Origin: Candidatus Staskawiczbacteria bacterium | GTDB taxonomy: Bacteria > Patescibacteriota > Minisyncoccia > Minisyncoccales > Staskawiczbacteraceae | Length of the DNA: 64,000 nt | NCBI GenBank assembly: GCA_023245195.1 | Contig: JAHFKU010000001.1 | Location: 27,662-91,661 of the forward strand | Direction: 5' to 3' | Shown here: in pieces, positions 1 through 64,000 of the stretch | Position numbering within the stretch: the stretch's first letter is position 1 | Layout: each line of letters opens with the position of its first letter | Position numbers and translations under genes: made by a program | The notes under the pieces: model-generated | What the model saw: only the letters and a program-made list of their open reading frames with translations | Told to the model about the DNA's origin: nothing | The model's database searches: none

Positions 1-24
1 TTTTTAAAAAACTTTTATGTTGCT

Positions 25-489
25 TTGATAAAATCTCCGGTAAGTTTTTGCGTAGCGGCTAAAGAAAATAATCAAATAATAGGTTTTGTGGCGGGGGTTT
101 CTAATATGAACGCCTTTTACAAATATTTTCTTACGCACTATTTTTTTCAGTCGTTTCTTATATTACTGCCCAAAATATTTTCTTCGTTTAAAAAAATGCT
201 GGAAACGTTATTATATCCAACAAAAGAACAATCTTTGCCTCCTGCGGAGCTCTTAGTTATCGCTATAAAAAAAGAATTCCAAGGTCAGGGGTTGGGTAAA
301 TCCTTATTGAATGAATTTTTAGTCCAAATGCAAAAAAGAAATATTACTATTTTTAAAGTGGTGGTCGGCGAAGATTTAACTAATGCAATTAAATTTTACG
401 AAAAAAATAATTTTACATTTATAAAAAATATTAACATTCATGGCAGTGCCTCCTCAAGAGTTTACTGCTATGAAGCAATGCAATCATGA
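25..489 (+). CDS. GNAT-family N-acetyltransferase (TTG start)
   Basis: 154-aa ORF with acetyl-CoA binding motif QGQGLGKSLL; fold-level call only. Confidence 0.5.
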   Translation: MIKSPVSFCVAAKENNQIIGFVAGVSNMNAFYKYFLTHYFFQSFLILLPKIFSSFKKMLETLLYPTKEQSLPPAELLVIAIKKEFQGQGLGKSLLNEFLVQMQKRNITIFKVVVGEDLTNAIKFYEKNNFTFIKNINIHGSASSRVYCYEAMQS

Positions 490-1418
490 GCATTATTTTT
501 TATTTTTTAGTGCCCCTTTTTATAGGTATCGTTGCAACATTTCTTCTCATGAAATTTTCCCAAAAAACTAATTTTTTGGTTGACGTATCAGAGGGCGATG
601 CACTAAAAATCCACACAAAAAACATCTCGCTTTTGGGCGGGTCGGCCATGGTGTTTACCTGGCTGGTTGGAACTGTCTTATTGTGGCGTCCGGGTTTTCA
701 TTTGTATGTTATTGCAATTACCGTAGGAATTTTGATGGCATTTTTTCTTGGTTTTTACGATGACTTAAAATGGAAGCATGTTTCTAGGATAAAACCGATG
801 CAAAAATTTATCCTTTTGCTTTTGTGTACTATCGGTTCGTCGGCAGTATTATTGTTTACCGGAATTTCTTTTCGTTTTTTGCCGTATTCCGCTATTTCTT
901 TACTTTTAGGTTTTGCCTATATTTTTGTTTGCATTAATGCTGTTAACTACCAAGATGGGATGGATGGATTGGCTGGAGGTTTGGCGGCCATTTCATTTTT
1001 AGGGTTTAGTTTGTCGGGTATGGCTGCTTACAATGGTTTTACAACGATGATTTCCATTATTGCTCTTGGCGCAGTTACGGCACTTTTATGTTTCAATTTT
1101 CCGCCGGCGAAAATCTTTATGGGGGATTCGGGGGCCTATTTTTTAGGATTTATTTTAGCGGTTTTGGCAATGTTACTTTCAAAACCGTATAATATTTACA
1201 GTGTTTTGGGCCCAATATTTATTATTGGCTTGCCGATTTTTGACGGAGTATACACCAATATCAGAAGAGTGCTGACCGGCAAATCCATCTTTTTGGGCGA
1301 CCGAAGCCACTTTTACGATAAACTGTTACAAAAAGGTTTTTCTACGAAAAAAACTTTAGCCATCTGTTATGGGTTGCAAATCGTGCTTGTTATTCTTGGA
1401 TTAGTGATTATTGCTTAG
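486..1418 (+). CDS. Glycosyltransferase family 4 (MraY/WecA-like polyprenyl-phosphate sugar-1-phosphate transferase)
   Basis: Polytopic membrane protein with motifs NAVNYQDGMDGLAGG and DSGAYFLG typical of the MraY/WecA family. Confidence 0.75.
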   Translation: MSIIFYFLVPLFIGIVATFLLMKFSQKTNFLVDVSEGDALKIHTKNISLLGGSAMVFTWLVGTVLLWRPGFHLYVIAITVGILMAFFLGFYDDLKWKHVSRIKPMQKFILLLLCTIGSSAVLLFTGISFRFLPYSAISLLLGFAYIFVCINAVNYQDGMDGLAGGLAAISFLGFSLSGMAAYNGFTTMISIIALGAVTALLCFNFPPAKIFMGDSGAYFLGFILAVLAMLLSKPYNIYSVLGPIFIIGLPIFDGVYTNIRRVLTGKSIFLGDRSHFYDKLLQKGFSTKKTLAICYGLQIVLVILGLVIIA

Positions 1419-1519
1419 ATCGAACATTGATTTATAGGCAATGCTATGGTATTATTTTACCTAGTCCTGATTGTGGCTCGTTGCCTCAATCTTGAATCAC
1501 AAACACAAGGAGATTTCAA

Positions 1520-2422
1520 ATGAAGCTGATTTCTGCGTCGTCTTTTTATCGCCTGCCGTTTGACGAAAGGGCGCATATTGAAGACGGTTCTTTCCTTAAC
1601 GCGCGGGCAAAGCTCTTTGGGGTCGCCGATGGCGTCTCCGAGGCGTACAGTCCTAGTAATCCGCCACTGATGTATGAAGATCTCTACGATTCTCGCTTTC
1701 ATAAGAAAGGCATCACCAGCGGTCAGATGATTGCGTCTTTGTTTGCTGGTAACGGTGCATCGCTACTTCCAACGTACGATGCCGAGGAGTTTCTACTCGG
1801 TATTAATAACCGCATTCTCGCCACCCACAGGCAAATGAGGAAAGATCCTATCAAGGGTGACGATGTTGGCGGTGCAAGCTTCTGCGTTTGCAAGATTTGT
1901 GACAAGTTCATCACGCTGATCTTCGGCGGTGATTGTTTCGCTCTCGTTAAGACAGAAGAGGGATACCAGTTCTTCTCTGGGTTTGACGAAGCGGCCTTCA
2001 AAGTAGAGAAGGAGGATAACGAGGCCTACACCCGATATCTTCAAAAAGCAGAAGGCAATAGGGGACTGGCATGGGATCTATATTGGCCCGAATATAGAGC
2101 CAAGCGTCTTCGTATTTCCAACAAGAATCTGGGCAAGGGTGGATCCGCCACACTCAATGGTGATCCGGCTCTAAAAGAATGCTGGTCGGTCAGGCAGATT
2201 AGCCTGTCGTTAAATCCTCGGTTCGTACTGCTGGGTACTGACGGACTTCTACCATCACACAAAACTGATCCCGCAAACAAGGGACTGGCCGAAGAACTAG
2301 GACACCTGTATTCCTTAAGCGGATTATCAGGCGTCCTAAAATGGCGAGATGAAACCGAGCAGTCACTCGCTCACCTCACGGGCTGGCCCGAAGCTTCCGC
2401 GATTGAAATAAAATTCAGTTGA
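1520..2422 (+). CDS. PPM/PP2C-like phosphatase-domain protein on a GC-rich foreign island
   Basis: Motifs FGVADGVSEAY, GGASFCV, FGGDCFAL and LLGTDGL resemble PP2C motifs 1, 4, 5 and 8. GC is ~50% against a ~37% background, with CTG/GGC/GCG-rich codons. A strong SD (ACAAGGAGATTTCAAATG) sits at 1505-1519. Confidence 0.4.
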   Translation: MKLISASSFYRLPFDERAHIEDGSFLNARAKLFGVADGVSEAYSPSNPPLMYEDLYDSRFHKKGITSGQMIASLFAGNGASLLPTYDAEEFLLGINNRILATHRQMRKDPIKGDDVGGASFCVCKICDKFITLIFGGDCFALVKTEEGYQFFSGFDEAAFKVEKEDNEAYTRYLQKAEGNRGLAWDLYWPEYRAKRLRISNKNLGKGGSATLNGDPALKECWSVRQISLSLNPRFVLLGTDGLLPSHKTDPANKGLAEELGHLYSLSGLSGVLKWRDETEQSLAHLTGWPEASAIEIKFS

Positions 2423-2615
2423 AATTTCACCATACCGCAACCTGTCAAGGAAGCGGTTTTTTTATTTGATTTAAGTTATAAATCTGATAGTATTTAGGTA
2501 ATATGCAAAGCATATATTTTATCACTCGGTCGGCATCCAAAAATGCTCGCGCAAAAATTAAAACGAATTTTAATTTTTGCGCTTACAATTTCGTCTGCCT
2601 CCCTCCTTCATAAAT

Positions 2616-3755
2616 ATGAACATCCCCCTATTTAAAATTTACTGGGACCAAGATGATATTACTGCCGTAAATAAGGCCATAAAATCTGGCTGGGGCTGGG
2701 CGATTGGGCCCCAAGTGGAAAAATTTGAAGAAAAATTGGCAACATATGTCGGCACAAAGTATGCTATTACGTTTAACTCTGGCACATCAGCTCTTTATGC
2801 GCTTTTATTGGCTTGCGGGATAAAAGAAGGGGATGAGGTTATTGTGCCATCATTTACGTTTATTGCCACGGCCAATGTGTGCCTTATGGTAGGCGCTGTG
2901 CCGGTGTTTGCTGAAGTAGAAAATCAAACGTACGGCTTGGATCCTAAAGATGTAGAAAGGAAAATAACCAAAAAAACCAAGGCCATCATGCCGGTTCATT
3001 ACGCCGGGCTGGGTTGCAATATTAATGAAATTAAAAAAATCGCTGATGCGCATAATATCTTGTTACTGGAAGACGCAGCAGAATCATTAGGCGCTAAAAT
3101 TGGCAATAAAAAAGTGGGAACGTTTGGATTTGCTTCCATGGTAAGTTTTTGCAGCAATAAAGTGATAACGACCGGAGAAGGCGGGGCGATCGTCACCAAT
3201 TCAAAAGATCTTTATGAAAAATTAAAATTATTGCGGTCGCACGGACGGGCGGAAACTACAAATTATTTTTCTTCATCAGAATACATGGACTATGTAGAGC
3301 TTGGTTATAATTTCAGGATGTCAAACATTACGGCTTCTTTAGCAATTAGCCAGCTTAAAAAAATAGAAAAAATTATCGGCCTGCGGCGCGCCAATGGCGC
3401 TTATCTTTCTAAAAAGCTAGAAGGTGTGCGTCAAATAACATTGCCTCATGCCCCAAAAGATTATGTCCATATTTACCAGATGTTTACCATATATATAGAA
3501 GGCGGAAAAAAAGTGAGGGATGCCTTAAAAAATTATTTGAATAAAAATGGCATTATGGCCAAAGTGTATTTTCATCCTGTCCACCTAACTACGTTTTACC
3601 GTAAAAAATATGGGTATAAAAAAGGATTTTTGCCAAAAACCGAACAGATATCAGATAGTGTATTAACCCTGCCCATGTATCCAGAACTTTCCAAAAAAGA
3701 AATGGATATTATAGCAAGCAATATTAATACTTTTTTCGGGCAATCACATGATTGA
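2616..3755 (+). CDS. DegT/DnrJ/EryC1/StrS-family sugar aminotransferase (PLP-dependent)
   Basis: Strong family-level similarity (NIPLFKIYWD..., GDEVIVPSFTF, internal lysine region). The ORF track starts at 2577, but the ATG at 2616 is preferred because 2548-2582 is a perfect 15-bp-stem hairpin. Confidence 0.85.
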   Translation: MNIPLFKIYWDQDDITAVNKAIKSGWGWAIGPQVEKFEEKLATYVGTKYAITFNSGTSALYALLLACGIKEGDEVIVPSFTFIATANVCLMVGAVPVFAEVENQTYGLDPKDVERKITKKTKAIMPVHYAGLGCNINEIKKIADAHNILLLEDAAESLGAKIGNKKVGTFGFASMVSFCSNKVITTGEGGAIVTNSKDLYEKLKLLRSHGRAETTNYFSSSEYMDYVELGYNFRMSNITASLAISQLKKIEKIIGLRRANGAYLSKKLEGVRQITLPHAPKDYVHIYQMFTIYIEGGKKVRDALKNYLNKNGIMAKVYFHPVHLTTFYRKKYGYKKGFLPKTEQISDSVLTLPMYPELSKKEMDIIASNINTFFGQSHD

Positions 3756-5595
3756 TTTATTTAAAAAAACGGTGGCAAAAAGAATGCTGTTTTTCATTGC
3801 AGCTGATGTTTTTTTTATTGCCCTTTCCATTTGGCTGGCTTTTTTATTCAGATTTGACGGTAAAATTCCAGCCCAGTACGATCCTTTTATTTTGAGGATG
3901 ATAGTACTAGCCATTATTTTTATCATACCGATTTTTTATTTTCACAAATTGTATTCTTTTTCCTGGTCATACGTGAGCGCCAGCGAACTGGTATCGTTAT
4001 TTAATGCTACCACTATTTCTTTTATATTTTTAAGCATTGCTATTTTTATATCCCACTATTTTCCCCATTTTACGAATTTCCCAAGATCAACTATTTTTAT
4101 AAGTTATATATTGGTCTTTATTTTTACCAGTGCGATACGTTTTTCAAAACGGGTTTATTCCCACAGGTTAGAATTTAAAAGAATTCAGGGACAGGAAAGA
4201 ACGCTCATTGTAGGAGCCGGCGACGCGGGCGAGCAAATTTTAAGAAGTATCCTGTCTTCAAAGATTCACGCTTATTTTCCTATTGGATTTGTCGATGATA
4301 ATCCCATGAAAAAGGGAGTTAAAATCCACGGGCTTAATGTATTTGGGAAAATTTCTGATATACCGGCTATTGTAACAAGTCAGCAAATTAAGCAGTTGAT
4401 TATTGCGCTTCCTTCGGCTAGTTCTACCGCCATAAGAAATGCGGTTGAGCTTGGCAAAAGTGCTGGAGTGCGCAAGATTAAAATTGCCCCGCCTCTCAAT
4501 GAAATTATCCGAGGCCAGGTATCTTTGAAAAATTTACGAGATGTTGATGTGGAAGATTTGCTGGGGCGAGACGCCGTGGTACTGGATAAAAAACAGATAG
4601 AACAATTTATAAAAAATAAGATAGTATTAATTACAGGAGCTGCCGGTTCTATCGGTTCTGAACTTTCGCGCCAGGTGGCAAAGTTTAAGCCATCACTGTT
4701 AGTTTTATTGGATCAAGACGAAACTGGCATGTTTCATATTGCTGGTGAAATAAAAAGTAAGTTTGATACCGTGATTACCCAATCTTTAGTGGCAGATATA
4801 ACCGACAAAGAGAAAATGCACGAAGTATTTGGTCGCTATCATCCGGAAATAGTATTTCATGCCGCTGCTTATAAGCATGTTCCATTAATGGAAGACCAGC
4901 CCGATGAAGCTGTAAAAAATAATATTTTTGGCACCAAGGTTTTAATAGAAGCGAGCCTTAGTGCTCGCGTGCAGAAGTTTATTTTTATTTCAACTGACAA
5001 GGCGGTGAACCCTACATCAGTTATGGGTGGCAGTAAGCGAATTAGCGAGATGCTTTGCCAGGCTTATAACCAAAAAAACAGCACTAAATTTATTTCTGTA
5101 CGCTTTGGCAATGTGCTAAATAGCAGGGGTAGTGTTATTCCTATTTTTAAAGAACAAATCAGAAGAGGGGGGCCGGTGGAAGTTACACATCCCGAAATGC
5201 AGCGATATTTCATGTTAACCAGCGAAGCGTGTTTGCTCGTTATGCAGGCAGGAGCCATGGGCCAAGGGGGCGAAGTGTTTGTGTTGGACATGGGCAAACC
5301 CGTTAAAATTTTGGACTTAGCGCGGGAAATGATACGGTTGTCAGGATTTGAACCCGACAAAGATATCGCCATTATTTTTACCGGAATCCGGCCCGGAGAA
5401 AAATTATTTGAAGAAATTTTGACTGCCCAAGAAGGAGTTGCTGCCACTCAGCACCAGAAAATTTTTATCGCCAAGATGGCCGATGTGCATTTTTCTAATA
5501 TCAATGCCACGTTAGACGATTTAAAGAACAGTATCTATAAAAACAATAAAGAGATGATTGCCAGCAGTATTAAACATATAATTCAAAGTTCTTAA
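3748..5595 (+). CDS. CapD/PglF/WbpM-like membrane-anchored nucleotide-sugar 4,6-dehydratase
   Basis: N-terminal TM segments followed by a Rossmann fold (LITGAAGSIGSEL) and an SDR catalytic region; 4-nt overlap with the upstream aminotransferase. Confidence 0.85.
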   Translation: MIDLFKKTVAKRMLFFIAADVFFIALSIWLAFLFRFDGKIPAQYDPFILRMIVLAIIFIIPIFYFHKLYSFSWSYVSASELVSLFNATTISFIFLSIAIFISHYFPHFTNFPRSTIFISYILVFIFTSAIRFSKRVYSHRLEFKRIQGQERTLIVGAGDAGEQILRSILSSKIHAYFPIGFVDDNPMKKGVKIHGLNVFGKISDIPAIVTSQQIKQLIIALPSASSTAIRNAVELGKSAGVRKIKIAPPLNEIIRGQVSLKNLRDVDVEDLLGRDAVVLDKKQIEQFIKNKIVLITGAAGSIGSELSRQVAKFKPSLLVLLDQDETGMFHIAGEIKSKFDTVITQSLVADITDKEKMHEVFGRYHPEIVFHAAAYKHVPLMEDQPDEAVKNNIFGTKVLIEASLSARVQKFIFISTDKAVNPTSVMGGSKRISEMLCQAYNQKNSTKFISVRFGNVLNSRGSVIPIFKEQIRRGGPVEVTHPEMQRYFMLTSEACLLVMQAGAMGQGGEVFVLDMGKPVKILDLAREMIRLSGFEPDKDIAIIFTGIRPGEKLFEEILTAQEGVAATQHQKIFIAKMADVHFSNINATLDDLKNSIYKNNKEMIASSIKHIIQSS

Positions 5596-5597
5596 CT

Positions 5598-5963
5598 ATG
5601 GATCATTTTAAACGCGTTGCCAATGATGCTCGAAAAAAAGTGCTCGAAATGGTACACAGGGGTCAAACCAGCCATATCGGGTCTAATTTTTCTTCCATGG
5701 ACATTCTGGCCGTTTTGTTTTCTAAATTGAATTTAGATAAAGATTTAAAGCCGGATCGCGATCGATTTGTGCTTTCCAAGGGTTGGGTAGCCGCCGCTTT
5801 GTATTACTTCTTAGCCGAAAAAGGCATTATTCCCAAAGAAGACTTAGAGGAATTTGGCAAAGAAGGATCCCCATATATCGGTTTGGCTGAGGTGATGGAA
5901 AAAGAAGTACCATGTGATTCTTGCCATGGGACAGGGATTGACGATAAACCGATTAAAAACTAA
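5598..5963 (+). CDS. Transketolase N-terminal subunit, fragment a (split gene), with non-transketolase tail ending CDSCHGTG
   Basis: HIGSNFSSMDILAVLF and DRDRFVLSKG align to the transketolase thiamine-diphosphate domain up to about GSPYIG. It then diverges into EVPCDSCHGTGIDDKPIKN. Confidence 0.7.
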   Translation: MDHFKRVANDARKKVLEMVHRGQTSHIGSNFSSMDILAVLFSKLNLDKDLKPDRDRFVLSKGWVAAALYYFLAEKGIIPKEDLEEFGKEGSPYIGLAEVMEKEVPCDSCHGTGIDDKPIKN

Positions 5964-5972
5964 AATTAATAT

Positions 5973-6521
5973 GTGGTTAAAACTTGCCAAACTTGTAATA
6001 AAGAATTTATACCAAAGGATGACAGGCCATCAAGACCTGCTAAGTTTTGTTCGCGTAGATGCATTCGAAACAGTACTCAGTTTAAAATAGGTCACAAACT
6101 TACGCCGCTTGGAAATAGGCGATGGGATAATCCGGCCACAAAGATGACATGGTTTAAAAAAGGTGTTCATTCATATCCTTTTGCTACCAATTTTAAGAAA
6201 GGATTTACGCCATGGAACGCGGGAAAAGATTTCGGAGGGACGGAATATATAGCAAAAAGAATAACTTGGTTGCAACAATATAAGAAATGGAAAAAAGAAA
6301 TTAAAATTAGGGATAATTTAAAGTGTATTCAATGTGGTAGTATTAAAAATCTTAATGTTGATCATTATCCGATTTCTTTAGCTGCATTAATCAAAAAGTT
6401 CAACATAAAAAAACCACAAGAAGCAAAAGAGTTCAAAGATTTTTGGGATAAAGGTAATGGCAGGACTCTTTGTCTTTCCTGTCATAAACAAACAGACACT
6501 TATGGAAAAAACTTCGTGTAA
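5973..6521 (+). CDS. Free-standing HNH endonuclease inserted within the transketolase gene
   Basis: N-terminal CxxC...CxxC zinc ribbon; C-terminal CIQCGS...VDHYP...N...CLSCH HNH motif. Confidence 0.75.
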   Translation: MVKTCQTCNKEFIPKDDRPSRPAKFCSRRCIRNSTQFKIGHKLTPLGNRRWDNPATKMTWFKKGVHSYPFATNFKKGFTPWNAGKDFGGTEYIAKRITWLQQYKKWKKEIKIRDNLKCIQCGSIKNLNVDHYPISLAALIKKFNIKKPQEAKEFKDFWDKGNGRTLCLSCHKQTDTYGKNFV

Positions 6522-7044
6522 AAAATGTAACGGTACCGGAAAGATAAAAGAGAATTTCATACCAGTAAATTCTGGGGCCATGGGCCACGGGTTACCCATT
6601 GCTTTAGGTATGGCTCTGGCGGCAAAACGTGGCAATGAAGCATGGAAAACCTACGTTTTAATGTCCGATGGAGAACTGGATTGCGGCACCACTTGGGAAT
6701 GCGCTTTGTTGGCGGGTCACCAGAAATTAAACAATCTAGCAGTAATTATAGATTACAATGGCTTCCAAGCCATGGGCACTAAAAAGGAAGTATTAGACGT
6801 GGAACCGCTGGCTGATAAGTGGCGCGCTTTCAATTGGGAGGTCGTAGAAATTGATGGGCACGATTACCAACAGATAAGCGATGCTTTAGATAAAATTACT
6901 ACTGCCCAAAAACCATTGGTGATTATCGCCAAAACCACTAAAGGGAAAGGAGTCTCTTTTTTTGAAGGAAAGCTAGAATGGCACTACAAAACCATCGACC
7001 AAGAGCATTATCAAAAAGCCTTAGAAGAATTAACTAAAGATTAA
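6502..7044 (+). CDS. Transketolase N-terminal subunit, fragment b (split gene), with N-terminal CKKCNGTG
   Basis: GAMGHGLPIALGMALA, LMSDGELDCG and IIDYNG align to the second half of the transketolase thiamine-diphosphate domain. The track start is 6457; the internal ATG at 6502 is more likely and overlaps the HNH gene by 20 nt. Confidence 0.7.
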   Translation: MEKTSCKKCNGTGKIKENFIPVNSGAMGHGLPIALGMALAAKRGNEAWKTYVLMSDGELDCGTTWECALLAGHQKLNNLAVIIDYNGFQAMGTKKEVLDVEPLADKWRAFNWEVVEIDGHDYQQISDALDKITTAQKPLVIIAKTTKGKGVSFFEGKLEWHYKTIDQEHYQKALEELTKD

Positions 7045-7050
7045 CATCAT

Positions 7051-7614
7051 ATGATGGATGATAAGCAATCATCAATCCCTGGCTTTACCAAGGGATTGCC
7101 AAATGAGATACAAAAAGAAACAACGGCCCGCAACGCCCGCGGCGTTTTTATGGAAACTCTGGAAGAATTAGTTCAAAAAGATCCGCGCATTATATTAGTG
7201 GTGGGAGACGTCGGTTTTTCCTACATGCAGGAATTTCAAAAAAAATACCCAAATCAATACATCAACACCGGCGTCATGGAACAATCTTTTATGGGGATCG
7301 CAGCGGGACTAGCCCAAAGTGGATGGAAACCGTATGTGTATTCTATGGTTCCGTTTGTCATTATGCGAAACTACGAACAGCTACGAAACGATGTCTGTTA
7401 CGCCAATGCTAATGTGAAACTGATCGGCGCGGTTGGCAATGTGCACTATCGCTTTCAGGGCATGAGCCACAACTTACTGGGAACAGAAAACGAAGAAGAC
7501 TTATTAAAGAATCTTCCCAATATCCAGCGTTTTTATCCCAAAGATACCCAGGAAGTTAGAAAGATTGTGCTGGAAACATATCGCGATAGCAAACCGACCT
7601 ATATTAGGCTATGA
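7051..7614 (+). CDS. Transketolase C-terminal subunit, pyrimidine-binding domain only (lacks the C-terminal domain)
   Basis: MEQSFMGIAAGLAQSG, MRNYEQLRND and KLIGA match the transketolase Pyr domain. The ORF ends at PTYIRL, ~120 aa shorter than canonical C-subunits. Confidence 0.65.
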   Translation: MMDDKQSSIPGFTKGLPNEIQKETTARNARGVFMETLEELVQKDPRIILVVGDVGFSYMQEFQKKYPNQYINTGVMEQSFMGIAAGLAQSGWKPYVYSMVPFVIMRNYEQLRNDVCYANANVKLIGAVGNVHYRFQGMSHNLLGTENEEDLLKNLPNIQRFYPKDTQEVRKIVLETYRDSKPTYIRL

Positions 7615-7633
7615 TTAGGTCTAATCATAAAAA

Positions 7634-9325
7634 ATGAAAAAAATACTTTTTTTTGCCATTGTTTTTTTGGTGTTATTTCCGATAGCCAATGTAAAAGCCG
7701 CCAATGCCGGAGACATGGTGAATTTTAATGTAGATAAAAATTATGATGTAACTGCCAGGTCCCAAGTTACGGCATTGTTAGTTAAAACGGTTCCCAATCT
7801 CTATTTTTATATTGAAAAAAGTTGGTGGGATGCCCAGAGCTTGTCCCGGCAAAATGAAGTCTTGCATAATTTAGATGGTCTTTCTCAAGAATTTAATGAT
7901 AAGATATATCCCACGTTAACTTCATTCTACGGCTTTGAAGCAAGACCAGGGATTGATAGCGATAATAACATTACTATTTTATTTGAATCAGTTAATAATA
8001 ATCTTGGGGGATATTTTCGTTCGGCGGATGAATACAGTAAATTACAAGCTCCTGATTCCAGTGAACGGGAAATGCTTTACTTGCCAATTGCCCAAATTGA
8101 TAGCGCCCAGCTTAAGGTATTTTTAGCCCATGAGTTTGTTCATCTTATTGAGGCCAATCAAAAAGAACGGTTAAAAGGAGTCCAAGAAGAAGTTTGGTTA
8201 AGTGAAGCTAGGTCAGATTATGCATCGACTCTTTTGGGCTATGACGACACTTACGAAGGTAGTAATTTACAGCGGAGAGTGCAGGATTTTTTAAGCCAGC
8301 CGGGTGATTCTTTAACCGAGTGGCAGGGCACCAAATACGATTATGCGATTGAAAGCGTATTTATGCATTATCTGGTTGATCACTATGGGGTTGCCGTTTT
8401 GACTGATTCTTTGCATTCAAAATTAACTGGCATTCCAAGCCTTAACGAGGTGCTTGCCAAAAATGGGGCCCAAGAAACCTTTTCCCAGATTTTTGCCAAT
8501 TGGACAATATCAGTCGTTTTGAATAACTGCACCAATGGCGTAAAATACTGTTTTATCAATAAGAATTTAAGTAGTTTAAAAATAAATCCCAATTTAATTT
8601 TCTTGCCCTTGGTGGGCAGCAGTTCGCTTTCTATATCTAACGCTGTCAAAGATTGGGCAGGGAGTTGGCAAAAAATCATCGGTGGCAGCGGAGATTTAAC
8701 CTTAGAATTTTCGGGGCTTGGCGGCCTGGTTTTTAAGGTGCCCTATATTATCTACGATAAAAATAACACCTATACGGTCAATTTTTTAAATCTCGATAAA
8801 GATGGCAAAGGCCAAATTGATATTAAAAATTTTGGCAGCCGGTATAATTCTTTAGTTATCATGCCTTCGCTCCAATCAAAAATTTCTGGGTTTGGCGGGG
8901 CTGAAATCGCCCGTTCATATTCTTTTGTCGTTTCTATTACTGGCGATATCGTCCAAGAAAATCCCGCTTCAGTAAAGGATTTACTGGCGCAAATAGATGC
9001 CCTAAAAAAACAGATTGCTTTGTTGGAGCAAGGTAAAACACCGGCCGCATGCACCGCCATAACCGGCAATCTTGTTATCGGAATGGCGGGCAGCCAGGTA
9101 ACTTGCCTACAACAGTTTCTAAAAACGCAGGGGCCTGATATATATCCGGAGGGGCTGGTTACCGGGTTTTTTGGTAATTTGACAAAAATGGCCGTTATGC
9201 GTTTCCAGGAAAAATATAAGGCTGAAGTGTTGGCGCCTATTAACCTTTTGCAAGGCACGGGGTTTGTTGGAATATTAACCCGCCAGAAAATAAATCAATT
9301 ATTAAAATTTACCCCCACACCATAA
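7634..9325 (+). CDS. Secreted protein with a possible HExxH (HEFVH) motif and a C-terminal peptidoglycan-binding domain
   Basis: N-terminal signal peptide; HEFVHL motif; C-terminus CLQQFLKTQG...GFFGNLTKMAVMRFQEKY matches the PG_binding_1 pattern. Confidence 0.5.
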   Translation: MKKILFFAIVFLVLFPIANVKAANAGDMVNFNVDKNYDVTARSQVTALLVKTVPNLYFYIEKSWWDAQSLSRQNEVLHNLDGLSQEFNDKIYPTLTSFYGFEARPGIDSDNNITILFESVNNNLGGYFRSADEYSKLQAPDSSEREMLYLPIAQIDSAQLKVFLAHEFVHLIEANQKERLKGVQEEVWLSEARSDYASTLLGYDDTYEGSNLQRRVQDFLSQPGDSLTEWQGTKYDYAIESVFMHYLVDHYGVAVLTDSLHSKLTGIPSLNEVLAKNGAQETFSQIFANWTISVVLNNCTNGVKYCFINKNLSSLKINPNLIFLPLVGSSSLSISNAVKDWAGSWQKIIGGSGDLTLEFSGLGGLVFKVPYIIYDKNNTYTVNFLNLDKDGKGQIDIKNFGSRYNSLVIMPSLQSKISGFGGAEIARSYSFVVSITGDIVQENPASVKDLLAQIDALKKQIALLEQGKTPAACTAITGNLVIGMAGSQVTCLQQFLKTQGPDIYPEGLVTGFFGNLTKMAVMRFQEKYKAEVLAPINLLQGTGFVGILTRQKINQLLKFTPTP

Positions 9326-9404
9326 CGATAGCAAGAATACAAAATAATTTAAATTAAAAAATATAATTACCAGCGAATGAAAATTCACAATAACTTCGTT
9401 TGGT

Positions 9405-10379
9405 GTGGGGGTGAAAGATAATATTTTTGAAGCATTAAGAAAAGAGCTTCCTGGAGTAAAAAGAAATGTGTTGCTGAAATATCACACTACGTTTAAGATT
9501 GGCGGGCCGGCTAACTATTTTTTTATTGCCAAAGAAAGGGAATTGTTATTAAAAGGCATTAGGTTGGCTAAACAATATAAGTTGCCGGTGTTTGTTATGG
9601 GGGGCGGAAGCAATTTGTTAGTTTCTGATAAAGGATTTTCTGGATTGGTGATAAAAATCCAGTTTACCAAATGGGATTTGGCTCAAGATGATATTATCGT
9701 ATCCGAGGCCGGAGTCATGATGAAGGATTTAGTGAGTGCGTCAGTAAAACAAGGTTTGGCGGGCTTGGAATGGGCCGGGGGTTTGCCGGGAACTTTGGGC
9801 GGAGCGATCAGGGGAAACGCCGGAGCGTTTGGCGGTGAAATAAAAGATTCCGTAGTAGAAGTGTTGGCCTTAGATAATAAGCTAACTTTAAAAAAACTTT
9901 CAAATAAACAGTGCAAGTTTTCATACCGCTCTTCCATTTTTAAAGAAAAAAACTGGATGGTGCTTTTCGCCAAATTGCAAGGTAAAAAAGGCGACAAAAA
10001 AAATCTTGCAGCTATTGCCAGTTCCCACATTAATTACCGTAAAGAAAAACATCCTTTGGAATATCCCAATGCCGGATCGGTTTTTAAGAATGTCGATGTC
10101 AAAAAGCTTTCCCCTAAAGTCCAAATGTTATTTTTAGATAAAGTCAAAAAAGATCCATTTCCTATTGTGCCTTCGGCCTGGCTCATTATTGGCGCCGGCC
10201 TGACTGGCAAGAAAATAGGAAGGGCGCAAATTTCACAAAAGCACTCAAATTACATTGTTAACCTGGGCGGCGCAACCGCAAAAGAGGTATTGGCATTAAT
10301 AGATTTTGCTAAAAAAACCATCAAAAAAAAATACGGGGTGGTCTTAGAACAAGAAATACAATATCTAAATAACAATTAA
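9405..10379 (+). CDS. murB: UDP-N-acetylenolpyruvoylglucosamine reductase MurB (GTG start)
   Basis: FAD-binding domain (KIGGPANYF, GGGSNLL) and the MurB C-terminal domain. Confidence 0.85.
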   Translation: MGVKDNIFEALRKELPGVKRNVLLKYHTTFKIGGPANYFFIAKERELLLKGIRLAKQYKLPVFVMGGGSNLLVSDKGFSGLVIKIQFTKWDLAQDDIIVSEAGVMMKDLVSASVKQGLAGLEWAGGLPGTLGGAIRGNAGAFGGEIKDSVVEVLALDNKLTLKKLSNKQCKFSYRSSIFKEKNWMVLFAKLQGKKGDKKNLAAIASSHINYRKEKHPLEYPNAGSVFKNVDVKKLSPKVQMLFLDKVKKDPFPIVPSAWLIIGAGLTGKKIGRAQISQKHSNYIVNLGGATAKEVLALIDFAKKTIKKKYGVVLEQEIQYLNNN

Positions 10380-10453
10380 CCATTAACATTTGACCATTGA
10401 CAGGCGACGGTGACGTTGTCAATTGTTAATTGTCAAATGTCAATTGTTGCATT

Positions 10454-10801
10454 ATGCAAATTATTATTAAGACTAAAAATATCGAGCTTACGCCTTCGCT
10501 CGAAAATTTTATTAATGGTAAAATCGGCAAATTAGGAAAGTTTTTATTTGATGGCGCCGAATTGTTTGTTGAAATAGAACGGGAAACTTCGCACCATAAA
10601 AAAGGAGAGGTATTTTTTGCCGAGGCTATTGTTTCTTTGCCTGGTAAAAAATTAATATCCCAAGCCAAGGGCGACGACTTGGGCAAAGCTATTACCGAAG
10701 TTAAAGAAGAATTGGAAATAGAAATTAAAAAGTATAAACTCAAGAAAATTGAATTACCCAGGCGCAAAGCCAAAAAATCCCAGAACGAAGAAATTTTTTG
10801 A
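10454..10801 (+). CDS. hpf: Ribosome hibernation promoting factor / RaiA family
   Basis: MQIIIKTKNIELTPSLENFI...VEIERE...HKKGEVFFAEA is typical of HPF/YfiA. The track begins at a TTG at 10430. Confidence 0.8.
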   Translation: MQIIIKTKNIELTPSLENFINGKIGKLGKFLFDGAELFVEIERETSHHKKGEVFFAEAIVSLPGKKLISQAKGDDLGKAITEVKEELEIEIKKYKLKKIELPRRKAKKSQNEEIF

Positions 10802-10875
10802 CAAATTTTTAATTCTAGTCTAGGATTAGACTCAGTTCTTAGTTCGTTGGCAATCAAAGTTACAAGGAGGTTTCG

Positions 10876-11112
10876 ATGATCAAGAAAGTGAAGATGATTC
10901 AGATCGTCCAGGAAGCGTCGTCTTTTTTCATGCCGATGCTTTGTGCTTTGCTCTTTGGTTTTGGAACTTTTGTCATGACCATCACTTTGATTGACCAGAA
11001 AAGTTTAGGTACGGGACTTGTCATTTTTCTATGCGTTTTCGGGATTTTCTTGATCTTTTTTAGCATGGAAATGTTCATTCGTAGTTTAACCTGTGGTGTT
11101 GAGTGTGATTAA
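10876..11112 (+). CDS. Small two-TM membrane protein, hypothetical
   Basis: 78 aa and hydrophobic; preceded by a strong SD (ACAAGGAGGTTTCGATG) that is atypical for this genome; mildly GC-enriched. Confidence 0.35.
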   Translation: MIKKVKMIQIVQEASSFFMPMLCALLFGFGTFVMTITLIDQKSLGTGLVIFLCVFGIFLIFFSMEMFIRSLTCGVECD

Positions 11113-11222
11113 GCCATGATGCTAATTTTTCATAAAAAGAAGAATTACTATTGTTTGCCCCAACTCTTTAACAAGAGTTTTTTTATTGCTAAAAAGGTGA
11201 TTTTTGGGTAGAGTTACTGTAC

Positions 11223-13703
11223 ATGTCTATTTTTACTAAATTATTCGGAGATGCTAACGAAAAACAGATCAAAAATCTGGAGCCTTTGGTTTTGAAAATA
11301 AATTCTTTTGAGCCGGAATTACAAAAACTAACCAATGAGCAATTAAAAGAAAAAACCCAAGAATTTAAAGAGCGGCTGGCAGGGAGCCTGCCTGCCGGCA
11401 GGCAGGAAACGTTAGACGACTTACTGCCGGAAGCTTTTGCCGTGGTGCGCGAGGCCGGAAAAAGAACCCTCAATCAGCGTCATTTTGATGTCCAATTAAT
11501 CGGCGGAATCGTGTTGCACCAGGGAAAGGTGGCAGAAATGAGAACTGGTGAAGGCAAAACCCTGTCTGCCACTCTGCCAGCTTATCTTAATGCTTTAGAA
11601 GGCAAAGGGGTGCATATTGTGACCGTTAACGATTACCTGGCCAAGCGAGACATGATTTGGATGGGCCAAATTTACGGGGCTTTGGGCCTTACCACCGGAT
11701 GTGTTGCCGCCGAATCTGCCTATGTGTATGATGCGTTACATGTAGATACTCAAAAAGATCAGGAGCGTGATGTTGTTGGCGGATTTAAAGTAGTACAAAA
11801 TTTCTTAAAACCAGCGACAAAAAAAGAAGCCTACCAAGCTGACATAACTTATGGTACCAACAATGAATTCGGTTTTGATTATTTACGAGACAACATGGTC
11901 TATGATTTGGGCCAGCAAGTCCAGCGCGGTCATCATTTTGTTATTGTCGATGAAGTAGATTCAGTTTTAATTGACGAAGCGCGCGTGCCATTGATTATTT
12001 CGGGGCAGGCGGAAGATGCATCAGATAAATATTATCAATTTGCAAAAATCGTCAGCCGTTTGCAAAAAGAGGTAGATTACGTTTTGGATGAAAAATTAAA
12101 AGCGGTTAATTTTACTGAAGAAGGCCAAAACAAAGTGGTGAAAAGCTTGGGCCTGGATCCTTGGCAAGACAATGATATTACCGCAACCCATCAGTTGGAA
12201 TCCGCCCTAAAAGCCAAAACCCTCTTTTTAAAAGACCGGGATTATGTTACTAAGGGCGGCGAAATTATGATTATCGACGAATTTACGGGCAGGATGTTGC
12301 CGGGCCGCCGCTGGTCTGCCGGGCTTCACCAGGCCGTAGAAGCAAAAGAGGGCGTCAAAATTCAGGCCGAATCGGTAACTTTAGCAACCATTACCTTTCA
12401 AAATTATTTCAGGCTTTATAAAAAAATTTCCGGCATGACCGGAACCGCGATAACTTCGGCTGAAGAATTAGACAAAGTATACAAGTTAGATGTCGTAATT
12501 ATTCCTACCCACAAAGGGGTGGCGCGCCAGGATTTTGCTGACAAAATTTTTAAAACTGAAGAAGGAAAATTTAAAGCCGTGATAAATCAAATCAAAGAAT
12601 TGCACCAAAAAGGCCAGCCGGTGCTGGTGGGAACTCGATCGGTAGAACGGAATGAATTTTTAGGAAAGTTGCTACAGATGGAAGGAATACCCCATCAAAT
12701 GTTAAATGCCAAAAACCACGAACGTGAAGGAGAAATTATCGCTCAAGCCGGAAAAATGGGCGCCGTGACCATTGCTACCAATATGGCCGGGCGTGGAGTG
12801 GACATTATTTTAGGCGGTAATCCGCCAAGCCTTGAAGACGCCAAAAAAATTAAGGATTTGGGTGGATTGTATGTGCTGGGCACTGAAAGGCACGATGCCC
12901 GAAGAATTGATAACCAATTGCGGGGGCGGGCGGGGCGACAGGGGGATCAAGGAGCTTCACAATTTTTTGTTTCGCTGGAAGATGATTTAATGCGTATTTT
13001 TGGCGGCGATCGGATAAAGTCAATTATGACGGCCCTTAAGGTTCCTGACGACGAACCAATTCAGGCCAATATGATTTCAGGGGCGCTGGAATCCGCCCAG
13101 CAAAAGATTGAAGGGTTTAATTTTGATGCCCGCCACCATGTTTTGGAATATGATGATGTTATGAATAAGCACCGGGAAATAATATACAAAAAACGGATGG
13201 CGTTTCTTGAAAATCCGGTATCGTCATTGCGAGCCTTGGCAGAGGCGCGGCAATCTGCGCCAAATTTTATTGGTGAATTAGCAAAGAAAGAAAAAGAATT
13301 GGGCGAAGAAAATTTCAAGCAATTATCCAAGCTCGTTGGTTTAAGGGCCATAGATCTGCTTTGGCAAGAACATTTAAGTAACATGGAACACATGCGCGAG
13401 TCAGTAAAATTACGGGCGTATGGCGGTAAAGATCCTTTGGTAGAATATAAAAATGAGGGGCGAAAATTATTTACGCAACTGTTGGAAGAAATAGACGGAA
13501 CAATTGCAAATAATATTTTAACTGCAAGTTTGAATGTTAATGCAAATCAAAACGTCATTGCGAGCACCGCGCCTGCGGGCGCGGTGCGTGGCAATCCAGA
13601 AGAAGTCGGCCGAAACGAAGAATGTCCGTGCGGTTCGGGCAAAAAATGGAAGCGCTGCGGGATGATAAATAGCCAGGAACATCAAAAAAACATGCCACGC
13701 TAA
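11223..13703 (+). CDS. secA: Preprotein translocase ATPase SecA
   Basis: Full-length SecA with DEAD motor motifs and a C-terminal zinc-binding tail CPCGSGKKWKRCG. Confidence 0.95.
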   Translation: MSIFTKLFGDANEKQIKNLEPLVLKINSFEPELQKLTNEQLKEKTQEFKERLAGSLPAGRQETLDDLLPEAFAVVREAGKRTLNQRHFDVQLIGGIVLHQGKVAEMRTGEGKTLSATLPAYLNALEGKGVHIVTVNDYLAKRDMIWMGQIYGALGLTTGCVAAESAYVYDALHVDTQKDQERDVVGGFKVVQNFLKPATKKEAYQADITYGTNNEFGFDYLRDNMVYDLGQQVQRGHHFVIVDEVDSVLIDEARVPLIISGQAEDASDKYYQFAKIVSRLQKEVDYVLDEKLKAVNFTEEGQNKVVKSLGLDPWQDNDITATHQLESALKAKTLFLKDRDYVTKGGEIMIIDEFTGRMLPGRRWSAGLHQAVEAKEGVKIQAESVTLATITFQNYFRLYKKISGMTGTAITSAEELDKVYKLDVVIIPTHKGVARQDFADKIFKTEEGKFKAVINQIKELHQKGQPVLVGTRSVERNEFLGKLLQMEGIPHQMLNAKNHEREGEIIAQAGKMGAVTIATNMAGRGVDIILGGNPPSLEDAKKIKDLGGLYVLGTERHDARRIDNQLRGRAGRQGDQGASQFFVSLEDDLMRIFGGDRIKSIMTALKVPDDEPIQANMISGALESAQQKIEGFNFDARHHVLEYDDVMNKHREIIYKKRMAFLENPVSSLRALAEARQSAPNFIGELAKKEKELGEENFKQLSKLVGLRAIDLLWQEHLSNMEHMRESVKLRAYGGKDPLVEYKNEGRKLFTQLLEEIDGTIANNILTASLNVNANQNVIASTAPAGAVRGNPEEVGRNEECPCGSGKKWKRCGMINSQEHQKNMPR

Positions 13704-13729
13704 GCGTGGCTAAACCCCGCTAAGCGGGG
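13694..13729 (+). terminator. Twin hairpins after secA with the stop codon in the first loop (GCCACGCTAAGCGTGGC ... CCCCGCTAAGCGGGG)
   Basis: Two perfect GC stems sharing a CGCTAAGCG core; the TAA stop is at 13701-13703. Confidence 0.55.
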
Positions 13730-13742
13730 TGGCAAAAATAAT

Positions 13743-14189
13743 ATGGAAAAGAAATTTACTATCGGTGTCTTTGGTTTTATTTTCAACGTAAAAAGAGAAG
13801 TCTTGCTATGCCATCGCCGTGATTATGATTTATGGAATCCGCCTGGGGGTCAGTTGGAAAACGGGGAATCCCCTTGGCAAGGAGTGGTAAGAGAATTAAA
13901 AGAAGAAACAGGCTTGGATGTTATTGTTGAAAGGTTGACAGGAGTTTATTCGAAATTAGAAAAAAATGATATTGTTTTTGCTTTTCTTTGTAAAGAAGTA
14001 GGTGGTAAAATCACGTTAAATGATGAAGCTGATGAAATTAAATATTTTCCGGTTGATAAATTACCCTACCATATTTCACCAAAACAGGTAGAAAGGTTAA
14101 CCGATTTATTAGAAAACAAAGAAATTACTTTAAGGGTTCAAGATAGTGTCTCGTCGGTTGAGTTATTTAAATTAAAGAAATTGAAGTAG
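13743..14189 (+). CDS. NUDIX hydrolase
   Basis: Nudix box GGQLENGESPWQGVVRELKEETGL. Confidence 0.8.
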   Translation: MEKKFTIGVFGFIFNVKREVLLCHRRDYDLWNPPGGQLENGESPWQGVVRELKEETGLDVIVERLTGVYSKLEKNDIVFAFLCKEVGGKITLNDEADEIKYFPVDKLPYHISPKQVERLTDLLENKEITLRVQDSVSSVELFKLKKLK

Positions 14190-14200
14190 ATTTTTCTGAT

Positions 14201-14638
14201 ATGAAAACTGTTAGAGAATTAATAAAAGAAGTTTTGGAAAAAGGATATTTGATGAGCTTGGGAACAATAGACGACGGGGGAATTTGGGTTTCTGACGTGA
14301 TCTATATTTTTGATGATGATTTTACTATTTTTTGGATGTCAGACCCCGATTGCCGGCACTCAAAAGCCATTTTAAAAAATCCAAAAGTGGCAGGAACCAT
14401 TACCGTGAATTTACCAAAAGAAAATAATTTGGGAATCCAGTTTGAAGGTGTGGCGGAAAAAATTGATGGCGCAAGATTTGATCTGGCAAAAAAGCATTAT
14501 GCAAAAAGAAAAAAACCAGAACCAAAAGAAACAGACAATGTATTGCAGGGGGATTCTTGGTATCTGCTTAAACCAAAAAAGATTGAACTAATTTGCGAAG
14601 AATTTTTTGGTTTTGAAAAGCAGAGGTTAAAATTATAA
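14201..14638 (+). CDS. Pyridoxamine 5'-phosphate oxidase-like FMN-binding split-barrel protein
   Basis: Size and pattern fit general stress protein 26 / PNPOx-like proteins; weak. Confidence 0.4.
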   Translation: MKTVRELIKEVLEKGYLMSLGTIDDGGIWVSDVIYIFDDDFTIFWMSDPDCRHSKAILKNPKVAGTITVNLPKENNLGIQFEGVAEKIDGARFDLAKKHYAKRKKPEPKETDNVLQGDSWYLLKPKKIELICEEFFGFEKQRLKL

Positions 14639-14642
14639 TGTT

Positions 14643-15062
14643 ATGGAAAAGAAAAGAAATGTATCAATTTTAATTCCATATAAAATAGAAAACCAAAGTC
14701 TTTTTGTATTTTTACAAAAACGAGAAAAAAATAGAAAAGTGTTACCAGGATATTTCGCTTTTTTTGGCGGTAAAATAGAAGAAGGTGAAACTTCCGAGCA
14801 GGCCTTAGAACGTGAAATACAGGAAGAGTTATGTTTTATGCCAAAAGGATATGAGTTTTTCGGTAAATATGATTTCACTGATTGGGCCGCAAATGTATAT
14901 TTTTTGAAAGTTAGCAATAATTTTGAAAAAGAAATAAGTGTTGTGGAGGGCGAATACGGCAATTTTTTTTCAGAGGATGAAATAAAAAATGAATCAATGA
15001 TTGCTAGCCACGATAAGGATATTCTGGGGGATTTTTATAGATTATTAAATACCAAAAAATAA
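14643..15062 (+). CDS. NUDIX hydrolase
   Basis: Nudix box FFGGKIEEGETSEQALEREIQEEL. Confidence 0.7.
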   Translation: MEKKRNVSILIPYKIENQSLFVFLQKREKNRKVLPGYFAFFGGKIEEGETSEQALEREIQEELCFMPKGYEFFGKYDFTDWAANVYFLKVSNNFEKEISVVEGEYGNFFSEDEIKNESMIASHDKDILGDFYRLLNTKK

Positions 15063-15943
15063 TGGACAAAAAAATATTGTATATCTCATTTTTAATCTTA
15101 ATTTTGGCCGGGTTTTGGGTCGGCTTTATCTATAGGGAAAACATTTTGGGATTATATCATAATGCTGCCAAAAATGTGGAACAATTTAAAAAAACGGATT
15201 TAGGAAACACTATTAATGAATTTACCAAAGAAATTTTTGCCCCGGGCCCGCTAAAAATCGGGGGACAAGAAAATAGTGTTGTTTTAACCAAGGCTAAAAT
15301 CATCGCTCAAACTAATATCCAGCGCTACGATAATGGTTCATTGCCGCCACTAATTGAAAATGCAAAACTTAACGCAGCAGCCCTGGCAAAGGCCAACGAT
15401 ATTTTCAAACGCCAATATTTTGAGCACGTTTCGCCTTCAGGAGTCGGGCCGGGAGATTTAGTTCTGAGTTTTGGCTACGAATACATTGTTTCAGGGGAAA
15501 ACTTAATATTGGGAAATTTTAAAGATGAAGCGGAAGTAGTGGGAAAATGGATGGCCAGCCCCGGGCACCGGGCTAATATTTTAAATAACCGATTTACTGA
15601 AATCGGCGTGGCAATTATAAAAGGGACTTACCAGAATCAAACGGTTTGGGTAGGGGTGCAGGAATTTGGTTTGCCATTGTCTAGCTGCGCCCAGCCCAGC
15701 GAAACCGAAAAAGCTGAAATTGAAAATAACAAAATCCAACTAGATGCCATGGCTCTGCAAATAGATGCCAAAAGGGCTGAAATTAATAATACCAATCCAA
15801 GATCCCAAGAATACAACCAAAAAGTTGATGAATATAATGCACTGGTAAATCAATATAACCAGTTAAACCAGATCACCAAAAATCTGATTATCCACTTTAA
15901 CAACCAGGTAAATGATTTCAATAATTGTGTAGCGGGACGCTAA
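15062..15943 (+). CDS. CAP/SCP (PR-1-like) domain secreted protein with C-terminal coiled-coil
   Basis: N-terminal TM/signal; GENLILGNF...WMASPGHRANILNNRFTEIGVAI CAP-domain signature; Q/N-rich tail. Confidence 0.7.
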   Translation: MDKKILYISFLILILAGFWVGFIYRENILGLYHNAAKNVEQFKKTDLGNTINEFTKEIFAPGPLKIGGQENSVVLTKAKIIAQTNIQRYDNGSLPPLIENAKLNAAALAKANDIFKRQYFEHVSPSGVGPGDLVLSFGYEYIVSGENLILGNFKDEAEVVGKWMASPGHRANILNNRFTEIGVAIIKGTYQNQTVWVGVQEFGLPLSSCAQPSETEKAEIENNKIQLDAMALQIDAKRAEINNTNPRSQEYNQKVDEYNALVNQYNQLNQITKNLIIHFNNQVNDFNNCVAGR

Positions 15944-15970
15944 GCGTCCCAGTTGCCCCGCTTAGCGGGG
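15934..15970 (+). terminator. Twin hairpins after the CAP-domain gene with the stop codon in the first loop (GGGACGCTAAGCGTCCC ... CCCCGCTTAGCGGGG)
   Basis: Same architecture and core as the secA 3' module; the TAA stop is at 15941-15943. Confidence 0.55.
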
Positions 15971-15999
15971 CGGGGAAGTAATAGTTTGAAATTAATAAC

Positions 16000-16317
16000 A
16001 TGGAATTAATTGAATTTAAAAAATTTATTAAAGCGCTTGATGAAAAATTAAAGGATGCTAGTTATGATAAAGAAAAAAGAATTTTAGCTAGGACCGTAAA
16101 ATTAAGCGAAGAATTAGGGGAATTAGCTAATGATGTATTGAGTTTTAATGCTGATCAGCGTGATGAGAAACTTGATGCGTATGATGCTAGCAATCTGCCT
16201 CAAGAATTTGCTGATGTTATTATTACAACTCTTTTATTGGCGGAATCTATGGGTGTCGATGTTGAAAAGGGGATAGAAAGTAAAATAGAAAAAATTAAAA
16301 AAAGGTATGAAATATAA
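16000..16317 (+). CDS. MazG-like nucleotide pyrophosphohydrolase
   Basis: [10 protein letters not shown]...[14 protein letters not shown] helical EExxE/D motifs of the all-alpha NTP-PPase family. Confidence 0.55.
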
Positions 16318-16609
16318 TAAGTTAGCCAGAGATAAAATTCCGGAATATATCAAAAGCAAAGGCGAGAAGGTGGTTTTTCATGCGGCTGATGAAAAAGAGT
16401 ATTGGATCAAATTAAAAGAAAAATTTGGTGAAGAAGTGGCCGAATTTTTACAGGCAGAATCTATTAATGAAATGGCAGATGTGTTTGAAGTAATTACCGC
16501 GATTTTAGAAACTAAAAAGTGGAAGCTCGAAGAAGTAATTGAAGTGCAAAAGGAAAAACGCGAAGAAAAGGAAGCTTTCAAAAATAAAATCATTTTAGAC
16601 GAATCATAG
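16307..16609 (+). CDS. MazG/HisE-like nucleotide pyrophosphohydrolase
   Basis: [11 protein letters not shown]...EEVAEFL...EMADVFEVI pattern of MazG-type pyrophosphohydrolases. Confidence 0.5.
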
Positions 16610-16645
16610 ATTAATTCAGCTACTTTATAGTACAATAGTTACATG

Positions 16646-16667
16646 CTCACATTCTCGAGAATGTGAG
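16646..16667. promoter_or_regulatory. Perfect 22-bp palindrome CTCACATTCTCGAGAATGTGAG upstream of the ArsR-like gene (candidate operator)
   Basis: Perfect dyad 13 nt before the ATG at 16680. Confidence 0.55.
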
Positions 16668-16679
16668 AATTTAAATCAT

Positions 16680-16955
16680 ATGAAAAATTCCAAACAAATA
16701 GAGAGGCACGTAAAAGGAATTGCCAATCATAGAAGAATTGATATTTTGCTTTTGATTTCTCAAGGCAAGGGGATTACTTTAGATAATATTTCAAAAATTT
16801 TAGACTGTAATTTCAAAACTATTTCAGGACACACATTAAAGTTAGTAAATGCGGGTTTGGTAGATAAAAATTATAACGGAAGATATATTTTACATTCAGT
16901 ATCGCCCTACGGAAAAATTTTTGTAAAATTTATTTTGGATTTTAAAAAACTTTAA
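16680..16955 (+). CDS. ArsR/SmtB-like winged-helix transcriptional regulator
   Basis: HRRIDILLLISQGKGITLDNISKILDCNFKTISGHTLKLVNAGLV helix-turn-helix pattern; perfect palindromes flank the gene. Confidence 0.6.
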   Translation: MKNSKQIERHVKGIANHRRIDILLLISQGKGITLDNISKILDCNFKTISGHTLKLVNAGLVDKNYNGRYILHSVSPYGKIFVKFILDFKKL

Positions 16956-16964
16956 TGATACATG

Positions 16965-16984
16965 CTTATATTCTCGAGAATGTG
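16965..16984. promoter_or_regulatory. Second copy of the operator-like palindrome (ATATTCTCGAGAATGTGGGC) upstream of the MutT-like NUDIX gene
   Basis: Shares CATGCT.A.ATTCTCGAGAATGTG.G with the first site; 15 nt before the ATG at 16999. Confidence 0.5.
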
Positions 16985-16998
16985 GGCATATTAGTAAG

Positions 16999-17466
16999 AT
17001 GAAAAAGAAGATTTTAACTCTTTTAATAATTCATAAAGATAATAAGGTGTTGCTTGGCATGAAAAAGCGCGGGTTTGGAATGGGTAAATGGAACGGTTTT
17101 GGCGGGAAGGTTGAAAAAGAAGAGAGCATAGAAGATGCGACAAAACGGGAATTATTCGAAGAAGCGGGAATCACGGTAAATGATATGGAAAAAATGGGGG
17201 TATTGGATTTTTCATGGCAAAGCCAGGTGCCGCCTGGTACCTGGGAGGTAAATATTTTTAAAGCCACAGATTTTTCCGGCCAGCCGCAAGAAACCGAAGA
17301 AATGAAACCACAGTGGTTTGGCGTAGATGAAATTCCCTTTGAGAAAATGTGGCCGGATGACAAATATTGGTTTCCTCTATTTTTAGAAAACAAAAAGTTT
17401 GAAGGAAAGTTTATGTTTGATGATAAAAATAATATTATTGAATACGATTTACATCAACAATTATAG
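16999..17466 (+). CDS. NUDIX hydrolase, MutT/NUDT1-like (8-oxo-dGTP diphosphatase-like)
   Basis: Nudix box NGFGGKVEKEESIEDATKRELFEEAGI. Confidence 0.75.
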   Translation: MKKKILTLLIIHKDNKVLLGMKKRGFGMGKWNGFGGKVEKEESIEDATKRELFEEAGITVNDMEKMGVLDFSWQSQVPPGTWEVNIFKATDFSGQPQETEEMKPQWFGVDEIPFEKMWPDDKYWFPLFLENKKFEGKFMFDDKNNIIEYDLHQQL

Positions 17467-17468
17467 CT

Positions 17469-17930
17469 ATGAAATTTGCTATTGTTTCAGATACCCACGA
17501 TAATCTGGCCAATTTTAATAAGGTCATTCACTGGCTTAATAATGAAAATATTGAAGTCATTTTGCATTGCGGAGATATTTGTAATCAAGATACTATAAAT
17601 GAAGCCGCGAGAAATTTTAACGGTAAAATATATTTTGTCAGGGGAAATGGGGACTTTCATTTAGATCAGATCTCGGAGAAAATGGAATTAGAATTAGATA
17701 ATAAAAAAATATTTTTCAACCACTATCCGGAAATTTCCAAACAAGCCGCGGAATCCGGAAAATACGAATTAGTATTTTATGGCCACACTCACAGGCCGTG
17801 GGAAGAAACCATAGGGAAGTGCCGACTGGTAAACCCCGGCGAACTAGCCGGCCAGCGATACAAACCCTGTTTTGCGATTTACGATACCCAAATCGATAAA
17901 CTGGAACTCAAAATTTTAGAAAAGTTATGA
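17469..17930 (+). CDS. YfcE-like metallophosphoesterase
   Basis: SDTHDN, HCGDI, GNGD and GHTH phosphoesterase motifs. Confidence 0.75.
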   Translation: MKFAIVSDTHDNLANFNKVIHWLNNENIEVILHCGDICNQDTINEAARNFNGKIYFVRGNGDFHLDQISEKMELELDNKKIFFNHYPEISKQAAESGKYELVFYGHTHRPWEETIGKCRLVNPGELAGQRYKPCFAIYDTQIDKLELKILEKL

Positions 17931-17973
17931 CCCTTGATTATTTTTGCAAGTTAGTTATAATGACTAATTAAAA

Positions 17974-19395
17974 ATGTCTCAAAAATACATCATTTTTATC
18001 GGAGTTTTAATTTTGGCCTTGTTGGCCGGGAATTTTGCTTACCCTGATTATCTTAACAAAGGCATTGATGCGTTAAATGGCAAATTCCACTGGACTCTGC
18101 CCCATTTTTGGCAAAAACCCTATAGTTTGGGGCTTGATTTGCAGGGCGGGGTCAATTTAATTTATCAGGCTGATTTAAGCACGGTGCAAGACAAATCAAC
18201 CTCTATGGCCGGCCTTCGAGATGTAATAGAAAGGCGGGTTAATTTATTTGGCGTTTCAGAACCGGTGGTGCAAATCCAAGGCCAAGATAGGCTGGTGGTT
18301 CAGTTGCCGGGCGTTAAAGATGTCAAGCAAGCTATCGATACTATCGGCCAAACTCCGTATTTAGAATTTGATGAAGTCAGAACGGAAGCCGAAAGCAAGC
18401 CGATTTTAGATAAAATAAAAGAAGTGCAAGAAGCCCAGCAAAAAAACCAGGATATTTCAAAAATAAAAGATTGGCAGCTAGCGTTGCAAAATCCTTACAT
18501 CAAGCCCACGGAATTAACCGGAAAATATTTATCAAAAGCTACCGTCAATTTTGACCAAACTACCTTTAAGCCGCAAATTGATTTGCAATTTAACAGCGAA
18601 GGAGCGAAATTATTTGAAAATATTACCGCTCGGAACATTAAAAAGCCGCTGGCTATTTTGCTAGACGGAGCTTCTATTATAGATACCACGGGAGACGGCG
18701 TTATTGATGGCAGTGATTTGTATGCTCCGATTGTGCAAGATAAAATAACCGGCGGAAAAGCGGTTTTAACTGGAGATATGTCAACCAAAACGGCTAATGA
18801 TATTGCCCGCAGATTGAATTCAGGAGCTTTGCCGGTAAAAATCGGCAGTCCGATTTCACAGGAAACCGTGGGTCCCACGCTAGGCGCCGTTTCATTGCAA
18901 AAATCACTGTGGGCTGGAATTTATGGGCTTTTGGCAGTGGTAATATTTATGATCGTTTTTTACCGCTTGCCCGGATTTTTGGCTTCTTTGGCTTTGATAG
19001 TCTATGTAGCTTTAAACCTTGCTCTATTTAAGTTGGTGCCGGTTACGTTAACCCTGGCGGGAATCGGAGGGTTTATTTTATCTATCGGAATGGCGGTTGA
19101 TGCCAATATTTTGATTTTTGCTAGAATGAAAGAAGAAATCCGCCAAGGCAAAAATTTATCACTGGCCATTAGCGAAGGTTTTAAAAGAGCTTGGCCTTCC
19201 ATCAGGGATAGCAACATTAATTCTTTGATTGTCTGCGCCATTTTGTTCATCTTTACAACGTCGTTTATTAAAGGATTTGCCTTAACGCTTTCGCTGGGTA
19301 TTATTGTCAGTTTGTTTTCGGCCATTTTTATTACCAGGATTTTATTGCTCGTTTTTATCGGCCAGCGCATGGAAAAATTCAAGTGGCTACTTTAA
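17974..19395 (+). CDS. secD: Protein-export membrane protein SecD
   Basis: Periplasmic domain plus C-terminal 6-TM RND-like bundle; conserved SecD motifs. Confidence 0.9.
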   Translation: MSQKYIIFIGVLILALLAGNFAYPDYLNKGIDALNGKFHWTLPHFWQKPYSLGLDLQGGVNLIYQADLSTVQDKSTSMAGLRDVIERRVNLFGVSEPVVQIQGQDRLVVQLPGVKDVKQAIDTIGQTPYLEFDEVRTEAESKPILDKIKEVQEAQQKNQDISKIKDWQLALQNPYIKPTELTGKYLSKATVNFDQTTFKPQIDLQFNSEGAKLFENITARNIKKPLAILLDGASIIDTTGDGVIDGSDLYAPIVQDKITGGKAVLTGDMSTKTANDIARRLNSGALPVKIGSPISQETVGPTLGAVSLQKSLWAGIYGLLAVVIFMIVFYRLPGFLASLALIVYVALNLALFKLVPVTLTLAGIGGFILSIGMAVDANILIFARMKEEIRQGKNLSLAISEGFKRAWPSIRDSNINSLIVCAILFIFTTSFIKGFALTLSLGIIVSLFSAIFITRILLLVFIGQRMEKFKWLL

Positions 19396-19439
19396 CGGTT
19401 TTAATGTTTTAACTGTTGTAATGTTTTAATGAAAAGAAG

Positions 19440-20384
19440 ATGTGCGAACGGCATTATAACAACTATAACAATTACAACAATTACAACATGCATTTTTCTT
19501 TCACCAAATATTCAAAACTTTACTACGCTTTTTCTGGAATCTTAATTGCGGGTGCGATTGTTTCTTTGGTTGTTTTTGGCTTGAAATTCGGCATTGAATT
19601 TACCGGAGGCAGCAACATGGAAGTGGATTTTACCCAAAATCGGCCTGCCAATGAAGACATTTCCAAAGCCTTAACCAGTTTTGATTTGGGTGAAATTATT
19701 ATCCAGCCGACCAGCGAAAAAGGGGCGGTTCTTAAATTTAAAGGGGTTGATGAAGCAACCCATCAGCAGATACTTTCAAAACTCAATGAATTGTCGCCAG
19801 TCCAGGAAAAAGCTTTTCAATATATCGGCCCTTCAATCGGGCAAGAACTTAAAAATAAGACCGAAATCGCTATTGGTTTGGCCTTGATATCTATAACTTT
19901 GTATATTGCTTTTGCTTTCCGCAAGGTTTCGCGCCCGGTGGCTTCTTGGAAATACGGCTTGGCTTCATTGGTAGCGCTGTTTCACGACATTTTAATTCCT
20001 CTTGGAGTGTTTTCTATTTTAGGAAAGTTTTATAGCGTAGAAATTACCATTCCCATTGTGGCAGCGCTGCTGACTATTTTGGGTTTTTCAATTCATGACA
20101 CCATTGTTATTTTTGATAGGATTAGGGAAAACATTTTACGAAAGGGAATGGGGGAATTTAGCCAAACGGTTGACTTGAGTTTAAACCAAACCATCGGCAG
20201 GTCTATTTCTACGGTTGCTACCGTGTTATTAGTTATGTTTTCACTATTCATGTTTGGGGGAGAAACGCTAAAATATTTTTCACTAGCTTTAATTGTTGGA
20301 ATAACCTGCGGAGCCTATTCTTCTATTTTCATTGCCAGTCCATTATTGGTGAGTTGGTCCCGATGGGGAAAATCTAAAAGCTAG
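19440..20384 (+). CDS. secF: Protein-export membrane protein SecF
   Basis: SecF topology and motifs. The N-terminal NNYNNYNNYN comes from a short AAC-AAC-TAT repeat; the true start may be the ATG at 19488. Confidence 0.85.
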   Translation: MCERHYNNYNNYNNYNMHFSFTKYSKLYYAFSGILIAGAIVSLVVFGLKFGIEFTGGSNMEVDFTQNRPANEDISKALTSFDLGEIIIQPTSEKGAVLKFKGVDEATHQQILSKLNELSPVQEKAFQYIGPSIGQELKNKTEIAIGLALISITLYIAFAFRKVSRPVASWKYGLASLVALFHDILIPLGVFSILGKFYSVEITIPIVAALLTILGFSIHDTIVIFDRIRENILRKGMGEFSQTVDLSLNQTIGRSISTVATVLLVMFSLFMFGGETLKYFSLALIVGITCGAYSSIFIASPLLVSWSRWGKSKS

Positions 20385-20388
20385 ATTT

Positions 20389-20408
20389 TCCCATACGGGA
20401 TCCCGTAT
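20389..20408 (+). terminator. Hairpin ATACGGGATCCCGTAT after secF
   Basis: Perfect palindrome followed by an A/T-rich tract. Confidence 0.45.
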
Positions 20409-20558
20409 CAAAATTTGTAATATCAAATTTTTATCGGGACAGCGCTGGAGCGAGAAAAGGGCAAAATAACCATTGACCATTGACATGTGACAGTTGACAA
20501 AAAAGACGTTGGCGGGAGGTCAATTGTTAATTGTTAAAGGTCAAATGTTGCGGGAGGG

Positions 20559-20587
20559 TTGACATACGCCCTGCCATATGGTAGACT
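20559..20587 (+). promoter_or_regulatory. Sigma-70-like promoter (TTGACA-17-TAGACT) upstream of the sigma-region-4 HTH gene
   Basis: Perfect -35 hexamer, 17-nt spacer, 4/6 -10 match; embedded in a TTGACA/TGTCAA-rich repeat also found upstream of hpf. Confidence 0.4.
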
Positions 20588-20606
20588 CTAATAACAGTAT
20601 CAAACT

Positions 20607-21626
20607 ATGAACTATTCACAAATATACGCAAAATTAACTCGCGGTCTTTCTCCAAAAACCAAAGACATCTTTGACCGGCGTTTTGGCGTAAAAACTGGCA
20701 AGGTTGAAACCTTAGAATCTATTGGCAAAAGGCTTGGAATTACCCGCGAAAGAGTCCGCCAAATCGAGGAGGTGGGTTTTAATTTTATCAAAAAAAACCA
20801 TCAGGCAACACTGACCGAAGTCTATAAGCAGTTTGAAGATTATTTCCAAAAAAATGGCGGGTTTAAAAAAGAAGAAGCCGTGCTGGCCGATTTGGGTGGA
20901 AAAAACCATAAGCCGCAGGTGTTATTTTTTCTTACCATCGGGGATCAATTTAAAAAAGTATGCGAGAAAAAGGATTATATGTATTTTTGGTCAACCATGC
21001 AAAATCCTGAAAAAGAAGTGAAAGATATGTTAAATTCCCTGGCTTCGGATTTAAAAACCCACGCTAGCCCATTAGTAAAAGAAGAATTATTGGCTAAGTT
21101 TGCTTCTAATTATAATATTGGTGCTAGTGCGCTGGATTCATATTTGGAAGTTTCTAAAAGAATCCAGGCAAATAAAGAAGGCAAACTTGGGTTGATTGAT
21201 TGGCCCGAAATAAATCCAAAGAGCGTTAAAGATAAAGCGTTTTTGGTGTTTAAAAAGCATCAAAAGCCTTTGCATTTCAGGGAAATTACTTCGTTGATAG
21301 ATCGGTTAGATACCGGATCAGGTGATGAAAAAACTAACGTGCAAACCGTGCATAACGAATTAATTAAAGATTCAAGGTTTGTATTGGTTGGCCGGGGCAT
21401 TTATGCCTTGGGCGAATGGGGGTATAAGCCAGGAACTATTCAAGATGTTATTTCTGATGTATTGAAAGTGAAGCCTCAATTAGCAAGCAAAGATGAAATT
21501 GTCAAAGAAGTGTTAAACCAAAGATTGGTTGAAAAAAATACCATTTTAATAAAACTCAACAATAAAAAGTATTTCCAAAGAGGTGCTGATGGGAAATATT
21601 TTACGGTAGGAAATCAGACAGCATAG
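20607..21626 (+). CDS. Sigma-70 region-4-like HTH domain protein (putative transcription regulator)
   Basis: The N-terminus TLESIGKRLGITRERVRQIEE matches sigma-70 region 4.2; the remaining ~250 aa are uncharacterised. Confidence 0.5.
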   Translation: MNYSQIYAKLTRGLSPKTKDIFDRRFGVKTGKVETLESIGKRLGITRERVRQIEEVGFNFIKKNHQATLTEVYKQFEDYFQKNGGFKKEEAVLADLGGKNHKPQVLFFLTIGDQFKKVCEKKDYMYFWSTMQNPEKEVKDMLNSLASDLKTHASPLVKEELLAKFASNYNIGASALDSYLEVSKRIQANKEGKLGLIDWPEINPKSVKDKAFLVFKKHQKPLHFREITSLIDRLDTGSGDEKTNVQTVHNELIKDSRFVLVGRGIYALGEWGYKPGTIQDVISDVLKVKPQLASKDEIVKEVLNQRLVEKNTILIKLNNKKYFQRGADGKYFTVGNQTA

Positions 21627-21671
21627 ATGTTGAATTATACTAATTATTCTAATTAACCTAATTATACTAAC

Positions 21672-21704
21672 AAAAAAATCCCGCTTCTGCGGGATTTTTT
21701 GTTG
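21672..21704 (+). terminator. Rho-independent terminator after the 20607-21626 gene
   Basis: AAAAAAATCCCGC-TTCT-GCGGGATTTTTTG. Confidence 0.75.
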
Positions 21705-21734
21705 TGGATTATTGCTTGGATTTTTTTCTATTGA

Positions 21735-21995
21735 GTGTGTTACAATTGCATAAAGGTCGTTTTTTTATTTAATCTGAATTTAGAGGAAATGCAAAAATTA
21801 AATACGTTAGATATGGTGTCTTTCGTTTTGACGATTATTGGCGGTTTGAATTGGGGATTGGTCGGATTGTCGGATTTTAATGTTGTGGATACGGTTTTTG
21901 GCCCAATGTCAGTGCTTTCCCGGGTGATATATATTTTGGTCGGATTAGCTGCGGTTTATTTGGCGATTAATGTTATGAAATTTGAGAAGAAGTAA
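21735..21995 (+). CDS. DUF378-family small membrane protein
   Basis: Two TM helices with the conserved GGLNWGLVGL motif. Confidence 0.55.
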   Translation: MCYNCIKVVFLFNLNLEEMQKLNTLDMVSFVLTIIGGLNWGLVGLSDFNVVDTVFGPMSVLSRVIYILVGLAAVYLAINVMKFEKK

Positions 21996-22042
21996 CATCG
22001 TGAATGAATGCAGAAATTAGCGCGGAAAAACGCAGAATTTTT

Positions 22043-22077
22043 ACAACAAAAAATCGCCTAAGGCGATTTTTTGTTGT
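22043..22077. terminator. Bidirectional terminator between convergent genes 21735-21995 (+) and 22090-22278 (-)
   Basis: ACAACAAAAAATCGCC-TAAG-GCGATTTTTTGTTGT, with A/T runs on both sides. Confidence 0.75.
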
Positions 22078-22089
22078 AAATAATCGTAA

Positions 22090-22278
22090 TTAGCGATTAA
22101 ATCGTGGTGGTTTCTTTTTTGACCAGCATTCTCGGCAATAGATTGGTCGATCAGGAGCTGGTTCAAAAGGCAATTGGGTGATTTCTACACCGCATTCACT
22201 GCACTTCCAGTTTCCTTGCACCATTTCTCTTGGGCCAAAGCTGCCTCCACCTTTGTTGTTATCAAATTTATTGAACAT
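22090..22278 (-). CDS. Small CxxC...CxxC zinc-ribbon protein
   Basis: 62 aa with the pair CSECG ... CRECW. Confidence 0.4.
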   Translation of the reverse strand: MFNKFDNNKGGGSFGPREMVQGNWKCSECGVEITQLPFEPAPDRPIYCRECWSKKKPPRFNR

Positions 22279-22525
22279 GAAAATTTTATTTATAAAAATT
22301 TTTACCGAGTACTCAACACATTGAGTGCTTGGTTTTGAATTCTTACATAATATAAACGACCTTTGACTAAAGCCGTTTTATTATTTTGTTGAGTTTTTAA
22401 GATTAGTTAAAAACTTACTAATATACCTACGACTTATTGTCTGGCTTAATAGTACCTTTTTATCCGTAGCATGTCAAAGGTTTTTGAGCACCCTTGAAAT
22501 ATTACCGGGAAATATTTTTTGTAAA

Positions 22526-22572
22526 AGAAAAAACCTGCTACCTTTGAAGGTAAAACAGGCTTTGCAGGTTTT
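22526..22572 (-). terminator. Rho-independent terminator downstream of the cupin gene (minus strand)
   Basis: Minus strand reads AACCTGC...loop with inner stem TACCTTTGAAGGTA...GCAGGTT followed by TTTTTT. Confidence 0.6.
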
Positions 22573-22598
22573 AGCTTTTCAGCTGATTTCTGCTTAAG

Positions 22599-23078
22599 TT
22601 ACAATAGAAAAGCAGGGGGTTCTTTCAGTAGCGCCAGATTTGGCAGGGCGACTGCGCGCTCCTTTTTTCTGCAAAAGAGCATGTCCCAGGGTTTTGCGCC
22701 GACAGGATAGAAACCGAAGACCTGGAAGTTCTCGGTTCGCTCCACGGCTTGGTGAGCTACACCTGCCGGAATGAGAATTGCATCGCCCTGGCCGACTTCC
22801 ACGAGTGTGCCAAGGCGATGACCACCCAGTCGCAGAGTAGCAAAGCCCCGATAAACGACCAGCGCTTCATGTGTGGTTGAATGATAATGCGGTCTCTTGT
22901 AGACCTTCCATAGCCATTCAAGATTCCAGCCCGTTTCCAGGCCGCGCCTCTTAAGATCAGCCATGGCTTCGTCGGCTTTCATGTTGCCGAGATTTACCAT
23001 CTTTTTAGTCAAAATAGTCAAAAAACGGGAATTGGGAATGAAGCCATCATCTTTGAAACCGATGCTTAATCTTTTCAT
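22599..23078 (-). CDS. Cupin-domain protein on a GC-rich island
   Basis: HYHSTTHEALVV...G...IPAGVAHQ cupin motifs; GC ~55% over 22560-23100; strong terminator downstream. Confidence 0.6.
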   Translation of the reverse strand: MKRLSIGFKDDGFIPNSRFLTILTKKMVNLGNMKADEAMADLKRRGLETGWNLEWLWKVYKRPHYHSTTHEALVVYRGFATLRLGGHRLGTLVEVGQGDAILIPAGVAHQAVERTENFQVFGFYPVGAKPWDMLFCRKKERAVALPNLALLKEPPAFLL

Positions 23079-23294
23079 GTCACGCCTTCTCTAAAGAGCT
23101 TACGTAATTTCCCCATCGAGAAATTCGATAGAGAGATTACGTATAAGTTTCTTCTATCACCTTATAACAGAATTGTCAAGTAATTTTTTGTATCGCTGTC
23201 ATTGTAAAGCTATTTTTAATTATGTCATACTTTGGAATAGCTACGGATCCAATTTTTGTTAATTGAGTAAAAAATGATATTATAAAAAAACATT

Positions 23295-25136
23295 ATGAAA
23301 AAATTACAAAAAAATATTATTTATCCTAAAGTCACATTTTGGGATATATCAAAAGCCTTTTGGAAGGGAATTAGACCTCAAAAATGGTCGCTATTTTTGA
23401 TGGTCTTTTTGGTGGTAATTATTCATATTACTAGTATTGTCATTCCGCTTTTTTATAAACATTTTTTTGACGTCATTACCACTAATTACGATAAAAATAC
23501 GATTTATTATGTATTGGTGGGTATTATCATTAATATCGCACTATTGAACGGTATTATTTGGATAAGTTATCGTTTTGCGGCTTTTTTTAATAACGCTTTT
23601 CAGTCAGGCGTGATGGCAAGATTGAGGCAACAAGCTTACGATTATTTAATGCAGCATTCGTACGGATTTTTTACCAATCATTTTACTGGTTCTTTGGTGC
23701 AAAAAGTCAATCGATTTGGCCGGTCGTTTGAAAGATTGTCAGACAATTTAGTCTGGAATTTACTTCCTTTATTGGTAAGGGTAATTGTCATCTGCGTTGT
23801 TGTTTTCTTTATTAATAGATGGATCGCACTGGTTATTTTAATTTGGGCTTTAATATTTGTATTATTTAACGTACTGTTTTCTATATGGAAAATAAAATAC
23901 GATCTTCAAGTTGCACAAGTAGATTCAAGAGCCACCGCCTATTTGGCCGATACGGTAACTAATCAAAACACAGTATCGCTTTTTTCTAGATTTGCTTTTG
24001 AATCGAAAGGTTACAAAAAGGTTACCGACGAGCAGGCTAAAATAACCAGATTCAATTGGAATTTAACTAATTTTGTGGAAGCAGGACAAAGTCTTTTGGG
24101 TTTTGCGATAGAATTTTTGTTATTTTATTTTACTATTAAATATTGGCAGCAAGGATTAGTAACAGTTGGCTTTTTTGTCTTATTACAAGCGTATTTAATC
24201 AATTTAATGGATCAATTATGGGGTTTTACTAGAATAGTAAGAGATATGTATCAAGCCTACGCTGATGCCAAGGAGATGGTGGAAATTATGAAGTTGCCTC
24301 ATGAAATTGTGGATATTCCAAAAGCAAAAGAACTTACCATAAAAAATGGCGGCATTGAGTTTAGAAATTTACAATTTAGCTTTAACGAAACTCGAAAAGT
24401 GTTGCGCGATATACATTTGGTGGTAAAACCTGGCGAACGCGTGGCGTTAATTGGTCCTAGTGGCGCCGGAAAAACTACCTTTGTAAAACTGTTATTAAGG
24501 TTATATGCTCCAACTTCCGGCCATATTTTCATTGACGGACAGGATATTCAAATGGTGACTCAAGACAGTTTGCGCAAAAACATTTCCATGGTGCCCCAGG
24601 ATCCGATTTTATTTCACCGGACTTTGGCTGAAAATATAGCGTATGGCAAGCCGAGCGCATCCAAAAAAGAAATTAAAAAAGCGGCCAAACTGGCACACTG
24701 CGATGAATTTATTAAAAATCTGCCTTATGGATTAGAAACGTTTGTCGGTGAAAGGGGAATTAAATTATCGGGCGGCGAACGCCAGCGGGTGGCCATTGCC
24801 CGGGCTATTTTAAAAAATGCGCCGATACTAATTTTAGACGAGGCGACCAGCAGCCTGGATTCGCATTCTGAAATGTTAATTCAAGATGCGCTGGCAACTT
24901 TAATGCAGGGCAGAACCACGATTGTGATAGCTCACCGGTTGTCTACCATTCAAAAAATGGATAGAATTATTGTAGTGGATAATGGTAAGATAATTGAAGA
25001 GGGAAGTCATGCTGATTTATTGGCTCGTGAAGATAGTTTGTATCGGAAGTTATGGACATTGCAAGCCGGCGGATTTTTAACGGAAGATAATGATGAAGAG
25101 GACGATCAAAAAGAAGAAAATATAGAAGAAGAATAA
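23295..25136 (+). CDS. ABC exporter, fused permease and ATPase (MsbA-like), with acidic C-terminal tail
   Basis: 6-TM domain followed by Walker A GPSGAGKTT, signature LSGGERQRVAIARA and Walker B ILILDEATS. Confidence 0.9.
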   Translation: MKKLQKNIIYPKVTFWDISKAFWKGIRPQKWSLFLMVFLVVIIHITSIVIPLFYKHFFDVITTNYDKNTIYYVLVGIIINIALLNGIIWISYRFAAFFNNAFQSGVMARLRQQAYDYLMQHSYGFFTNHFTGSLVQKVNRFGRSFERLSDNLVWNLLPLLVRVIVICVVVFFINRWIALVILIWALIFVLFNVLFSIWKIKYDLQVAQVDSRATAYLADTVTNQNTVSLFSRFAFESKGYKKVTDEQAKITRFNWNLTNFVEAGQSLLGFAIEFLLFYFTIKYWQQGLVTVGFFVLLQAYLINLMDQLWGFTRIVRDMYQAYADAKEMVEIMKLPHEIVDIPKAKELTIKNGGIEFRNLQFSFNETRKVLRDIHLVVKPGERVALIGPSGAGKTTFVKLLLRLYAPTSGHIFIDGQDIQMVTQDSLRKNISMVPQDPILFHRTLAENIAYGKPSASKKEIKKAAKLAHCDEFIKNLPYGLETFVGERGIKLSGGERQRVAIARAILKNAPILILDEATSSLDSHSEMLIQDALATLMQGRTTIVIAHRLSTIQKMDRIIVVDNGKIIEEGSHADLLAREDSLYRKLWTLQAGGFLTEDNDEEDDQKEENIEEE

Positions 25137-25150
25137 AGGTCGAAAACGAA

Positions 25151-25269
25151 ATTTTTAATTTTCAATTTCTAATTTTTATTAAATTTTCAATTCAGTGAAT
25201 TTTAAAAAACGTTTAGAAATTACGTTATTATAAATTCAATAAAAATTTAAAATTAGGAATTAGAAATTC
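25151..25269. repeat. Family-4 AT-rich palindromic element (TTAGAAATT / AATTTCTAA arms)
   Basis: ATTTTCAATTTCTAATTTTTATTAAATT...CGTTTAGAAATT...AATTAGGAATTAGAAATTC; ends 6 nt before the ATG at 25276. Confidence 0.55.
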
Positions 25270-25275
25270 ACAAAT

Positions 25276-26043
25276 ATGGATACAAAAAAATATATTGTTA
25301 GCGCAGGCGTTGTTGTGGCATTATTGGCCGGAGTTTCTTCTTTGGCTTTTGCTGAAAATATGACTGGGAATGTTTCGGAAATGATGAAGGTAAAAGAATC
25401 TCGGGAAATGGCGGTTCGGGCTGGCACTGAAATGGTGTTAAATATCAATCACCAGGGAAAGGTGCTGATGCGCGGAACCATTGAATCGGTTGGTACCAAT
25501 TCTATTATGGTTAAAAGTTGGGGCGGATCTTGGACGGTAAATATCGGTACTGATGCAAAGTTGCTGCCTGGAACCGATATGTCCCAATTTAAGGCTGGAG
25601 ATTTTGTGGGAGTGCAAGGGTCTATCAATGAAAGTCTTGCTTGGACAGTAGACGCCACGATCATCCGTAATTGGACTGCTAAAAAAGCAATGGTAGAAAC
25701 CAGGATGATGGAACACAAAGAGCGGCACAATAACGAACAAGAAATTAAAGATGTTATTAAAAATGAGAGTCCGAAAAATTGGCAGGGGGTCGCAACCGGC
25801 ATTAATGTGGACGCTAAAACATTTACCCTAACGATGGAGGGCAAGGCTTATACCGTTAATATAGTTACTGATGCCAAAATTGTTGAAAAGAATTTTGCCA
25901 GCACCGATCTTGCTAAGGTGAAAGAAGGGGATACGGTGAGGGTGTGGGGTCCGGTAACCGACACTACCATTAGCGCCTATGTATTGCGCGACATTTCTCT
26001 TGCAATGACACAGACCCACGATGTTATGGAAGGTAATCGATAA
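25276..26043 (+). CDS. Secreted DUF5666-like repeat protein
   Basis: Signal peptide; two tandem ~100-aa repeats (GTIESVGTNSIMVKSWGG... / ...FTLTMEGKAYTVNI). Confidence 0.45.
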   Translation: MDTKKYIVSAGVVVALLAGVSSLAFAENMTGNVSEMMKVKESREMAVRAGTEMVLNINHQGKVLMRGTIESVGTNSIMVKSWGGSWTVNIGTDAKLLPGTDMSQFKAGDFVGVQGSINESLAWTVDATIIRNWTAKKAMVETRMMEHKERHNNEQEIKDVIKNESPKNWQGVATGINVDAKTFTLTMEGKAYTVNIVTDAKIVEKNFASTDLAKVKEGDTVRVWGPVTDTTISAYVLRDISLAMTQTHDVMEGNR

Positions 26044-26057
26044 AATTTTAACTAAAA

Positions 26058-26091
26058 AACAGCTCTGAGTTTATTAAAGGGCTGTTTTTTT
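26058..26091 (+). terminator. Terminator after the DUF5666-like gene
   Basis: AACAGC-loop-GCTGTTTTTTT. Confidence 0.6.
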
Positions 26092-26149
26092 GTAATACTA
26101 AATTACTAAATTTGTTGATACTATCATTTTTGCAATTGCGTAAATTACT

Positions 26150-26320
26150 TTGAATTGCGAAATGCCTTCGTGGTATTTTCTCCAAATTTGGAAGGTGAAA
26201 ATTCGATAGAATTTTGAGCCATAGCCGGAGGCTTCTGGCTCAAAATTATTGCGGATTTTCGACCCAAATTTGGAGAAAAGACCCGAAGAGCGGTTTAAGA
26301 CGGGCATTTCGGGATTCAAA
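26150..26320. mobile_element. MITE-A copy (~171 bp)
   Basis: TIRs TTGAATTGCGAAATGCC / GGCATTTCGGGATTCAA; internal sub-palindromes; homologous to the other MITE-A copies. Confidence 0.7.
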
Positions 26321-26325
26321 GTAAA

Positions 26326-26784
26326 TTAGAGTATCGATATTTTTTTGAAATCCTTTTTTATTTTTTTATATTGGGGTATGGTTTTTGCGACTAGATTCCA
26401 AAATGCCGGCGAGTGGTTTAATTGTTCTAGGTGGCACAGTTCGTGGACAATCACGTAATCTGATAAATGTGGAGGAAGCAAAGCAATTTTATAATTAAAA
26501 TTCAAGTTGCCCTTTTTTGAACAACTGCCCCAGCGGGTCTTTTGGTTTTTAATGGTTACGCGATTTACTTTAAATTTGTAAAAGGCATTAAAGTGCGCGA
26601 TTTTATTTTGTGCCGTTGCCAGGGCCTGGTTTTTGTACTGTATAAATTCCAATGAATTGGGTTTTCGCCTTTTTTTGCGACGCTTTTTTTGCCACCGTGC
26701 TTTGCGCCGAATCAATCTTAAGCTTTTGATGGAAAATCCATTTTTATAGTTAGTTTTTTTAAATACGAAAAACATATGAATCAA
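26326..26784 (-). CDS. YgjP-like (DUF45 / WLM-type) metal-dependent hydrolase
   Basis: RWGSCS...HELCHLEQLNHSPAFW zinc-binding motif of the DUF45/SprT-like M48 superfamily; highly basic N-terminus. Confidence 0.7.
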   Translation of the reverse strand: MIHMFFVFKKTNYKNGFSIKSLRLIRRKARWQKKRRKKRRKPNSLEFIQYKNQALATAQNKIAHFNAFYKFKVNRVTIKNQKTRWGSCSKKGNLNFNYKIALLPPHLSDYVIVHELCHLEQLNHSPAFWNLVAKTIPQYKKIKKDFKKISIL

Positions 26785-26830
26785 TTATACAGCAAGTTGG
26801 TTGTGCCTGGTATACAGATGGAGCCTTTTT

Positions 26831-27007
26831 GCTCTGAATCACGAAACTCCCGTTTTAAAAGTTACTTTTCGGGTCTTTTCTCCAAATCTGGGCTGGAAAT
26901 TCGCAAGAATTTCCAGGCGGAGCCTTTGGCTAAGCCTGAAAATTCTATCAAATTTCCAACCGCCAGATTTGGAGAAAATCCCGCGAAAGAGTTTCGTAAT
27001 TCAGAGC
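26831..27007. mobile_element. MITE-A copy (~177 bp)
   Basis: TIRs GCTCTGAATCACGAAACTC / GAGTTTCGTAATTCAGAGC; central GGCGGAGCCTTTGGCTAAGCC palindrome. Confidence 0.7.
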
Positions 27008-27092
27008 TTTTTGGGAGATTCTGAAATTTACGGTATAATGCGTATAGTTTCTCTTCACAGAAAATTAATAAACTTGAAGGCAAAATCCCTCT

Positions 27093-28391
27093 ATGATGCC
27101 ACTTAGTCAAAAATTTGAAAATGCAGCCAGGTGGTTTTTTGCTGTTGTCCAAAATAAAAAATTGATGGCTTTGGTCTTAGCGGGATTTCTGATTTCCGGC
27201 GGTATTGGGGCATACGTTGCCAAAGATTATATTGCGGGAGTGCTGTCTTCCCAAGAACAATTTTTGGGTGCCATGTTGGGCGCCAAAACTTCAACATCAG
27301 CCGGCGAATTTGATAATAAAAATGCTATCGCTAAAAAACCGGCCAAAGATTGTTTATTTGAAACTTCACAAGCGCCCCAAAAAAGCCCTCTTATTTTAAA
27401 TGAAATCGCCTGGATGGGGAATAAAGAAAGCGCCAATAATGAATGGATAGAACTTAAAAATATTTCTTCAGAACTGATGCATATAGCGGGCTGGAGCTTA
27501 ATAAACCAAAGTGAAAAAATAAAGGCGGTTTTTAAAAGCGATATCGATATTCCAGCCGGTGGCTTTTATATTTTGGAGCGGGGCGGCCTCGATTTTTTAC
27601 CTAACGTAGAAGCGGATGATTTTTTTACCGGGTCTCTTAAAAATAGCGGGGATAGCTTAAGGCTTTTTGACCAGGATTGCAATGTAATTGACCAGGTTCT
27701 TGCCGAAAGCGCCTGGCCGGCGGGAGACAATAAAACCAAAAAAACCATGGAGCGGGATTCTAACACTCTGGCTTGGCACACTTCTGGCATCGTGCAAGGA
27801 ACGCCAAGAAAAGAAAATACCCCTTTGTTAAAAGTGGTTATGAGCCCGCCCAAAGAAGCGGCCAGCCAACCCCAGATTACATTAACGCCACCGCCAACCC
27901 CAACTGTAGATTCTTTTCAAAAATTAACACAACCGCCGGTATCACAAGCCAATAATCACTTATTAATTAGTGAAATTATGGCCGGAAGCGAGACTAGCAG
28001 CACCGATGCATTTATAGAATTTTATAATCCGACATCTGGCGCTATTGATCTTACCGGCTGGACTATTAAGAAAAAAACTTCAACCGGAAGCGAATCTTCG
28101 CTGATTGTTCCTTCGCGCCTTAAGGGAAAGTTGGTTTTACCGGGAACTTATTTTTTGGCCGTAAATGAAAAAGGCCAGATAGGCGTGGCATTAGCCGATG
28201 TCATGTGGCCGGCTTCTTATCTATTGGCGCGCGCTAAAAATTCTGTTGTGATATATGATAGCTTTGGCAAAAAAGTTGAGGAAGTTGGCTGGGAAACCAT
28301 TCCCAAAGGACAAAGCTATGAACGTAATTCCTGGTTTGATAGCGCCTTTCATGTGCAAGTAAATCCTAATCCTAATAGTAAAACCCCATAA
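27093..28391 (+). CDS. Membrane-anchored protein with two lamin-tail domains
   Basis: ILNEIAWMGN...NEWIELKN and LISEIMAG...EFYNPT lamin-tail-domain signatures; PT-rich linker. Confidence 0.65.
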   Translation: MMPLSQKFENAARWFFAVVQNKKLMALVLAGFLISGGIGAYVAKDYIAGVLSSQEQFLGAMLGAKTSTSAGEFDNKNAIAKKPAKDCLFETSQAPQKSPLILNEIAWMGNKESANNEWIELKNISSELMHIAGWSLINQSEKIKAVFKSDIDIPAGGFYILERGGLDFLPNVEADDFFTGSLKNSGDSLRLFDQDCNVIDQVLAESAWPAGDNKTKKTMERDSNTLAWHTSGIVQGTPRKENTPLLKVVMSPPKEAASQPQITLTPPPTPTVDSFQKLTQPPVSQANNHLLISEIMAGSETSSTDAFIEFYNPTSGAIDLTGWTIKKKTSTGSESSLIVPSRLKGKLVLPGTYFLAVNEKGQIGVALADVMWPASYLLARAKNSVVIYDSFGKKVEEVGWETIPKGQSYERNSWFDSAFHVQVNPNPNSKTP

Positions 28392-28396
28392 ATATC

Positions 28397-29026
28397 ATGG
28401 ATAACAAGAAAATTGCAAAACATATTTTTTTTGGCCTCTTGATTATTATCGGTTGGATGGTAATGTATGGAGTATATTACCAGGCTCATAAAGGGGAAAT
28501 TGCGCAAAAAGCCAAATTAGCAGGATTGATGCAAGAGAGCCAGGTTTTGCCTGAAATTCAAAGACCCGTTAAATTTTCTGATTGCCAGATTCGGGGCGCC
28601 CTGCCAGACCCAGAATGCACTCCCGGAGATATCTTTAATAGTATTCCCTTAGAAACCATCTGCACTCATGGCTATACTAAAACGGTCAGAAATGTTTCCT
28701 TGGCCACCAAAAAGAAGGTGTATGCTATGTATGGCATCGCTTATCCGCCGAGCCGCGGGTCTTACGAAATGGACCACTTAATTCCATTGGCGCTGGGAGG
28801 AAATAATAACATTGCTAATTTATTTCCGGAAGCGGCCCAGCCAAAGCCCGGATTTAAAGAAAAAGATGTGGTTGAAATGTATTTATACCAAGAAGTGTGT
28901 GCCGGCCATATTAATCTTGGGTATGCGCAGGCAACCATAGCAAAAGACTGGCTGGCTGTTTATACCACGCTTGACCAAGCAACCATAACTGCGATAAAAA
29001 ATAAATATAAAAGTTGGGCAAATTAA
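28397..29026 (+). CDS. Membrane-anchored HNH-like nuclease
   Basis: N-terminal TM; YEMDHLIPLALGGNN...NLFP HNH His-Me-finger-like motif. Confidence 0.45.
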   Translation: MDNKKIAKHIFFGLLIIIGWMVMYGVYYQAHKGEIAQKAKLAGLMQESQVLPEIQRPVKFSDCQIRGALPDPECTPGDIFNSIPLETICTHGYTKTVRNVSLATKKKVYAMYGIAYPPSRGSYEMDHLIPLALGGNNNIANLFPEAAQPKPGFKEKDVVEMYLYQEVCAGHINLGYAQATIAKDWLAVYTTLDQATITAIKNKYKSWAN

Positions 29027-29044
29027 ATTTTTAAGAAAAAAACT

Positions 29045-29494
29045 ATGGAAAATAAAAAAATATATTTGGTGGTGATTATTGTCATTATGGCCGTGGCGCT
29101 TTTGGGGGCTGTTTTTGTGCTGGTAAAAAATAAAAAAGCATTTACTCCGGTTTCTGTTGTTGAAGATACAGCTGATATCCAGGTTTTCAGTCCCAAAGAA
29201 AACGAGGCAATTTCTTCACCTCTTGATATTACGGGAGTCGTGCGCGGAAACGGCTGGGCGGGCTTTGAGGGCCAAGTGGGAACCGTTCATGTGTTGGATA
29301 ATAATGGCAAAGAATTAGCAGCCACCTTTTTGCCGGCCACCAGCGAATGGACAAAATTACCCGTTAATTTTAGGGCTCGCGTAGAATTTACGGCCGTTGC
29401 CGGCACGCCCGGGTTTTTAGTGTTTAAAAATGAGAATCCTAGCGGCGATCCCAAGAAAGAGAAAACCTTTGTCGTAGCGATCAAATTCAAATAA
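29045..29494 (+). CDS. Secreted Ig-like (Gmad2/GerM-like) domain protein
   Basis: Signal anchor plus beta-rich ~110-aa domain; weak family assignment. Confidence 0.35.
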   Translation: MENKKIYLVVIIVIMAVALLGAVFVLVKNKKAFTPVSVVEDTADIQVFSPKENEAISSPLDITGVVRGNGWAGFEGQVGTVHVLDNNGKELAATFLPATSEWTKLPVNFRARVEFTAVAGTPGFLVFKNENPSGDPKKEKTFVVAIKFK

Positions 29495-29518
29495 ATTACA
29501 GTTTTACAATAGTGTTAT

Positions 29519-29604
29519 GGCTACGAAATACGAATGTCATACGAATATACGAATGCAAACGCTGTTGTTAATTCGTATATTCGTAACTATTCGTATTTCG
29601 TAGC
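29519..29604. repeat. Family-5 TACGAAT/ATTCGTA palindrome upstream of tgt
   Basis: GGCTACGAAATACGAATGTCATACGAATATACGAAT...ATTCGTATATTCGTAACTATTCGTATTTCGTAGC. Confidence 0.55.
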
Positions 29605-29610
29605 TAAATT

Positions 29611-30783
29611 ATGAACTTTCACATCTCAAGAAAATCTAAATTAAGCAATGCCAGAATTGGTTTTTTAGAAACAAGCCACGGAGTTATTGAAACTCCGTGT
29701 TTAGTTCCCGTTGCTACGCAAGCAGTGGTTAAAACGCTGACCAGCGAAGAAGTGGCAGAAACTAAATCCCAAATATTAATTTCCAATACATTTCATTTGC
29801 ATTTAAAGCCGGGCGAAAAAATTGTCCAAAAAGCCGGCGGTTTGCATGACTTTATGAATTGGAAAAAACCACTCATGACTGATTCGGGCGGTTTTCAGGT
29901 TTTTTCTTTGGGTTTTGGCCGGGATTTACATATTGGAAAAATGATTAAATCTGATGCTAAAGATGCAGGCCAGCAAGTAATTTTAGGATCCCGCCCAAAA
30001 CATATTAAGATCATGCAAGACGGGGTATATTTTAAATCTCCGATTGACGGGGCAGAATTATTTATCGGGCCGAAAGAATCAATTGCCATACAAGAAAAAT
30101 TGGGGGCCGATATTATTTTTGCTTTTGACGAGTGTACCCCGCCCTTGGCTGATTATGAATATACTAAAAATTCCTTATTAAAAACCCACGCCTGGGCGAA
30201 GATATGTTTGAAGGCAAAATCCAAGGTCGCCTCTGCTAAGGGCTTGGGCGGACCAAAGCAGGCATTGTATGGCATTGTGCAGGGAGGAAAATATAAAGAT
30301 TTAAGGATTGAAAGTGCCAAGTATATTGCTTCGCTGGACTTTGATGGCTTTGGCATTGGCGGCGAGTTTGGCGACAATAAAAAAATAATGTCAGAAATGT
30401 TGCATTGGGTTGTGGCTGAATTGCCGGAAAAAAAGCCGCGTCATTTGTTGGGGATCGGCCAGTTAGAAGATATGGAAAATATTATAAAAGCCGGAGTTGA
30501 TACGTTTGATTGCACCATACCAACGCATTATGCGCGCCGCGGCATCGCTTTTACTTCAGAGGGAAAACTAAATTTAAACCAAACCAAATTTTTAAAAAAG
30601 CGCGAACCGCTGGATAAAGGCTGCGTTTGCAACGTGTGCCTTAATTACAAAAAAGATTACATCTGCCATTTATTGAGAGCCAAAGAAATAACGGCATTAA
30701 AACTGATAACCTTCCATAATTTGTGCTATTTTAATAATTATGTAGAAGAGATCAGAGGAAAAATAAAAAAAGGTGAAATATAA
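29611..30783 (+). CDS. tgt: Queuine tRNA-ribosyltransferase
   Basis: TIM-barrel Tgt motifs (MTDSGGFQV, LGIGQ) and a CxCxxC...H zinc site (CVCNVCLNY...CHL). Confidence 0.9.
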   Translation: MNFHISRKSKLSNARIGFLETSHGVIETPCLVPVATQAVVKTLTSEEVAETKSQILISNTFHLHLKPGEKIVQKAGGLHDFMNWKKPLMTDSGGFQVFSLGFGRDLHIGKMIKSDAKDAGQQVILGSRPKHIKIMQDGVYFKSPIDGAELFIGPKESIAIQEKLGADIIFAFDECTPPLADYEYTKNSLLKTHAWAKICLKAKSKVASAKGLGGPKQALYGIVQGGKYKDLRIESAKYIASLDFDGFGIGGEFGDNKKIMSEMLHWVVAELPEKKPRHLLGIGQLEDMENIIKAGVDTFDCTIPTHYARRGIAFTSEGKLNLNQTKFLKKREPLDKGCVCNVCLNYKKDYICHLLRAKEITALKLITFHNLCYFNNYVEEIRGKIKKGEI

Positions 30784-30807
30784 TTAACATTTTGTTATAA
30801 TTTATAT

Positions 30808-31446
30808 ATGAACACAAAAAAACACGAATTGCCAAATTTGCCATACGCATATAATGCATTGGAGCCTTATATTTCAGAAGAAATTATGATGTTGCATCAT
30901 GACAAGCATCATGCGGCCTATGTTAAAAATCTTAACGACGCTCTTGAAAAGCATCCTGAATTATTTTCAAAAAGTGCCGAAGAATTAGTTATGAATTTAA
31001 ATAATATTCCAGAAGATATTAAAATGGCAGTAAGAAATAATGGGGGAGGGCATGTGAATCATTCTATGTTTTGGGAAAGCATGATGCCGGCCGTCTCCGC
31101 TAAGGCTTCGGCGGCTGAAAGAGGAGAGCCAAGTGGAAAATTAGCCGAAGAAATTAAAAAAACATTTGGCAGTTTTGCTGATTTTCAAACCAAATTTAAC
31201 GATACGGGTGCTAAGCGTTTTGGCAGTGGCTGGGTGTGGTTGGTAAAAAATAAAGAAGGAGCATTGGAAATTATGTCTACCGCAAATCAAGATAATCCTA
31301 TGACGGATGGCCATATGCCTATTTTGGGAAATGATGTCTGGGAACACGCCTATTATCTGCAATATAAAAATGTGAGGGCGGATTATTTGAAGGCCTGGTG
31401 GAATGTGGTAAATTGGCAGGAGGTAGAGCGTAGATTTAATTTTTAA
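30808..31446 (+). CDS. sodA: Fe/Mn superoxide dismutase
   Basis: Canonical motifs [14 protein letters not shown] and DVWEHAYY. Confidence 0.9.
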
Positions 31447-31483
31447 ATCTGAATCTAGTATCTTGTATCTTGAAGCTAGAATA

Positions 31484-31503
31484 CCTGCCTGCCGGTAGGC
31501 AGG
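31484..31503 (+). terminator. Hairpin CCTGCC-TGCCGGTA-GGCAGG after sodA
   Basis: GC stem 35 nt after the sodA stop. Confidence 0.45.
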
Positions 31504-31527
31504 GAATACAGAATAATGAATACATAA

Positions 31528-32253
31528 GTGATTCCAAATTCATTTATTCCATTCAAGATGCTAGATACTAAATTCCAGATTCTAGTCAACATGGTAACCT
31601 TGGACGACGTTAAAAATAATCCCCAGATATTAGAATTTATCAACCAAACCGAAGAGGCTATGGAAGCTTTGTCTTATACTAATCACGGGCTTCGCCATTC
31701 CAATATTGTAGCACAAAGGGCTATGGAAATTGCCAAGAATATCGGATTAAATAATCGGGAAGCGGAATTGGCGGCCATGGCCGGATTTTGCCACGATATG
31801 GGCAACTTTTTAACCCGCACCTTTCATCACTTTTTTGGCGCCCAGCTTTTTGGCCAAGTGTTTATGGGAAAGTTTGACCCTAAGGAACTGGCTATGATTA
31901 TGCAGGCTATTTCAAACCATGATAAAGATGAAATGAATTTTGTGCATGCGGTATCAGCAGTGTTAGTGTTGGCGGATAAATCTGATGTTGATCGATCTCG
32001 CGTGGCCAAACAAAGCCTAGAAGAAACCAAAGCCGATATTCATGATCGGGTAAATTATGCTACCACTGAAAGTGATATAAAAGTAGAAAAAGGGAAAAAA
32101 CGAATTACCCTGAAGTTAAAAATCGATACCAAATTTTGCCCGGTTATGGAATACTTTGAAATTTTTACCGAAAGAATGGTCTTTTGCCGAAAGGCGGCGC
32201 AGTTTTTGGGATATGATTTTGGGTTGGTTATTAATGATTTTGAATTACTTTAG
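31528..32253 (+). CDS. HD-domain phosphohydrolase
   Basis: H...HD metal-binding motif (HGLRHS...CHDMGN). Confidence 0.7.
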   Translation: MIPNSFIPFKMLDTKFQILVNMVTLDDVKNNPQILEFINQTEEAMEALSYTNHGLRHSNIVAQRAMEIAKNIGLNNREAELAAMAGFCHDMGNFLTRTFHHFFGAQLFGQVFMGKFDPKELAMIMQAISNHDKDEMNFVHAVSAVLVLADKSDVDRSRVAKQSLEETKADIHDRVNYATTESDIKVEKGKKRITLKLKIDTKFCPVMEYFEIFTERMVFCRKAAQFLGYDFGLVINDFELL

Positions 32254-32310
32254 GAGTAATCACGAATATACAAATTTCCACAAATATACGAATTTTACAA
32301 ATATACAAAT
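32252..32310. repeat. Family-5 half-element (left arm only) starting at the stop codon of the HD-domain gene
   Basis: AGGAGTAATCACGAATATACAAATTTCCACAAATATACGAATTTTACAAATATACAAAT, same arm as at 57376. Confidence 0.5.
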
Positions 32311-32367
32311 ATGTCTACTCTCATTACAAAGAGAGCGCAGTAATCTATTGAGCTAATTTTAAAATTT

Positions 32368-33150
32368 ATGGCAGAAAATTTACCATCACAAGAACAACCA
32401 GAAGAAATTTCACTGGAGGAAGATGAGAAAAGAAGACTTGAACAAGAATGGCTTAATTTTTCAGAAGCTAATAAAATGTTGCGGTTTTTGGAAAATCAAG
32501 AAATCGTTGTAAGTGATCGCCAAGCTCGCCTTCTTGCCATAAGTTGTTGTAACCGTCTTAATGATTTGCTGGATGATCGTAGCAAGAAAGCCTTGGAGGT
32601 TGCAGAACTTTATGCAGATGGTAATGCAAATATTGAAGATTTAAATGAAGCGCGCAGGATTGCTAGAGAGGTCTTATCCAATCTCCCTTTTGACGAAAAT
32701 GGTAGTATTGATTTGGGGTCAATCGAGTTAACAGCAACCCAACAAGCCTTGGAAGCTATCAATTGTAGTTTAGACGCCTCAGCACGTCTTTTTTTAGGAT
32801 CGGCTATAATTAGATCTAATACAGCTTTTGCTTATGCTTACGATAAAAATCAATCTAAGGATAAAGCAAATTCATATTCTGTAAATTTATTGCGCGACAT
32901 TGTAGGCAACCCCTTTGCCAAAGAACCAATCGTATTTGATGAAAATTGGCGTACGTCAGATGTTCTTGCAATCGCCAAAGGCATTTATGAAGAAAAAGCT
33001 TTTGAGCGAATGCCCATTTTAGCTGATGCTCTCCAAGATGCTGGATGTGATAACGAGGAAATTCTCAATCATTGTCGTAAAGATTTAAATACTTCAGAAT
33101 GTTCGCATGTCAGAGGTTGCTGGGTTATAGACCTAATACTTGGTAAATAA
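32368..33150 (+). CDS. Hypothetical protein; last 7 codons and stop lie inside the left arm of a MITE-B copy
   Basis: 260 aa with no confident family. The C-terminal ...LADALQDAGCDNEEIL...HVRGCWVIDLILGK resembles repeat-companion cores but is unassigned. The TAA stop at 33148-33150 is inside the MITE-B left TIR. Confidence 0.4.
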   Translation: MAENLPSQEQPEEISLEEDEKRRLEQEWLNFSEANKMLRFLENQEIVVSDRQARLLAISCCNRLNDLLDDRSKKALEVAELYADGNANIEDLNEARRIAREVLSNLPFDENGSIDLGSIELTATQQALEAINCSLDASARLFLGSAIIRSNTAFAYAYDKNQSKDKANSYSVNLLRDIVGNPFAKEPIVFDENWRTSDVLAIAKGIYEEKAFERMPILADALQDAGCDNEEILNHCRKDLNTSECSHVRGCWVIDLILGK

Positions 33151-33293
33151 TTTACTGCAAATTAAATCTTTTGGCTATAAATTTCCAAAAGCTCCGCGGC
33201 TTATCGACCTTGCTGATAAGCCTTGTCGCTTTTTGAAATTTCTATCTCAAGATCTTTAATTTTCGTAACAATTATTTACCAATTATTAGGTCT
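33129..33293. mobile_element. MITE-B copy (~165 bp)
   Basis: TIRs AGACCTAATACTTGGTAAATAAT / ATTATTTACCAATTATTAGGTCT; core ...AAATCTTTTGG..AAATTTCCAAAAGCTC.GCGGCTTATCGA...TGATAAGCC... shared with the 40434 copy. Confidence 0.65.
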
Positions 33294-33353
33294 TAGATCT
33301 AATTCTAGGAAAAAACTAATTCCAGCTCCAGAATACAAGATACAGAATACATT

Positions 33354-33821
33354 ATGGAAAAGAAAAAGTTATTTTATATAATCGTTGATAATATAAGAAG
33401 CTTGGAAAATATCGGATCAATTTTTAGGACAGCAGATGCCTTGGGAGTTGCGAAAATATTTTTATGCGGGATTTCGGGCGTGCCACCAAACCATAAAATT
33501 GCCAAAACTGCGCTTGGCGCCGAAACAACGATTCCTTTTGAATATCACAAGCAAACATGGCGGTTGATAGAAAAATTACAGGCTCAAGGAATACAGATTG
33601 TTGCTTTAGAACAAGACAAAAAAGCCGTTTTATATACAAAATTCAAGCCTAAATTTCCCTTGGCGTTAATTGTTGGCAACGAAGTAAAGGGAATTTCTAA
33701 AAAAACGTTATCTCTCGCAGATAGGATTATTTATTTGCCAATGAAGGGCAAAAAAGAGTCGTTGAATGTATCGGTGGCGTTTGGGGTAGCGGGATACCAG
33801 ATAAGAAAATTTGAAATTTGA
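33354..33821 (+). CDS. SpoU/TrmH-family RNA 2'-O-methyltransferase (TrmL-like)
   Basis: 155-aa SPOUT fold (LENIGSIFRTADALG, ALIVGNE..G). The 3' end, including the stop, overlaps a family-3 palindromic repeat. Confidence 0.75.
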   Translation: MEKKKLFYIIVDNIRSLENIGSIFRTADALGVAKIFLCGISGVPPNHKIAKTALGAETTIPFEYHKQTWRLIEKLQAQGIQIVALEQDKKAVLYTKFKPKFPLALIVGNEVKGISKKTLSLADRIIYLPMKGKKESLNVSVAFGVAGYQIRKFEI

Positions 33822-33970
33822 AATTTACAATTTGAAATCAAGCCGCGCACCACGGTGCGCGGCCGAATGTTAAAATGTGTAAATTTTAAAACCCGACGTC
33901 GTGTTTCAATCATTTCAAATTAAATCATTTCAAATTGATTTCAAATTTCAAATTGTAAATTTCAAATTAA
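33807..33970. repeat. Family-3 palindromic element (TTTGAAATTTACAATTTGAAAT termini with an internal GC-rich hairpin)
   Basis: Termini AAATTTGAAATTTACAATTTGAAATC / ATTTCAAATTGTAAATTTCAAATT; inner hairpin GCCGCGCACCACGGTGCGCGGC (33842-33863); GACGTCGTGTTT box. Confidence 0.6.
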
Positions 33971-33974
33971 AACT

Positions 33975-34226
33975 ATGCTTGATCCACAAACCATAAAATT
34001 TATAGAACTGCTATCTAATCCCTCATACGCTTTATTATTTTTGGCGTTGGCGGTTTGGGGACTGGCTTGGAAGGGAATTGCGCTATGGCGAGCTTCGCGT
34101 AACAACCAAAGAAATTGGTTTATTGTAATGTTGATTTGCAACACGTTTGGCATTTTAGAAATTATCTATATTTTTTACTTTTCTCATCCAAAACAAGCAA
34201 AAAAGGAACAAAACATTGACACATGA
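33975..34226 (+). CDS. Small two-TM membrane protein
   Basis: 83 aa with two hydrophobic helices; the start codon immediately follows a family-3 repeat. Confidence 0.4.
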   Translation: MLDPQTIKFIELLSNPSYALLFLALAVWGLAWKGIALWRASRNNQRNWFIVMLICNTFGILEIIYIFYFSHPKQAKKEQNIDT

Positions 34227-34274
34227 TTGACCTCGAGACTATTATAAGCTAAAATGAGCTTAAAGTTATTGTAA

Positions 34275-34447
34275 CCTTGAATCACGAAATGCCCTTTGGA
34301 AAGCAAGTTTCGGGTCTTTTCTCCAAATCTGGGCTGGAAATTCGCTATAATTTCTATGCGTAGCCTTTGGCTACGCCTATAAATTCTATCACATTTCCAT
34401 CTTCCAGATTTGGGGAAAATCCCGCGAAAGCATTTCGTGATTCAAGG
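34275..34447. mobile_element. MITE-A copy (~173 bp) with perfect 18-bp TIRs
   Basis: CCTTGAATCACGAAATGC ... GCATTTCGTGATTCAAGG; the whole element is a long imperfect palindrome. Confidence 0.8.
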
Positions 34448-34575
34448 TGGTAATTAAATAACAAGGTCGATTTTTTAAAGTTATAAACGTTATAGACGTT
34501 ATATCACTTCGCTCGTTTTAAACGATTAAAACGAAATTGCAAAGTAATTGATATGACGATTAGAACAACTAAACT

Positions 34576-34833
34576 ATGCCAGGAAAATCAAATTCGGCTT
34601 TCATGAAGCCAATGAAACTTACTGCTGAATTAGAAGCAGTGGTTGGAAAGGGGCCTATGCCAAGAAGCCAAGTGGTAAAAAAATTGTGGGAATACATCAA
34701 GAAAAATAATTTGCAAGATGCTACCAATAAAAGAAATATTAATGCCGACGCAGCATTAAAAGCGGTCTTTGGCGGAAAGGGAATGGTAAATATGTTTGAG
34801 ATGACAAAATTAGTTTCAAAGCATCTCTCGTAA
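34576..34833 (+). CDS. SWIB/MDM2-domain protein
   Basis: TAELEAVVGKGPMPRSQVVKKLWEYIKKNNLQD...NADAALKAVFG is the SWIB domain signature. Confidence 0.7.
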   Translation: MPGKSNSAFMKPMKLTAELEAVVGKGPMPRSQVVKKLWEYIKKNNLQDATNKRNINADAALKAVFGGKGMVNMFEMTKLVSKHLS

Positions 34834-34835
34834 AT

Positions 34836-34940
34836 AATACGAATTCACACGAATTGCAAGGCGAATGAACACGAATCACAAATTCGTGCTTTCGTGAAAA
34901 TTCGTGGCGCAACAGCGCCTGATTCGTGTTTATTCGTCAC
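34836..34940. repeat. Family-5-like ACGAAT/ATTCGT-rich palindromic region upstream of the small zinc-ribbon gene
   Basis: AATACGAATTCACACGAATTGCAAGGCGAATGAACACGAATCACAAATTCGTGCTTTCGTGAAAATTCGTGGCGC..GATTCGTGTTTATTCGTCAC. Confidence 0.45.
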
Positions 34941-34944
34941 AAAT

Positions 34945-35109
34945 ATGACAACAGCTTATTGCGTAAAATGCAAAGAAAAGGATGTAGAAATGAAAGATGC
35001 CAAAGAAGTCCCATTTAAAAGAAAAGGTGGAAAGATGGGCAAGGCCATGACCGGCATCCATGAAAAATGCGGAACCAAGATGTTTAGGATTATGGGAGCA
35101 GCGAAATAG
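34945..35109 (+). CDS. Small zinc-ribbon protein (CxxC...C), hypothetical
   Basis: The track ORF starts at 34894, but its first 17 codons translate a TACGAAT-family repeat; the ATG at 34945 gives a 54-aa CVKC...EKCG protein. Confidence 0.35.
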   Translation: MTTAYCVKCKEKDVEMKDAKEVPFKRKGGKMGKAMTGIHEKCGTKMFRIMGAAK

Positions 35110-35118
35110 TCCATTTTC

Positions 35119-35150
35119 AAAACGCCGAGCCTGTAAGGGCTCGGCGTTTT
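35119..35150 (+). terminator. Rho-independent terminator after the small zinc-ribbon gene
   Basis: AAAACGCCGAGCC-TGTAAGG-GCTCGGCGTTTT, a perfect 13-bp stem. Confidence 0.75.
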
Positions 35151-35173
35151 GCAAAACTAATAACTAAAAATAT

Positions 35174-35343
35174 AATTTGAAATTTACAATTTGAAATTTG
35201 AAATCAATTTGAAAAAAACGTGAATTTGAAATAATTAAAACATGACGTCGTGTTTTCAAATTTAAACATTGAAACATTCGGCCACGCGCCCCGCGGGGCG
35301 CGTGGCTTAATTTCAAATTGTAAATTTCAAATTTCAAATTCAA
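35174..35343. repeat. Family-3 palindromic element, inverted relative to the 33807 copy
   Basis: The same termini, the GACGTCGTGTTTT box and the GC hairpin GGCCACGCGCCCCGCGGGGCGCGTGGC (35280-35306); ends 3 nt before the ndk ATG. Confidence 0.6.
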
Positions 35344-35346
35344 AAT

Positions 35347-35856
35347 ATGTCAGATAAATTACAGCGAACTTTAGTGCTTTTAAAGCCCGATGCCCTGCAT
35401 CGGGGGATTGTGGGCGAAGTCATGCACCGATTTGAAAGGGTGGGAGCTAAAATGGCGGGTCTTAAAATGCTGGTTTCCGATAAAGACGCGGCTGGCAGGC
35501 ACTACACCGACGATCTTGCCAAAAGGAGGGGGGAAAAAGTAAGAAATATGATGATACAAATGATAACTTCGGGGCCCATTATTGCTATTGTCTATGAAGG
35601 GGTTGAGATTGTTGAAATTGTTAGAAAACTGGTTGGCGCTACCGAACCAAAGGCTTCAGCTCCGGGAACGATCCGCGGAGATTTTTCCCATGTTTCTTTT
35701 GGGTATGCCGATGCCAAAGAAATGCCGATTATGAATTTAATTCACGCTTCCGCTTCGCCAGAAGAAGCCCAATCGGAAATAGCGGTTTGGTTCAAGCCTG
35801 AAGAATTGGTAAGCCATAAGCCAAGTTATACTAAATACACGCTTGGCGAAGAATAG
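35347..35856 (+). CDS. ndk: Nucleoside diphosphate kinase (long variant with insertion)
   Basis: TLVLLKPDA, NxxHASAS and the active-site His region (NLIHAS); good terminator downstream. Confidence 0.85.
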   Translation: MSDKLQRTLVLLKPDALHRGIVGEVMHRFERVGAKMAGLKMLVSDKDAAGRHYTDDLAKRRGEKVRNMMIQMITSGPIIAIVYEGVEIVEIVRKLVGATEPKASAPGTIRGDFSHVSFGYADAKEMPIMNLIHASASPEEAQSEIAVWFKPEELVSHKPSYTKYTLGEE

Positions 35857-35871
35857 AAAGAAAATATTACA

Positions 35872-35897
35872 AAAACGTACCTCGTACCGTTTTTTGT
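35872..35897 (+). terminator. Terminator after ndk
   Basis: AAAACG.TAC-CTC-GTACCGTTTTTT. Confidence 0.6.
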
Positions 35898-35952
35898 GTT
35901 AATTTATTCACAACTTCTTGTTTTTTAGCAATTAAAAATATGCTAAAATAAA

Positions 35953-35984
35953 GAAATGCCGTGAAAGCATTTCGTGATTCAAAG
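35953..35984. repeat. MITE-A solo-end remnant immediately upstream of giant gene 1
   Basis: GAAATGCC joined directly to GCGAAAGCATTTCGTGATTCAAAG (the right-end sequence). Confidence 0.55.
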
Positions 35985-36008
35985 AGTGTATCATTTTTAA
36001 TTTACCAC

Positions 36009-39000
36009 ATGGCTTTTAAAAAAATTTCAACGTCAGTTATTTTTGCCGGAATATTTACTTGCACGGTGGTGTTTTTTTATTTGCCCGCAACGCCATTAAA
36101 AATCCAAGAAGCCAGAGCTTATGCCTGCTATGACGATGGAACCAATGACAGTAATTTTAACTGGACCGACACCAGTATTTGGGCTGGCTGCAATGGCAGT
36201 TATCCCGGCTCTCCCGCAAATGGAAATAGCGATACGGTAACTATTGGTAATACTAATCAAAGTGGTAACACATTTACGCTTAATACGAGTTCCATTACCA
36301 TAGCTAGTTTAATTATAGGTCCTATCAGCCACGGCGGTACACTAAAATTAAACGGAAATACACTTAATGTAAACGGTGCTGTAACCATAAAAACTGCTGC
36401 CAACTGCAGCTTCGCAAGTGATTTGCAGGTTGGAACAGGAACTTTAAATGCGACAGGTCTTATTACCATCGAAAATACTGCTGCCGATTCTAGTAATTGC
36501 GATGCAGATCTTGACGCAAGTACCGGAACCATTACCGCCAGCGGTGGCATTACCTTTTTATTTACCGCCGGAGCCAGTGCAGACTTAAGGCTCACCACCA
36601 CCGGAGCCACTACGATTAACCTTACCGGAGCTGTAACGGGCGCAGGGGATTTGTCTATTAATTCTGCGACCACGTTAGTTTCAACCGGTACCAGTAGTCT
36701 TGGACAAACTGCAACTTGGGGTAAATTATCTATCCCGAGTGGAACACTTACGATGGGGGCATTTGCTATATCGTTTGCTGGCACTACCAGTCTTACCGGC
36801 GGCACGCTCGCTGTCTCCAGCGCCACTGGAACCAAAACCTTCACCGGCGCCGTCACCTGCACCACCGGTAGTTTTGATTTGTCAGGGTTTGCTACCGTCA
36901 CCAGCTTTGCTGCCGGTATCACCGCCAACTGTACTACGTTTAATACGGGTACGGGCACTGCTGCTTTTTCAGCCGACCAATCTCTTGCTGGTTCGACCAA
37001 TATCACTTTCGGTGGTACTGTCACCCCCGCTTCAACTAAAACGATTACTAACAATAACACTGGAACGGTCACCGTTTCAGGAGCATTGACTCTGACGGGA
37101 AACTGGACGCAGGGCGCCAACTCAACCTTGAGCCTGGGCGCAACTCCGACGGGATCAGGCACTTTTGATACGAGTACGAATACGCCAAACACGGTAAAAT
37201 ATACCGCCACATCAACGCTGAAAGCTCCCAGTAGTTCTTACTACAATTTAACGATTACGGGAGGAACGGTAACAACGATAGCGGTAACGGTAACCAATAA
37301 TCTCGTAGTGAGCGGAGGCACTCTTTCTGGCACTTCTAATATTACCGTCAATGGCGGGGGAGTCACCGGTGATGGCACGATCACCATGAGCGCCCCCAGT
37401 GTCTTTTTAGTAGACGGCACTGGTAACTTCGGTGGTGCTACCGGCTGGACATTTTATGATTTAACCTTTGGAGATGGCAGTGGAGCTACGACAACCACGG
37501 CTACCGGAGCAGGAAGTATTACCGTCACCAACACTCAAACGGTTGCCGCTAATCAAACATTAAATGCTGGAAGTAAAACGTGGAATTTAACCGGTGTAGC
37601 AGTGAGCACTTCTTCTACCTATGTTCAAGGATGCGTCAATACTAATGCTAGTAATTCAGTCACTTGTACGATGAGTTCAAATATAACTGCGGGAAATTTA
37701 TTGGTGGTAAGCGGTTCAACTGCCGCAAATTTAACGGCTACTTTTTCCAGTTCTTCTGGAGTCAGTTGCACCTGGAATACGATTACCAGTGGCATAGCTA
37801 ATAGCGGTGTTCCTTTCAACTACGCTTTGGCTTATTGTCTTGTTCCTTCAACCGGAGCCGAAACAATCCAAATAAGTTGGAGCGGTAGCAGTTCTTTTAG
37901 CGATATTACGATTGCTGAATATAGTAATACGAGCGGCGGGTTTGCTCCCGGATTTGATAAATCGAGCAATGCGGTTGTTACGGGAGACTCCACTACCTGC
38001 AGTACCGGAACGACAGCTACGTTATCGCAGGCCAATGAATTGGTTATTGCCCTTTGCCATGGCTGGAACGGTAATGCTACCATTGGGACCGTATCGGGAT
38101 ATACCAAAAGAACCACTTCTGAAAGATCTAGTAACAATAATGGCTGGTATGACAAAGATGTAACCAGTACGACTGGTGTTTCGTGGTCCGCAACGATTGG
38201 GAGCGATAAAAGCATCGGCTTGATAGCTACGTTTATGAAATCCGGAATTACTGGAAGCCAATCATTAACCGTTAACGGCACTTTCACGGCCAGTACCTCA
38301 ACGTTCGCTTTTCAAAATGATATGGCTTTAACCATTCCCGCATTAACGTATTATAATTTAACCCTCTCTCCCACCATCACCGCCGCCCGCACCTACACCT
38401 TCGCCGGAGTCACCACCGTCAGCAACAACTTTGATATCAACCCCACTGCTTCTTCTGCCTTGGCTCTTACTACTAACCTTGGCGGAACGCTCACCGTCAC
38501 CGGTTCCACCACCATTGAGCGTACCACCTCTGCCACTTCCACCCTCGACACCCTTTCAGCTAGTAACTACGCTCTTTCATCAGGCTCTATTACGATTTCC
38601 ACCGGAGGAACCTTCACTTCCAATAATTCCGTTATCACCCTCACCGGCACCTCCGGCACGTTGTTTACCAAAACCGGAACTCTCACCGCCGTTGGCACCA
38701 CTTCTGAATGGGATGTCACTTCTGCAAGCGGAAGCCCCACCTTATTATCCGCCTCTACAACCCTCCACATCCTCAAGATCAACGCCGCCGCCACCGTCAT
38801 TAACCTCGGAGCGGCTTTCACCACCGACAATAATTCAGGCAACAAACTCTATGTAGCTTCCGGCGTCTTAAACCAGGAAAACCGCACCATCACCGCCGGA
38901 ACCAGCGGCACCTTGCAACTTGATTCCGGAGGCACCCTCTGCTTAGGGGGAACCACTTCTGCCACCACCGCCACCTGTGACTCGGGAGCCACCCAAACCA

Positions 39001-40364
39001 CTTCCTACACCCTTCCTTCATTTACCACTAACACGATTAATGCCTCTTCTACCGTTATCTATCTCTCAAATGCGACTACGACCGTAACCTCGTTAACCTA
39101 CGGCAACCTCAGCCTGATGCCAAAGATGACCACCGGAGTCGGAAGTCTTACTTACACCATGCCATCGAGCACCGTCAGCATCACCGGCAACTTTAACATC
39201 AAACCCACCGCTTCCAACGCGAGTCTGGCTCTCACCGTCAACTTGGCCACTTCCTCAAACACCGTCACCGGCACCACCACCATCCAACCCGATTCCACCA
39301 ATAGTCCCACGGCCAAGTTAGCTTCCACCTCTTCCAACTACAACCTAACCACCGGCAAGGTAGACATCGAATCCAACGGAACCTTGGATATTAATAATTC
39401 CACCCTCACCATTACCGGAACCTCGGGAACGTTATTCACGAGAGTGGGAACCTTCACCATCGGAGGTACCAGTACCACCACCTTTTCGGGCAATGGAGAC
39501 GCCACCTTAAATTCCGGATCGATAACATTCGATGCCATGACTAATTCTGGAACCGGAACCAAAACCCTCGGAGCCGCCATCACCACCGGGGGAGCGTTGA
39601 CGATTAGCGCGGGGACAATCGATGTTTCAGCCAGCGGCTGCTCTTCCGCTTCTTGTGCTGTTAATGTTGCGGGAAATTTTGCAAATTCCGGAACTTTTAC
39701 TGCCCGCACCGGTACAGTCACTTTTAATGGAACTAGTCAGACGATTTTTGGATCTACTTCTTTTTATAATTTTACCAAATCCGTCAGTTCTGCCGACACC
39801 TTAACTTTTACGGCCTCGTCTACCCAGACTATTGCCGGAACTCTTACGCTCCAGGGCGCTTCCGGTCAGCTGCTTTCATTGGTTTCAAGTTCGAGCCCGA
39901 CCCAATGGAATATTGATCCCCAAGGAACTCGGACCATCGGTTATCTAGATGTTAAAGATTCCAACAACACCAATGCTACGGCAATTACGACATCGGGGTT
40001 TACTATTACTGATTCCGGCCACAATACTAATTGGACATTTAGCACCTCGGGAACGACTCAACAATATGCCGGCGGACGAGTAATATATCTGCCAAAATCT
40101 GAAAAACCAAAAAATCCTATTTTGGTAAATCCTCAATATTTCTTCATTCGTTATTTGGGGCCCGGCGATAGGGGAGAGGATGTACTAATGCTTCAAACAT
40201 TACTTTTGCAACAAGGATTTTTTCCCGCCACTGTAATTATGAATGGTTATTTCGGATCGATAACCAAATTGTCAGTTAAAAAATTTCAGGCCAAATATGG
40301 TATTCGCCAAACGGGAAATGTCGGACCGCTCACCAAAAATGTTTTGAATACTTTAGAAAAATAG
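36009..40364 (+). CDS. Giant S/T/G-rich beta-helix surface protein 1 (~1450 aa) with C-terminal peptidoglycan-binding domain
   Basis: Signal anchor; N-terminal C..DDGTNDSNFNWTD..W..CNGSYPG..NGNSDTVTI module; T/S/G-rich beta-solenoid repeats; C-terminal PG_binding_1 (LMLQTLLLQQG...GYFGSITKLSVKKFQ). The track GTG at 35961 would translate a MITE remnant, so the ATG at 36009 is preferred. Confidence 0.7.
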   Translation: MAFKKISTSVIFAGIFTCTVVFFYLPATPLKIQEARAYACYDDGTNDSNFNWTDTSIWAGCNGSYPGSPANGNSDTVTIGNTNQSGNTFTLNTSSITIASLIIGPISHGGTLKLNGNTLNVNGAVTIKTAANCSFASDLQVGTGTLNATGLITIENTAADSSNCDADLDASTGTITASGGITFLFTAGASADLRLTTTGATTINLTGAVTGAGDLSINSATTLVSTGTSSLGQTATWGKLSIPSGTLTMGAFAISFAGTTSLTGGTLAVSSATGTKTFTGAVTCTTGSFDLSGFATVTSFAAGITANCTTFNTGTGTAAFSADQSLAGSTNITFGGTVTPASTKTITNNNTGTVTVSGALTLTGNWTQGANSTLSLGATPTGSGTFDTSTNTPNTVKYTATSTLKAPSSSYYNLTITGGTVTTIAVTVTNNLVVSGGTLSGTSNITVNGGGVTGDGTITMSAPSVFLVDGTGNFGGATGWTFYDLTFGDGSGATTTTATGAGSITVTNTQTVAANQTLNAGSKTWNLTGVAVSTSSTYVQGCVNTNASNSVTCTMSSNITAGNLLVVSGSTAANLTATFSSSSGVSCTWNTITSGIANSGVPFNYALAYCLVPSTGAETIQISWSGSSSFSDITIAEYSNTSGGFAPGFDKSSNAVVTGDSTTCSTGTTATLSQANELVIALCHGWNGNATIGTVSGYTKRTTSERSSNNNGWYDKDVTSTTGVSWSATIGSDKSIGLIATFMKSGITGSQSLTVNGTFTASTSTFAFQNDMALTIPALTYYNLTLSPTITAARTYTFAGVTTVSNNFDINPTASSALALTTNLGGTLTVTGSTTIERTTSATSTLDTLSASNYALSSGSITISTGGTFTSNNSVITLTGTSGTLFTKTGTLTAVGTTSEWDVTSASGSPTLLSASTTLHILKINAAATVINLGAAFTTDNNSGNKLYVASGVLNQENRTITAGTSGTLQLDSGGTLCLGGTTSATTATCDSGATQTTSYTLPSFTTNTINASSTVIYLSNATTTVTSLTYGNLSLMPKMTTGVGSLTYTMPSSTVSITGNFNIKPTASNASLALTVNLATSSNTVTGTTTIQPDSTNSPTAKLASTSSNYNLTTGKVDIESNGTLDINNSTLTITGTSGTLFTRVGTFTIGGTSTTTFSGNGDATLNSGSITFDAMTNSGTGTKTLGAAITTGGALTISAGTIDVSASGCSSASCAVNVAGNFANSGTFTARTGTVTFNGTSQTIFGSTSFYNFTKSVSSADTLTFTASSTQTIAGTLTLQGASGQLLSLVSSSSPTQWNIDPQGTRTIGYLDVKDSNNTNATAITTSGFTITDSGHNTNWTFSTSGTTQQYAGGRVIYLPKSEKPKNPILVNPQYFFIRYLGPGDRGEDVLMLQTLLLQQGFFPATVIMNGYFGSITKLSVKKFQAKYGIRQTGNVGPLTKNVLNTLEK

Positions 40365-40433
40365 TTTTCCACAATTTTCATCTTGACTCGTTTTTTTGAA
40401 AAGTTATAATGAAAGTAGCTCTGAAGTTCCGAA

Positions 40434-40600
40434 AGGCTCACCAATTAAGTATTGTTCTACTGCACATTAAATCTTTTGGTTAAAAATTTCCAAAAGCTCG
40501 GCGGCTTATCGATTCTCACTGATAAGCTTTCTCGCTTTTGATAATTTTCAACTTCAAAACTTTTAATTTTCGTCACGAAAAATACTTAATTGGTGAGCCT
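40434..40600. mobile_element. MITE-B copy (~167 bp) between giant gene 1 and the RAYT
   Basis: Perfect 20-bp TIRs AGGCTCACCAATTAAGTATT / AATACTTAATTGGTGAGCCT; core ~85% identical to the 33129 copy. Confidence 0.65.
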
Positions 40601-40705
40601 CATAATATTCTATATTAATTTTCTTAAGGGAGTTCAATATCTGTTCCGGCTGTGGCCGCGACTTGAGAACACCCACTTATATTTTTCATAGAAATATAAT
40701 AAGGG

Positions 40706-40768
40706 CATCAGAGCAACAAAAAGGTCGCATCCGTGCGATTTTTTTGTTGCTCTGATGCGATGTTTAAT
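40706..40768. repeat. Large perfect hairpin (17-bp stem) upstream of the RAYT; candidate IS left-end structure
   Basis: CATCAGAGCAACAAAAA-GGTCGCATCCGTGCGATT-TTTTTGTTGCTCTGATG. Confidence 0.5.
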
Positions 40769-40789
40769 GATAAAATACCTATATAATAT

Positions 40790-40812
40790 CTTGCGAGGTC
40801 ATACCTCGCAAG
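40790..40812. repeat. REP hairpin copy 1 (CTTGCGAGGTCATACCTCGCAAG), 14 bp upstream of the RAYT ATG
   Basis: Perfect 10-bp stem with ATG/CAT in the loop, which is shared by copies 2 and 3. Confidence 0.7.
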
Positions 40813-40825
40813 ATTTATAAAATTT

Positions 40826-41578
40826 ATGTCTTCAAAAAGACCACAATTAGTTAACGATGAATTTTATCATGTTGTCCTAAGAACTGTGGGTGATAGCGTT
40901 GTTTTCGAAAAAGAAGATGATTTTTATCGTGGCATTTTTTCTATTTATGAATTTAATAATGTCAACCCTGTAAATATATGGTTGAGAAGACAGCAACGTA
41001 AAAAGGAAAAGGCAATGGAAGATCTTGTAAAATCAGATTCTGTAAATTTGCGAGGTATGACCTCGCAATACTCTGAACAACTAGACAGAAGAGATAAGAT
41101 GGTGGAGATTTTATGTTTTTCTTTTATGCCGAATCACTTGCATCTTTTACTGCGCCAATTAAAAGATGATGGAATTACTCATTTTATGCAAAAAGTTGGT
41201 ACTGGCTATGCAAGATATTTTAATCAAAAATACAATCGCAAGGGGCATCTTTTCAGCCGTTTTCGAGCAGTTCATATTAAAACTGATGAACAGTTGAAAA
41301 ATACATTTACCTATATCCACACTAATTTAATCGCTTTAATCGAGCCAGGGTTTAAGGAAAAAGGATTAAAAAATCCCAAGAAGGTAATAGAATTTTTAGA
41401 AAATAGTAAACGCCACAGTTATCTTGATTATCTTAATAAAAAGAATTTTCCTTCGGTCACAGAAAGAGAATTTCTTCTAAACATATTAGGAGGTCCGGAT
41501 GGTTGCCGGGAAGAAGTAAATAATTGGGTAAATCATAAAAAAGAGTTGAAAGATTTTAGTAATGTTTTTTTAGAATAA
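40826..41578 (+). CDS. IS200/IS605-family HUH tyrosine transposase, REP-associated (RAYT-like)
   Basis: N-terminal YHVVLRT, HUH motif NHLHLLL, and catalytic-Tyr region TYIHTNLIALIEPG. Identical REP hairpins lie upstream, inside and downstream. Confidence 0.8.
   Translation: MSSKRPQLVNDEFYHVVLRTVGDSVVFEKEDDFYRGIFSIYEFNNVNPVNIWLRRQQRKKEKAMEDLVKSDSVNLRGMTSQYSEQLDRRDKMVEILCFSFMPNHLHLLLRQLKDDGITHFMQKVGTGYARYFNQKYNRKGHLFSRFRAVHIKTDEQLKNTFTYIHTNLIALIEPGFKEKGLKNPKKVIEFLENSKRHSYLDYLNKKNFPSVTEREFLLNILGGPDGCREEVNNWVNHKKELKDFSNVFLE
41048..41068. repeat. REP hairpin copy 2, inside the RAYT coding sequence
   Basis: TTGCGAGGTATGACCTCGCAA, translated in frame as NLRGMTSQY. Confidence 0.7.
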
Positions 41579-41592
41579 CTATTCTAAATTGC

Positions 41593-41635
41593 AAACAAAA
41601 ACTTTGCGAGGTATGACCTCGCAAAGTTTTTGTTT
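41593..41635. repeat. REP hairpin copy 3 with extended 20-bp stem, downstream of the RAYT
   Basis: AAACAAAAACTTTGCGAGGTATGACCTCGCAAAGTTTTTGTTT. Confidence 0.7.
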
Positions 41636-41886
41636 CTTCTGGGAAGTTATCCACAGTTTTACGGTGGTTTTTAGTATATTTCACATCATTAAAATATGGT
41701 AAAATGAACGAATAATTTTATATTTTTTCCAGCTTTTTTAAATGCCTCCCAAAAAACGCAAGCATAATATTATAACCATAAAAATAAAAGATAAAAATAC
41801 GGTTGCAAAAGCTCCGGCAAGTCTTTATGTGCGCATTGTTTCTCCTGCGCCGGCGCATAAATTATGGTTGCTTAATCTTTTTAGTT

Positions 41887-41957
41887 CTCAATTGCAAAAC
41901 TTCCGTTTTAAAAGTTACTTTTTTGGTCTTTTTCCCACAAAAGATTTTCGTGATTCA
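41887..41957. repeat. Internally deleted MITE-A remnant in the 5' leader of giant gene 2
   Basis: Matches the left 45 bp (…CCGTTTTAAAAGTTACTTTT…GGTCTTTTTC) and right end (AAAGATTTTCGTGATTCAG) of the 26831 copy. Confidence 0.6.
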
Positions 41958-41975
41958 GTGTTTTTTAAAGTTTTT

Positions 41976-44900
41976 GTGGCGGAATTTTGGCATCTTAAAA
42001 ATACCGCCCGCACCAATATTAAATCTATTGCCCTGGTTTCTTCCCTTTTTATTTTTTCTTTAACACTAACAACCGGCAATTCATTTATTTCAACCTACCA
42101 AATACATCAGCGGGATTACCGCACCATTAAAGATGTTGTCATCAAACAACTGTCGCCGGCGGTTATAAATCAGCCTACCCAATACACCGTTTTAGTCAAG
42201 CAAAGTTTAATTACCAAAGGCAAGAAGGGACAGTATTTGGTAAAGCTTCCAAAAGGCGCCACTAATATCAGTGTTAAAACCATCTTAGCCGATCAAGCCA
42301 AACAAATTCTTTCAAAAGAAACTCCAAAAATCACCAGCCTCTTTTCTAATCTTAAAAATCCTTTATCTTTTACAAAACCTTCCCATTCGGTTTCTGTCAA
42401 ACCCAAAAACGGCCAATTTCTTTTAGCTTCACTTGATGAGTCGGGCTTGCCAGAAACTCCACCAGCGCTAGAACCCGTAGCAGTTGAGTCTCTGCCAGTT
42501 GAACTTCCACCGGCCGCAGAACACGCAGCTGATCCCGTAAAAACCCAAGAAGAATCCGCCGTTTCTGAATCTGCGCCAATTCAGGAAGAGCCCGTAACTT
42601 CCGATGTTCGCGTTATTAAAACTAAGGATGCTACCTTTGTAGATGTTTCTTCTCAAGCGCCGCCAGCGCCAGAATCTGTTACAGAAAATAATAGTGAAGC
42701 TTCTGATGCGCCTGTTGTTCCCGATGCGCCCGCTGCAAATGATGCTAACCAAGATTCTACAAATCAAGATATTGCTGATTCTCCTGAAATTGTTTCCGGA
42801 GAAGTTCCCGCCTCCGATAAATCTTCGGCAGACAAGCCAGCAGACAAAGAAAATAAGGAAAATTCTGGCCAGAATAATCCTGACAACAAACTCAAAAAAG
42901 AAGAGTATATTAAAATTGATTATCAAATCCAGGCAGCCGTAATTACCGAACAAAAAACTAACCATGGGAAAAATGTTACCGTTTCCGCTCCCAATGAAGA
43001 TCCAGAACATCCTCTTACCAACGTGTTGGCTTTTACTGCGATTCCCGAAATTTTTAATATTGGCCAGGAAGATAACATTCAAATTAAGTGGACCAACAAT
43101 CAAGATCAGCCAATGCCCTTTACGGCCCACGATACTAATGGCAATGGAAAGCTTGATTACCTAGAATGGGTAGTTCCGCATTTATCCGAACAAGAATTTA
43201 ACATTATTTATATTTCTAAAGCTTTTTTGCTTGACCAGGATAAAAATGTTCTTGAAGATATTTATCCTATTGTTAAAGAACAGGATGGCACTTTTCAGGC
43301 TGTTACCCAAGGCCAGTATGTCCGTGTGACGTTCATAAAAAATCTTACCCAAAATAACGATATTACGTTGTATGCCCGGCCCACTGACCCAAACCAGCCA
43401 GTTACCATAAAAGTTTACTCTGCTTTGACTGATCAACTTATTACTACCTTTGATGTAATTGATCACGAAGATACCTATCGGGTTTTACTGACAAACTTAG
43501 AACAAGACACCGACGTCTTTGACCTAAAAATCACCAACGCTAACGCTGACATTGATTTTATTGTAGATCCGGGTAACGCTTGTGCAACTAATACTACTGG
43601 CACAGTCAATTGGAGTGCCGCGGGAACTTGGACAAGCTGTGGCGGTGGCTATCCTGGCCAAAGTGGAAACAGCGATACGGTCACTATAGCTAATGCAGCG
43701 GTTGCAGTAACCGGCGATGTTACGGTTACCGTCGATACGATTACGTTTACGGGTGGTAATGCATCCGCATCTATTAATATTAGCAACGGTATAACTATTA
43801 CAGCAACGGGTGCTGCTACGATCAATGCCCCGACCTCGGCTTCTATAACGAAAGAAATTGCAGTAGGTGGTGGTGCTTTGAGTGTTGGTGGACTCTTTAC
43901 CCTGGCTTCTGGTAGCTCTTCTACTAGAATTTCTAAACTTTCAGTTGGTACAGGAACTGCTACTCTTTCTGCGGGTTTGACCTGCACCGGATCAGCAGAA
44001 ACTTTTACCGTTGCCAGTGGCGGAACTTTTAATTTCACTGGTACCATGAGTGCTGGTTGTCTAACCGTTACTATAAATTCTGGATCCACTACTAATTTTA
44101 GTGGTACCGTTCAGCTTGATGGGGCTTATACTTTTGGAATTGTAACCGTTAATAGCGGAACAACAACTATGGGAGCTGTTGCTATTACGTTTGCCGGTAC
44201 CACTACTCTGGGTGGCGGCACCCTGGCGGTTTCCAGTGCCACGGGAACTAAAACATTCACCGGTGCCGTCACTTGCACCACCGGCAGTTTTGATTTATCT
44301 GCTGCCGCTGCCGTCACCAGCTTTGCCGCCGGTATCACCGCCAACTGTACTACGTTTAACACCGGATCAGGTACTGCAACGCTAAGTGCAACTCAATCCC
44401 TGGCTGGTTCTACTAATATTACTTTTGGTGGAGCTTTAACGGTTTCTGCGGGAACTACCACCAATAACAATAGTGGAACCGTTTTATCTACGGGAGTTTT
44501 AACTCTTACTGGTAACTGGGCTCAGGGAGCAAATTCCACTTTGTCTATGAATAGTACTAATAGTGGTTCGGGGACCCTAGATGCTTCTACTAACACTCCA
44601 AACACCGTAAAATATAATGCCACCGCTACCTTAAAAGCCCCAACAAGTTCTTATCATAATCTTACTATCACAGCCGGTACCGTTACTTCTGTGGCAGTTA
44701 CGATTAGCAACGACTTAGTTGTTAGCGGGGGCACGTTTTCTGGTACCGCTAGCATTACGGTAAATGGAGGAGATGTTACTGGTGATGGAACTATTACCAT
44801 GACCGGAGGAACGTTTTTACTAGACGGCACCGGAAATTTCGGAGGCGCTACTGCTTGGACATTTAATAATTTAACCTTTGGGGATGGTAGTGGAACTACG

Positions 44901-47900
44901 ACTACCACCGCCACGGGAGCCGGAGGAATCACTGTTACTGGTGCAACAACCGTAGCCGCAAATCAAACACTAGATGCCGGATCTAAAACATGGAATTTAA
45001 CCGGATCTGTATCTACTATTACCTTTCGCGCAGAAGCCCAGGATATTAATACTGGTACTAATTGTAATCCCGGTGAACCAGCGGGTACCGTTGCCAATGA
45101 TTTATTGGTAGGAATGGTTTGGGTTGGTTCTGCCGCAGGTACCACGCCAAGTATGCCCACGGGATGGACTTCTTTATATAGCGGTATTTCTTCTAATAAT
45201 GATTGGAGATATAACGTTGGCTATATAGTGCGTGGCAGTTCAGCTGCTGCTACCACATTTACTAATACTAATCACTATCGTGAATGTTTTATTATTGGTT
45301 TCTCTGGCGTTAGTACTACAGGTACCATCGATGCCCAATCTTCTAGTGGCACTTTGAGTAATGCGAGTGCTCATAACCCGGATCCGCCAGCTGTAACTGC
45401 GGTATCATCTGCTGCAATGGCGATTGCATTGGGATGGAATGAAGCTGGTAACGCAGGGCCGGGAACTACCAACTGGACCGCACCGACAAACTATACTATG
45501 AGGTCAACTGATCCAAGTAATGGAAATGGAGTTGCTATAGCAAGTCGTCTTTTGACTAGTTCAGGTAGCGAAAATCCCTCTGCTTTTGGAAACGTAGGTT
45601 CGGGTACCACTGATTATTGGGATGGGGCAACATTTACCCTTACTCCCGCAACACTTACTCCACTAACCGTTAACGGCACTTTCACGGCCAGCACCTCAAC
45701 GGTCGCTTTTCAAAATGATATGGCTTTAACCATTCCCGCATTAACGTATTATAATCTCACCCTCACCCCCACCATCACCGCCGCCCGCACCTACACCTTC
45801 GCCGGCGCCACCACCGTCAGTAACAACCTAGATATCAACCCCACCGCTTCTTCCGCCCTGGCTCTGACCGCGAACCTTGGAGGAACCACTACGGTTACTG
45901 GCAGTATTACTATTGAAGGCACGACATCAGGAACCTCAAAGCTGGATACGGTATCGGGCTCTAATTATTCTCTTACCGCTGCTTCTATTAATATTACTTC
46001 CGCCGGCACGTTTACTCCCCAGGCTTCCACGGTTACTCTAACCGGAACCTCGGGAACCCTTTTTACTAAGGCTGGCACGTTCACCGTTGCCACTTCTACG
46101 TTCGTTGTCACCTCTTCTTCTGGCCAGCCATCGCTGTTATCAGCTGCTACCACGTTCCACATTTTAAAAATTAATACCACCGGAGGTTCCACGGTTATTA
46201 ACGCCAATCAAACCATTACCATTGATGATGCTAGTGGAGCCAAGCTCTGGATTGCCGGAGGCGTGCTTAACGACTCAGGTTATGGCATTTCCACGTCTGC
46301 TTCCACAACCAATACCCTTCAAATAGATTCGGGAACTACACTGTGCCTTGGCGGAGCTTCCACGAATACTTCCACTACTTGTGATAGCAACGCCACTTCA
46401 ACTACCTCTCGCACCCTTCCTACGTTTCAAACCTATACCCTCGACTCCGCCTCCACCGTCATCTATCTTTCCAACGCCGCCACCACCGTCACTTCCAAAA
46501 CCTACGGCAACCTCAGCCTGATGCCAAAGATGACCACCGGAGTCGGAAGTCTTACTTACACCATGCCATCGAGCACCGTCAGCATCGCCGGGAACTTTAA
46601 CATTAAGCCCACCGCTTCCAACGCGAGTCTGGCTCTCACGGTCAACTTGGCCACCGCAAGTAACACCGTCACCGGCACCACCACCATCCAACCCGATTCC
46701 ACCAACAGTCCCACCGCCAAACTCGCTTCTACCTCTTCTAACTACAACCTAACCACCGGCAAGGTAGATATTGAATCCAACGGAACCTTGGATATTAATA
46801 ATTCCACTCTCACCGTCACCGGAACCTCGGGAACTCTTTTTACCAGAGTTGGCACCTTCACCATCGGAGGCACCAGTACCACCACCTTTTCGGGCAACGG
46901 AGACGCCACGTTAAATTCAGGTACGATTACCTTTGACGCGATGACCAGTTCCGGGACGGGAACAAAGACGTTGGGTAATGATATTACTACGGGAGGTGCT
47001 TTGACTATTTCAGCCGGTACGTTACAACTTTCCACATTAAGTCTTACTGCCAATTCAACCACCTCCCTCACCGGCACTCTCAACGACAACTCCGCTACCG
47101 GAACAAATCTCTTTGTCGGCGCCGTCACTATTAATAGCGGCGGAGTCTGGACCGAAACCAACAACCCCGCTTTTGAATTCAGGGGAGGATTAACCGAAAA
47201 TAGTTCTTCTGGATTTACTTCAGGAACTGGAACTTATACTTTTAGCACTAACGCTCAAACGATTTCGGGATCCCAATCTTTTACGATTACCAACCTTACT
47301 AACAGTGTTACCAGCTCAACCGGATTAACATTTTCTGGTGCTCAACCGACGGTTACCACGTTGACGCAAGGATCAAGTGCCCAATTAACTTTCAGCGGCA
47401 CCGTGCCAACCATTACCACTCTAACCGCAACGGCTTCTTCAAATACCGTTTCATATACTTCCACGAGTTCCCAGACCACCGTTGCCGCTACTTACGTTAA
47501 CTTTATAAAATCCGGCGCTGGAGGTACTGCTACTTTGGGGGGCAATACCACGTTAAATGGAACTCTTACTATTTCTTCCGGTACACTGCAGTTATCTACC
47601 GCCAACCTTTCTGTTACGGGTGCTTCGTCTATCACTGGAACTCTCAATGACAATTCTGCTACTGGAACTAATACCTTTACCGGAGCTGTTACTATTAATA
47701 GTGGCGGAGTCTGGACCGAAACTAACAACCCAGGATTTACGTTTCAAGGTGGACTGACCAATGACAGTTCATCGGGCTTTACTTCTGGTACCGGAACTTA
47801 CACGTTTGATACTAATGCGCAAACGATATCTGGTTCCCAATCCTTCACCATTACCAATCTTACCAATAATGTTACTTCTTCAACTGGACTAACTTTTTCT

Positions 47901-50900
47901 GGCGCCCAGCCGACGGTTACCACGTTGACGCAGGGATCAAGTGCTCAACTTACGTTTAGCGGCACGGTTCCAACGATTACTACTCTAACCGCAACAGCTT
48001 CGTCAAATACCGTTAGCTACACTTCCACGAGTTCCCAAACTACCATTGCCGCCACCTATGTCAACTTTGTAAAATCTGGCTCCGGCGGTACTGCCACGTT
48101 GGGAGGTGATACCGTTTTAAACGGTACTTTAACAATATCTTCGGGTAGCCTTCAGCTTTCTACTGCTAGTTTTACTGCCACCGGAGCATCGTCTATTACC
48201 GGAACTTTAAACGACAACAGTGCCACGGGAACTAACATTTTCATTGGCGCCGTCACGATTAACAGTGGCGGAGTCTGGACCGAAACTAACAATCCTGCTT
48301 TTGAATTTAGGGGAGGACTGACTAATGATAGTTCTTCTGGTTTTACTTCCGGCACCGGAACCTACACCTTCAGTACCAACGCCCAAACGATATCTGGTTC
48401 CCAATCTTTCACGATTACTAATTTGACTAACAGTGTTACCAGTTCCACCGGACTTACCTTTTCTGGTGCCCAGCCGACCGTGACCACATTAACCCAGGGA
48501 AGTAGCGCGTACCTTACTTTTTCTGGTAACACGGTTCCAACTATTACTACGCTAACAGCCACGGCTAGCGGGAATACGGTTGAATATAGTGCTGCCTCCC
48601 AAGCCATTAAAGTTGTTTCGTATGTTAATTTGACGCTAAGCGGCAGCGGTACTGCCACCGGTGCGGTTACTACCGTTACCGGAGCTTTAAATATTTCGGG
48701 AACCGTGTCTTGGTCCGCCGATGCTATTACCAGCACCATGACTAGTGTTACCGTAAATACCACTGGGACTTTAACCCTGGGAGCGAACATGGCTACCAGC
48801 GGTGCCCTTACCGTAACGAAAGGAACTTTTAGCGCATCGGGTAGCAACTATACGGTTACCGCCGCTTCGGTATCTTCAGCAAATACCAACACCCGCACGA
48901 TTACGATGGGGTCGGGCCTTTGGACATTAAATGGAACGGGAACTGTTTGGGATACTTCAACAACGACCAATCTTACCTTAACTTCTTCGGGAACGATAAA
49001 AATAACCGATACCAGCAGTACCGCAAATACTTTTTCCGGAGGAGGAGTGACATCCTTTAATAATATTTATTTTTCGCGCGGGTCAAGTACGGCTTCAAAT
49101 ACGATCGCAGGAAGCAACACCTTTGCTGATTTTAAAGATGATGGAAGCGCCGCTCATTCCATATTATTTACCACGGGCACTACTCAAACCGTAACCACGT
49201 TCACGGTTTCCGGTACTTCCGGCAATTTGATTACTATTAACAGCACCACTACCGGAACCCACACTCTTTCCAAAGCATCGGGAACGGTTTTTTCTGATTA
49301 CTTAAGTGTTCAACATTCAATTGCTACTGGCGGCGCATCTTGGTATGCAGGGTCACATAGCACCGATAATAATTCCGTAACAACTGCCGGAAGCGGTTGG
49401 ATATTTGCTAATGCCCCTTGCACCTCTTTGGCGACTGGTAATTGGAATACCGCCGGCACTTGGGATTGCGGGCATGTACCAACGACGTCAGATCCAGTCA
49501 TCGTTGCAGCAAGCCACGTGGTTACCATGGATGTAAATTCGGCTTCTTTGGGTACCATTACGATTAATGGCACGCTAAATACCAGCGATGGTACGAGCCG
49601 ATCGTTGAGCGGAACCACGTTGGCCATTGGTGCTGTTGGAACGCTTACTGCCAACGCCTCTGTCATTACTCTTTCTGGTACTTCTGGGACACTTTTTGCC
49701 ATTACATCCGGCGGTACTTTTACCAATGGTACGTCGGAAGTGGTGATAACCAGTGCCGCCGATCTTACCCTTAATTCAACCGCTACTTCTTTTTACAAAC
49801 TAACCTTCAATAATTCTGGAAATACCACAACATTGGGCGCGGCAACTACGGTAGATAATAATTTGACGATCACGGCCGGAACTTTGCAATTAAGTACTTT
49901 GGGCCTAACTGTTACCGGCACCACCTCCCTCACCGGCACCTTAAACGACAACTCCGCCACCGGAACAAATCTCTTTGTCGGCGCCGTCACTATTAATAGC
50001 GGCGGAGTCTGGACCGAAACCAACAACCCCGCTTTTGAATTCAGGGGAGGATTAACCGAAAATAGTTCTTCTGGATTTACTTCAGGAACTGGAACTTATA
50101 CTTTTAGCACTAACGCTCAAACGATTTCGGGATCCCAATCTTTTACGATTACCAACCTTACTAACAGTGTTACCAGCTCAACCGGATTAACATTTTCTGG
50201 TGCTCAACCGACGGTTACCACGTTGACGCAAGGATCAAGTGCTCAACTTACGTTTTCTGGAAGTATGCCGACGATCACCACCTTAACAGCTACCGCCAGT
50301 GGTAATACCGTCAGTTACACTTCTACCGGATCACAAACGGTTAAAGGGACGACGTATGTCAACTTAACCATTGATAAATCTGGCCAGACAGCAACCTTGG
50401 GCGGTGATACCACGGCTAATAATAATGTAACTATCACGGCTGGCACCTTAGATGCCGATAATACCAATAATTATAATCTTACGGTTGGTGGCACGTGGTC
50501 AAATTCCGGCACTTTCACTCCACGACAGGGAACATTTACTCTTACTGGCACTTCCACATTTTCTGATACCACTTCATTTTATAATTTTGCCATTAATGGT
50601 TCCGGAAAAACGGTCACCCTTGGCGGAGCTTTAACTGCTTCAAATAACTTAACTATCACCGCCGGCACCTTAGATGTTTCAGCTTCTGGTTGTTCTTCAG
50701 CTTCTTGTGCAGTTTCTGTTGGCGGCACGTGGTCAAATAGCGGTACCTTTACTGCTCGAACAGGAACCGTTACCCTCACCGGAACTTCCACATTTTCTGA
50801 TACTACTTCGTTTTATAATCTGACAATCAACGGAAGCGGAAAAACGGTCACGCTTGGAGGAGCTTTAACTGCTTCAAATAATCTAACCATCACCGCTGGA

Positions 50901-53900
50901 ATCCTGGATGTTTCAGCTTCTGGTTGTTCTTCCGCCTCTTGTGCAGTTTCTGTTGGCGGTAACTGGTCTAATTCCGGAACCTTCACCGCAAGATCCGGCA
51001 CCGTTACGTTAACTTCAACTTCAAGCAGTGCTACCTTAGATTCGGGTGGCAGCAGCTTTTACAATCTCACCCAAAATGGAACGGGTGGTACTTACACTCT
51101 GCAAGGTGGTCTTGGAACGAGCAACAATTTAACTATCACCGCCGGAACGCTGGATACCAAATCAACATTTAATTACGGAGTTTCTGTTGGCGGCACGTGG
51201 TCGCGAAGCGGTACTTTTACCGTAAGAAATGCTAATTTCACCCTTACCGGAACTTCTACGTTTTCTGACACGATGAGTTTTTATAATTTCATTATTAATG
51301 CTAGTGGCAATACGGTTACCCTCGGTGCGGCTTTAACCGCCACCAACAACTTGACTATCACTGCTGGAACCCTGGATGTCTCGGCTTCTGGCTGTTCTTC
51401 CGCTTCTTGCGCAGTTTCTGTTGGAGGAAATTGGTCAAACTCCGGAACATTTACTAAGCGCACGGGAACGGTTACCTTAACTTCCACTTCTTCGGGCGCC
51501 ACCCTAACTTCCGGCGGCAGTAGTTTTTACAACTTAACCCAAAATGGAACCGGTGGTACTTACACTCTGCAAGATGCTTTATCGGCAACTAATAACTTAA
51601 CGATTACCGCCGGAACGCTAGATACCAAAGCCAGTTCTAACTACGGCGTCACGGTTGGTGGCACCTGGTCTAATTCTGGTACCTTTACGCCACAGCAAGG
51701 AACGGTCACCTTAACCGGAACTTCTACGTTTTCTGATACCACTTCTTTTTACAATATTACTATTAATGCCAGCGGCAATACCGTCACGCTTGGCGGAGCT
51801 TTAACTGCCACCAACAACTTAACCATCACCGCCGGAACTCTGGATGCTTCCGCTAGTGGTTGTTCGTCGGCTTCATGCGCTATTTCAGTTGGAGCTAACT
51901 TTTCAAACTCTGGAACCTTTACGGCAAGAACCGGTACGGTCACCATTACTTCCACTTCTTCAGGAGCCACACTAACTTCTGGCGGCAGCAGTTTTTACAA
52001 CTTAACCCAAAATGGTTCTGGTGGAACTTATACCCTGCAAGATGCTTTAGCTACTACTAATAACTTAACCATCACAAATGGAACTTTAGATGTATCGGCT
52101 TCTAACTGTTCTTCTGCTTCTTGTTCCGTCAGTGTTGGAGGCAACTTCTCAAATGCTGGTACCTTTACCGCCCGAAGCGGAACCGTAACATTAACTTCAA
52201 CGTCAGGAAGCGCTACGCTAAGTCCCGGAGGAACTTCATTTTATAACCTCACTCAAAATGGAAGTGGTGGAACTTATACTTTACAGGGAGGCTTAGGAGT
52301 TACCAATAATTTAACCATCACTGCCGGAACATTGGATACCAAAGCCAGCTCAAACTATGGTGTTACCGTTGGCGGCACCTGGTCTCGATCAGGAACCTTT
52401 ACGGTAAGGCAATCTAACTTTACTCTTACCGGCAACAATACGTTTGCCGACACGATGAGTTTTTACAATTTCATTATTAATGGCTCGGGTAAAACCACAA
52501 CTCTTGGTGCTGCCTTAACTGCTTCAAATAACTTAACCATCACCGCTGGCACCCTGGATGTTTCAGCCAGTGGTTGTTCCTCGGCTTCGTGCTCGGTCAC
52601 GGTTGCTGGAAACTTCTCCAATTCAGGAACCTTTACCGCCCGAACTGGCACGGTTACACTTAATGGCACGAGCCAGAAAGTATTTGGTTCCACCACCTTT
52701 TATAATTTCACAAAAAATATTGCCTCGGCTTCCGCTGACACCTTAATGTTTGAAAACACCAAAACCCAAACCGGCGCTTCCGGCGGAACCTTCAGCTTAG
52801 TGGGCGCTTCCGGAAAAGTGCTTACCCTCCGATCTATGGATTCTTCTGGAACTCAGTCAGATGGTACAGAGTGGAATCTTACGGTAAACGGCAGCCAAAA
52901 TGTTACCTATGTTGACGTTAAAGATTCCAATGCCTCCGGCGGAACGGCTATCGCTCAAACCAATTCCACGAATTCGGGCAACAATACTAACTGGACATTT
53001 AACACTGCCCCGACATTTTCTTCTATTTCTAATACCTCTGGTTATATTAAATCCGGAGGCACCGTAACTTTTACTACCACCGCCAGCGACCCTGATTCTG
53101 GCGATACTGTCACTCTGTACGTCTGCAAGGCCAACGATTTTACTGGCAGTGCTTGCGGATCGGGGGGCACGTGGTGTTCTTCTTCAGCTTCCACCACCAA
53201 TCCTTCGTGTAGTTACACGGTCCAATCTTCTGATACTGACGGCTCGCACACTTATTATGGAAATATTATAGATAATAATAGTTCTCAATCTTCGTCTAAT
53301 CCAAGATCAGGTACGTTTACCACTGATTCTACCGCTCCCACGGTTGATGCGGGAACTGATCAGTCAAAATCTGCCAGCTTCACCCAAGACGCTACGGTTT
53401 CTGATGCTACAAGCGGTATCGCTAGCTACCAGTGGAGCAAGCAATCGGGAGGCGGGACAATTACCTTTGGAACCGATACGGCCGAAGATACCACTATTTC
53501 TGCCAGTGCTGCCGGCACTTATGTAATTAGGCTGACCGCAACTGATAACGCTGGCAATTCCAATTACGACGAATTTACTCTTACCTGGACAGTTACATCT
53601 TCAAGCAGTGGCGGCAGTGGTGGCGGAGGCGGATCTCATTTTAGCGCTTTAGACAAGCCTCAAGGAAACTTTTCTCTTACTATTAATAATGGGAGCAGCA
53701 TAACTGCCAGTCAGGATGTTACCTTAAATATGATCGGGGTAGGCAGTGATGTAAAAAGCATGTCAGTTTCCAATGATCAGAATTTTGCCGGCGCGATTCA
53801 AGAAGCTTATCAAACAACAAAATCTTGGAGGCTTACTGATGGAGAGGGTCTAAAAACGGTCTATGTTAAGTTTTTCACTGCCTATGGGGTGGCTTCTGAT

Positions 53901-55331
53901 GTGATTACCTCAACCATCAATTATACGACCCAGCCTCAAAATCCTATTAGCCAAATTATTGACCAGATTGGGCAAGGTGTTACGGAAATTAAAGATAATA
54001 TTGGTAAGATATTTACTCTAAAACCGCCGGCTCCGCCAGCTTTGCCGCCAGTAGAAGAAACCGTAAAGAAGGCCGCGCCTCTTTCATTAAAAGGCAAATG
54101 GAATCTTTTGGCTTTTGATTCAATCTGGGAATTCCTTTTCGCTCCTTTGCCAACCGAAACAAAATCGTTGGCCAAAAAATTACCCGAAGTTAATGAATTG
54201 TTCAAGCAAACTGGAATTGTAACGGTTAATTCAACGGTTCAAAAATTACAAGGGGTTGAATTGACGGTTCCGGGATTAAATAAAAGAACGATTGTGCAAA
54301 AAATCGGTGGCGGCGGAACTATTCCCAAAGCAGAGCCTATTGAAGGTGGTAATTTAACGGCTCCAAAATTACAAGGCGGGGGATTAGCAAAAACGGAATT
54401 AGCGCCAGTTCAATTTGCGTTGCCAAAAAATATTCCCTTGGCCCAAATCGGGGCGAATATCAAAAAGGTTATTCCAACTGAAATTGTCTTTGCTAGAACC
54501 GCTAACGAGCTGATTGATTTTAATATTATTTTGTCTATCAATGACCAGGGAAAACTGCAACAACGAATTAATACCATTTCTGGCCAAGAAATTAAGCTGG
54601 CCGTAAAACCCGATGGGCCGGTCAGCAGTGTAAAAGGATATTTGGTTTTAAAATCAAAACAGCCAGCGCCAACCGCCTTTGAATTACCACGCAACATTTT
54701 CTCGGCATCATTGCTTTTTTCAAATCCTGATTTAGTGGCTTCTTCACAGGGCGCGCCAAAAGTTGAAACTCAATTATTATTAGATGAATTTGATTATCAA
54801 GACGAAGACAAAGATGGAATTTGGACTGCCAACATTAAAGCTCCAGCAGTTGATGGCGAATACGAAGTCACCACGATTATGAAGTACAAAGATATCAAGG
54901 TTGGAGATAAAGAAATAAGATTGGTCGTGGTGGTGGACCCGGAAGGCTATGTTTACAGCAGTGTGATGGGCGGGGAATTGCGTATTAATGGAGCGATCGT
55001 TTCTTTGTACTGGCTAAATCCCGAAAGCAAACAATACGAAATTTGGCCGGCGGCCGATTTCCAACAGGAAAATCCCCAAATTACCAACAAAACCGGTAAG
55101 TACGCATTTTTGGTGCCCGAGGGATTGTACTATATAGAAGTGGCGGCGCCCAACTATGCTACGTTCCAGTCTGAAGTTTTGACCGTCAAGCAAGGTAACG
55201 GCATCCACATGAATATTGAATTGAAAAGCAAGAATTGGTGGCTGGCCTATTTTGACTGGAAAACTATCTTATTGGCTTTGATATTTTTATTATTGTGTTA
55301 TTTAATCATTCGCGGTAAAATTAGAAAATAA
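41976..55331 (+). CDS. Giant S/T/G-rich beta-helix surface protein 2 (~4450 aa) with C-terminal TM anchor; paralog of protein 1
   Basis: Signal anchor; acidic P-rich linker; a module with the same N-terminal motif as protein 1 at ~aa 610; long near-identical tandem repeat arrays; Ig/PKD-like domains near the C-terminus; C-terminal TM helix. The track start at 41742 reads through a hairpin leader and a MITE-A remnant, so the in-frame GTG at 41976 is preferred. Confidence 0.7.
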   Translation: MAEFWHLKNTARTNIKSIALVSSLFIFSLTLTTGNSFISTYQIHQRDYRTIKDVVIKQLSPAVINQPTQYTVLVKQSLITKGKKGQYLVKLPKGATNISVKTILADQAKQILSKETPKITSLFSNLKNPLSFTKPSHSVSVKPKNGQFLLASLDESGLPETPPALEPVAVESLPVELPPAAEHAADPVKTQEESAVSESAPIQEEPVTSDVRVIKTKDATFVDVSSQAPPAPESVTENNSEASDAPVVPDAPAANDANQDSTNQDIADSPEIVSGEVPASDKSSADKPADKENKENSGQNNPDNKLKKEEYIKIDYQIQAAVITEQKTNHGKNVTVSAPNEDPEHPLTNVLAFTAIPEIFNIGQEDNIQIKWTNNQDQPMPFTAHDTNGNGKLDYLEWVVPHLSEQEFNIIYISKAFLLDQDKNVLEDIYPIVKEQDGTFQAVTQGQYVRVTFIKNLTQNNDITLYARPTDPNQPVTIKVYSALTDQLITTFDVIDHEDTYRVLLTNLEQDTDVFDLKITNANADIDFIVDPGNACATNTTGTVNWSAAGTWTSCGGGYPGQSGNSDTVTIANAAVAVTGDVTVTVDTITFTGGNASASINISNGITITATGAATINAPTSASITKEIAVGGGALSVGGLFTLASGSSSTRISKLSVGTGTATLSAGLTCTGSAETFTVASGGTFNFTGTMSAGCLTVTINSGSTTNFSGTVQLDGAYTFGIVTVNSGTTTMGAVAITFAGTTTLGGGTLAVSSATGTKTFTGAVTCTTGSFDLSAAAAVTSFAAGITANCTTFNTGSGTATLSATQSLAGSTNITFGGALTVSAGTTTNNNSGTVLSTGVLTLTGNWAQGANSTLSMNSTNSGSGTLDASTNTPNTVKYNATATLKAPTSSYHNLTITAGTVTSVAVTISNDLVVSGGTFSGTASITVNGGDVTGDGTITMTGGTFLLDGTGNFGGATAWTFNNLTFGDGSGTTTTTATGAGGITVTGATTVAANQTLDAGSKTWNLTGSVSTITFRAEAQDINTGTNCNPGEPAGTVANDLLVGMVWVGSAAGTTPSMPTGWTSLYSGISSNNDWRYNVGYIVRGSSAAATTFTNTNHYRECFIIGFSGVSTTGTIDAQSSSGTLSNASAHNPDPPAVTAVSSAAMAIALGWNEAGNAGPGTTNWTAPTNYTMRSTDPSNGNGVAIASRLLTSSGSENPSAFGNVGSGTTDYWDGATFTLTPATLTPLTVNGTFTASTSTVAFQNDMALTIPALTYYNLTLTPTITAARTYTFAGATTVSNNLDINPTASSALALTANLGGTTTVTGSITIEGTTSGTSKLDTVSGSNYSLTAASINITSAGTFTPQASTVTLTGTSGTLFTKAGTFTVATSTFVVTSSSGQPSLLSAATTFHILKINTTGGSTVINANQTITIDDASGAKLWIAGGVLNDSGYGISTSASTTNTLQIDSGTTLCLGGASTNTSTTCDSNATSTTSRTLPTFQTYTLDSASTVIYLSNAATTVTSKTYGNLSLMPKMTTGVGSLTYTMPSSTVSIAGNFNIKPTASNASLALTVNLATASNTVTGTTTIQPDSTNSPTAKLASTSSNYNLTTGKVDIESNGTLDINNSTLTVTGTSGTLFTRVGTFTIGGTSTTTFSGNGDATLNSGTITFDAMTSSGTGTKTLGNDITTGGALTISAGTLQLSTLSLTANSTTSLTGTLNDNSATGTNLFVGAVTINSGGVWTETNNPAFEFRGGLTENSSSGFTSGTGTYTFSTNAQTISGSQSFTITNLTNSVTSSTGLTFSGAQPTVTTLTQGSSAQLTFSGTVPTITTLTATASSNTVSYTSTSSQTTVAATYVNFIKSGAGGTATLGGNTTLNGTLTISSGTLQLSTANLSVTGASSITGTLNDNSATGTNTFTGAVTINSGGVWTETNNPGFTFQGGLTNDSSSGFTSGTGTYTFDTNAQTISGSQSFTITNLTNNVTSSTGLTFSGAQPTVTTLTQGSSAQLTFSGTVPTITTLTATASSNTVSYTSTSSQTTIAATYVNFVKSGSGGTATLGGDTVLNGTLTISSGSLQLSTASFTATGASSITGTLNDNSATGTNIFIGAVTINSGGVWTETNNPAFEFRGGLTNDSSSGFTSGTGTYTFSTNAQTISGSQSFTITNLTNSVTSSTGLTFSGAQPTVTTLTQGSSAYLTFSGNTVPTITTLTATASGNTVEYSAASQAIKVVSYVNLTLSGSGTATGAVTTVTGALNISGTVSWSADAITSTMTSVTVNTTGTLTLGANMATSGALTVTKGTFSASGSNYTVTAASVSSANTNTRTITMGSGLWTLNGTGTVWDTSTTTNLTLTSSGTIKITDTSSTANTFSGGGVTSFNNIYFSRGSSTASNTIAGSNTFADFKDDGSAAHSILFTTGTTQTVTTFTVSGTSGNLITINSTTTGTHTLSKASGTVFSDYLSVQHSIATGGASWYAGSHSTDNNSVTTAGSGWIFANAPCTSLATGNWNTAGTWDCGHVPTTSDPVIVAASHVVTMDVNSASLGTITINGTLNTSDGTSRSLSGTTLAIGAVGTLTANASVITLSGTSGTLFAITSGGTFTNGTSEVVITSAADLTLNSTATSFYKLTFNNSGNTTTLGAATTVDNNLTITAGTLQLSTLGLTVTGTTSLTGTLNDNSATGTNLFVGAVTINSGGVWTETNNPAFEFRGGLTENSSSGFTSGTGTYTFSTNAQTISGSQSFTITNLTNSVTSSTGLTFSGAQPTVTTLTQGSSAQLTFSGSMPTITTLTATASGNTVSYTSTGSQTVKGTTYVNLTIDKSGQTATLGGDTTANNNVTITAGTLDADNTNNYNLTVGGTWSNSGTFTPRQGTFTLTGTSTFSDTTSFYNFAINGSGKTVTLGGALTASNNLTITAGTLDVSASGCSSASCAVSVGGTWSNSGTFTARTGTVTLTGTSTFSDTTSFYNLTINGSGKTVTLGGALTASNNLTITAGILDVSASGCSSASCAVSVGGNWSNSGTFTARSGTVTLTSTSSSATLDSGGSSFYNLTQNGTGGTYTLQGGLGTSNNLTITAGTLDTKSTFNYGVSVGGTWSRSGTFTVRNANFTLTGTSTFSDTMSFYNFIINASGNTVTLGAALTATNNLTITAGTLDVSASGCSSASCAVSVGGNWSNSGTFTKRTGTVTLTSTSSGATLTSGGSSFYNLTQNGTGGTYTLQDALSATNNLTITAGTLDTKASSNYGVTVGGTWSNSGTFTPQQGTVTLTGTSTFSDTTSFYNITINASGNTVTLGGALTATNNLTITAGTLDASASGCSSASCAISVGANFSNSGTFTARTGTVTITSTSSGATLTSGGSSFYNLTQNGSGGTYTLQDALATTNNLTITNGTLDVSASNCSSASCSVSVGGNFSNAGTFTARSGTVTLTSTSGSATLSPGGTSFYNLTQNGSGGTYTLQGGLGVTNNLTITAGTLDTKASSNYGVTVGGTWSRSGTFTVRQSNFTLTGNNTFADTMSFYNFIINGSGKTTTLGAALTASNNLTITAGTLDVSASGCSSASCSVTVAGNFSNSGTFTARTGTVTLNGTSQKVFGSTTFYNFTKNIASASADTLMFENTKTQTGASGGTFSLVGASGKVLTLRSMDSSGTQSDGTEWNLTVNGSQNVTYVDVKDSNASGGTAIAQTNSTNSGNNTNWTFNTAPTFSSISNTSGYIKSGGTVTFTTTASDPDSGDTVTLYVCKANDFTGSACGSGGTWCSSSASTTNPSCSYTVQSSDTDGSHTYYGNIIDNNSSQSSSNPRSGTFTTDSTAPTVDAGTDQSKSASFTQDATVSDATSGIASYQWSKQSGGGTITFGTDTAEDTTISASAAGTYVIRLTATDNAGNSNYDEFTLTWTVTSSSSGGSGGGGGSHFSALDKPQGNFSLTINNGSSITASQDVTLNMIGVGSDVKSMSVSNDQNFAGAIQEAYQTTKSWRLTDGEGLKTVYVKFFTAYGVASDVITSTINYTTQPQNPISQIIDQIGQGVTEIKDNIGKIFTLKPPAPPALPPVEETVKKAAPLSLKGKWNLLAFDSIWEFLFAPLPTETKSLAKKLPEVNELFKQTGIVTVNSTVQKLQGVELTVPGLNKRTIVQKIGGGGTIPKAEPIEGGNLTAPKLQGGGLAKTELAPVQFALPKNIPLAQIGANIKKVIPTEIVFARTANELIDFNIILSINDQGKLQQRINTISGQEIKLAVKPDGPVSSVKGYLVLKSKQPAPTAFELPRNIFSASLLFSNPDLVASSQGAPKVETQLLLDEFDYQDEDKDGIWTANIKAPAVDGEYEVTTIMKYKDIKVGDKEIRLVVVVDPEGYVYSSVMGGELRINGAIVSLYWLNPESKQYEIWPAADFQQENPQITNKTGKYAFLVPEGLYYIEVAAPNYATFQSEVLTVKQGNGIHMNIELKSKNWWLAYFDWKTILLALIFLLLCYLIIRGKIRK
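47040..48560 (+). repeat. Intragenic tandem repeat: about 2.7 units of ~570 bp in giant gene 2
   Basis: Repeated protein unit TLNDNSATGTN.F.GAVTINSGGVWTETNNP.FEFRGGLTENSSSGFTSGTGTYTF.TNAQTISGSQSFTITNLTN.VTSSTGLTFSGAQPTVTTLTQGSSAQLTFSG; >90% nt identity between units. Confidence 0.8.
49920..50345 (+). repeat. Fourth dispersed copy of the 570-bp unit, ~300 bp identical to 47041-47340
   Basis: The run CCTCACCGGCAC...GACGCAAGGATCAAGTGC is nucleotide-identical in both places. Confidence 0.8.
50400..52760 (+). repeat. Intragenic tandem array of alternating ~222/~246-bp units (~468-bp dimer, about 5 copies) in giant gene 2
   Basis: The LTITAGTLD anchor recurs at 50428, 50650, 50883, 51130, 51351, 51598, 51819, 52066, 52311 and 52536. 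Units encode ...DVSASGCSSASCAVSVGGNWSNSGTFTARTGTVTLT... alternating with ...DTKASSNYGVTVGGTWS.SGTFT..QG..TLTG... Confidence 0.8.
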
Positions 55332-55340
55332 TTAGCCTGC

Positions 55341-55397
55341 AAATTACGAATTTACGAATACGGTATTCGTAATTCGATAAAATTCGTAATTCGTAGG
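55341..55397. repeat. Family-5 palindrome downstream of giant gene 2
   Basis: AAATTACGAATTTACGAATACGGTATTCGTAATTCGATAAAATTCGTAATTCGTAGG. Confidence 0.5.
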
Positions 55398-55418
55398 AAA
55401 TTTTTTCGAAAAAAAATT

Positions 55419-55781
55419 ATGGACAGATTCAAATTAGCCATTGTCATCATTGTTGCCGTTTTAGCTCTATCATTGCTTGCGAATTTTTTCCTGGGCATGG
55501 AGCTTTTTTTGCAAAAGAAAAAGACCCAAGAGCTTGCTCAATCAATCCATGTGCGGGCCAAGGTTTTGGATTTTGCTAATCTGTTTATTAATAAAGTATT
55601 GCGGGCCACGGGAGAAATTTCGTTTGAAGACCGGTTGAAAATTGAAAATGCGGTGCGAGACACGCAAGACAAAGAAATTTACGATGAATGGCAAAAATTC
55701 GTTGGGGTAAAAACCGAAGAAGAGGGGAGGGAAGAAATTAAAAATCTGTTGCAGCTGATTCTCAATAAAATATCAGCGTAA
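55419..55781 (+). CDS. Membrane-anchored hypothetical protein
   Basis: N-terminal TM helix; charged helical C-terminus; terminator downstream. Confidence 0.4.
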   Translation: MDRFKLAIVIIVAVLALSLLANFFLGMELFLQKKKTQELAQSIHVRAKVLDFANLFINKVLRATGEISFEDRLKIENAVRDTQDKEIYDEWQKFVGVKTEEEGREEIKNLLQLILNKISA

Positions 55782-55804
55782 TTCAAAGTAAATTAAACGG
55801 CTAA

Positions 55805-55849
55805 TTTGAAACAAAAAAAGCGGGATCTTGCCGCTTTTTTTGTTTCAAA
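55805..55849. terminator. Terminator after the 55419-55781 gene (symmetric, possibly bidirectional)
   Basis: TTTGAAACAAAAAAAGCGG-GATCTTG-CCGCTTTTTTTGTTTCAAA. Confidence 0.75.
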
Positions 55850-55884
55850 TTTTAATGATGATTCTAAGTATTAGGTCCTTGTCA

Positions 55885-56060
55885 CACTTTAAATCCCGAA
55901 ATGCCTTCGAGGTATTTTTCCAGAATTTGGAGATAGAAATTTGATAGAATTTTCAGGCTTACGCAACGCGTCCGGCTGAAAATTATAGCAAATTTATAGC
56001 CCAAATTCTGGTAAAAGACCCGAAGAGCGGTTTAAAACGGGCATTTCGGGATTTAAAGTG
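55885..56060. mobile_element. MITE-A copy (~176 bp) with perfect 21-bp TIRs
   Basis: CACTTTAAATCCCGAAATGCC ... GGCATTTCGGGATTTAAAGTG. Confidence 0.8.
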
Positions 56061-56130
56061 TCATCGCCTTCATACATTTTGTGCAGGCTAGTACCCGTTC
56101 TTTTTTACCCGTCATTAACCTGACCCATTG
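56053..56130 (-). pseudogene. Partial divergent duplicate of the rpmB 3' half, truncated by a MITE-A insertion
   Basis: Minus-strand translation QWVRLMTGKKERVLACTKCMKAMTL* matches L28 QWVRLITSGKRVLACTKCMKAMAK*. There is a stop immediately upstream of QW, and the ORF's own stop lies inside the MITE-A right TIR (56039-56060). Confidence 0.6.
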
Positions 56131-56272
56131 CGTCGCTTCGCTCCTTCAAAACCCTGAGACGGGAATTCGGGTCAAGCCCGCAATTCTCGCGTCTTGCCGG
56201 TTTTGAATAATTTCCTACACGGGGAAATACCCAATTTCCCCGACCCCCTTTGTGACAATGGGTCCTATAATG

Positions 56273-56461
56273 CTATTTTGCCATAGCCTTCATACACTTT
56301 GTGCAAGCCAACACCCGCTTGCCGCTGGTAATCAAACGGACCCATTGTAAATTTGGGTATTTTCTTATCTTTTGAGTCGGATTGTACTTGCCCCTTAGTT
56401 TAACTAAAGACCAAGACATTCCGGATTTTTTAGCGCAAATAGCGCATATTTTGCTTGCCAT
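56273..56461 (-). CDS. rpmB: 50S ribosomal protein L28
   Basis: 62 aa, basic, CAIC...CTKC zinc-ribbon pairs, and PNLQWVRL conserved L28 motif. Confidence 0.75.
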   Translation of the reverse strand: MASKICAICAKKSGMSWSLVKLRGKYNPTQKIRKYPNLQWVRLITSGKRVLACTKCMKAMAK

Positions 56462-56466
56462 ATTAT

Positions 56467-56586
56467 GAATTTCTAATTCTTAATTTCTAATTTCTATTAA
56501 ATTTTCAATGACCTAATTCCTAAACCTGTTTGAAAATTCACCAAGTTATAAATTTAATAGAAATTAGAAATTAGAAATTGAAAATT
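56467..56586. repeat. Family-4 element directly upstream of rpmB (minus strand)
   Basis: GAATTTCTAATTCTTAATTTCTAATTTCTATTAAATT ... AATTTAATAGAAATTAGAAATTAGAAATTGAAAATT. Confidence 0.6.
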
Positions 56587-56665
56587 AACTTAGCTGTATT
56601 CTATCCTAACTTTCTATTTTTTGCAATATCTGGTATTATGAGCTTGAAATTTGAATTAATAAGTT

Positions 56666-57298
56666 ATGTTCGACCCTATTATTATTTTTTATTTAATTAT
56701 CCTCCTTTTTTCGGTTATCATCCATGAATTATCTCATGGTTATGTGGCTAATTCCCTGGGAGACCCAACGGCCAAATATGCAGGCCGTCTTACCTTAAAC
56801 CCTTTGCCTCACCTTGATATATTTGGGTCGGTTTTGTTGCCCATATTACTTTTTATATCAACCGGAGGGTCGTTTGTTTTTGGCTGGGCAAAGCCGGTTC
56901 CGGTCAACCCCTATAATTTTAGGGATCAAACATGGGGAGAATTAAAAGTATCAATTGCCGGCCCTTTATCAAACCTATTATTAGCAGTCTTTTTTGGTTT
57001 GTTAATAAGATTCATTCCGCAAGAATTTTTTGCCACGTTATCGGGCTCCAAACTAGGTGAAATATTCCTGTTAGTCGTAAGGCTCAATATTATGCTGGCT
57101 GTATTTAATTTAATCCCCATTCCTCCGCTTGACGGTTCGTGGATATTTTTTAAATTTTTGCCTGATAGTTTTCAAAAAGCCAGAGCGTTTATTTCGCAGT
57201 ACGGAATTATCATTTTAATGTTCCTTCTTTTTTCGGGATTATTGGATTGGGTAAATTACCTGGTGGCCTATTTAGTGCGCTTAATTACGGGAATATAA
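56666..57298 (+). CDS. Site-2 protease family (M50) membrane metalloprotease
   Basis: HELSHG zinc-binding motif in TM1, multiple TMs, and a downstream LDG motif. Confidence 0.8.
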   Translation: MFDPIIIFYLIILLFSVIIHELSHGYVANSLGDPTAKYAGRLTLNPLPHLDIFGSVLLPILLFISTGGSFVFGWAKPVPVNPYNFRDQTWGELKVSIAGPLSNLLLAVFFGLLIRFIPQEFFATLSGSKLGEIFLLVVRLNIMLAVFNLIPIPPLDGSWIFFKFLPDSFQKARAFISQYGIIILMFLLFSGLLDWVNYLVAYLVRLITGI

Positions 57299-57375
57299 TA
57301 TCGTAAATATTGACTCTATTTTTATTTTCTGATACACTAGTGAGTATTGAGCGCAGTGCGCTTCTTATTTTTAAA

Positions 57376-57517
57376 GGAGTAATCACGAATATACAAATCT
57401 AAAGTAATATACGAATTTTACCAATATACAAATCACGTTCACGTCACGGCACGGCACACATTTGTATATTTGTAACATTTGTATATTTGAACGTATTAGT
57501 ATATTCGTGACTACTCC
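57376..57517. repeat. Family-5 long palindrome upstream of rpsL
   Basis: GGAGTAATCACGAATATACAAAT...central CACGTTCACGTCACGGCACGGCACACA...ATATTCGTGACTACTCC. Confidence 0.55.
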
Positions 57518-57523
57518 AAAAGA

Positions 57524-57934
57524 ATGCCTACTATCCATCAACTCATTAAAAAACCTAGAAAGCCGATTAAAGCCAAAAAGAAGGGCGTGGCTTTGCATTA
57601 CGGTTTTAATGCCTTGCAAAACAAGCCATCAACCTATCCGTCTCCATTTAAACGAGGAGTATGTGTGAAAGTGTTTACCCAAACTCCAAGAAAACCAAAC
57701 TCAGCTTTGCGAAAAGTAGCCAGGGTTAAATTATCCAATGGCATGGAAGTAACCGCTTATATCCCCGGAGAAGGACACAATTTACAAGAACACTCGGTGG
57801 TATTAATTCGTGGTGGAAGAGTTAAGGACTTGGGAGGAGTTAGGTATCACATTGTGCGGGGAGTGTTAGACACCGCCGGAGTTGAAAATAGAAAGCAGGG
57901 ACGAAGTCGTTACGGTACAAAATTGAAGAAATAA
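57524..57934 (+). CDS. rpsL: 30S ribosomal protein S12
   Basis: [13 protein letters not shown]...[11 protein letters not shown] canonical S12. Confidence 0.95.
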
Positions 57935-58050
57935 TTTTCAATTTCTAATTTCTAATTTTCATTAAATTATTAATACGTGAATTTTCAATCACGTTTAGAA
58001 ATTAAATGATTAGAAATTTAATAGAAATTAGAAATTAATAATTAGAAATT
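57935..58050. repeat. Family-4 element filling the whole rpsL-rpsG intergenic spacer
   Basis: TTTTCAATTTCTAATTTCTAATTTTCATTAAATT..CGTGAATTTTCAATCACG..AATTTAATAGAAATTAGAAATTAATAATTAGAAATTCC. Confidence 0.6.
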
Positions 58051-58053
58051 CCA

Positions 58054-58518
58054 ATGCGCAGAGCCTATAAAAAACACAAATTATCACCAGACTCGGTCTA
58101 TAATGACCTCGTGGTTTCTCAGTTTATCAATAAAGTCATGAAGTCTGGCAAAAAAACCATTGCACAACGAATTGTGTACGATTCTTTTAATATGATCAAA
58201 GAAAAAACCCAAAAAGAGCCTCTGGAAGTTTTTAATAAAGCGATTGAAAATGTTTCTCCGGTTTTAGAAGTTAAGCCAAAACGGGTTGGGGGAGCGACGT
58301 ATCAAGTTCCTATGGAAGTCCGGCAAGAGCGGAAGTTAGATTTGGCGATTAAATGGATTTTAGACGCCGCCCGCGCCAAAAAGGGCAAGGGTATGGCGAT
58401 AAAATTAAGCGAAGAATTAATTGCTTGCTCAAATAACGAAGGCAACGCCATGAAAAAGAAAAACGACACCCACCGAATGGCCGAGGCCAACAAAGCTTTC
58501 GCGCATTTTGCAAGATAA
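58054..58518 (+). CDS. rpsG: 30S ribosomal protein S7
   Basis: Canonical S7 motifs (NKVMKSGKK...[16 protein letters not shown]). Confidence 0.95.
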
Positions 58519-58552
58519 CTACGAAATACGAATATACGAATAAAAGTATTCG
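58519..58552. repeat. Family-5 motif immediately after the rpsG stop
   Basis: CTACGAAATACGAATATACGAATAAAAGTATTCG. Confidence 0.45.
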
Positions 58553-58603
58553 TCATCGCGACTTGCCGTGGCGAAGCAATCTGATTTTACAAAAAAAGGG
58601 CAC

Positions 58604-58870
58604 CTAGTTGATTTCGGTGTCCTGTTGCGAAACAGCCATGGCAAAAGATTCAGTGCGCTCCTTTGGCGATTCGCTTGATAACAAAGCTATTTCAGCTTTC
58701 TCGAATTTGTCCTCACTTCTTTGCGAGCCCAATATAAGCGAGTAGCTTGATAAAATACCTTCGTCGAGCAATTTTACAAGATCTTTTTGGTCTTGTTCAT
58801 TTTGAGGAATCAAGATAATCATGAAAGAATCTGTATCTTGCACCCTTAAATGATCCACGCTTTGTATCAT
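58604..58870 (-). CDS. Hypothetical protein (inserted between rpsG and fusA)
   Basis: 88-aa ORF in a GC-enriched patch with a palindrome at its 5' end; no family recognised. Confidence 0.3.
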   Translation of the reverse strand: MIQSVDHLRVQDTDSFMIILIPQNEQDQKDLVKLLDEGILSSYSLILGSQRSEDKFEKAEIALLSSESPKERTESFAMAVSQQDTEIN

Positions 58871-58995
58871 GGCCTCCCCCTAAATACGAGGCATCGTATT
58901 TAGTAAAAATTACTCATACTGCCTCTTGGATTGATTATATCATATTGTAAAATCTTGTTAAGTGGTCAATAGTATTTTTGCTAAAAATCCAAAAA

Positions 58996-59023
58996 TTGAC
59001 TTTGATTAAAAATAGGCTAAAAT
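58996..59023 (+). promoter_or_regulatory. Near-consensus sigma-70 promoter (TTGACT-16-TAAAAT) for hicB
   Basis: -35 at 58996-59001 and -10 at 59018-59023, which is 7 nt upstream of the hicB ATG (near-leaderless). Confidence 0.55.
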
Positions 59024-59029
59024 AAACCT

Positions 59030-59248
59030 ATGTCATATAAGTTTACCGCTATTATTAATAAGGAATCAAAATGGTATGTAGCTCACTGTGTTGAATTAGG
59101 AGTGGTTAGCCAAGGAAAAACCATTGAAGGTGCGCAAAAAAATTTAAAAGAAGCAGTAGAGCTTTATTTAGAAGATAATCCAAAGGTTAAAACGTATCTT
59201 TCAAAAGTACCTTCTTTAATCACCACCTTTGAATTGCAGTATCGTTAG
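59030..59248 (+). CDS. hicB: HicB-family antitoxin
   Basis: YKFTAIINKESKWYVAHCVELGVVSQGKTIEGAQKNLKEAVELYLE matches the HicB/UPF0150 fold. A near-consensus sigma-70 promoter lies directly upstream. Confidence 0.7.
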   Translation: MSYKFTAIINKESKWYVAHCVELGVVSQGKTIEGAQKNLKEAVELYLEDNPKVKTYLSKVPSLITTFELQYR

Positions 59249-59251
59249 AAT

Positions 59252-59439
59252 ATGGCTAAGCCACTTTCTGCTAAAATAGTAATTAAAGTTTTATGCAAGG
59301 AGTTTGGCTTTTTCTTTGTTTCACAAAGGGGTAGCCAAACTCCTTGCATAAAGAATTATCACCCGGAACATTAAAAGGAATTTTGGATTTAGCCCAAGTA
59401 GATGAAAAGGAATTTAGAGAAAAATTAATAGAATTTTGA
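59252..59439 (+). pseudogene. hicA: hicA toxin gene, frameshifted and internally shortened
   Basis: Frame 0 encodes ...IKVLCKEFGFFFVSQRGSQ... and stops at 59372-59374. The +2 frame continues NSLHKELSPGTLKGILDLAQ..., which is the HicA C-terminal motif. The GSH...TVP.H core is missing. Confidence 0.5.
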
Positions 59440-59522
59440 AAATTTTGTAAAAAAAAGACCCCGTTCCAGTTCTGGTGTGGGGTATGCGCCTACTTAATTC
59501 GGCACCTCTTTAACAATTTTGT

Positions 59523-59717
59523 TTATTTTTTTTCCATCTCGGTAACCGCTTTGGTGACCAAGCAAAGCCCTATTCCGGTCACCATGATATAGATTGCATC
59601 GATACGATTTTTTTCTCTGTCTGTTGATTCAGAAGTACCCATAAAAACTCCCGCCAGAAATATAAAAGATCCAACAGTCATGAATAATAGCGTACAGAAG
59701 CGAAAAAAGAGATTCAT
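59523..59717 (-). CDS. Small two-TM membrane protein, hypothetical
   Basis: 64 aa with two hydrophobic helices. Confidence 0.3.
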   Translation of the reverse strand: MNLFFRFCTLLFMTVGSFIFLAGVFMGTSESTDREKNRIDAIYIMVTGIGLCLVTKAVTEMEKK

Positions 59718-59796
59718 GCGGATTCTCCTTGAGAGATAGAAATCGCCAAGTTAGAGAGCTATATACATACTATATTACTAATAATATTTTGTCAAT

Positions 59797-59845
59797 TAAT
59801 TGATTAGAAATTATTTAAAAATTCAAAATTAGAAATTAAAAATTC
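59797..59845. repeat. Family-4 half-element immediately upstream of the fusA ATG
   Basis: AATTGATTAGAAATTATTTAAAAATTCAAAATTAGAAATTAAAAATTC. Confidence 0.5.
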
Positions 59846-61921
59846 ATGAGTAGACAATATCCTATCGAAAAAATGCGAAACTTCGGAATCATCGCCCACA
59901 TTGATGCCGGTAAAACAACGGTATCCGAGCGCCTTTTGTTTTATACCGGCGTGTCCCACAAAATCGGAGAAGTGCACGAAGGCGACACCGTAATGGACTG
60001 GATGCCTCAAGAACGAGAACGGGGAATTACCATTACCGCTGCTGCGATCACCATGCACTGGAAGGGGATTCAAATGAACTTAATTGATACTCCTGGTCAC
60101 ATTGACTTTACGGCTGAAGTACAAAGATCATTAAGGGTTTTAGATGGAGCCGTAGTTGTCTTTGACGGCGTGGCCGGAGTTGAGCCCCAGTCTGAAACCG
60201 TTTGGCGCCAAGCTGATAAATACGGCACGCCGCGGGTTTGCTTTATTAATAAATTAGACCGCATGGGCGGCAGTTTTGAAAAATCTTTTCAGTCTATTTT
60301 AGATAAATTGACCAAAAATGCGGTGGCCATGACATTGCCCATTGGAGAAGAAGAAAATTTATCTGCGGTTATTGATTTGCTTAAGATGAAAGCCATTCAC
60401 TTTGAAGGTGAAAAAGGAGAGAAAGTAGTTGAAAAAGAAATTCCAGCTGAAATGATGGAAAAAGCCAAGGCTTGGCGCGAAAAAATGGTAGATAGGATCG
60501 CCGGCGAAGACGACACATTAACAAATAAATTATTGGGCGGAGAAGAGATTTCACAAGAAGAATTAATGGCAACCATGCGAAAAGCTTGTTTGGCTTTTAA
60601 ATTAGTGCCGGTATTTTGCGGCAGTGCTTTAAAAAATAAAGGCACCCAGTTTATTTTAGACGCCGTGATTGATTACTTGCCCGGCCCTATGGATATTGGA
60701 ATGGTTAAGGGAACCGATCCTAAAACCGGTGCCGAAATAGAAAGGAAATTTTCTGATACTGAACCATTTGCGGCTTTGGTGTTTAAAGTTGCCACGGATC
60801 CCTTTGTGGGCCAGCTGACGTTTTTTAGAGTCTATTCTGGAACCCTAAATAAAGGAACCTATGTCTTAAATTCAGTAACGGGCGAGCAAGAAAGAATTGC
60901 CCGGATTTTACGGATGAAATCAAATTCACGGGAAGAATTAGATGTGCTTTATGCCGGCGAAATCGGCGCTACGGTTGGATTGAAAGATACTTCAACTGGC
61001 CATACATTGTGCGACAAAGACAAGCCAGTGATTTTGGAAAAGATTTCTTTCCCAGAACCGGTTATTTCTATGCGGGTTGAGCCAAAAACCAAAGCTGACC
61101 AAGAAAAATTAATCATGTCGATTAGAAAACTTACTCAAGAAGATCCGACTTTTAGAATTAAGGAAGATATAGAAACCGGTGAAACCATTATTTCTGGCAT
61201 GGGAGAGTTGCACTTAGATATTATTCAAGATCGATTGCGCCGTGAATTTAATGTCGATGCTAACTTTGGCCGGCCTCAAGTGGCTTATAAAGAAACGATT
61301 ACCGGCGAAGCCGAAGCCGAAGAAAAATATGTCAGGCAGTCTGGCGGAAAAGGGCAGTATGGCCATGTGTGCATTAGGTTAAAGCCGTTGGAACGGGGCG
61401 CTGGATTTTCGTTTATTGATGAAATTAAGGGAGGCGCCATTCCAAAAGAATTTATTAAGCCAACCGAAAAAGGTATTATTGAGGCTTTAGATAAGGGAAT
61501 TGTGGCTGGTTATCCGATGGTAGACGTAGAAGTTACCTTGTTTGATGGAAGTTTCCATGATGTTGACTCTTCAGAATTTGCCTTTAAGATTGCCGGATCT
61601 ATTGCCCTGCAAGCCGGTGCCAAGCGCGCCAAACCGGTGATTTTGGAACCGATTATGAAAACCGAAGTTATCACTCCGGAAGCATTTTTTGGCCCAGTTA
61701 TTTCTGACTTAAATTCTCGCCGAGGAAAAATTGAACAAACCTATGAACGGGCTGGCATGAAAGTGATGGATGCCATGGTACCATTATCCGAAATGTTTGG
61801 GTATGCGACCGCCCTTCGTTCTCTAACAGAAGGCCGCGCATCGTTTACGATGGAGTTTAATTCCTACGAGCAAGTGCCTTCAAATGTGGCACAACAGATT
61901 ATTGAGGGGAAGACGAAATAG
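59846..61921 (+). CDS. fusA: Elongation factor G
   Basis: Full-length EF-G with GTPase motifs AHIDAGKTT, DTPGH and NKLD, plus domains II-V. Confidence 0.95.
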   Translation: MSRQYPIEKMRNFGIIAHIDAGKTTVSERLLFYTGVSHKIGEVHEGDTVMDWMPQERERGITITAAAITMHWKGIQMNLIDTPGHIDFTAEVQRSLRVLDGAVVVFDGVAGVEPQSETVWRQADKYGTPRVCFINKLDRMGGSFEKSFQSILDKLTKNAVAMTLPIGEEENLSAVIDLLKMKAIHFEGEKGEKVVEKEIPAEMMEKAKAWREKMVDRIAGEDDTLTNKLLGGEEISQEELMATMRKACLAFKLVPVFCGSALKNKGTQFILDAVIDYLPGPMDIGMVKGTDPKTGAEIERKFSDTEPFAALVFKVATDPFVGQLTFFRVYSGTLNKGTYVLNSVTGEQERIARILRMKSNSREELDVLYAGEIGATVGLKDTSTGHTLCDKDKPVILEKISFPEPVISMRVEPKTKADQEKLIMSIRKLTQEDPTFRIKEDIETGETIISGMGELHLDIIQDRLRREFNVDANFGRPQVAYKETITGEAEAEEKYVRQSGGKGQYGHVCIRLKPLERGAGFSFIDEIKGGAIPKEFIKPTEKGIIEALDKGIVAGYPMVDVEVTLFDGSFHDVDSSEFAFKIAGSIALQAGAKRAKPVILEPIMKTEVITPEAFFGPVISDLNSRRGKIEQTYERAGMKVMDAMVPLSEMFGYATALRSLTEGRASFTMEFNSYEQVPSNVAQQIIEGKTK

Positions 61922-61988
61922 TAAAATTTTACAAGAAAAAACCCCGCAACACGAAGTTGGGGGTGGGTTGATTAATTAAAAGAGCGGT

Positions 61989-62372
61989 TCAAGAAAGAGC
62001 TTTTAGCAGATCATCAAGCAGTTCGTCTTGTATTGGGGTTGCAATTGATGCCGCTTTCACACCGCCAAGCTCATTGAGTTTGCCGCGATACGCCAGAAGA
62101 ATAGCATTGAGCGCCACGAGGGGAATCTTCTCTTCCCACGAGCATTTCGCCAGGAACTCGCGCGTCGGTGCCTCTCCGTGTTGCTCGATGCAAACTTTGC
62201 CATTCTTGGTGATAGTGATAACCATTGTTTCGGGTCGATCTTTTTCTGGTTTTTGTATCACGAAACCAAAGAGTCGGCTTGCGTTCAATTTAGGAGCTGA
62301 AAGTAAAAATTCTCCCGCAACCTGCGTATTTGTTTCTTCGAATGTCTCCAAATAGATTTCTGTTCGGATCAT
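61989..62372 (-). CDS. Hypothetical protein on a GC-rich insertion between fusA and tuf
   Basis: 127 aa, GC ~48-50%, with a strong SD (TTGAGGAGGACTATTCGATG on the minus strand); no family recognised. Confidence 0.35.
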   Translation of the reverse strand: MIRTEIYLETFEETNTQVAGEFLLSAPKLNASRLFGFVIQKPEKDRPETMVITITKNGKVCIEQHGEAPTREFLAKCSWEEKIPLVALNAILLAYRGKLNELGGVKAASIATPIQDELLDDLLKALS

Positions 62373-62510
62373 CGAATAGTCCTCCTCAATACGGTTGAAG
62401 TTGGAAATGAGCGATTTTTAACGTTAATCTTTTTTTCAGGATTTGTCAAATTTGACACGCTTTTCTGGAGGATTATAATGAGAGCATAATATAAAATAGA
62501 TTTTAAAAGT

Positions 62511-62786
62511 ATGAGCGAAGGTTACGCAGAGTTAATTCAGTATTTAGATGAAAAATTCAATAAAATTGGATTGGATTTAGTTGAAGTAAAAACAGATAAA
62601 GCTGATAAGGTAGATATTGCTTCTTTAAAAAAATCTTTTAATGATCTGCAAACTTCTGTTGATACATATGCCCAAAAAGCAGATACGTATTTTCAGGAAA
62701 TGGCCATGCTAACTCACAAAGTAAATAGACTCGAAAAATTTTTGGAAAAGGTGGCCGAAAAACTGGATATGAAATTTGAATATTAG
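62511..62786 (+). CDS. Hypothetical coiled-coil protein
   Basis: 91 aa with heptad-like charged helices. Confidence 0.3.
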   Translation: MSEGYAELIQYLDEKFNKIGLDLVEVKTDKADKVDIASLKKSFNDLQTSVDTYAQKADTYFQEMAMLTHKVNRLEKFLEKVAEKLDMKFEY

Positions 62787-62904
62787 CCTGTTTTAAGAAA
62801 AAGGGCGCAGAAAGGGGCGTTTTTTTTCAATAGGTCTTATTTATTCGTTTAAAAATTTGTAAAAAAAGAGCGCCAGTTTCTATATTTGGCGCACATGAGC
62901 ATTG

Positions 62905-63102
62905 TTACACAGTTTTGCGCGTGGCGGGTTTCTTTTTACGCTTTACCATATGCACATTGATTTCGTCGCTCCGAGGGTTTGACCTTAAGCGGGCTATTTT
63001 CCACCCGCCTGCAAGAAGCTTATTAAGATTTCTCATCCTTTTTTCGCCCTCTTTTGAATAATCGTTTTCTTTGATCTTTCTTAAGAGGATTTTCTTGCCC
63101 AT
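62905..63102 (-). CDS. Small basic hypothetical protein
   Basis: 65 aa and K/R-rich. Confidence 0.3.
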   Translation of the reverse strand: MGKKILLRKIKENDYSKEGEKRMRNLNKLLAGGWKIARLRSNPRSDEINVHMVKRKKKPATRKTV

Positions 63103-63336
63103 GATTTCTCCTTATAAGTGCGGGCGAGCCTGTTAATGACCTGCATGCAATGTATTACAATAATCGGCATTTGTCAATAAAAATGTAAAACCGGCCACAT
63201 TGTATTGACTTATTAAAAATAGTATAATAGTATTAATAGAGTAAATAAATTTCACATAACACGTAACACATAACACGTAACAAAAAACGATTTCGTTGTT
63301 TTGTTCCATGTTTCATGTTATGTGTTTCATGATAAA

Positions 63337-64000
63337 ATGGCAGCAGAAAAATTTGAGAGGTCAAAACCTCACGTAAACATTGGTACCATCGGCCACGTTG
63401 ACCATGGAAAAACTACCACGTCAGCCGCAATTATGCACGTAACCAAATTACGTGGCTTAAAGTCGTCCGGACAAGGTGTTGATGAAATTGATAAGTCTCC
63501 GGAAGAAAAAGCTCGAGGGGTCACGATTTCTATCACTCACTTGGAAATGGAAACTCCAAAAAGGCACTATGCCTTAATTGACTGCCCGGGACACGCTGAC
63601 TACATTAAAAACATGATTACCGGAGCCGCTCAAATGGACGGCGGAATTTTAGTGGTATCAGCTCCAGACGGACCGATGCCTCAAACCAAAGAACATATTT
63701 TATTGGCCAAGCAAGTTGGTTTGCCAAGCCTTTTGGTATGGATGAACAAATGCGATATGGTAGATGATCCAGAAATTTTGGATTTGGTTGAATCTGAAAT
63801 CCGTGAATTATTGAAAAAATACGGGTTTCCAGGAGATACTACGCCAATTATCAGGGGTTCAGCCGTTAAAGCTTTAGCTGCAACTTCTCTTGATGATGCC
63901 GCTGCCAAGCCAATCGTTGAATTATTGGATGCTTGCGATAATTATATTCCAGAACCTACCCGCGAATTAGACAAGCCTTTTGCGATGGCTATTGAAGACG
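63337..64000 (+). CDS. tuf: Elongation factor Tu, 5' partial (continues beyond the window)
   Basis: [27 protein letters not shown]... with G1-G3 motifs; no stop within the window. Confidence 0.95.

Follow-up and report, generated by a model that had tools for sequence, protein, structure and literature searches.

The str cluster of a Candidatus Staskawiczbacteria bacterium is split by small self-contained genes in spacers that are probably inherited

The window, i.e., the whole stretch of 64,000 nucleotides analysed here, ends with the genes for ribosomal proteins S12 (rpsL, 57524-57934; Pfam PF00164, 5e-36) and S7 (rpsG, 58054-58518; PF00177, 8e-62), EF-G (fusA, 59846-61921; recognized by its Pfam domains, with 89% protein identity to the genome L002), and EF-Tu (tuf, 63337-64000; truncated by the window end, the full 399-aa gene being present in the ENA contig L001). 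All four lie on one strand (plus), in the canonical order, and rpsL has no upstream Shine-Dalgarno (SD) sequence. The tight adjacency of the str operon is absent: 1327 bp separate rpsG from fusA and 1415 bp separate fusA from tuf (about 2.7 kb of small genes in total), and these gaps hold six self-contained units, namely hicB with a dead hicA, a gene for a 91-aa coiled-coil protein, and four minus-strand ORFs of 88, 64, 127, and 65 aa. In the canonical str operon of Escherichia coli, Bacillus subtilis, and most bacteria, gene order and orientation are the same and the S10 cluster follows; the window differs in its 1.3 and 1.4 kb spacers, in the convergent or divergent autonomous genes within them, and in a tuf gene with its own conserved promoter block. 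A preliminary description of this DNA had proposed that the operon is split by accessory units, a toxin-antitoxin (TA) module among them. Both points are borne out, and every ORF listed there is present. The arrangement was recovered repeatedly: L001 is identical to the window over 7333 nt that cover both gaps, and a second ENA assembly and the Logan run SRR14366769 each provide contigs that match positions 60759-62613 at 99.9-100%, so that the junctions, for which a check against chimerism had been recommended, are identical in assemblies from other runs. Moreover, L170, a different species, likewise carries hicBA between rpsG and fusA. Chimeric assembly as the source of the layout is excluded by these independent assemblies and the second species.

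The first unit on the plus strand is hicB (59030-59248, 72 aa; 58996-59248 with its promoter). The predicted promoter (TTGACT-16-TAAAAT, 58996-59023) ends 6 nt upstream of the ATG, and the message is therefore probably leaderless. The product matches PHROG 497 ('HicB-like', 1e-5), its Pfam scores lie below the gathering cutoff (UPF0150, 5e-5; HicB_lk, 8e-3), and it has 1288 homologues with up to 96% identity, some of them named HicB by their sources; those at 89-96% identity are encoded directly upstream of Pfam-positive HicA genes. The hicA pseudogene (59252-59439, plus strand) starts 3 nt after the end of hicB (59248), the two forming a co-oriented pair with its own predicted promoter. No intact HicA toxin ORF (about 60-75 aa) is found in the window. 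What is left are two ORFs in different frames (59252-59374 and 59344-59439), covering positions 3-22 and 39-57 of the HicA profile (PF07927), with HMM positions 23-38 gone. The gene had been described as frameshifted; its frame is indeed broken, but the lesion goes beyond a frameshift, since 34-46 nt have been deleted internally relative to intact homologues, with loss of the segment HVKLRKKAIITVVPL and conversion to a palindrome (59290-59319/59323-59352; 30 nt, 87%), within which the break falls. The deleted segment includes a conserved His (GSH in the L170 orthologue), which we take to be catalytic in HicA. The intact L170 orthologue scores 53.9 bits, whereas the two pieces of the window, once joined, reach 26 bits against a cutoff of 27. 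The toxin gene was thus inactivated by an internal deletion that resembles an intrastrand template switch, and hicB was left intact. The locus resembles HicAB type II TA systems in a putative HicB-like antitoxin and the adjacent hicA at a 3-nt distance, and it differs from them in that the toxin gene is a pseudogene and the antitoxin gene comes first.

The hicBA pair of L170 lies at the same site and is 73% identical in nucleotide sequence to that of the window, a value near those of the flanking rpsG (75%) and fusA (78%); the homology begins exactly at the -35 element and so takes in the promoter. The module also occurs elsewhere, with copies 82-85% identical in nucleotide sequence between nrdA and nrdB of other CPR genomes, which speaks for its mobility, and the window hicB coding sequence is 85% identical to copies at other loci vs. 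73% to the L170 copy. In addition, hicBA is absent from L002, although L002 is closer than the window to L170 by EF-G identity. Because of this absence and of the greater similarity of hicB to copies at other loci, hicBA may have been acquired independently at the same site in the window and in L170.

The four remaining ORFs of the minus strand share a compact design. The 88-aa cassette (58591-58961, ORF 58604-58870) comprises a predicted promoter (58961-58934, TTAACA-16-TATAAT with a TG), a hairpin in the 5' untranslated region (58880-58903), the SD GGGGGAGG, and a terminator hairpin with a T-run (58591-58622). A search of 1.8 billion representatives yielded a single homologue of its protein, P0127 (44% identity over 73 aa), the gene of which also carries an AAGGAG SD and keeps the stop codon and terminator of the window cassette; the promoter block ATACTATTGAC is common to the 88-aa cassette and an 86-aa cassette of L170. 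The 64-aa cassette (59447-59795, ORF 59523-59717) has a promoter at 59795-59767 (TTGACA-17-TAGTAT), the SD AAGGAG, and a terminator at 59447-59484. Its product is apparently a two-helix membrane protein, the hydrophobic stretches having been judged by eye. The blocks TTGACAAA, CAAGGAGAA, and TTTTTTTACAAAATTT are the same in this cassette and in the pre-fusA cassettes of L170 and L002, the ORF bodies of which cannot be aligned. Between fusA and tuf, the 127-aa cassette (61940-62372, ORF 61989-62372) has the SD GAGGAGGA 8 nt before its ATG and a terminator at 61958-61940; its promoter match is weak, unlike those of the other three. This ORF is an orphan, with no homologue among 5.8 billion proteins, phage genomes, PHROGs, NCBIfam, and PADLOC, and its AlphaFold2 single-sequence model is uninformative (pLDDT 43). 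The 65-aa basic cassette (62860-63177, ORF 62905-63102) has a promoter at 63177-63149 (TTGACA-17-TACATT), the SD AAGGAG, and a terminator at 62860-62892. A word-indexed search returned no homologue for its ORF, and no Pfam match was obtained even at E<=1. Its SD context and an LNK..GW motif recur in the ORFs that occupy the corresponding position in L002 (64 aa) and L082 (75 aa); the L082 protein matches DUF4177 at 4e-5, just below threshold. The 65-aa ORF is thus like the L082 ORF in motif, size, position, and SD context, and differs from the DUF4177 small proteins in having no Pfam match of its own.

An SD is missing from nearly all of the genome's own genes. In the window, an SD-like core precedes all four gap ORFs of the minus strand vs. 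3 of 45 plus-strand starts, among which hicB and the 91-aa gene were counted with the host genes. When true ORF starts of the whole window were screened for an SD, a start codon, and at least 40 aa of ORF, only 1520, 10876, and the gap ORFs showed this combination. The gap ORFs of the relatives are built to the same design (SD, start, ORF, and usually terminator). We infer from these features that the small minus-strand ORFs are translated, the 127-aa and 65-aa ORFs being judged by SD, ATG, ORF length, and terminator. In each of the four cassettes, short promoter, SD, or terminator blocks match positional counterparts in L170, L002, or L082. These blocks measure 11-16 nt of exact identity, and the homology of the slots is judged from blocks, position, and orientation together; on this basis we read the minus-strand cassettes as conserved slots with hypervariable ORFs.

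The fusA-tuf gap also contains a bidirectional promoter region (62444-62479), with a TTGACA on either strand from the palindrome TGTCAAATTTGACA (62444-62457). The plus-strand promoter that starts from it is a perfect TTGACA-16-TATAAT match ahead of the 91-aa coiled-coil ORF (62511-62786). L170 keeps the palindrome upstream of a 96-aa cassette and has a homologue of the promoter block at 8434-8503. The 91-aa protein shows 46% amino acid identity (E 6e-24) to a 78-aa coiled-coil ORF of L170 (8502-8738) that is also located just upstream of tuf, and its library matches are weak coiled-coil ones only. To judge from the L170 match, the gene is a conserved member of the lineage. Further downstream, tuf is preceded by a promoter block with its leader (63205-63334, plus strand), comprising TTGACT-17-TAGTAT at 63205-63233 and an intact palindromic leader at 63253-63334; the promoter block is kept in three genomes (the window, L002, and L170). 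A separate observation in the same region is that L170 and L002 encode, before tuf, a basic 45-aa Cys protein with 73% identity between them, a gene that the window lacks.

Palindromic spacers surround the host genes. The rpsL-rpsG spacer (57933-58050), i.e., the native rpsG leader, consists of AATTAGAAATT units and forms the inverted repeat I2 (52-nt arms, 77% complementary); the AATTAGAAATT motif is enriched in the window, with 28 matches vs. 7 expected. After rpsG there is a half spacer of the GCTACGAAATACGAAT type (58519-58552), with the left arm only and the right arm absent, full two-armed copies being found at L001 10310-10395 and 12175-12259 and family matches also in the window. Before fusA, the half spacer (59794-59845) has only a right arm of the AATTAGAAATT type; it serves as leader of fusA and shares 81% identity with that of rpsG at 58000-58051 (direct repeat D1). 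The repeats of families 4 and 5 reported earlier in the rpsG-fusA gap do exist, but they are arms of palindromic intergenic spacers found genome-wide rather than insert borders.

Enlarged spacers are the rule in this phylum. The gaps were measured from tblastn coordinates, in a set of genomes biased through the search patterns. More than 300 bp separate fusA from tuf in 24 of 29 CPR-labelled genomes vs. 1 of 24 other bacteria (and more than 1 kb in 10 of the 29), and between rpsG and fusA a distance above 300 bp occurs in 12 of 37 CPR-labelled genomes vs. none of 31 in other phyla. Outside CPR, the gaps are of about 30-150 bp, with medians of about 100 bp (rpsG-fusA) and 75 bp (fusA-tuf) in 31 genomes. 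The earlier view that insertions in this operon are rare does not hold in a phylum with such figures. The cargo of the gaps across CPR is mixed; parts of TA systems recur in it, and no one family is conserved throughout. Spacer content also varies between relatives: L002 is the closest genome in the species-level collection, and its gap DNA cannot be aligned to the window. Several relatives carry extra copies of gene ends, namely fusA 3'-end copies in the fusA-tuf spacer (three in L170, one each in L002 and L025) and a duplicate of the rpsG C-terminal part in L149. The fusA copies look like recombination scars, and the junction therefore turns over, recombination there being recurrent. Neither gap of the window contains such gene-end copies.

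Since relatives have the same layout, the split cluster is best regarded as an inherited lineage trait in this ultra-small Patescibacteria/CPR bacterium, neither fresh nor rare as an insertion. The question of whether relatives carry the same intervening genes, on which the preliminary description made its own refutation depend, is largely answered in the affirmative, with hicBA and the coiled-coil gene in L170 and the regulatory blocks of all four cassettes in relatives; it is the ORF bodies that differ. The following account, taken as a whole, seems to us probable. The rpsL-rpsG-fusA-tuf cluster has kept its gene order and is no longer a single tight operon; to judge from consensus promoter and terminator matches and the conserved tuf promoter block, tuf, and probably fusA, have their own promoter or leader elements and presumably belong to separate transcription units, although read-through from rpsG or fusA into the antisense cassettes and beyond may occur. 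Host genes would be headed by AT-rich palindromic leaders devoid of an SD. The spacers after rpsG and fusA would be slots inherited within the clade, of which one type holds a minus-strand mini-gene (promoter, strong SD, ORF, and intrinsic terminator) with an ORF body diverged beyond recognition or replaced, and the other a plus-strand coiled-coil gene right ahead of tuf. TA modules would be gained and lost in these spacers, where hicBA is seen in the window and one relative and MNT/HEPN pairs in others. To judge from the diverged extra fusA 3'-end copies of relatives, recombination anchored in the highly conserved flanking genes is the most likely way in for new material, a route extrapolated from these relatives to the window, and residents may persist because deletions reaching the essential neighbours would be lethal.

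The preliminary description had favoured an integration hotspot, and this explanation, in which recent foreign mobile cargo was acquired horizontally in this particular genome, perhaps by site-specific or repeat-mediated insertion, is in our opinion rather unlikely. Part of it stands: the units are accessory and autonomous, spacer content varies, and the junction turns over. It also agrees with the failure of the gaps to align to the nearest genome in the species-level collection, the orphan 127-aa and 65-aa ORFs, the SD of minus-strand ORFs in a neighbourhood of host genes that have none, the hicBA homologues of higher identity at other loci, the fusA 3'-end scars of relatives, and the half-palindromes without partner arms that bound the rpsG-fusA insert at both ends. 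The layout is, however, common to relatives, where counterparts of hicBA, of the coiled-coil gene, and of the regulatory blocks of all four minus-strand cassettes occupy corresponding positions. Neither gap of the window shows att-like flanking direct repeats or duplicated gene ends, at odds with the repeat-mediated borders that had been proposed. No recombinase or integrase domain was detected in any gap ORF of the window by Pfam, PHROG, NCBIfam, and PADLOC searches, and no recombinase family occurs among the 25/26 families listed for 94 gap ORFs of relatives. PADLOC returned only chance-level matches to anti-phage defence (E about 0.002-0.01), and no phage matches were found for the gap content. 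Composition is ordinary as well. The 127-aa ORF had been taken for a foreign GC-rich gene; with 46.4% GC vs. 39.1 +/- 4.7% (range 27-50%) for 42 window genes (z = 1.5), it lies within the range of its neighbours and its composition lends this origin no support, and all gap ORFs have |z|<=1.8 vs. window genes for GC and GC3. ICEs and IMEs integrate at the 3' ends of translation genes, e.g., rplL, rpsI, and rpmG in streptococci. The likeness to such hotspots lies in the variable cargo between conserved genes and, in relatives, the diverged duplicate of the target 3' end; the differences are that no integrase or relaxase was found, that inserts range from 0.1 kb to a few kb, and that the window gaps are free of scars and hold largely conserved slots rather than islands.

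It is also conceivable, although highly improbable, that the intervening genes, instead of being selfish or neutral, have a function specific to this lineage within the translation cluster, perhaps as regulators or as ribosome- or EF-associated factors under common control with fusA and tuf. The conserved position of the coiled-coil gene just before tuf, the recurrence of a DUF4177-like minus-strand gene before tuf in three genomes, and the similarity of the 45-aa Cys protein in L170 and L002 would agree with such a role. On the contrary, ORF bodies are hypervariable or unalignable, the CPR cargo lacks a common family, the reading direction is antisense to that of the cluster, the window lacks the 45-aa gene, and no translation-related domain was found in the gap ORFs. 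That the minus-strand ORFs are chance frames in non-coding regulatory or structural spacers (bidirectional terminators or promoters, palindromic leaders), or an assembly artefact, is hardly credible, for although the ORFs of 64 and 65 aa could by their length have arisen by chance and have no homologues, the 127-aa model is of low confidence, and palindromic spacers abound in the genome, the SD spacing, start, 61-127 open codons, and usual terminator of the window and three relatives are far too regular to be accidental, a homologue of the same design is found for the 88-aa ORF at the protein level, and independent assemblies and a second species show the arrangement.

Returning to the preferred account of inherited slots renewed by recombination, a region outside the str cluster bears on the mechanism. 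On the minus strand, at 56053-56461, a bL28-like rpmB (56273-56461) is followed by GGACCCATTG at 56256-56265, then by a structured element (56140-56251), and finally by a diverged second rpmB 3' end (56053-56130). A more specific, joint reading combines hypervariable cassette slots (conserved promoter, SD, and terminator frames around small SD-using ORFs that are replaced or diversify fast) with renewal of the slots by this element; we regard it as speculative and distinctly improbable. The layout of the element would suit a miniature insertion element that targets conserved genes at their 3' ends, possibly under nucleic-acid guidance. The element, 70-110 nt long, is undescribed and has no Rfam match. 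It was seen four times, namely downstream of rpmB in the window, of fusA in both L170 and L002, and of a tRNA pair in L162; two of the extra fusA 3'-end copies of relatives lie next to it. Compensatory changes are seen in two of its hairpins, and two genomes with core genes of about 77% identity share a 54-nt stretch of it at 100% identity. Directly 5' of the element core there is a segment that could pair with the local target, the complementarity being perfect over 10-18 nt for three copies and about 13/15 for the fourth, and 3' of the element lies a diverged second copy of the target 3' end, which in L162 consists of a partial tRNA 3' fragment only.

The str cluster (rpsL-rpsG-fusA-tuf) is one of the most conserved gene arrangements of bacteria. 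In the window, which has a low GC content (40.6%), holds nearly all of its genes on the plus strand and has Patescibacteria/CPR MAGs as its closest relatives, rpsL (57524-57934) and rpsG (58054-58518) are followed by fusA (59846-61921) and tuf (from 63337 to the end of the window), with gaps of 1327 bp between rpsG and fusA and 1415 bp between fusA and tuf. The junctions are not an artefact of chimeric assembly: ENA contig L001, from the same genome, agrees with it at every position of a 7333-nt stretch that covers both gaps. Positions 60759-62613 are also matched at 99.9-100% by two more contigs (another ENA assembly and Logan run SRR14366769), and a second species (L170) likewise carries hicBA between rpsG and fusA, which argues against an assembly artefact. 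The preliminary description was therefore right that the cluster is opened at both places and interrupted by small self-contained genes, including a toxin-antitoxin (TA) pair, but the insertion reading, the foreign GC-rich gene and the att-like borders that it also considered were not borne out. It is rather probable that the str cluster has been relaxed lineage-wide into separate units, whose spacers would hold conserved slots for fast-evolving mini-genes led by a Shine-Dalgarno (SD) sequence, a conserved coiled-coil gene and, transiently, TA modules, in this case a hicBA pair with a decayed toxin. Such a reading bears on operon decay in genomes that are reduced and possibly naturally transformable, on the safe harbours that selfish or accessory genes may find between essential, highly conserved neighbours, and on the treatment of CPR ribosomal clusters in annotation and in synteny-based binning and marker pipelines. 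It also offers two concrete leads: the SD-led cassettes as opposed to the SD-less host genes, and a small structured element found at the 3' ends of genes.

Four minus-strand cassettes, each a mini-gene with its own signals, lie in the gaps. The 88-aa cassette, after rpsG, has a TTAACA-16-TATAAT promoter with TG, a 5' UTR hairpin, the SD GGGGGAGG and a terminator overlapping the stop codon. The other one in the rpsG-fusA gap encodes an apparent two-helix membrane protein of 64 aa (TTGACA-17-TAGTAT, SD AAGGAG, terminator). After fusA comes the 127-aa cassette (SD GAGGAGGA, terminator 61958-61940), and the fusA-tuf gap further contains a palindrome, TGTCAAATTTGACA, serving as -35 element for both strands, the plus-strand 91-aa coiled-coil gene with a perfect TTGACA-16-TATAAT upstream, and a 65-aa basic cassette (TTGACA-17-TACATT, SD AAGGAG, terminator), after which a tuf promoter block and a palindromic leader precede tuf. 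Homologue searches with the 127-aa and 65-aa ORFs returned only the ORFs themselves, while the 88-aa protein has one distant, weak homologue of the same SD-led design and with a conserved terminator, on a contig of 508 bp whose context is not usable. A single-sequence structure model of the 127-aa protein is uninformative (pLDDT 43). This ORF is the one that had been taken for foreign and GC-rich; its GC content of 46.4% (z = 1.5) falls inside the range of the window genes, so that label is unsupported. Relocation of the 88-aa gene from upstream of rpsL by an rpsL-rpsG inversion, an idea derived from the ACGAATATAC repeats in which L171 ends, was dropped because that repeat family is present in many spacers. 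Just upstream of the studied region lies a giant Thr/Ser/Gly-rich ORF of 4529 aa with long internal repeats (41742-55331, plus strand).

Among the related genomes, L002 and L170 are mutually closest by EF-G identity (90.5%), the window is equidistant from both (87.8%), and L082 and L083 fall outside. The rpsG-fusA and fusA-tuf gaps measure 506 and 1735 bp in L002, about 2.1 and 4.6 kb in L170, 29 and 1349 bp in L082, and 473 bp and more than 2.9 kb in L083. The L170 genome (GCA_964373565.1) has the order rpsG, 86 aa (minus strand), MNT/HEPN, hicB (89% aa identity), intact 70-aa hicA, 63 aa (minus strand) and fusA. Its nucleotide identity to the window is similar for hicBA (73%, the homology beginning exactly at the -35 element), rpsG (75%) and fusA (78%). 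Between L002 and the window, the gap sequences can be aligned at the tuf promoter only. When the cassettes are aligned by position, short regulatory blocks are conserved and the ORF bodies are unalignable: TTGACAAA, CAAGGAGAA and TTTTTTTACAAAATTT are common to the window, L170 and L002 in the cassette upstream of fusA, GTCAAATTTGACA and the SD are conserved in the cassette after fusA, CTTGAAAGGAGAAA and an LNK..GW motif in the cassette before tuf (window, L002 and L082, the last of these encoding a protein that is DUF4177-like at 4e-5), and ATACTATTGAC in the 88/86-aa cassette. The 91-aa coiled-coil gene has an orthologue in L170, directly before tuf, which is 46% identical and whose homology includes the promoter. 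From this positional sharing we conclude that the gap layout is inherited within the clade; with hicBA, the coiled-coil gene and the regulatory blocks common to relatives, the criterion set by the preliminary description itself would class the majority of the intervening genes as residents specific to the lineage rather than as recent arrivals.

In the same spacers, relatives carry duplicated members of a small coiled-coil gene family, 73-79 aa in length, between fusA and tuf (L170 5387-5676 and 7731-8035). Their TTGACA-17-TACAAT/TATAAT promoters (L170 5395-5429, 7741-7775 and 8467-8501; L002 9058-9092) stop 6 nt short of the ATG, and the transcripts are thus apparently leaderless. A basic protein of 45 aa that contains Cys (MRKRLKHKKRSCALCKPNKVGW...), absent from the window, is encoded immediately upstream of tuf in L170 (8742-8879) and L002 (9505-9642), with 73% identity.

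The opening of the cluster extends well beyond these relatives. The median fusA-tuf spacer is 635 bp in the sampled CPR-labelled genomes and 76 bp in non-CPR ones; it exceeds 300 bp in 24/29 of the former against 1/24 of the latter, and 1 kb in 10/29 against 0/24. Similarly, the rpsG-fusA spacer is longer than 300 bp in 12 of 37 CPR-labelled and in none of 31 non-CPR cases, and metagenome loci follow the same trend. This suggests that the str cluster is routinely opened up in Patescibacteria. The 94 gap ORFs collected from CPR loci share no common family and mostly lack a Pfam match; they include scattered TA parts (MNT, PemK, HicB, Phd), 23S-IVS proteins and some housekeeping genes. Literature searches on the str operon and SD usage in Patescibacteria and on fusA/tuf integration hotspots found no report on point.

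Regarding the origin of the gap genes, a phage, plasmid or defence source was rejected, since PHROGs, NCBIfam and PADLOC returned nothing on the gap ORFs except HicB/HicA, and neither the 127-aa nor the 91-aa ORF had a tblastn match in phage genomes. Neither gap of the window has an integrase, an att-like repeat or a copied gene end; blastn-short and tblastn of the ends of rpsL, rpsG, fusA and tuf against the gaps gave only chance 8-13-mers. The whole window lacks tRNA genes. The 52-nt direct repeat D1 (58000/59794) was discarded as an att pair, being a leader type common to rpsG and fusA. The sole border marks are two half-palindromes without a partner arm (58519-58552 and 59794-59845). Scars do appear in relatives. 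The fusA-tuf spacer of L170 holds three extra copies of the fusA 3' end, diverged and still in-frame, L002 and L025 have one each, and in L149 the rpsG C-terminus is duplicated. A diversity-generating retroelement was rejected as the source of these duplicated ends, because the copies differ mainly by synonymous changes at third positions and by an indel, with no adenine specificity. We infer that the scars fit recombination anchored in conserved genes, which might proceed by Campbell-type integration of circular DNA carrying a fusA 3' fragment or by homology-facilitated illegitimate recombination following the uptake of relatives' DNA.

The cassettes differ from the host genes in translation signals. 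Among the 45 gene starts on the plus strand of the window, counting hicB and the 91-aa gene with the host genes, 3 have an SD-like core, and an AT-rich repeat arm usually lies directly 5' of the ATG; all four minus-strand gap ORFs, by contrast, have a strong SD. Over both strands of the 64 kb, only the gap ORFs and positions 1520 and 10876 combine an AGGAG/GGAGG core with a following start codon and, at a true ORF start, a reading frame of 40 aa or more. The same SD-led design is seen in the small minus-strand ORFs within relatives' gaps. Apart from its gap ORFs, the window has just one more small SD-led ORF (10876-11112, plus strand, 78 aa, AGGAGG), without a PHROGs or NCBIfam match.

In the TA pair itself, the toxin gene has decayed. 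hicB follows rpsG behind a TTGACT-16-TAAAAT promoter ending 6 nt before the ATG, and its assignment as HicB-like is supported by PHROG 497 (1e-5); it has 1288 homologues, up to 96% identical, some source-named HicB. The adjoining hicA, in the same gap, is a pseudogene. Aligned with intact homologues, it has lost 34-46 nt encoding HVKLRKKAIITVVPL, including the His of the GSH motif, and its joined pieces score 26 bits with Pfam HicA, below the cutoff of 27 (intact orthologue, 53.9 bits). The deletion junction is a palindrome, perfect in its inner 20 bp, both arms of which carry an identical window-specific substitution (CAAGGAG / CTCCTTG), a pattern that an intrastrand template switch would leave. 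An Rfam scan of the gaps gave only spurious miRNA-type matches, on this palindrome. In other CPR genomes hicBA lies between nrdA and nrdB (82-85% nt identity) with further TA genes alongside; thus, TA-type modules seem to be harboured generally in the spacers that separate conserved neighbours. In L162 (1173-6327) and L163 (3-5337), hicBA, a YafQ-like toxin, DUF6290 and small minus-strand ORFs occupy the space that separates the genes for the large and small subunits of ribonucleotide reductase, repeating the pattern of a stuffed spacer between conserved partners.

A structured element of 70-110 nt, not present in the window's two str gaps, was located within 56053-56461 (minus strand) in the window and in L170 (7001-7358), L002 (8076-8341) and L162 (695-885). 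It neighbours a duplicated, diverged 3' end of rpmB in the window and of fusA in L170 and L002, so that two of the fusA scars contain it; in L162 it neighbours a partial tRNA 3' fragment, at a site adjoining two tRNA-Arg genes. Compensatory changes are seen in two hairpins, and the window and L170 agree completely (100%) over a stretch of 54 nt. Each copy comes after a stretch complementary to its local target, perfectly in three cases (10/10, 18/18 and 11/11 nt) and at about 13/15 in the tRNA-side copy of L162. The element has no Rfam match, no copy in viral contigs and no integrase nearby.

Finally, almost all intergenic spacers, also within the ribosomal-protein cluster, consist of a palindrome of 85-190 nt composed of short tandem units that vary between spacers (AATTAGAAATT, ACGAATATAC, CACGTAACACATAA), with the downstream ATG directly after the right arm and without an SD (window 25150-25268, 29541-29584, 32262-32310, 33808-33968, 35174-35340, 56468-56579, 57376-57517, 57933-58050 and 63253-63334; also L001 7890-12259). 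At 55885-56060 the window has a MITE-like element whose terminal inverted repeats are 21 nt long, CACTTTAAATCCCGAAATGCC; related sequence occurs at L001 7890-8065, which is the tuf-rpsJ spacer of the genome, and at 5468-5546 of L163, another CPR contig.
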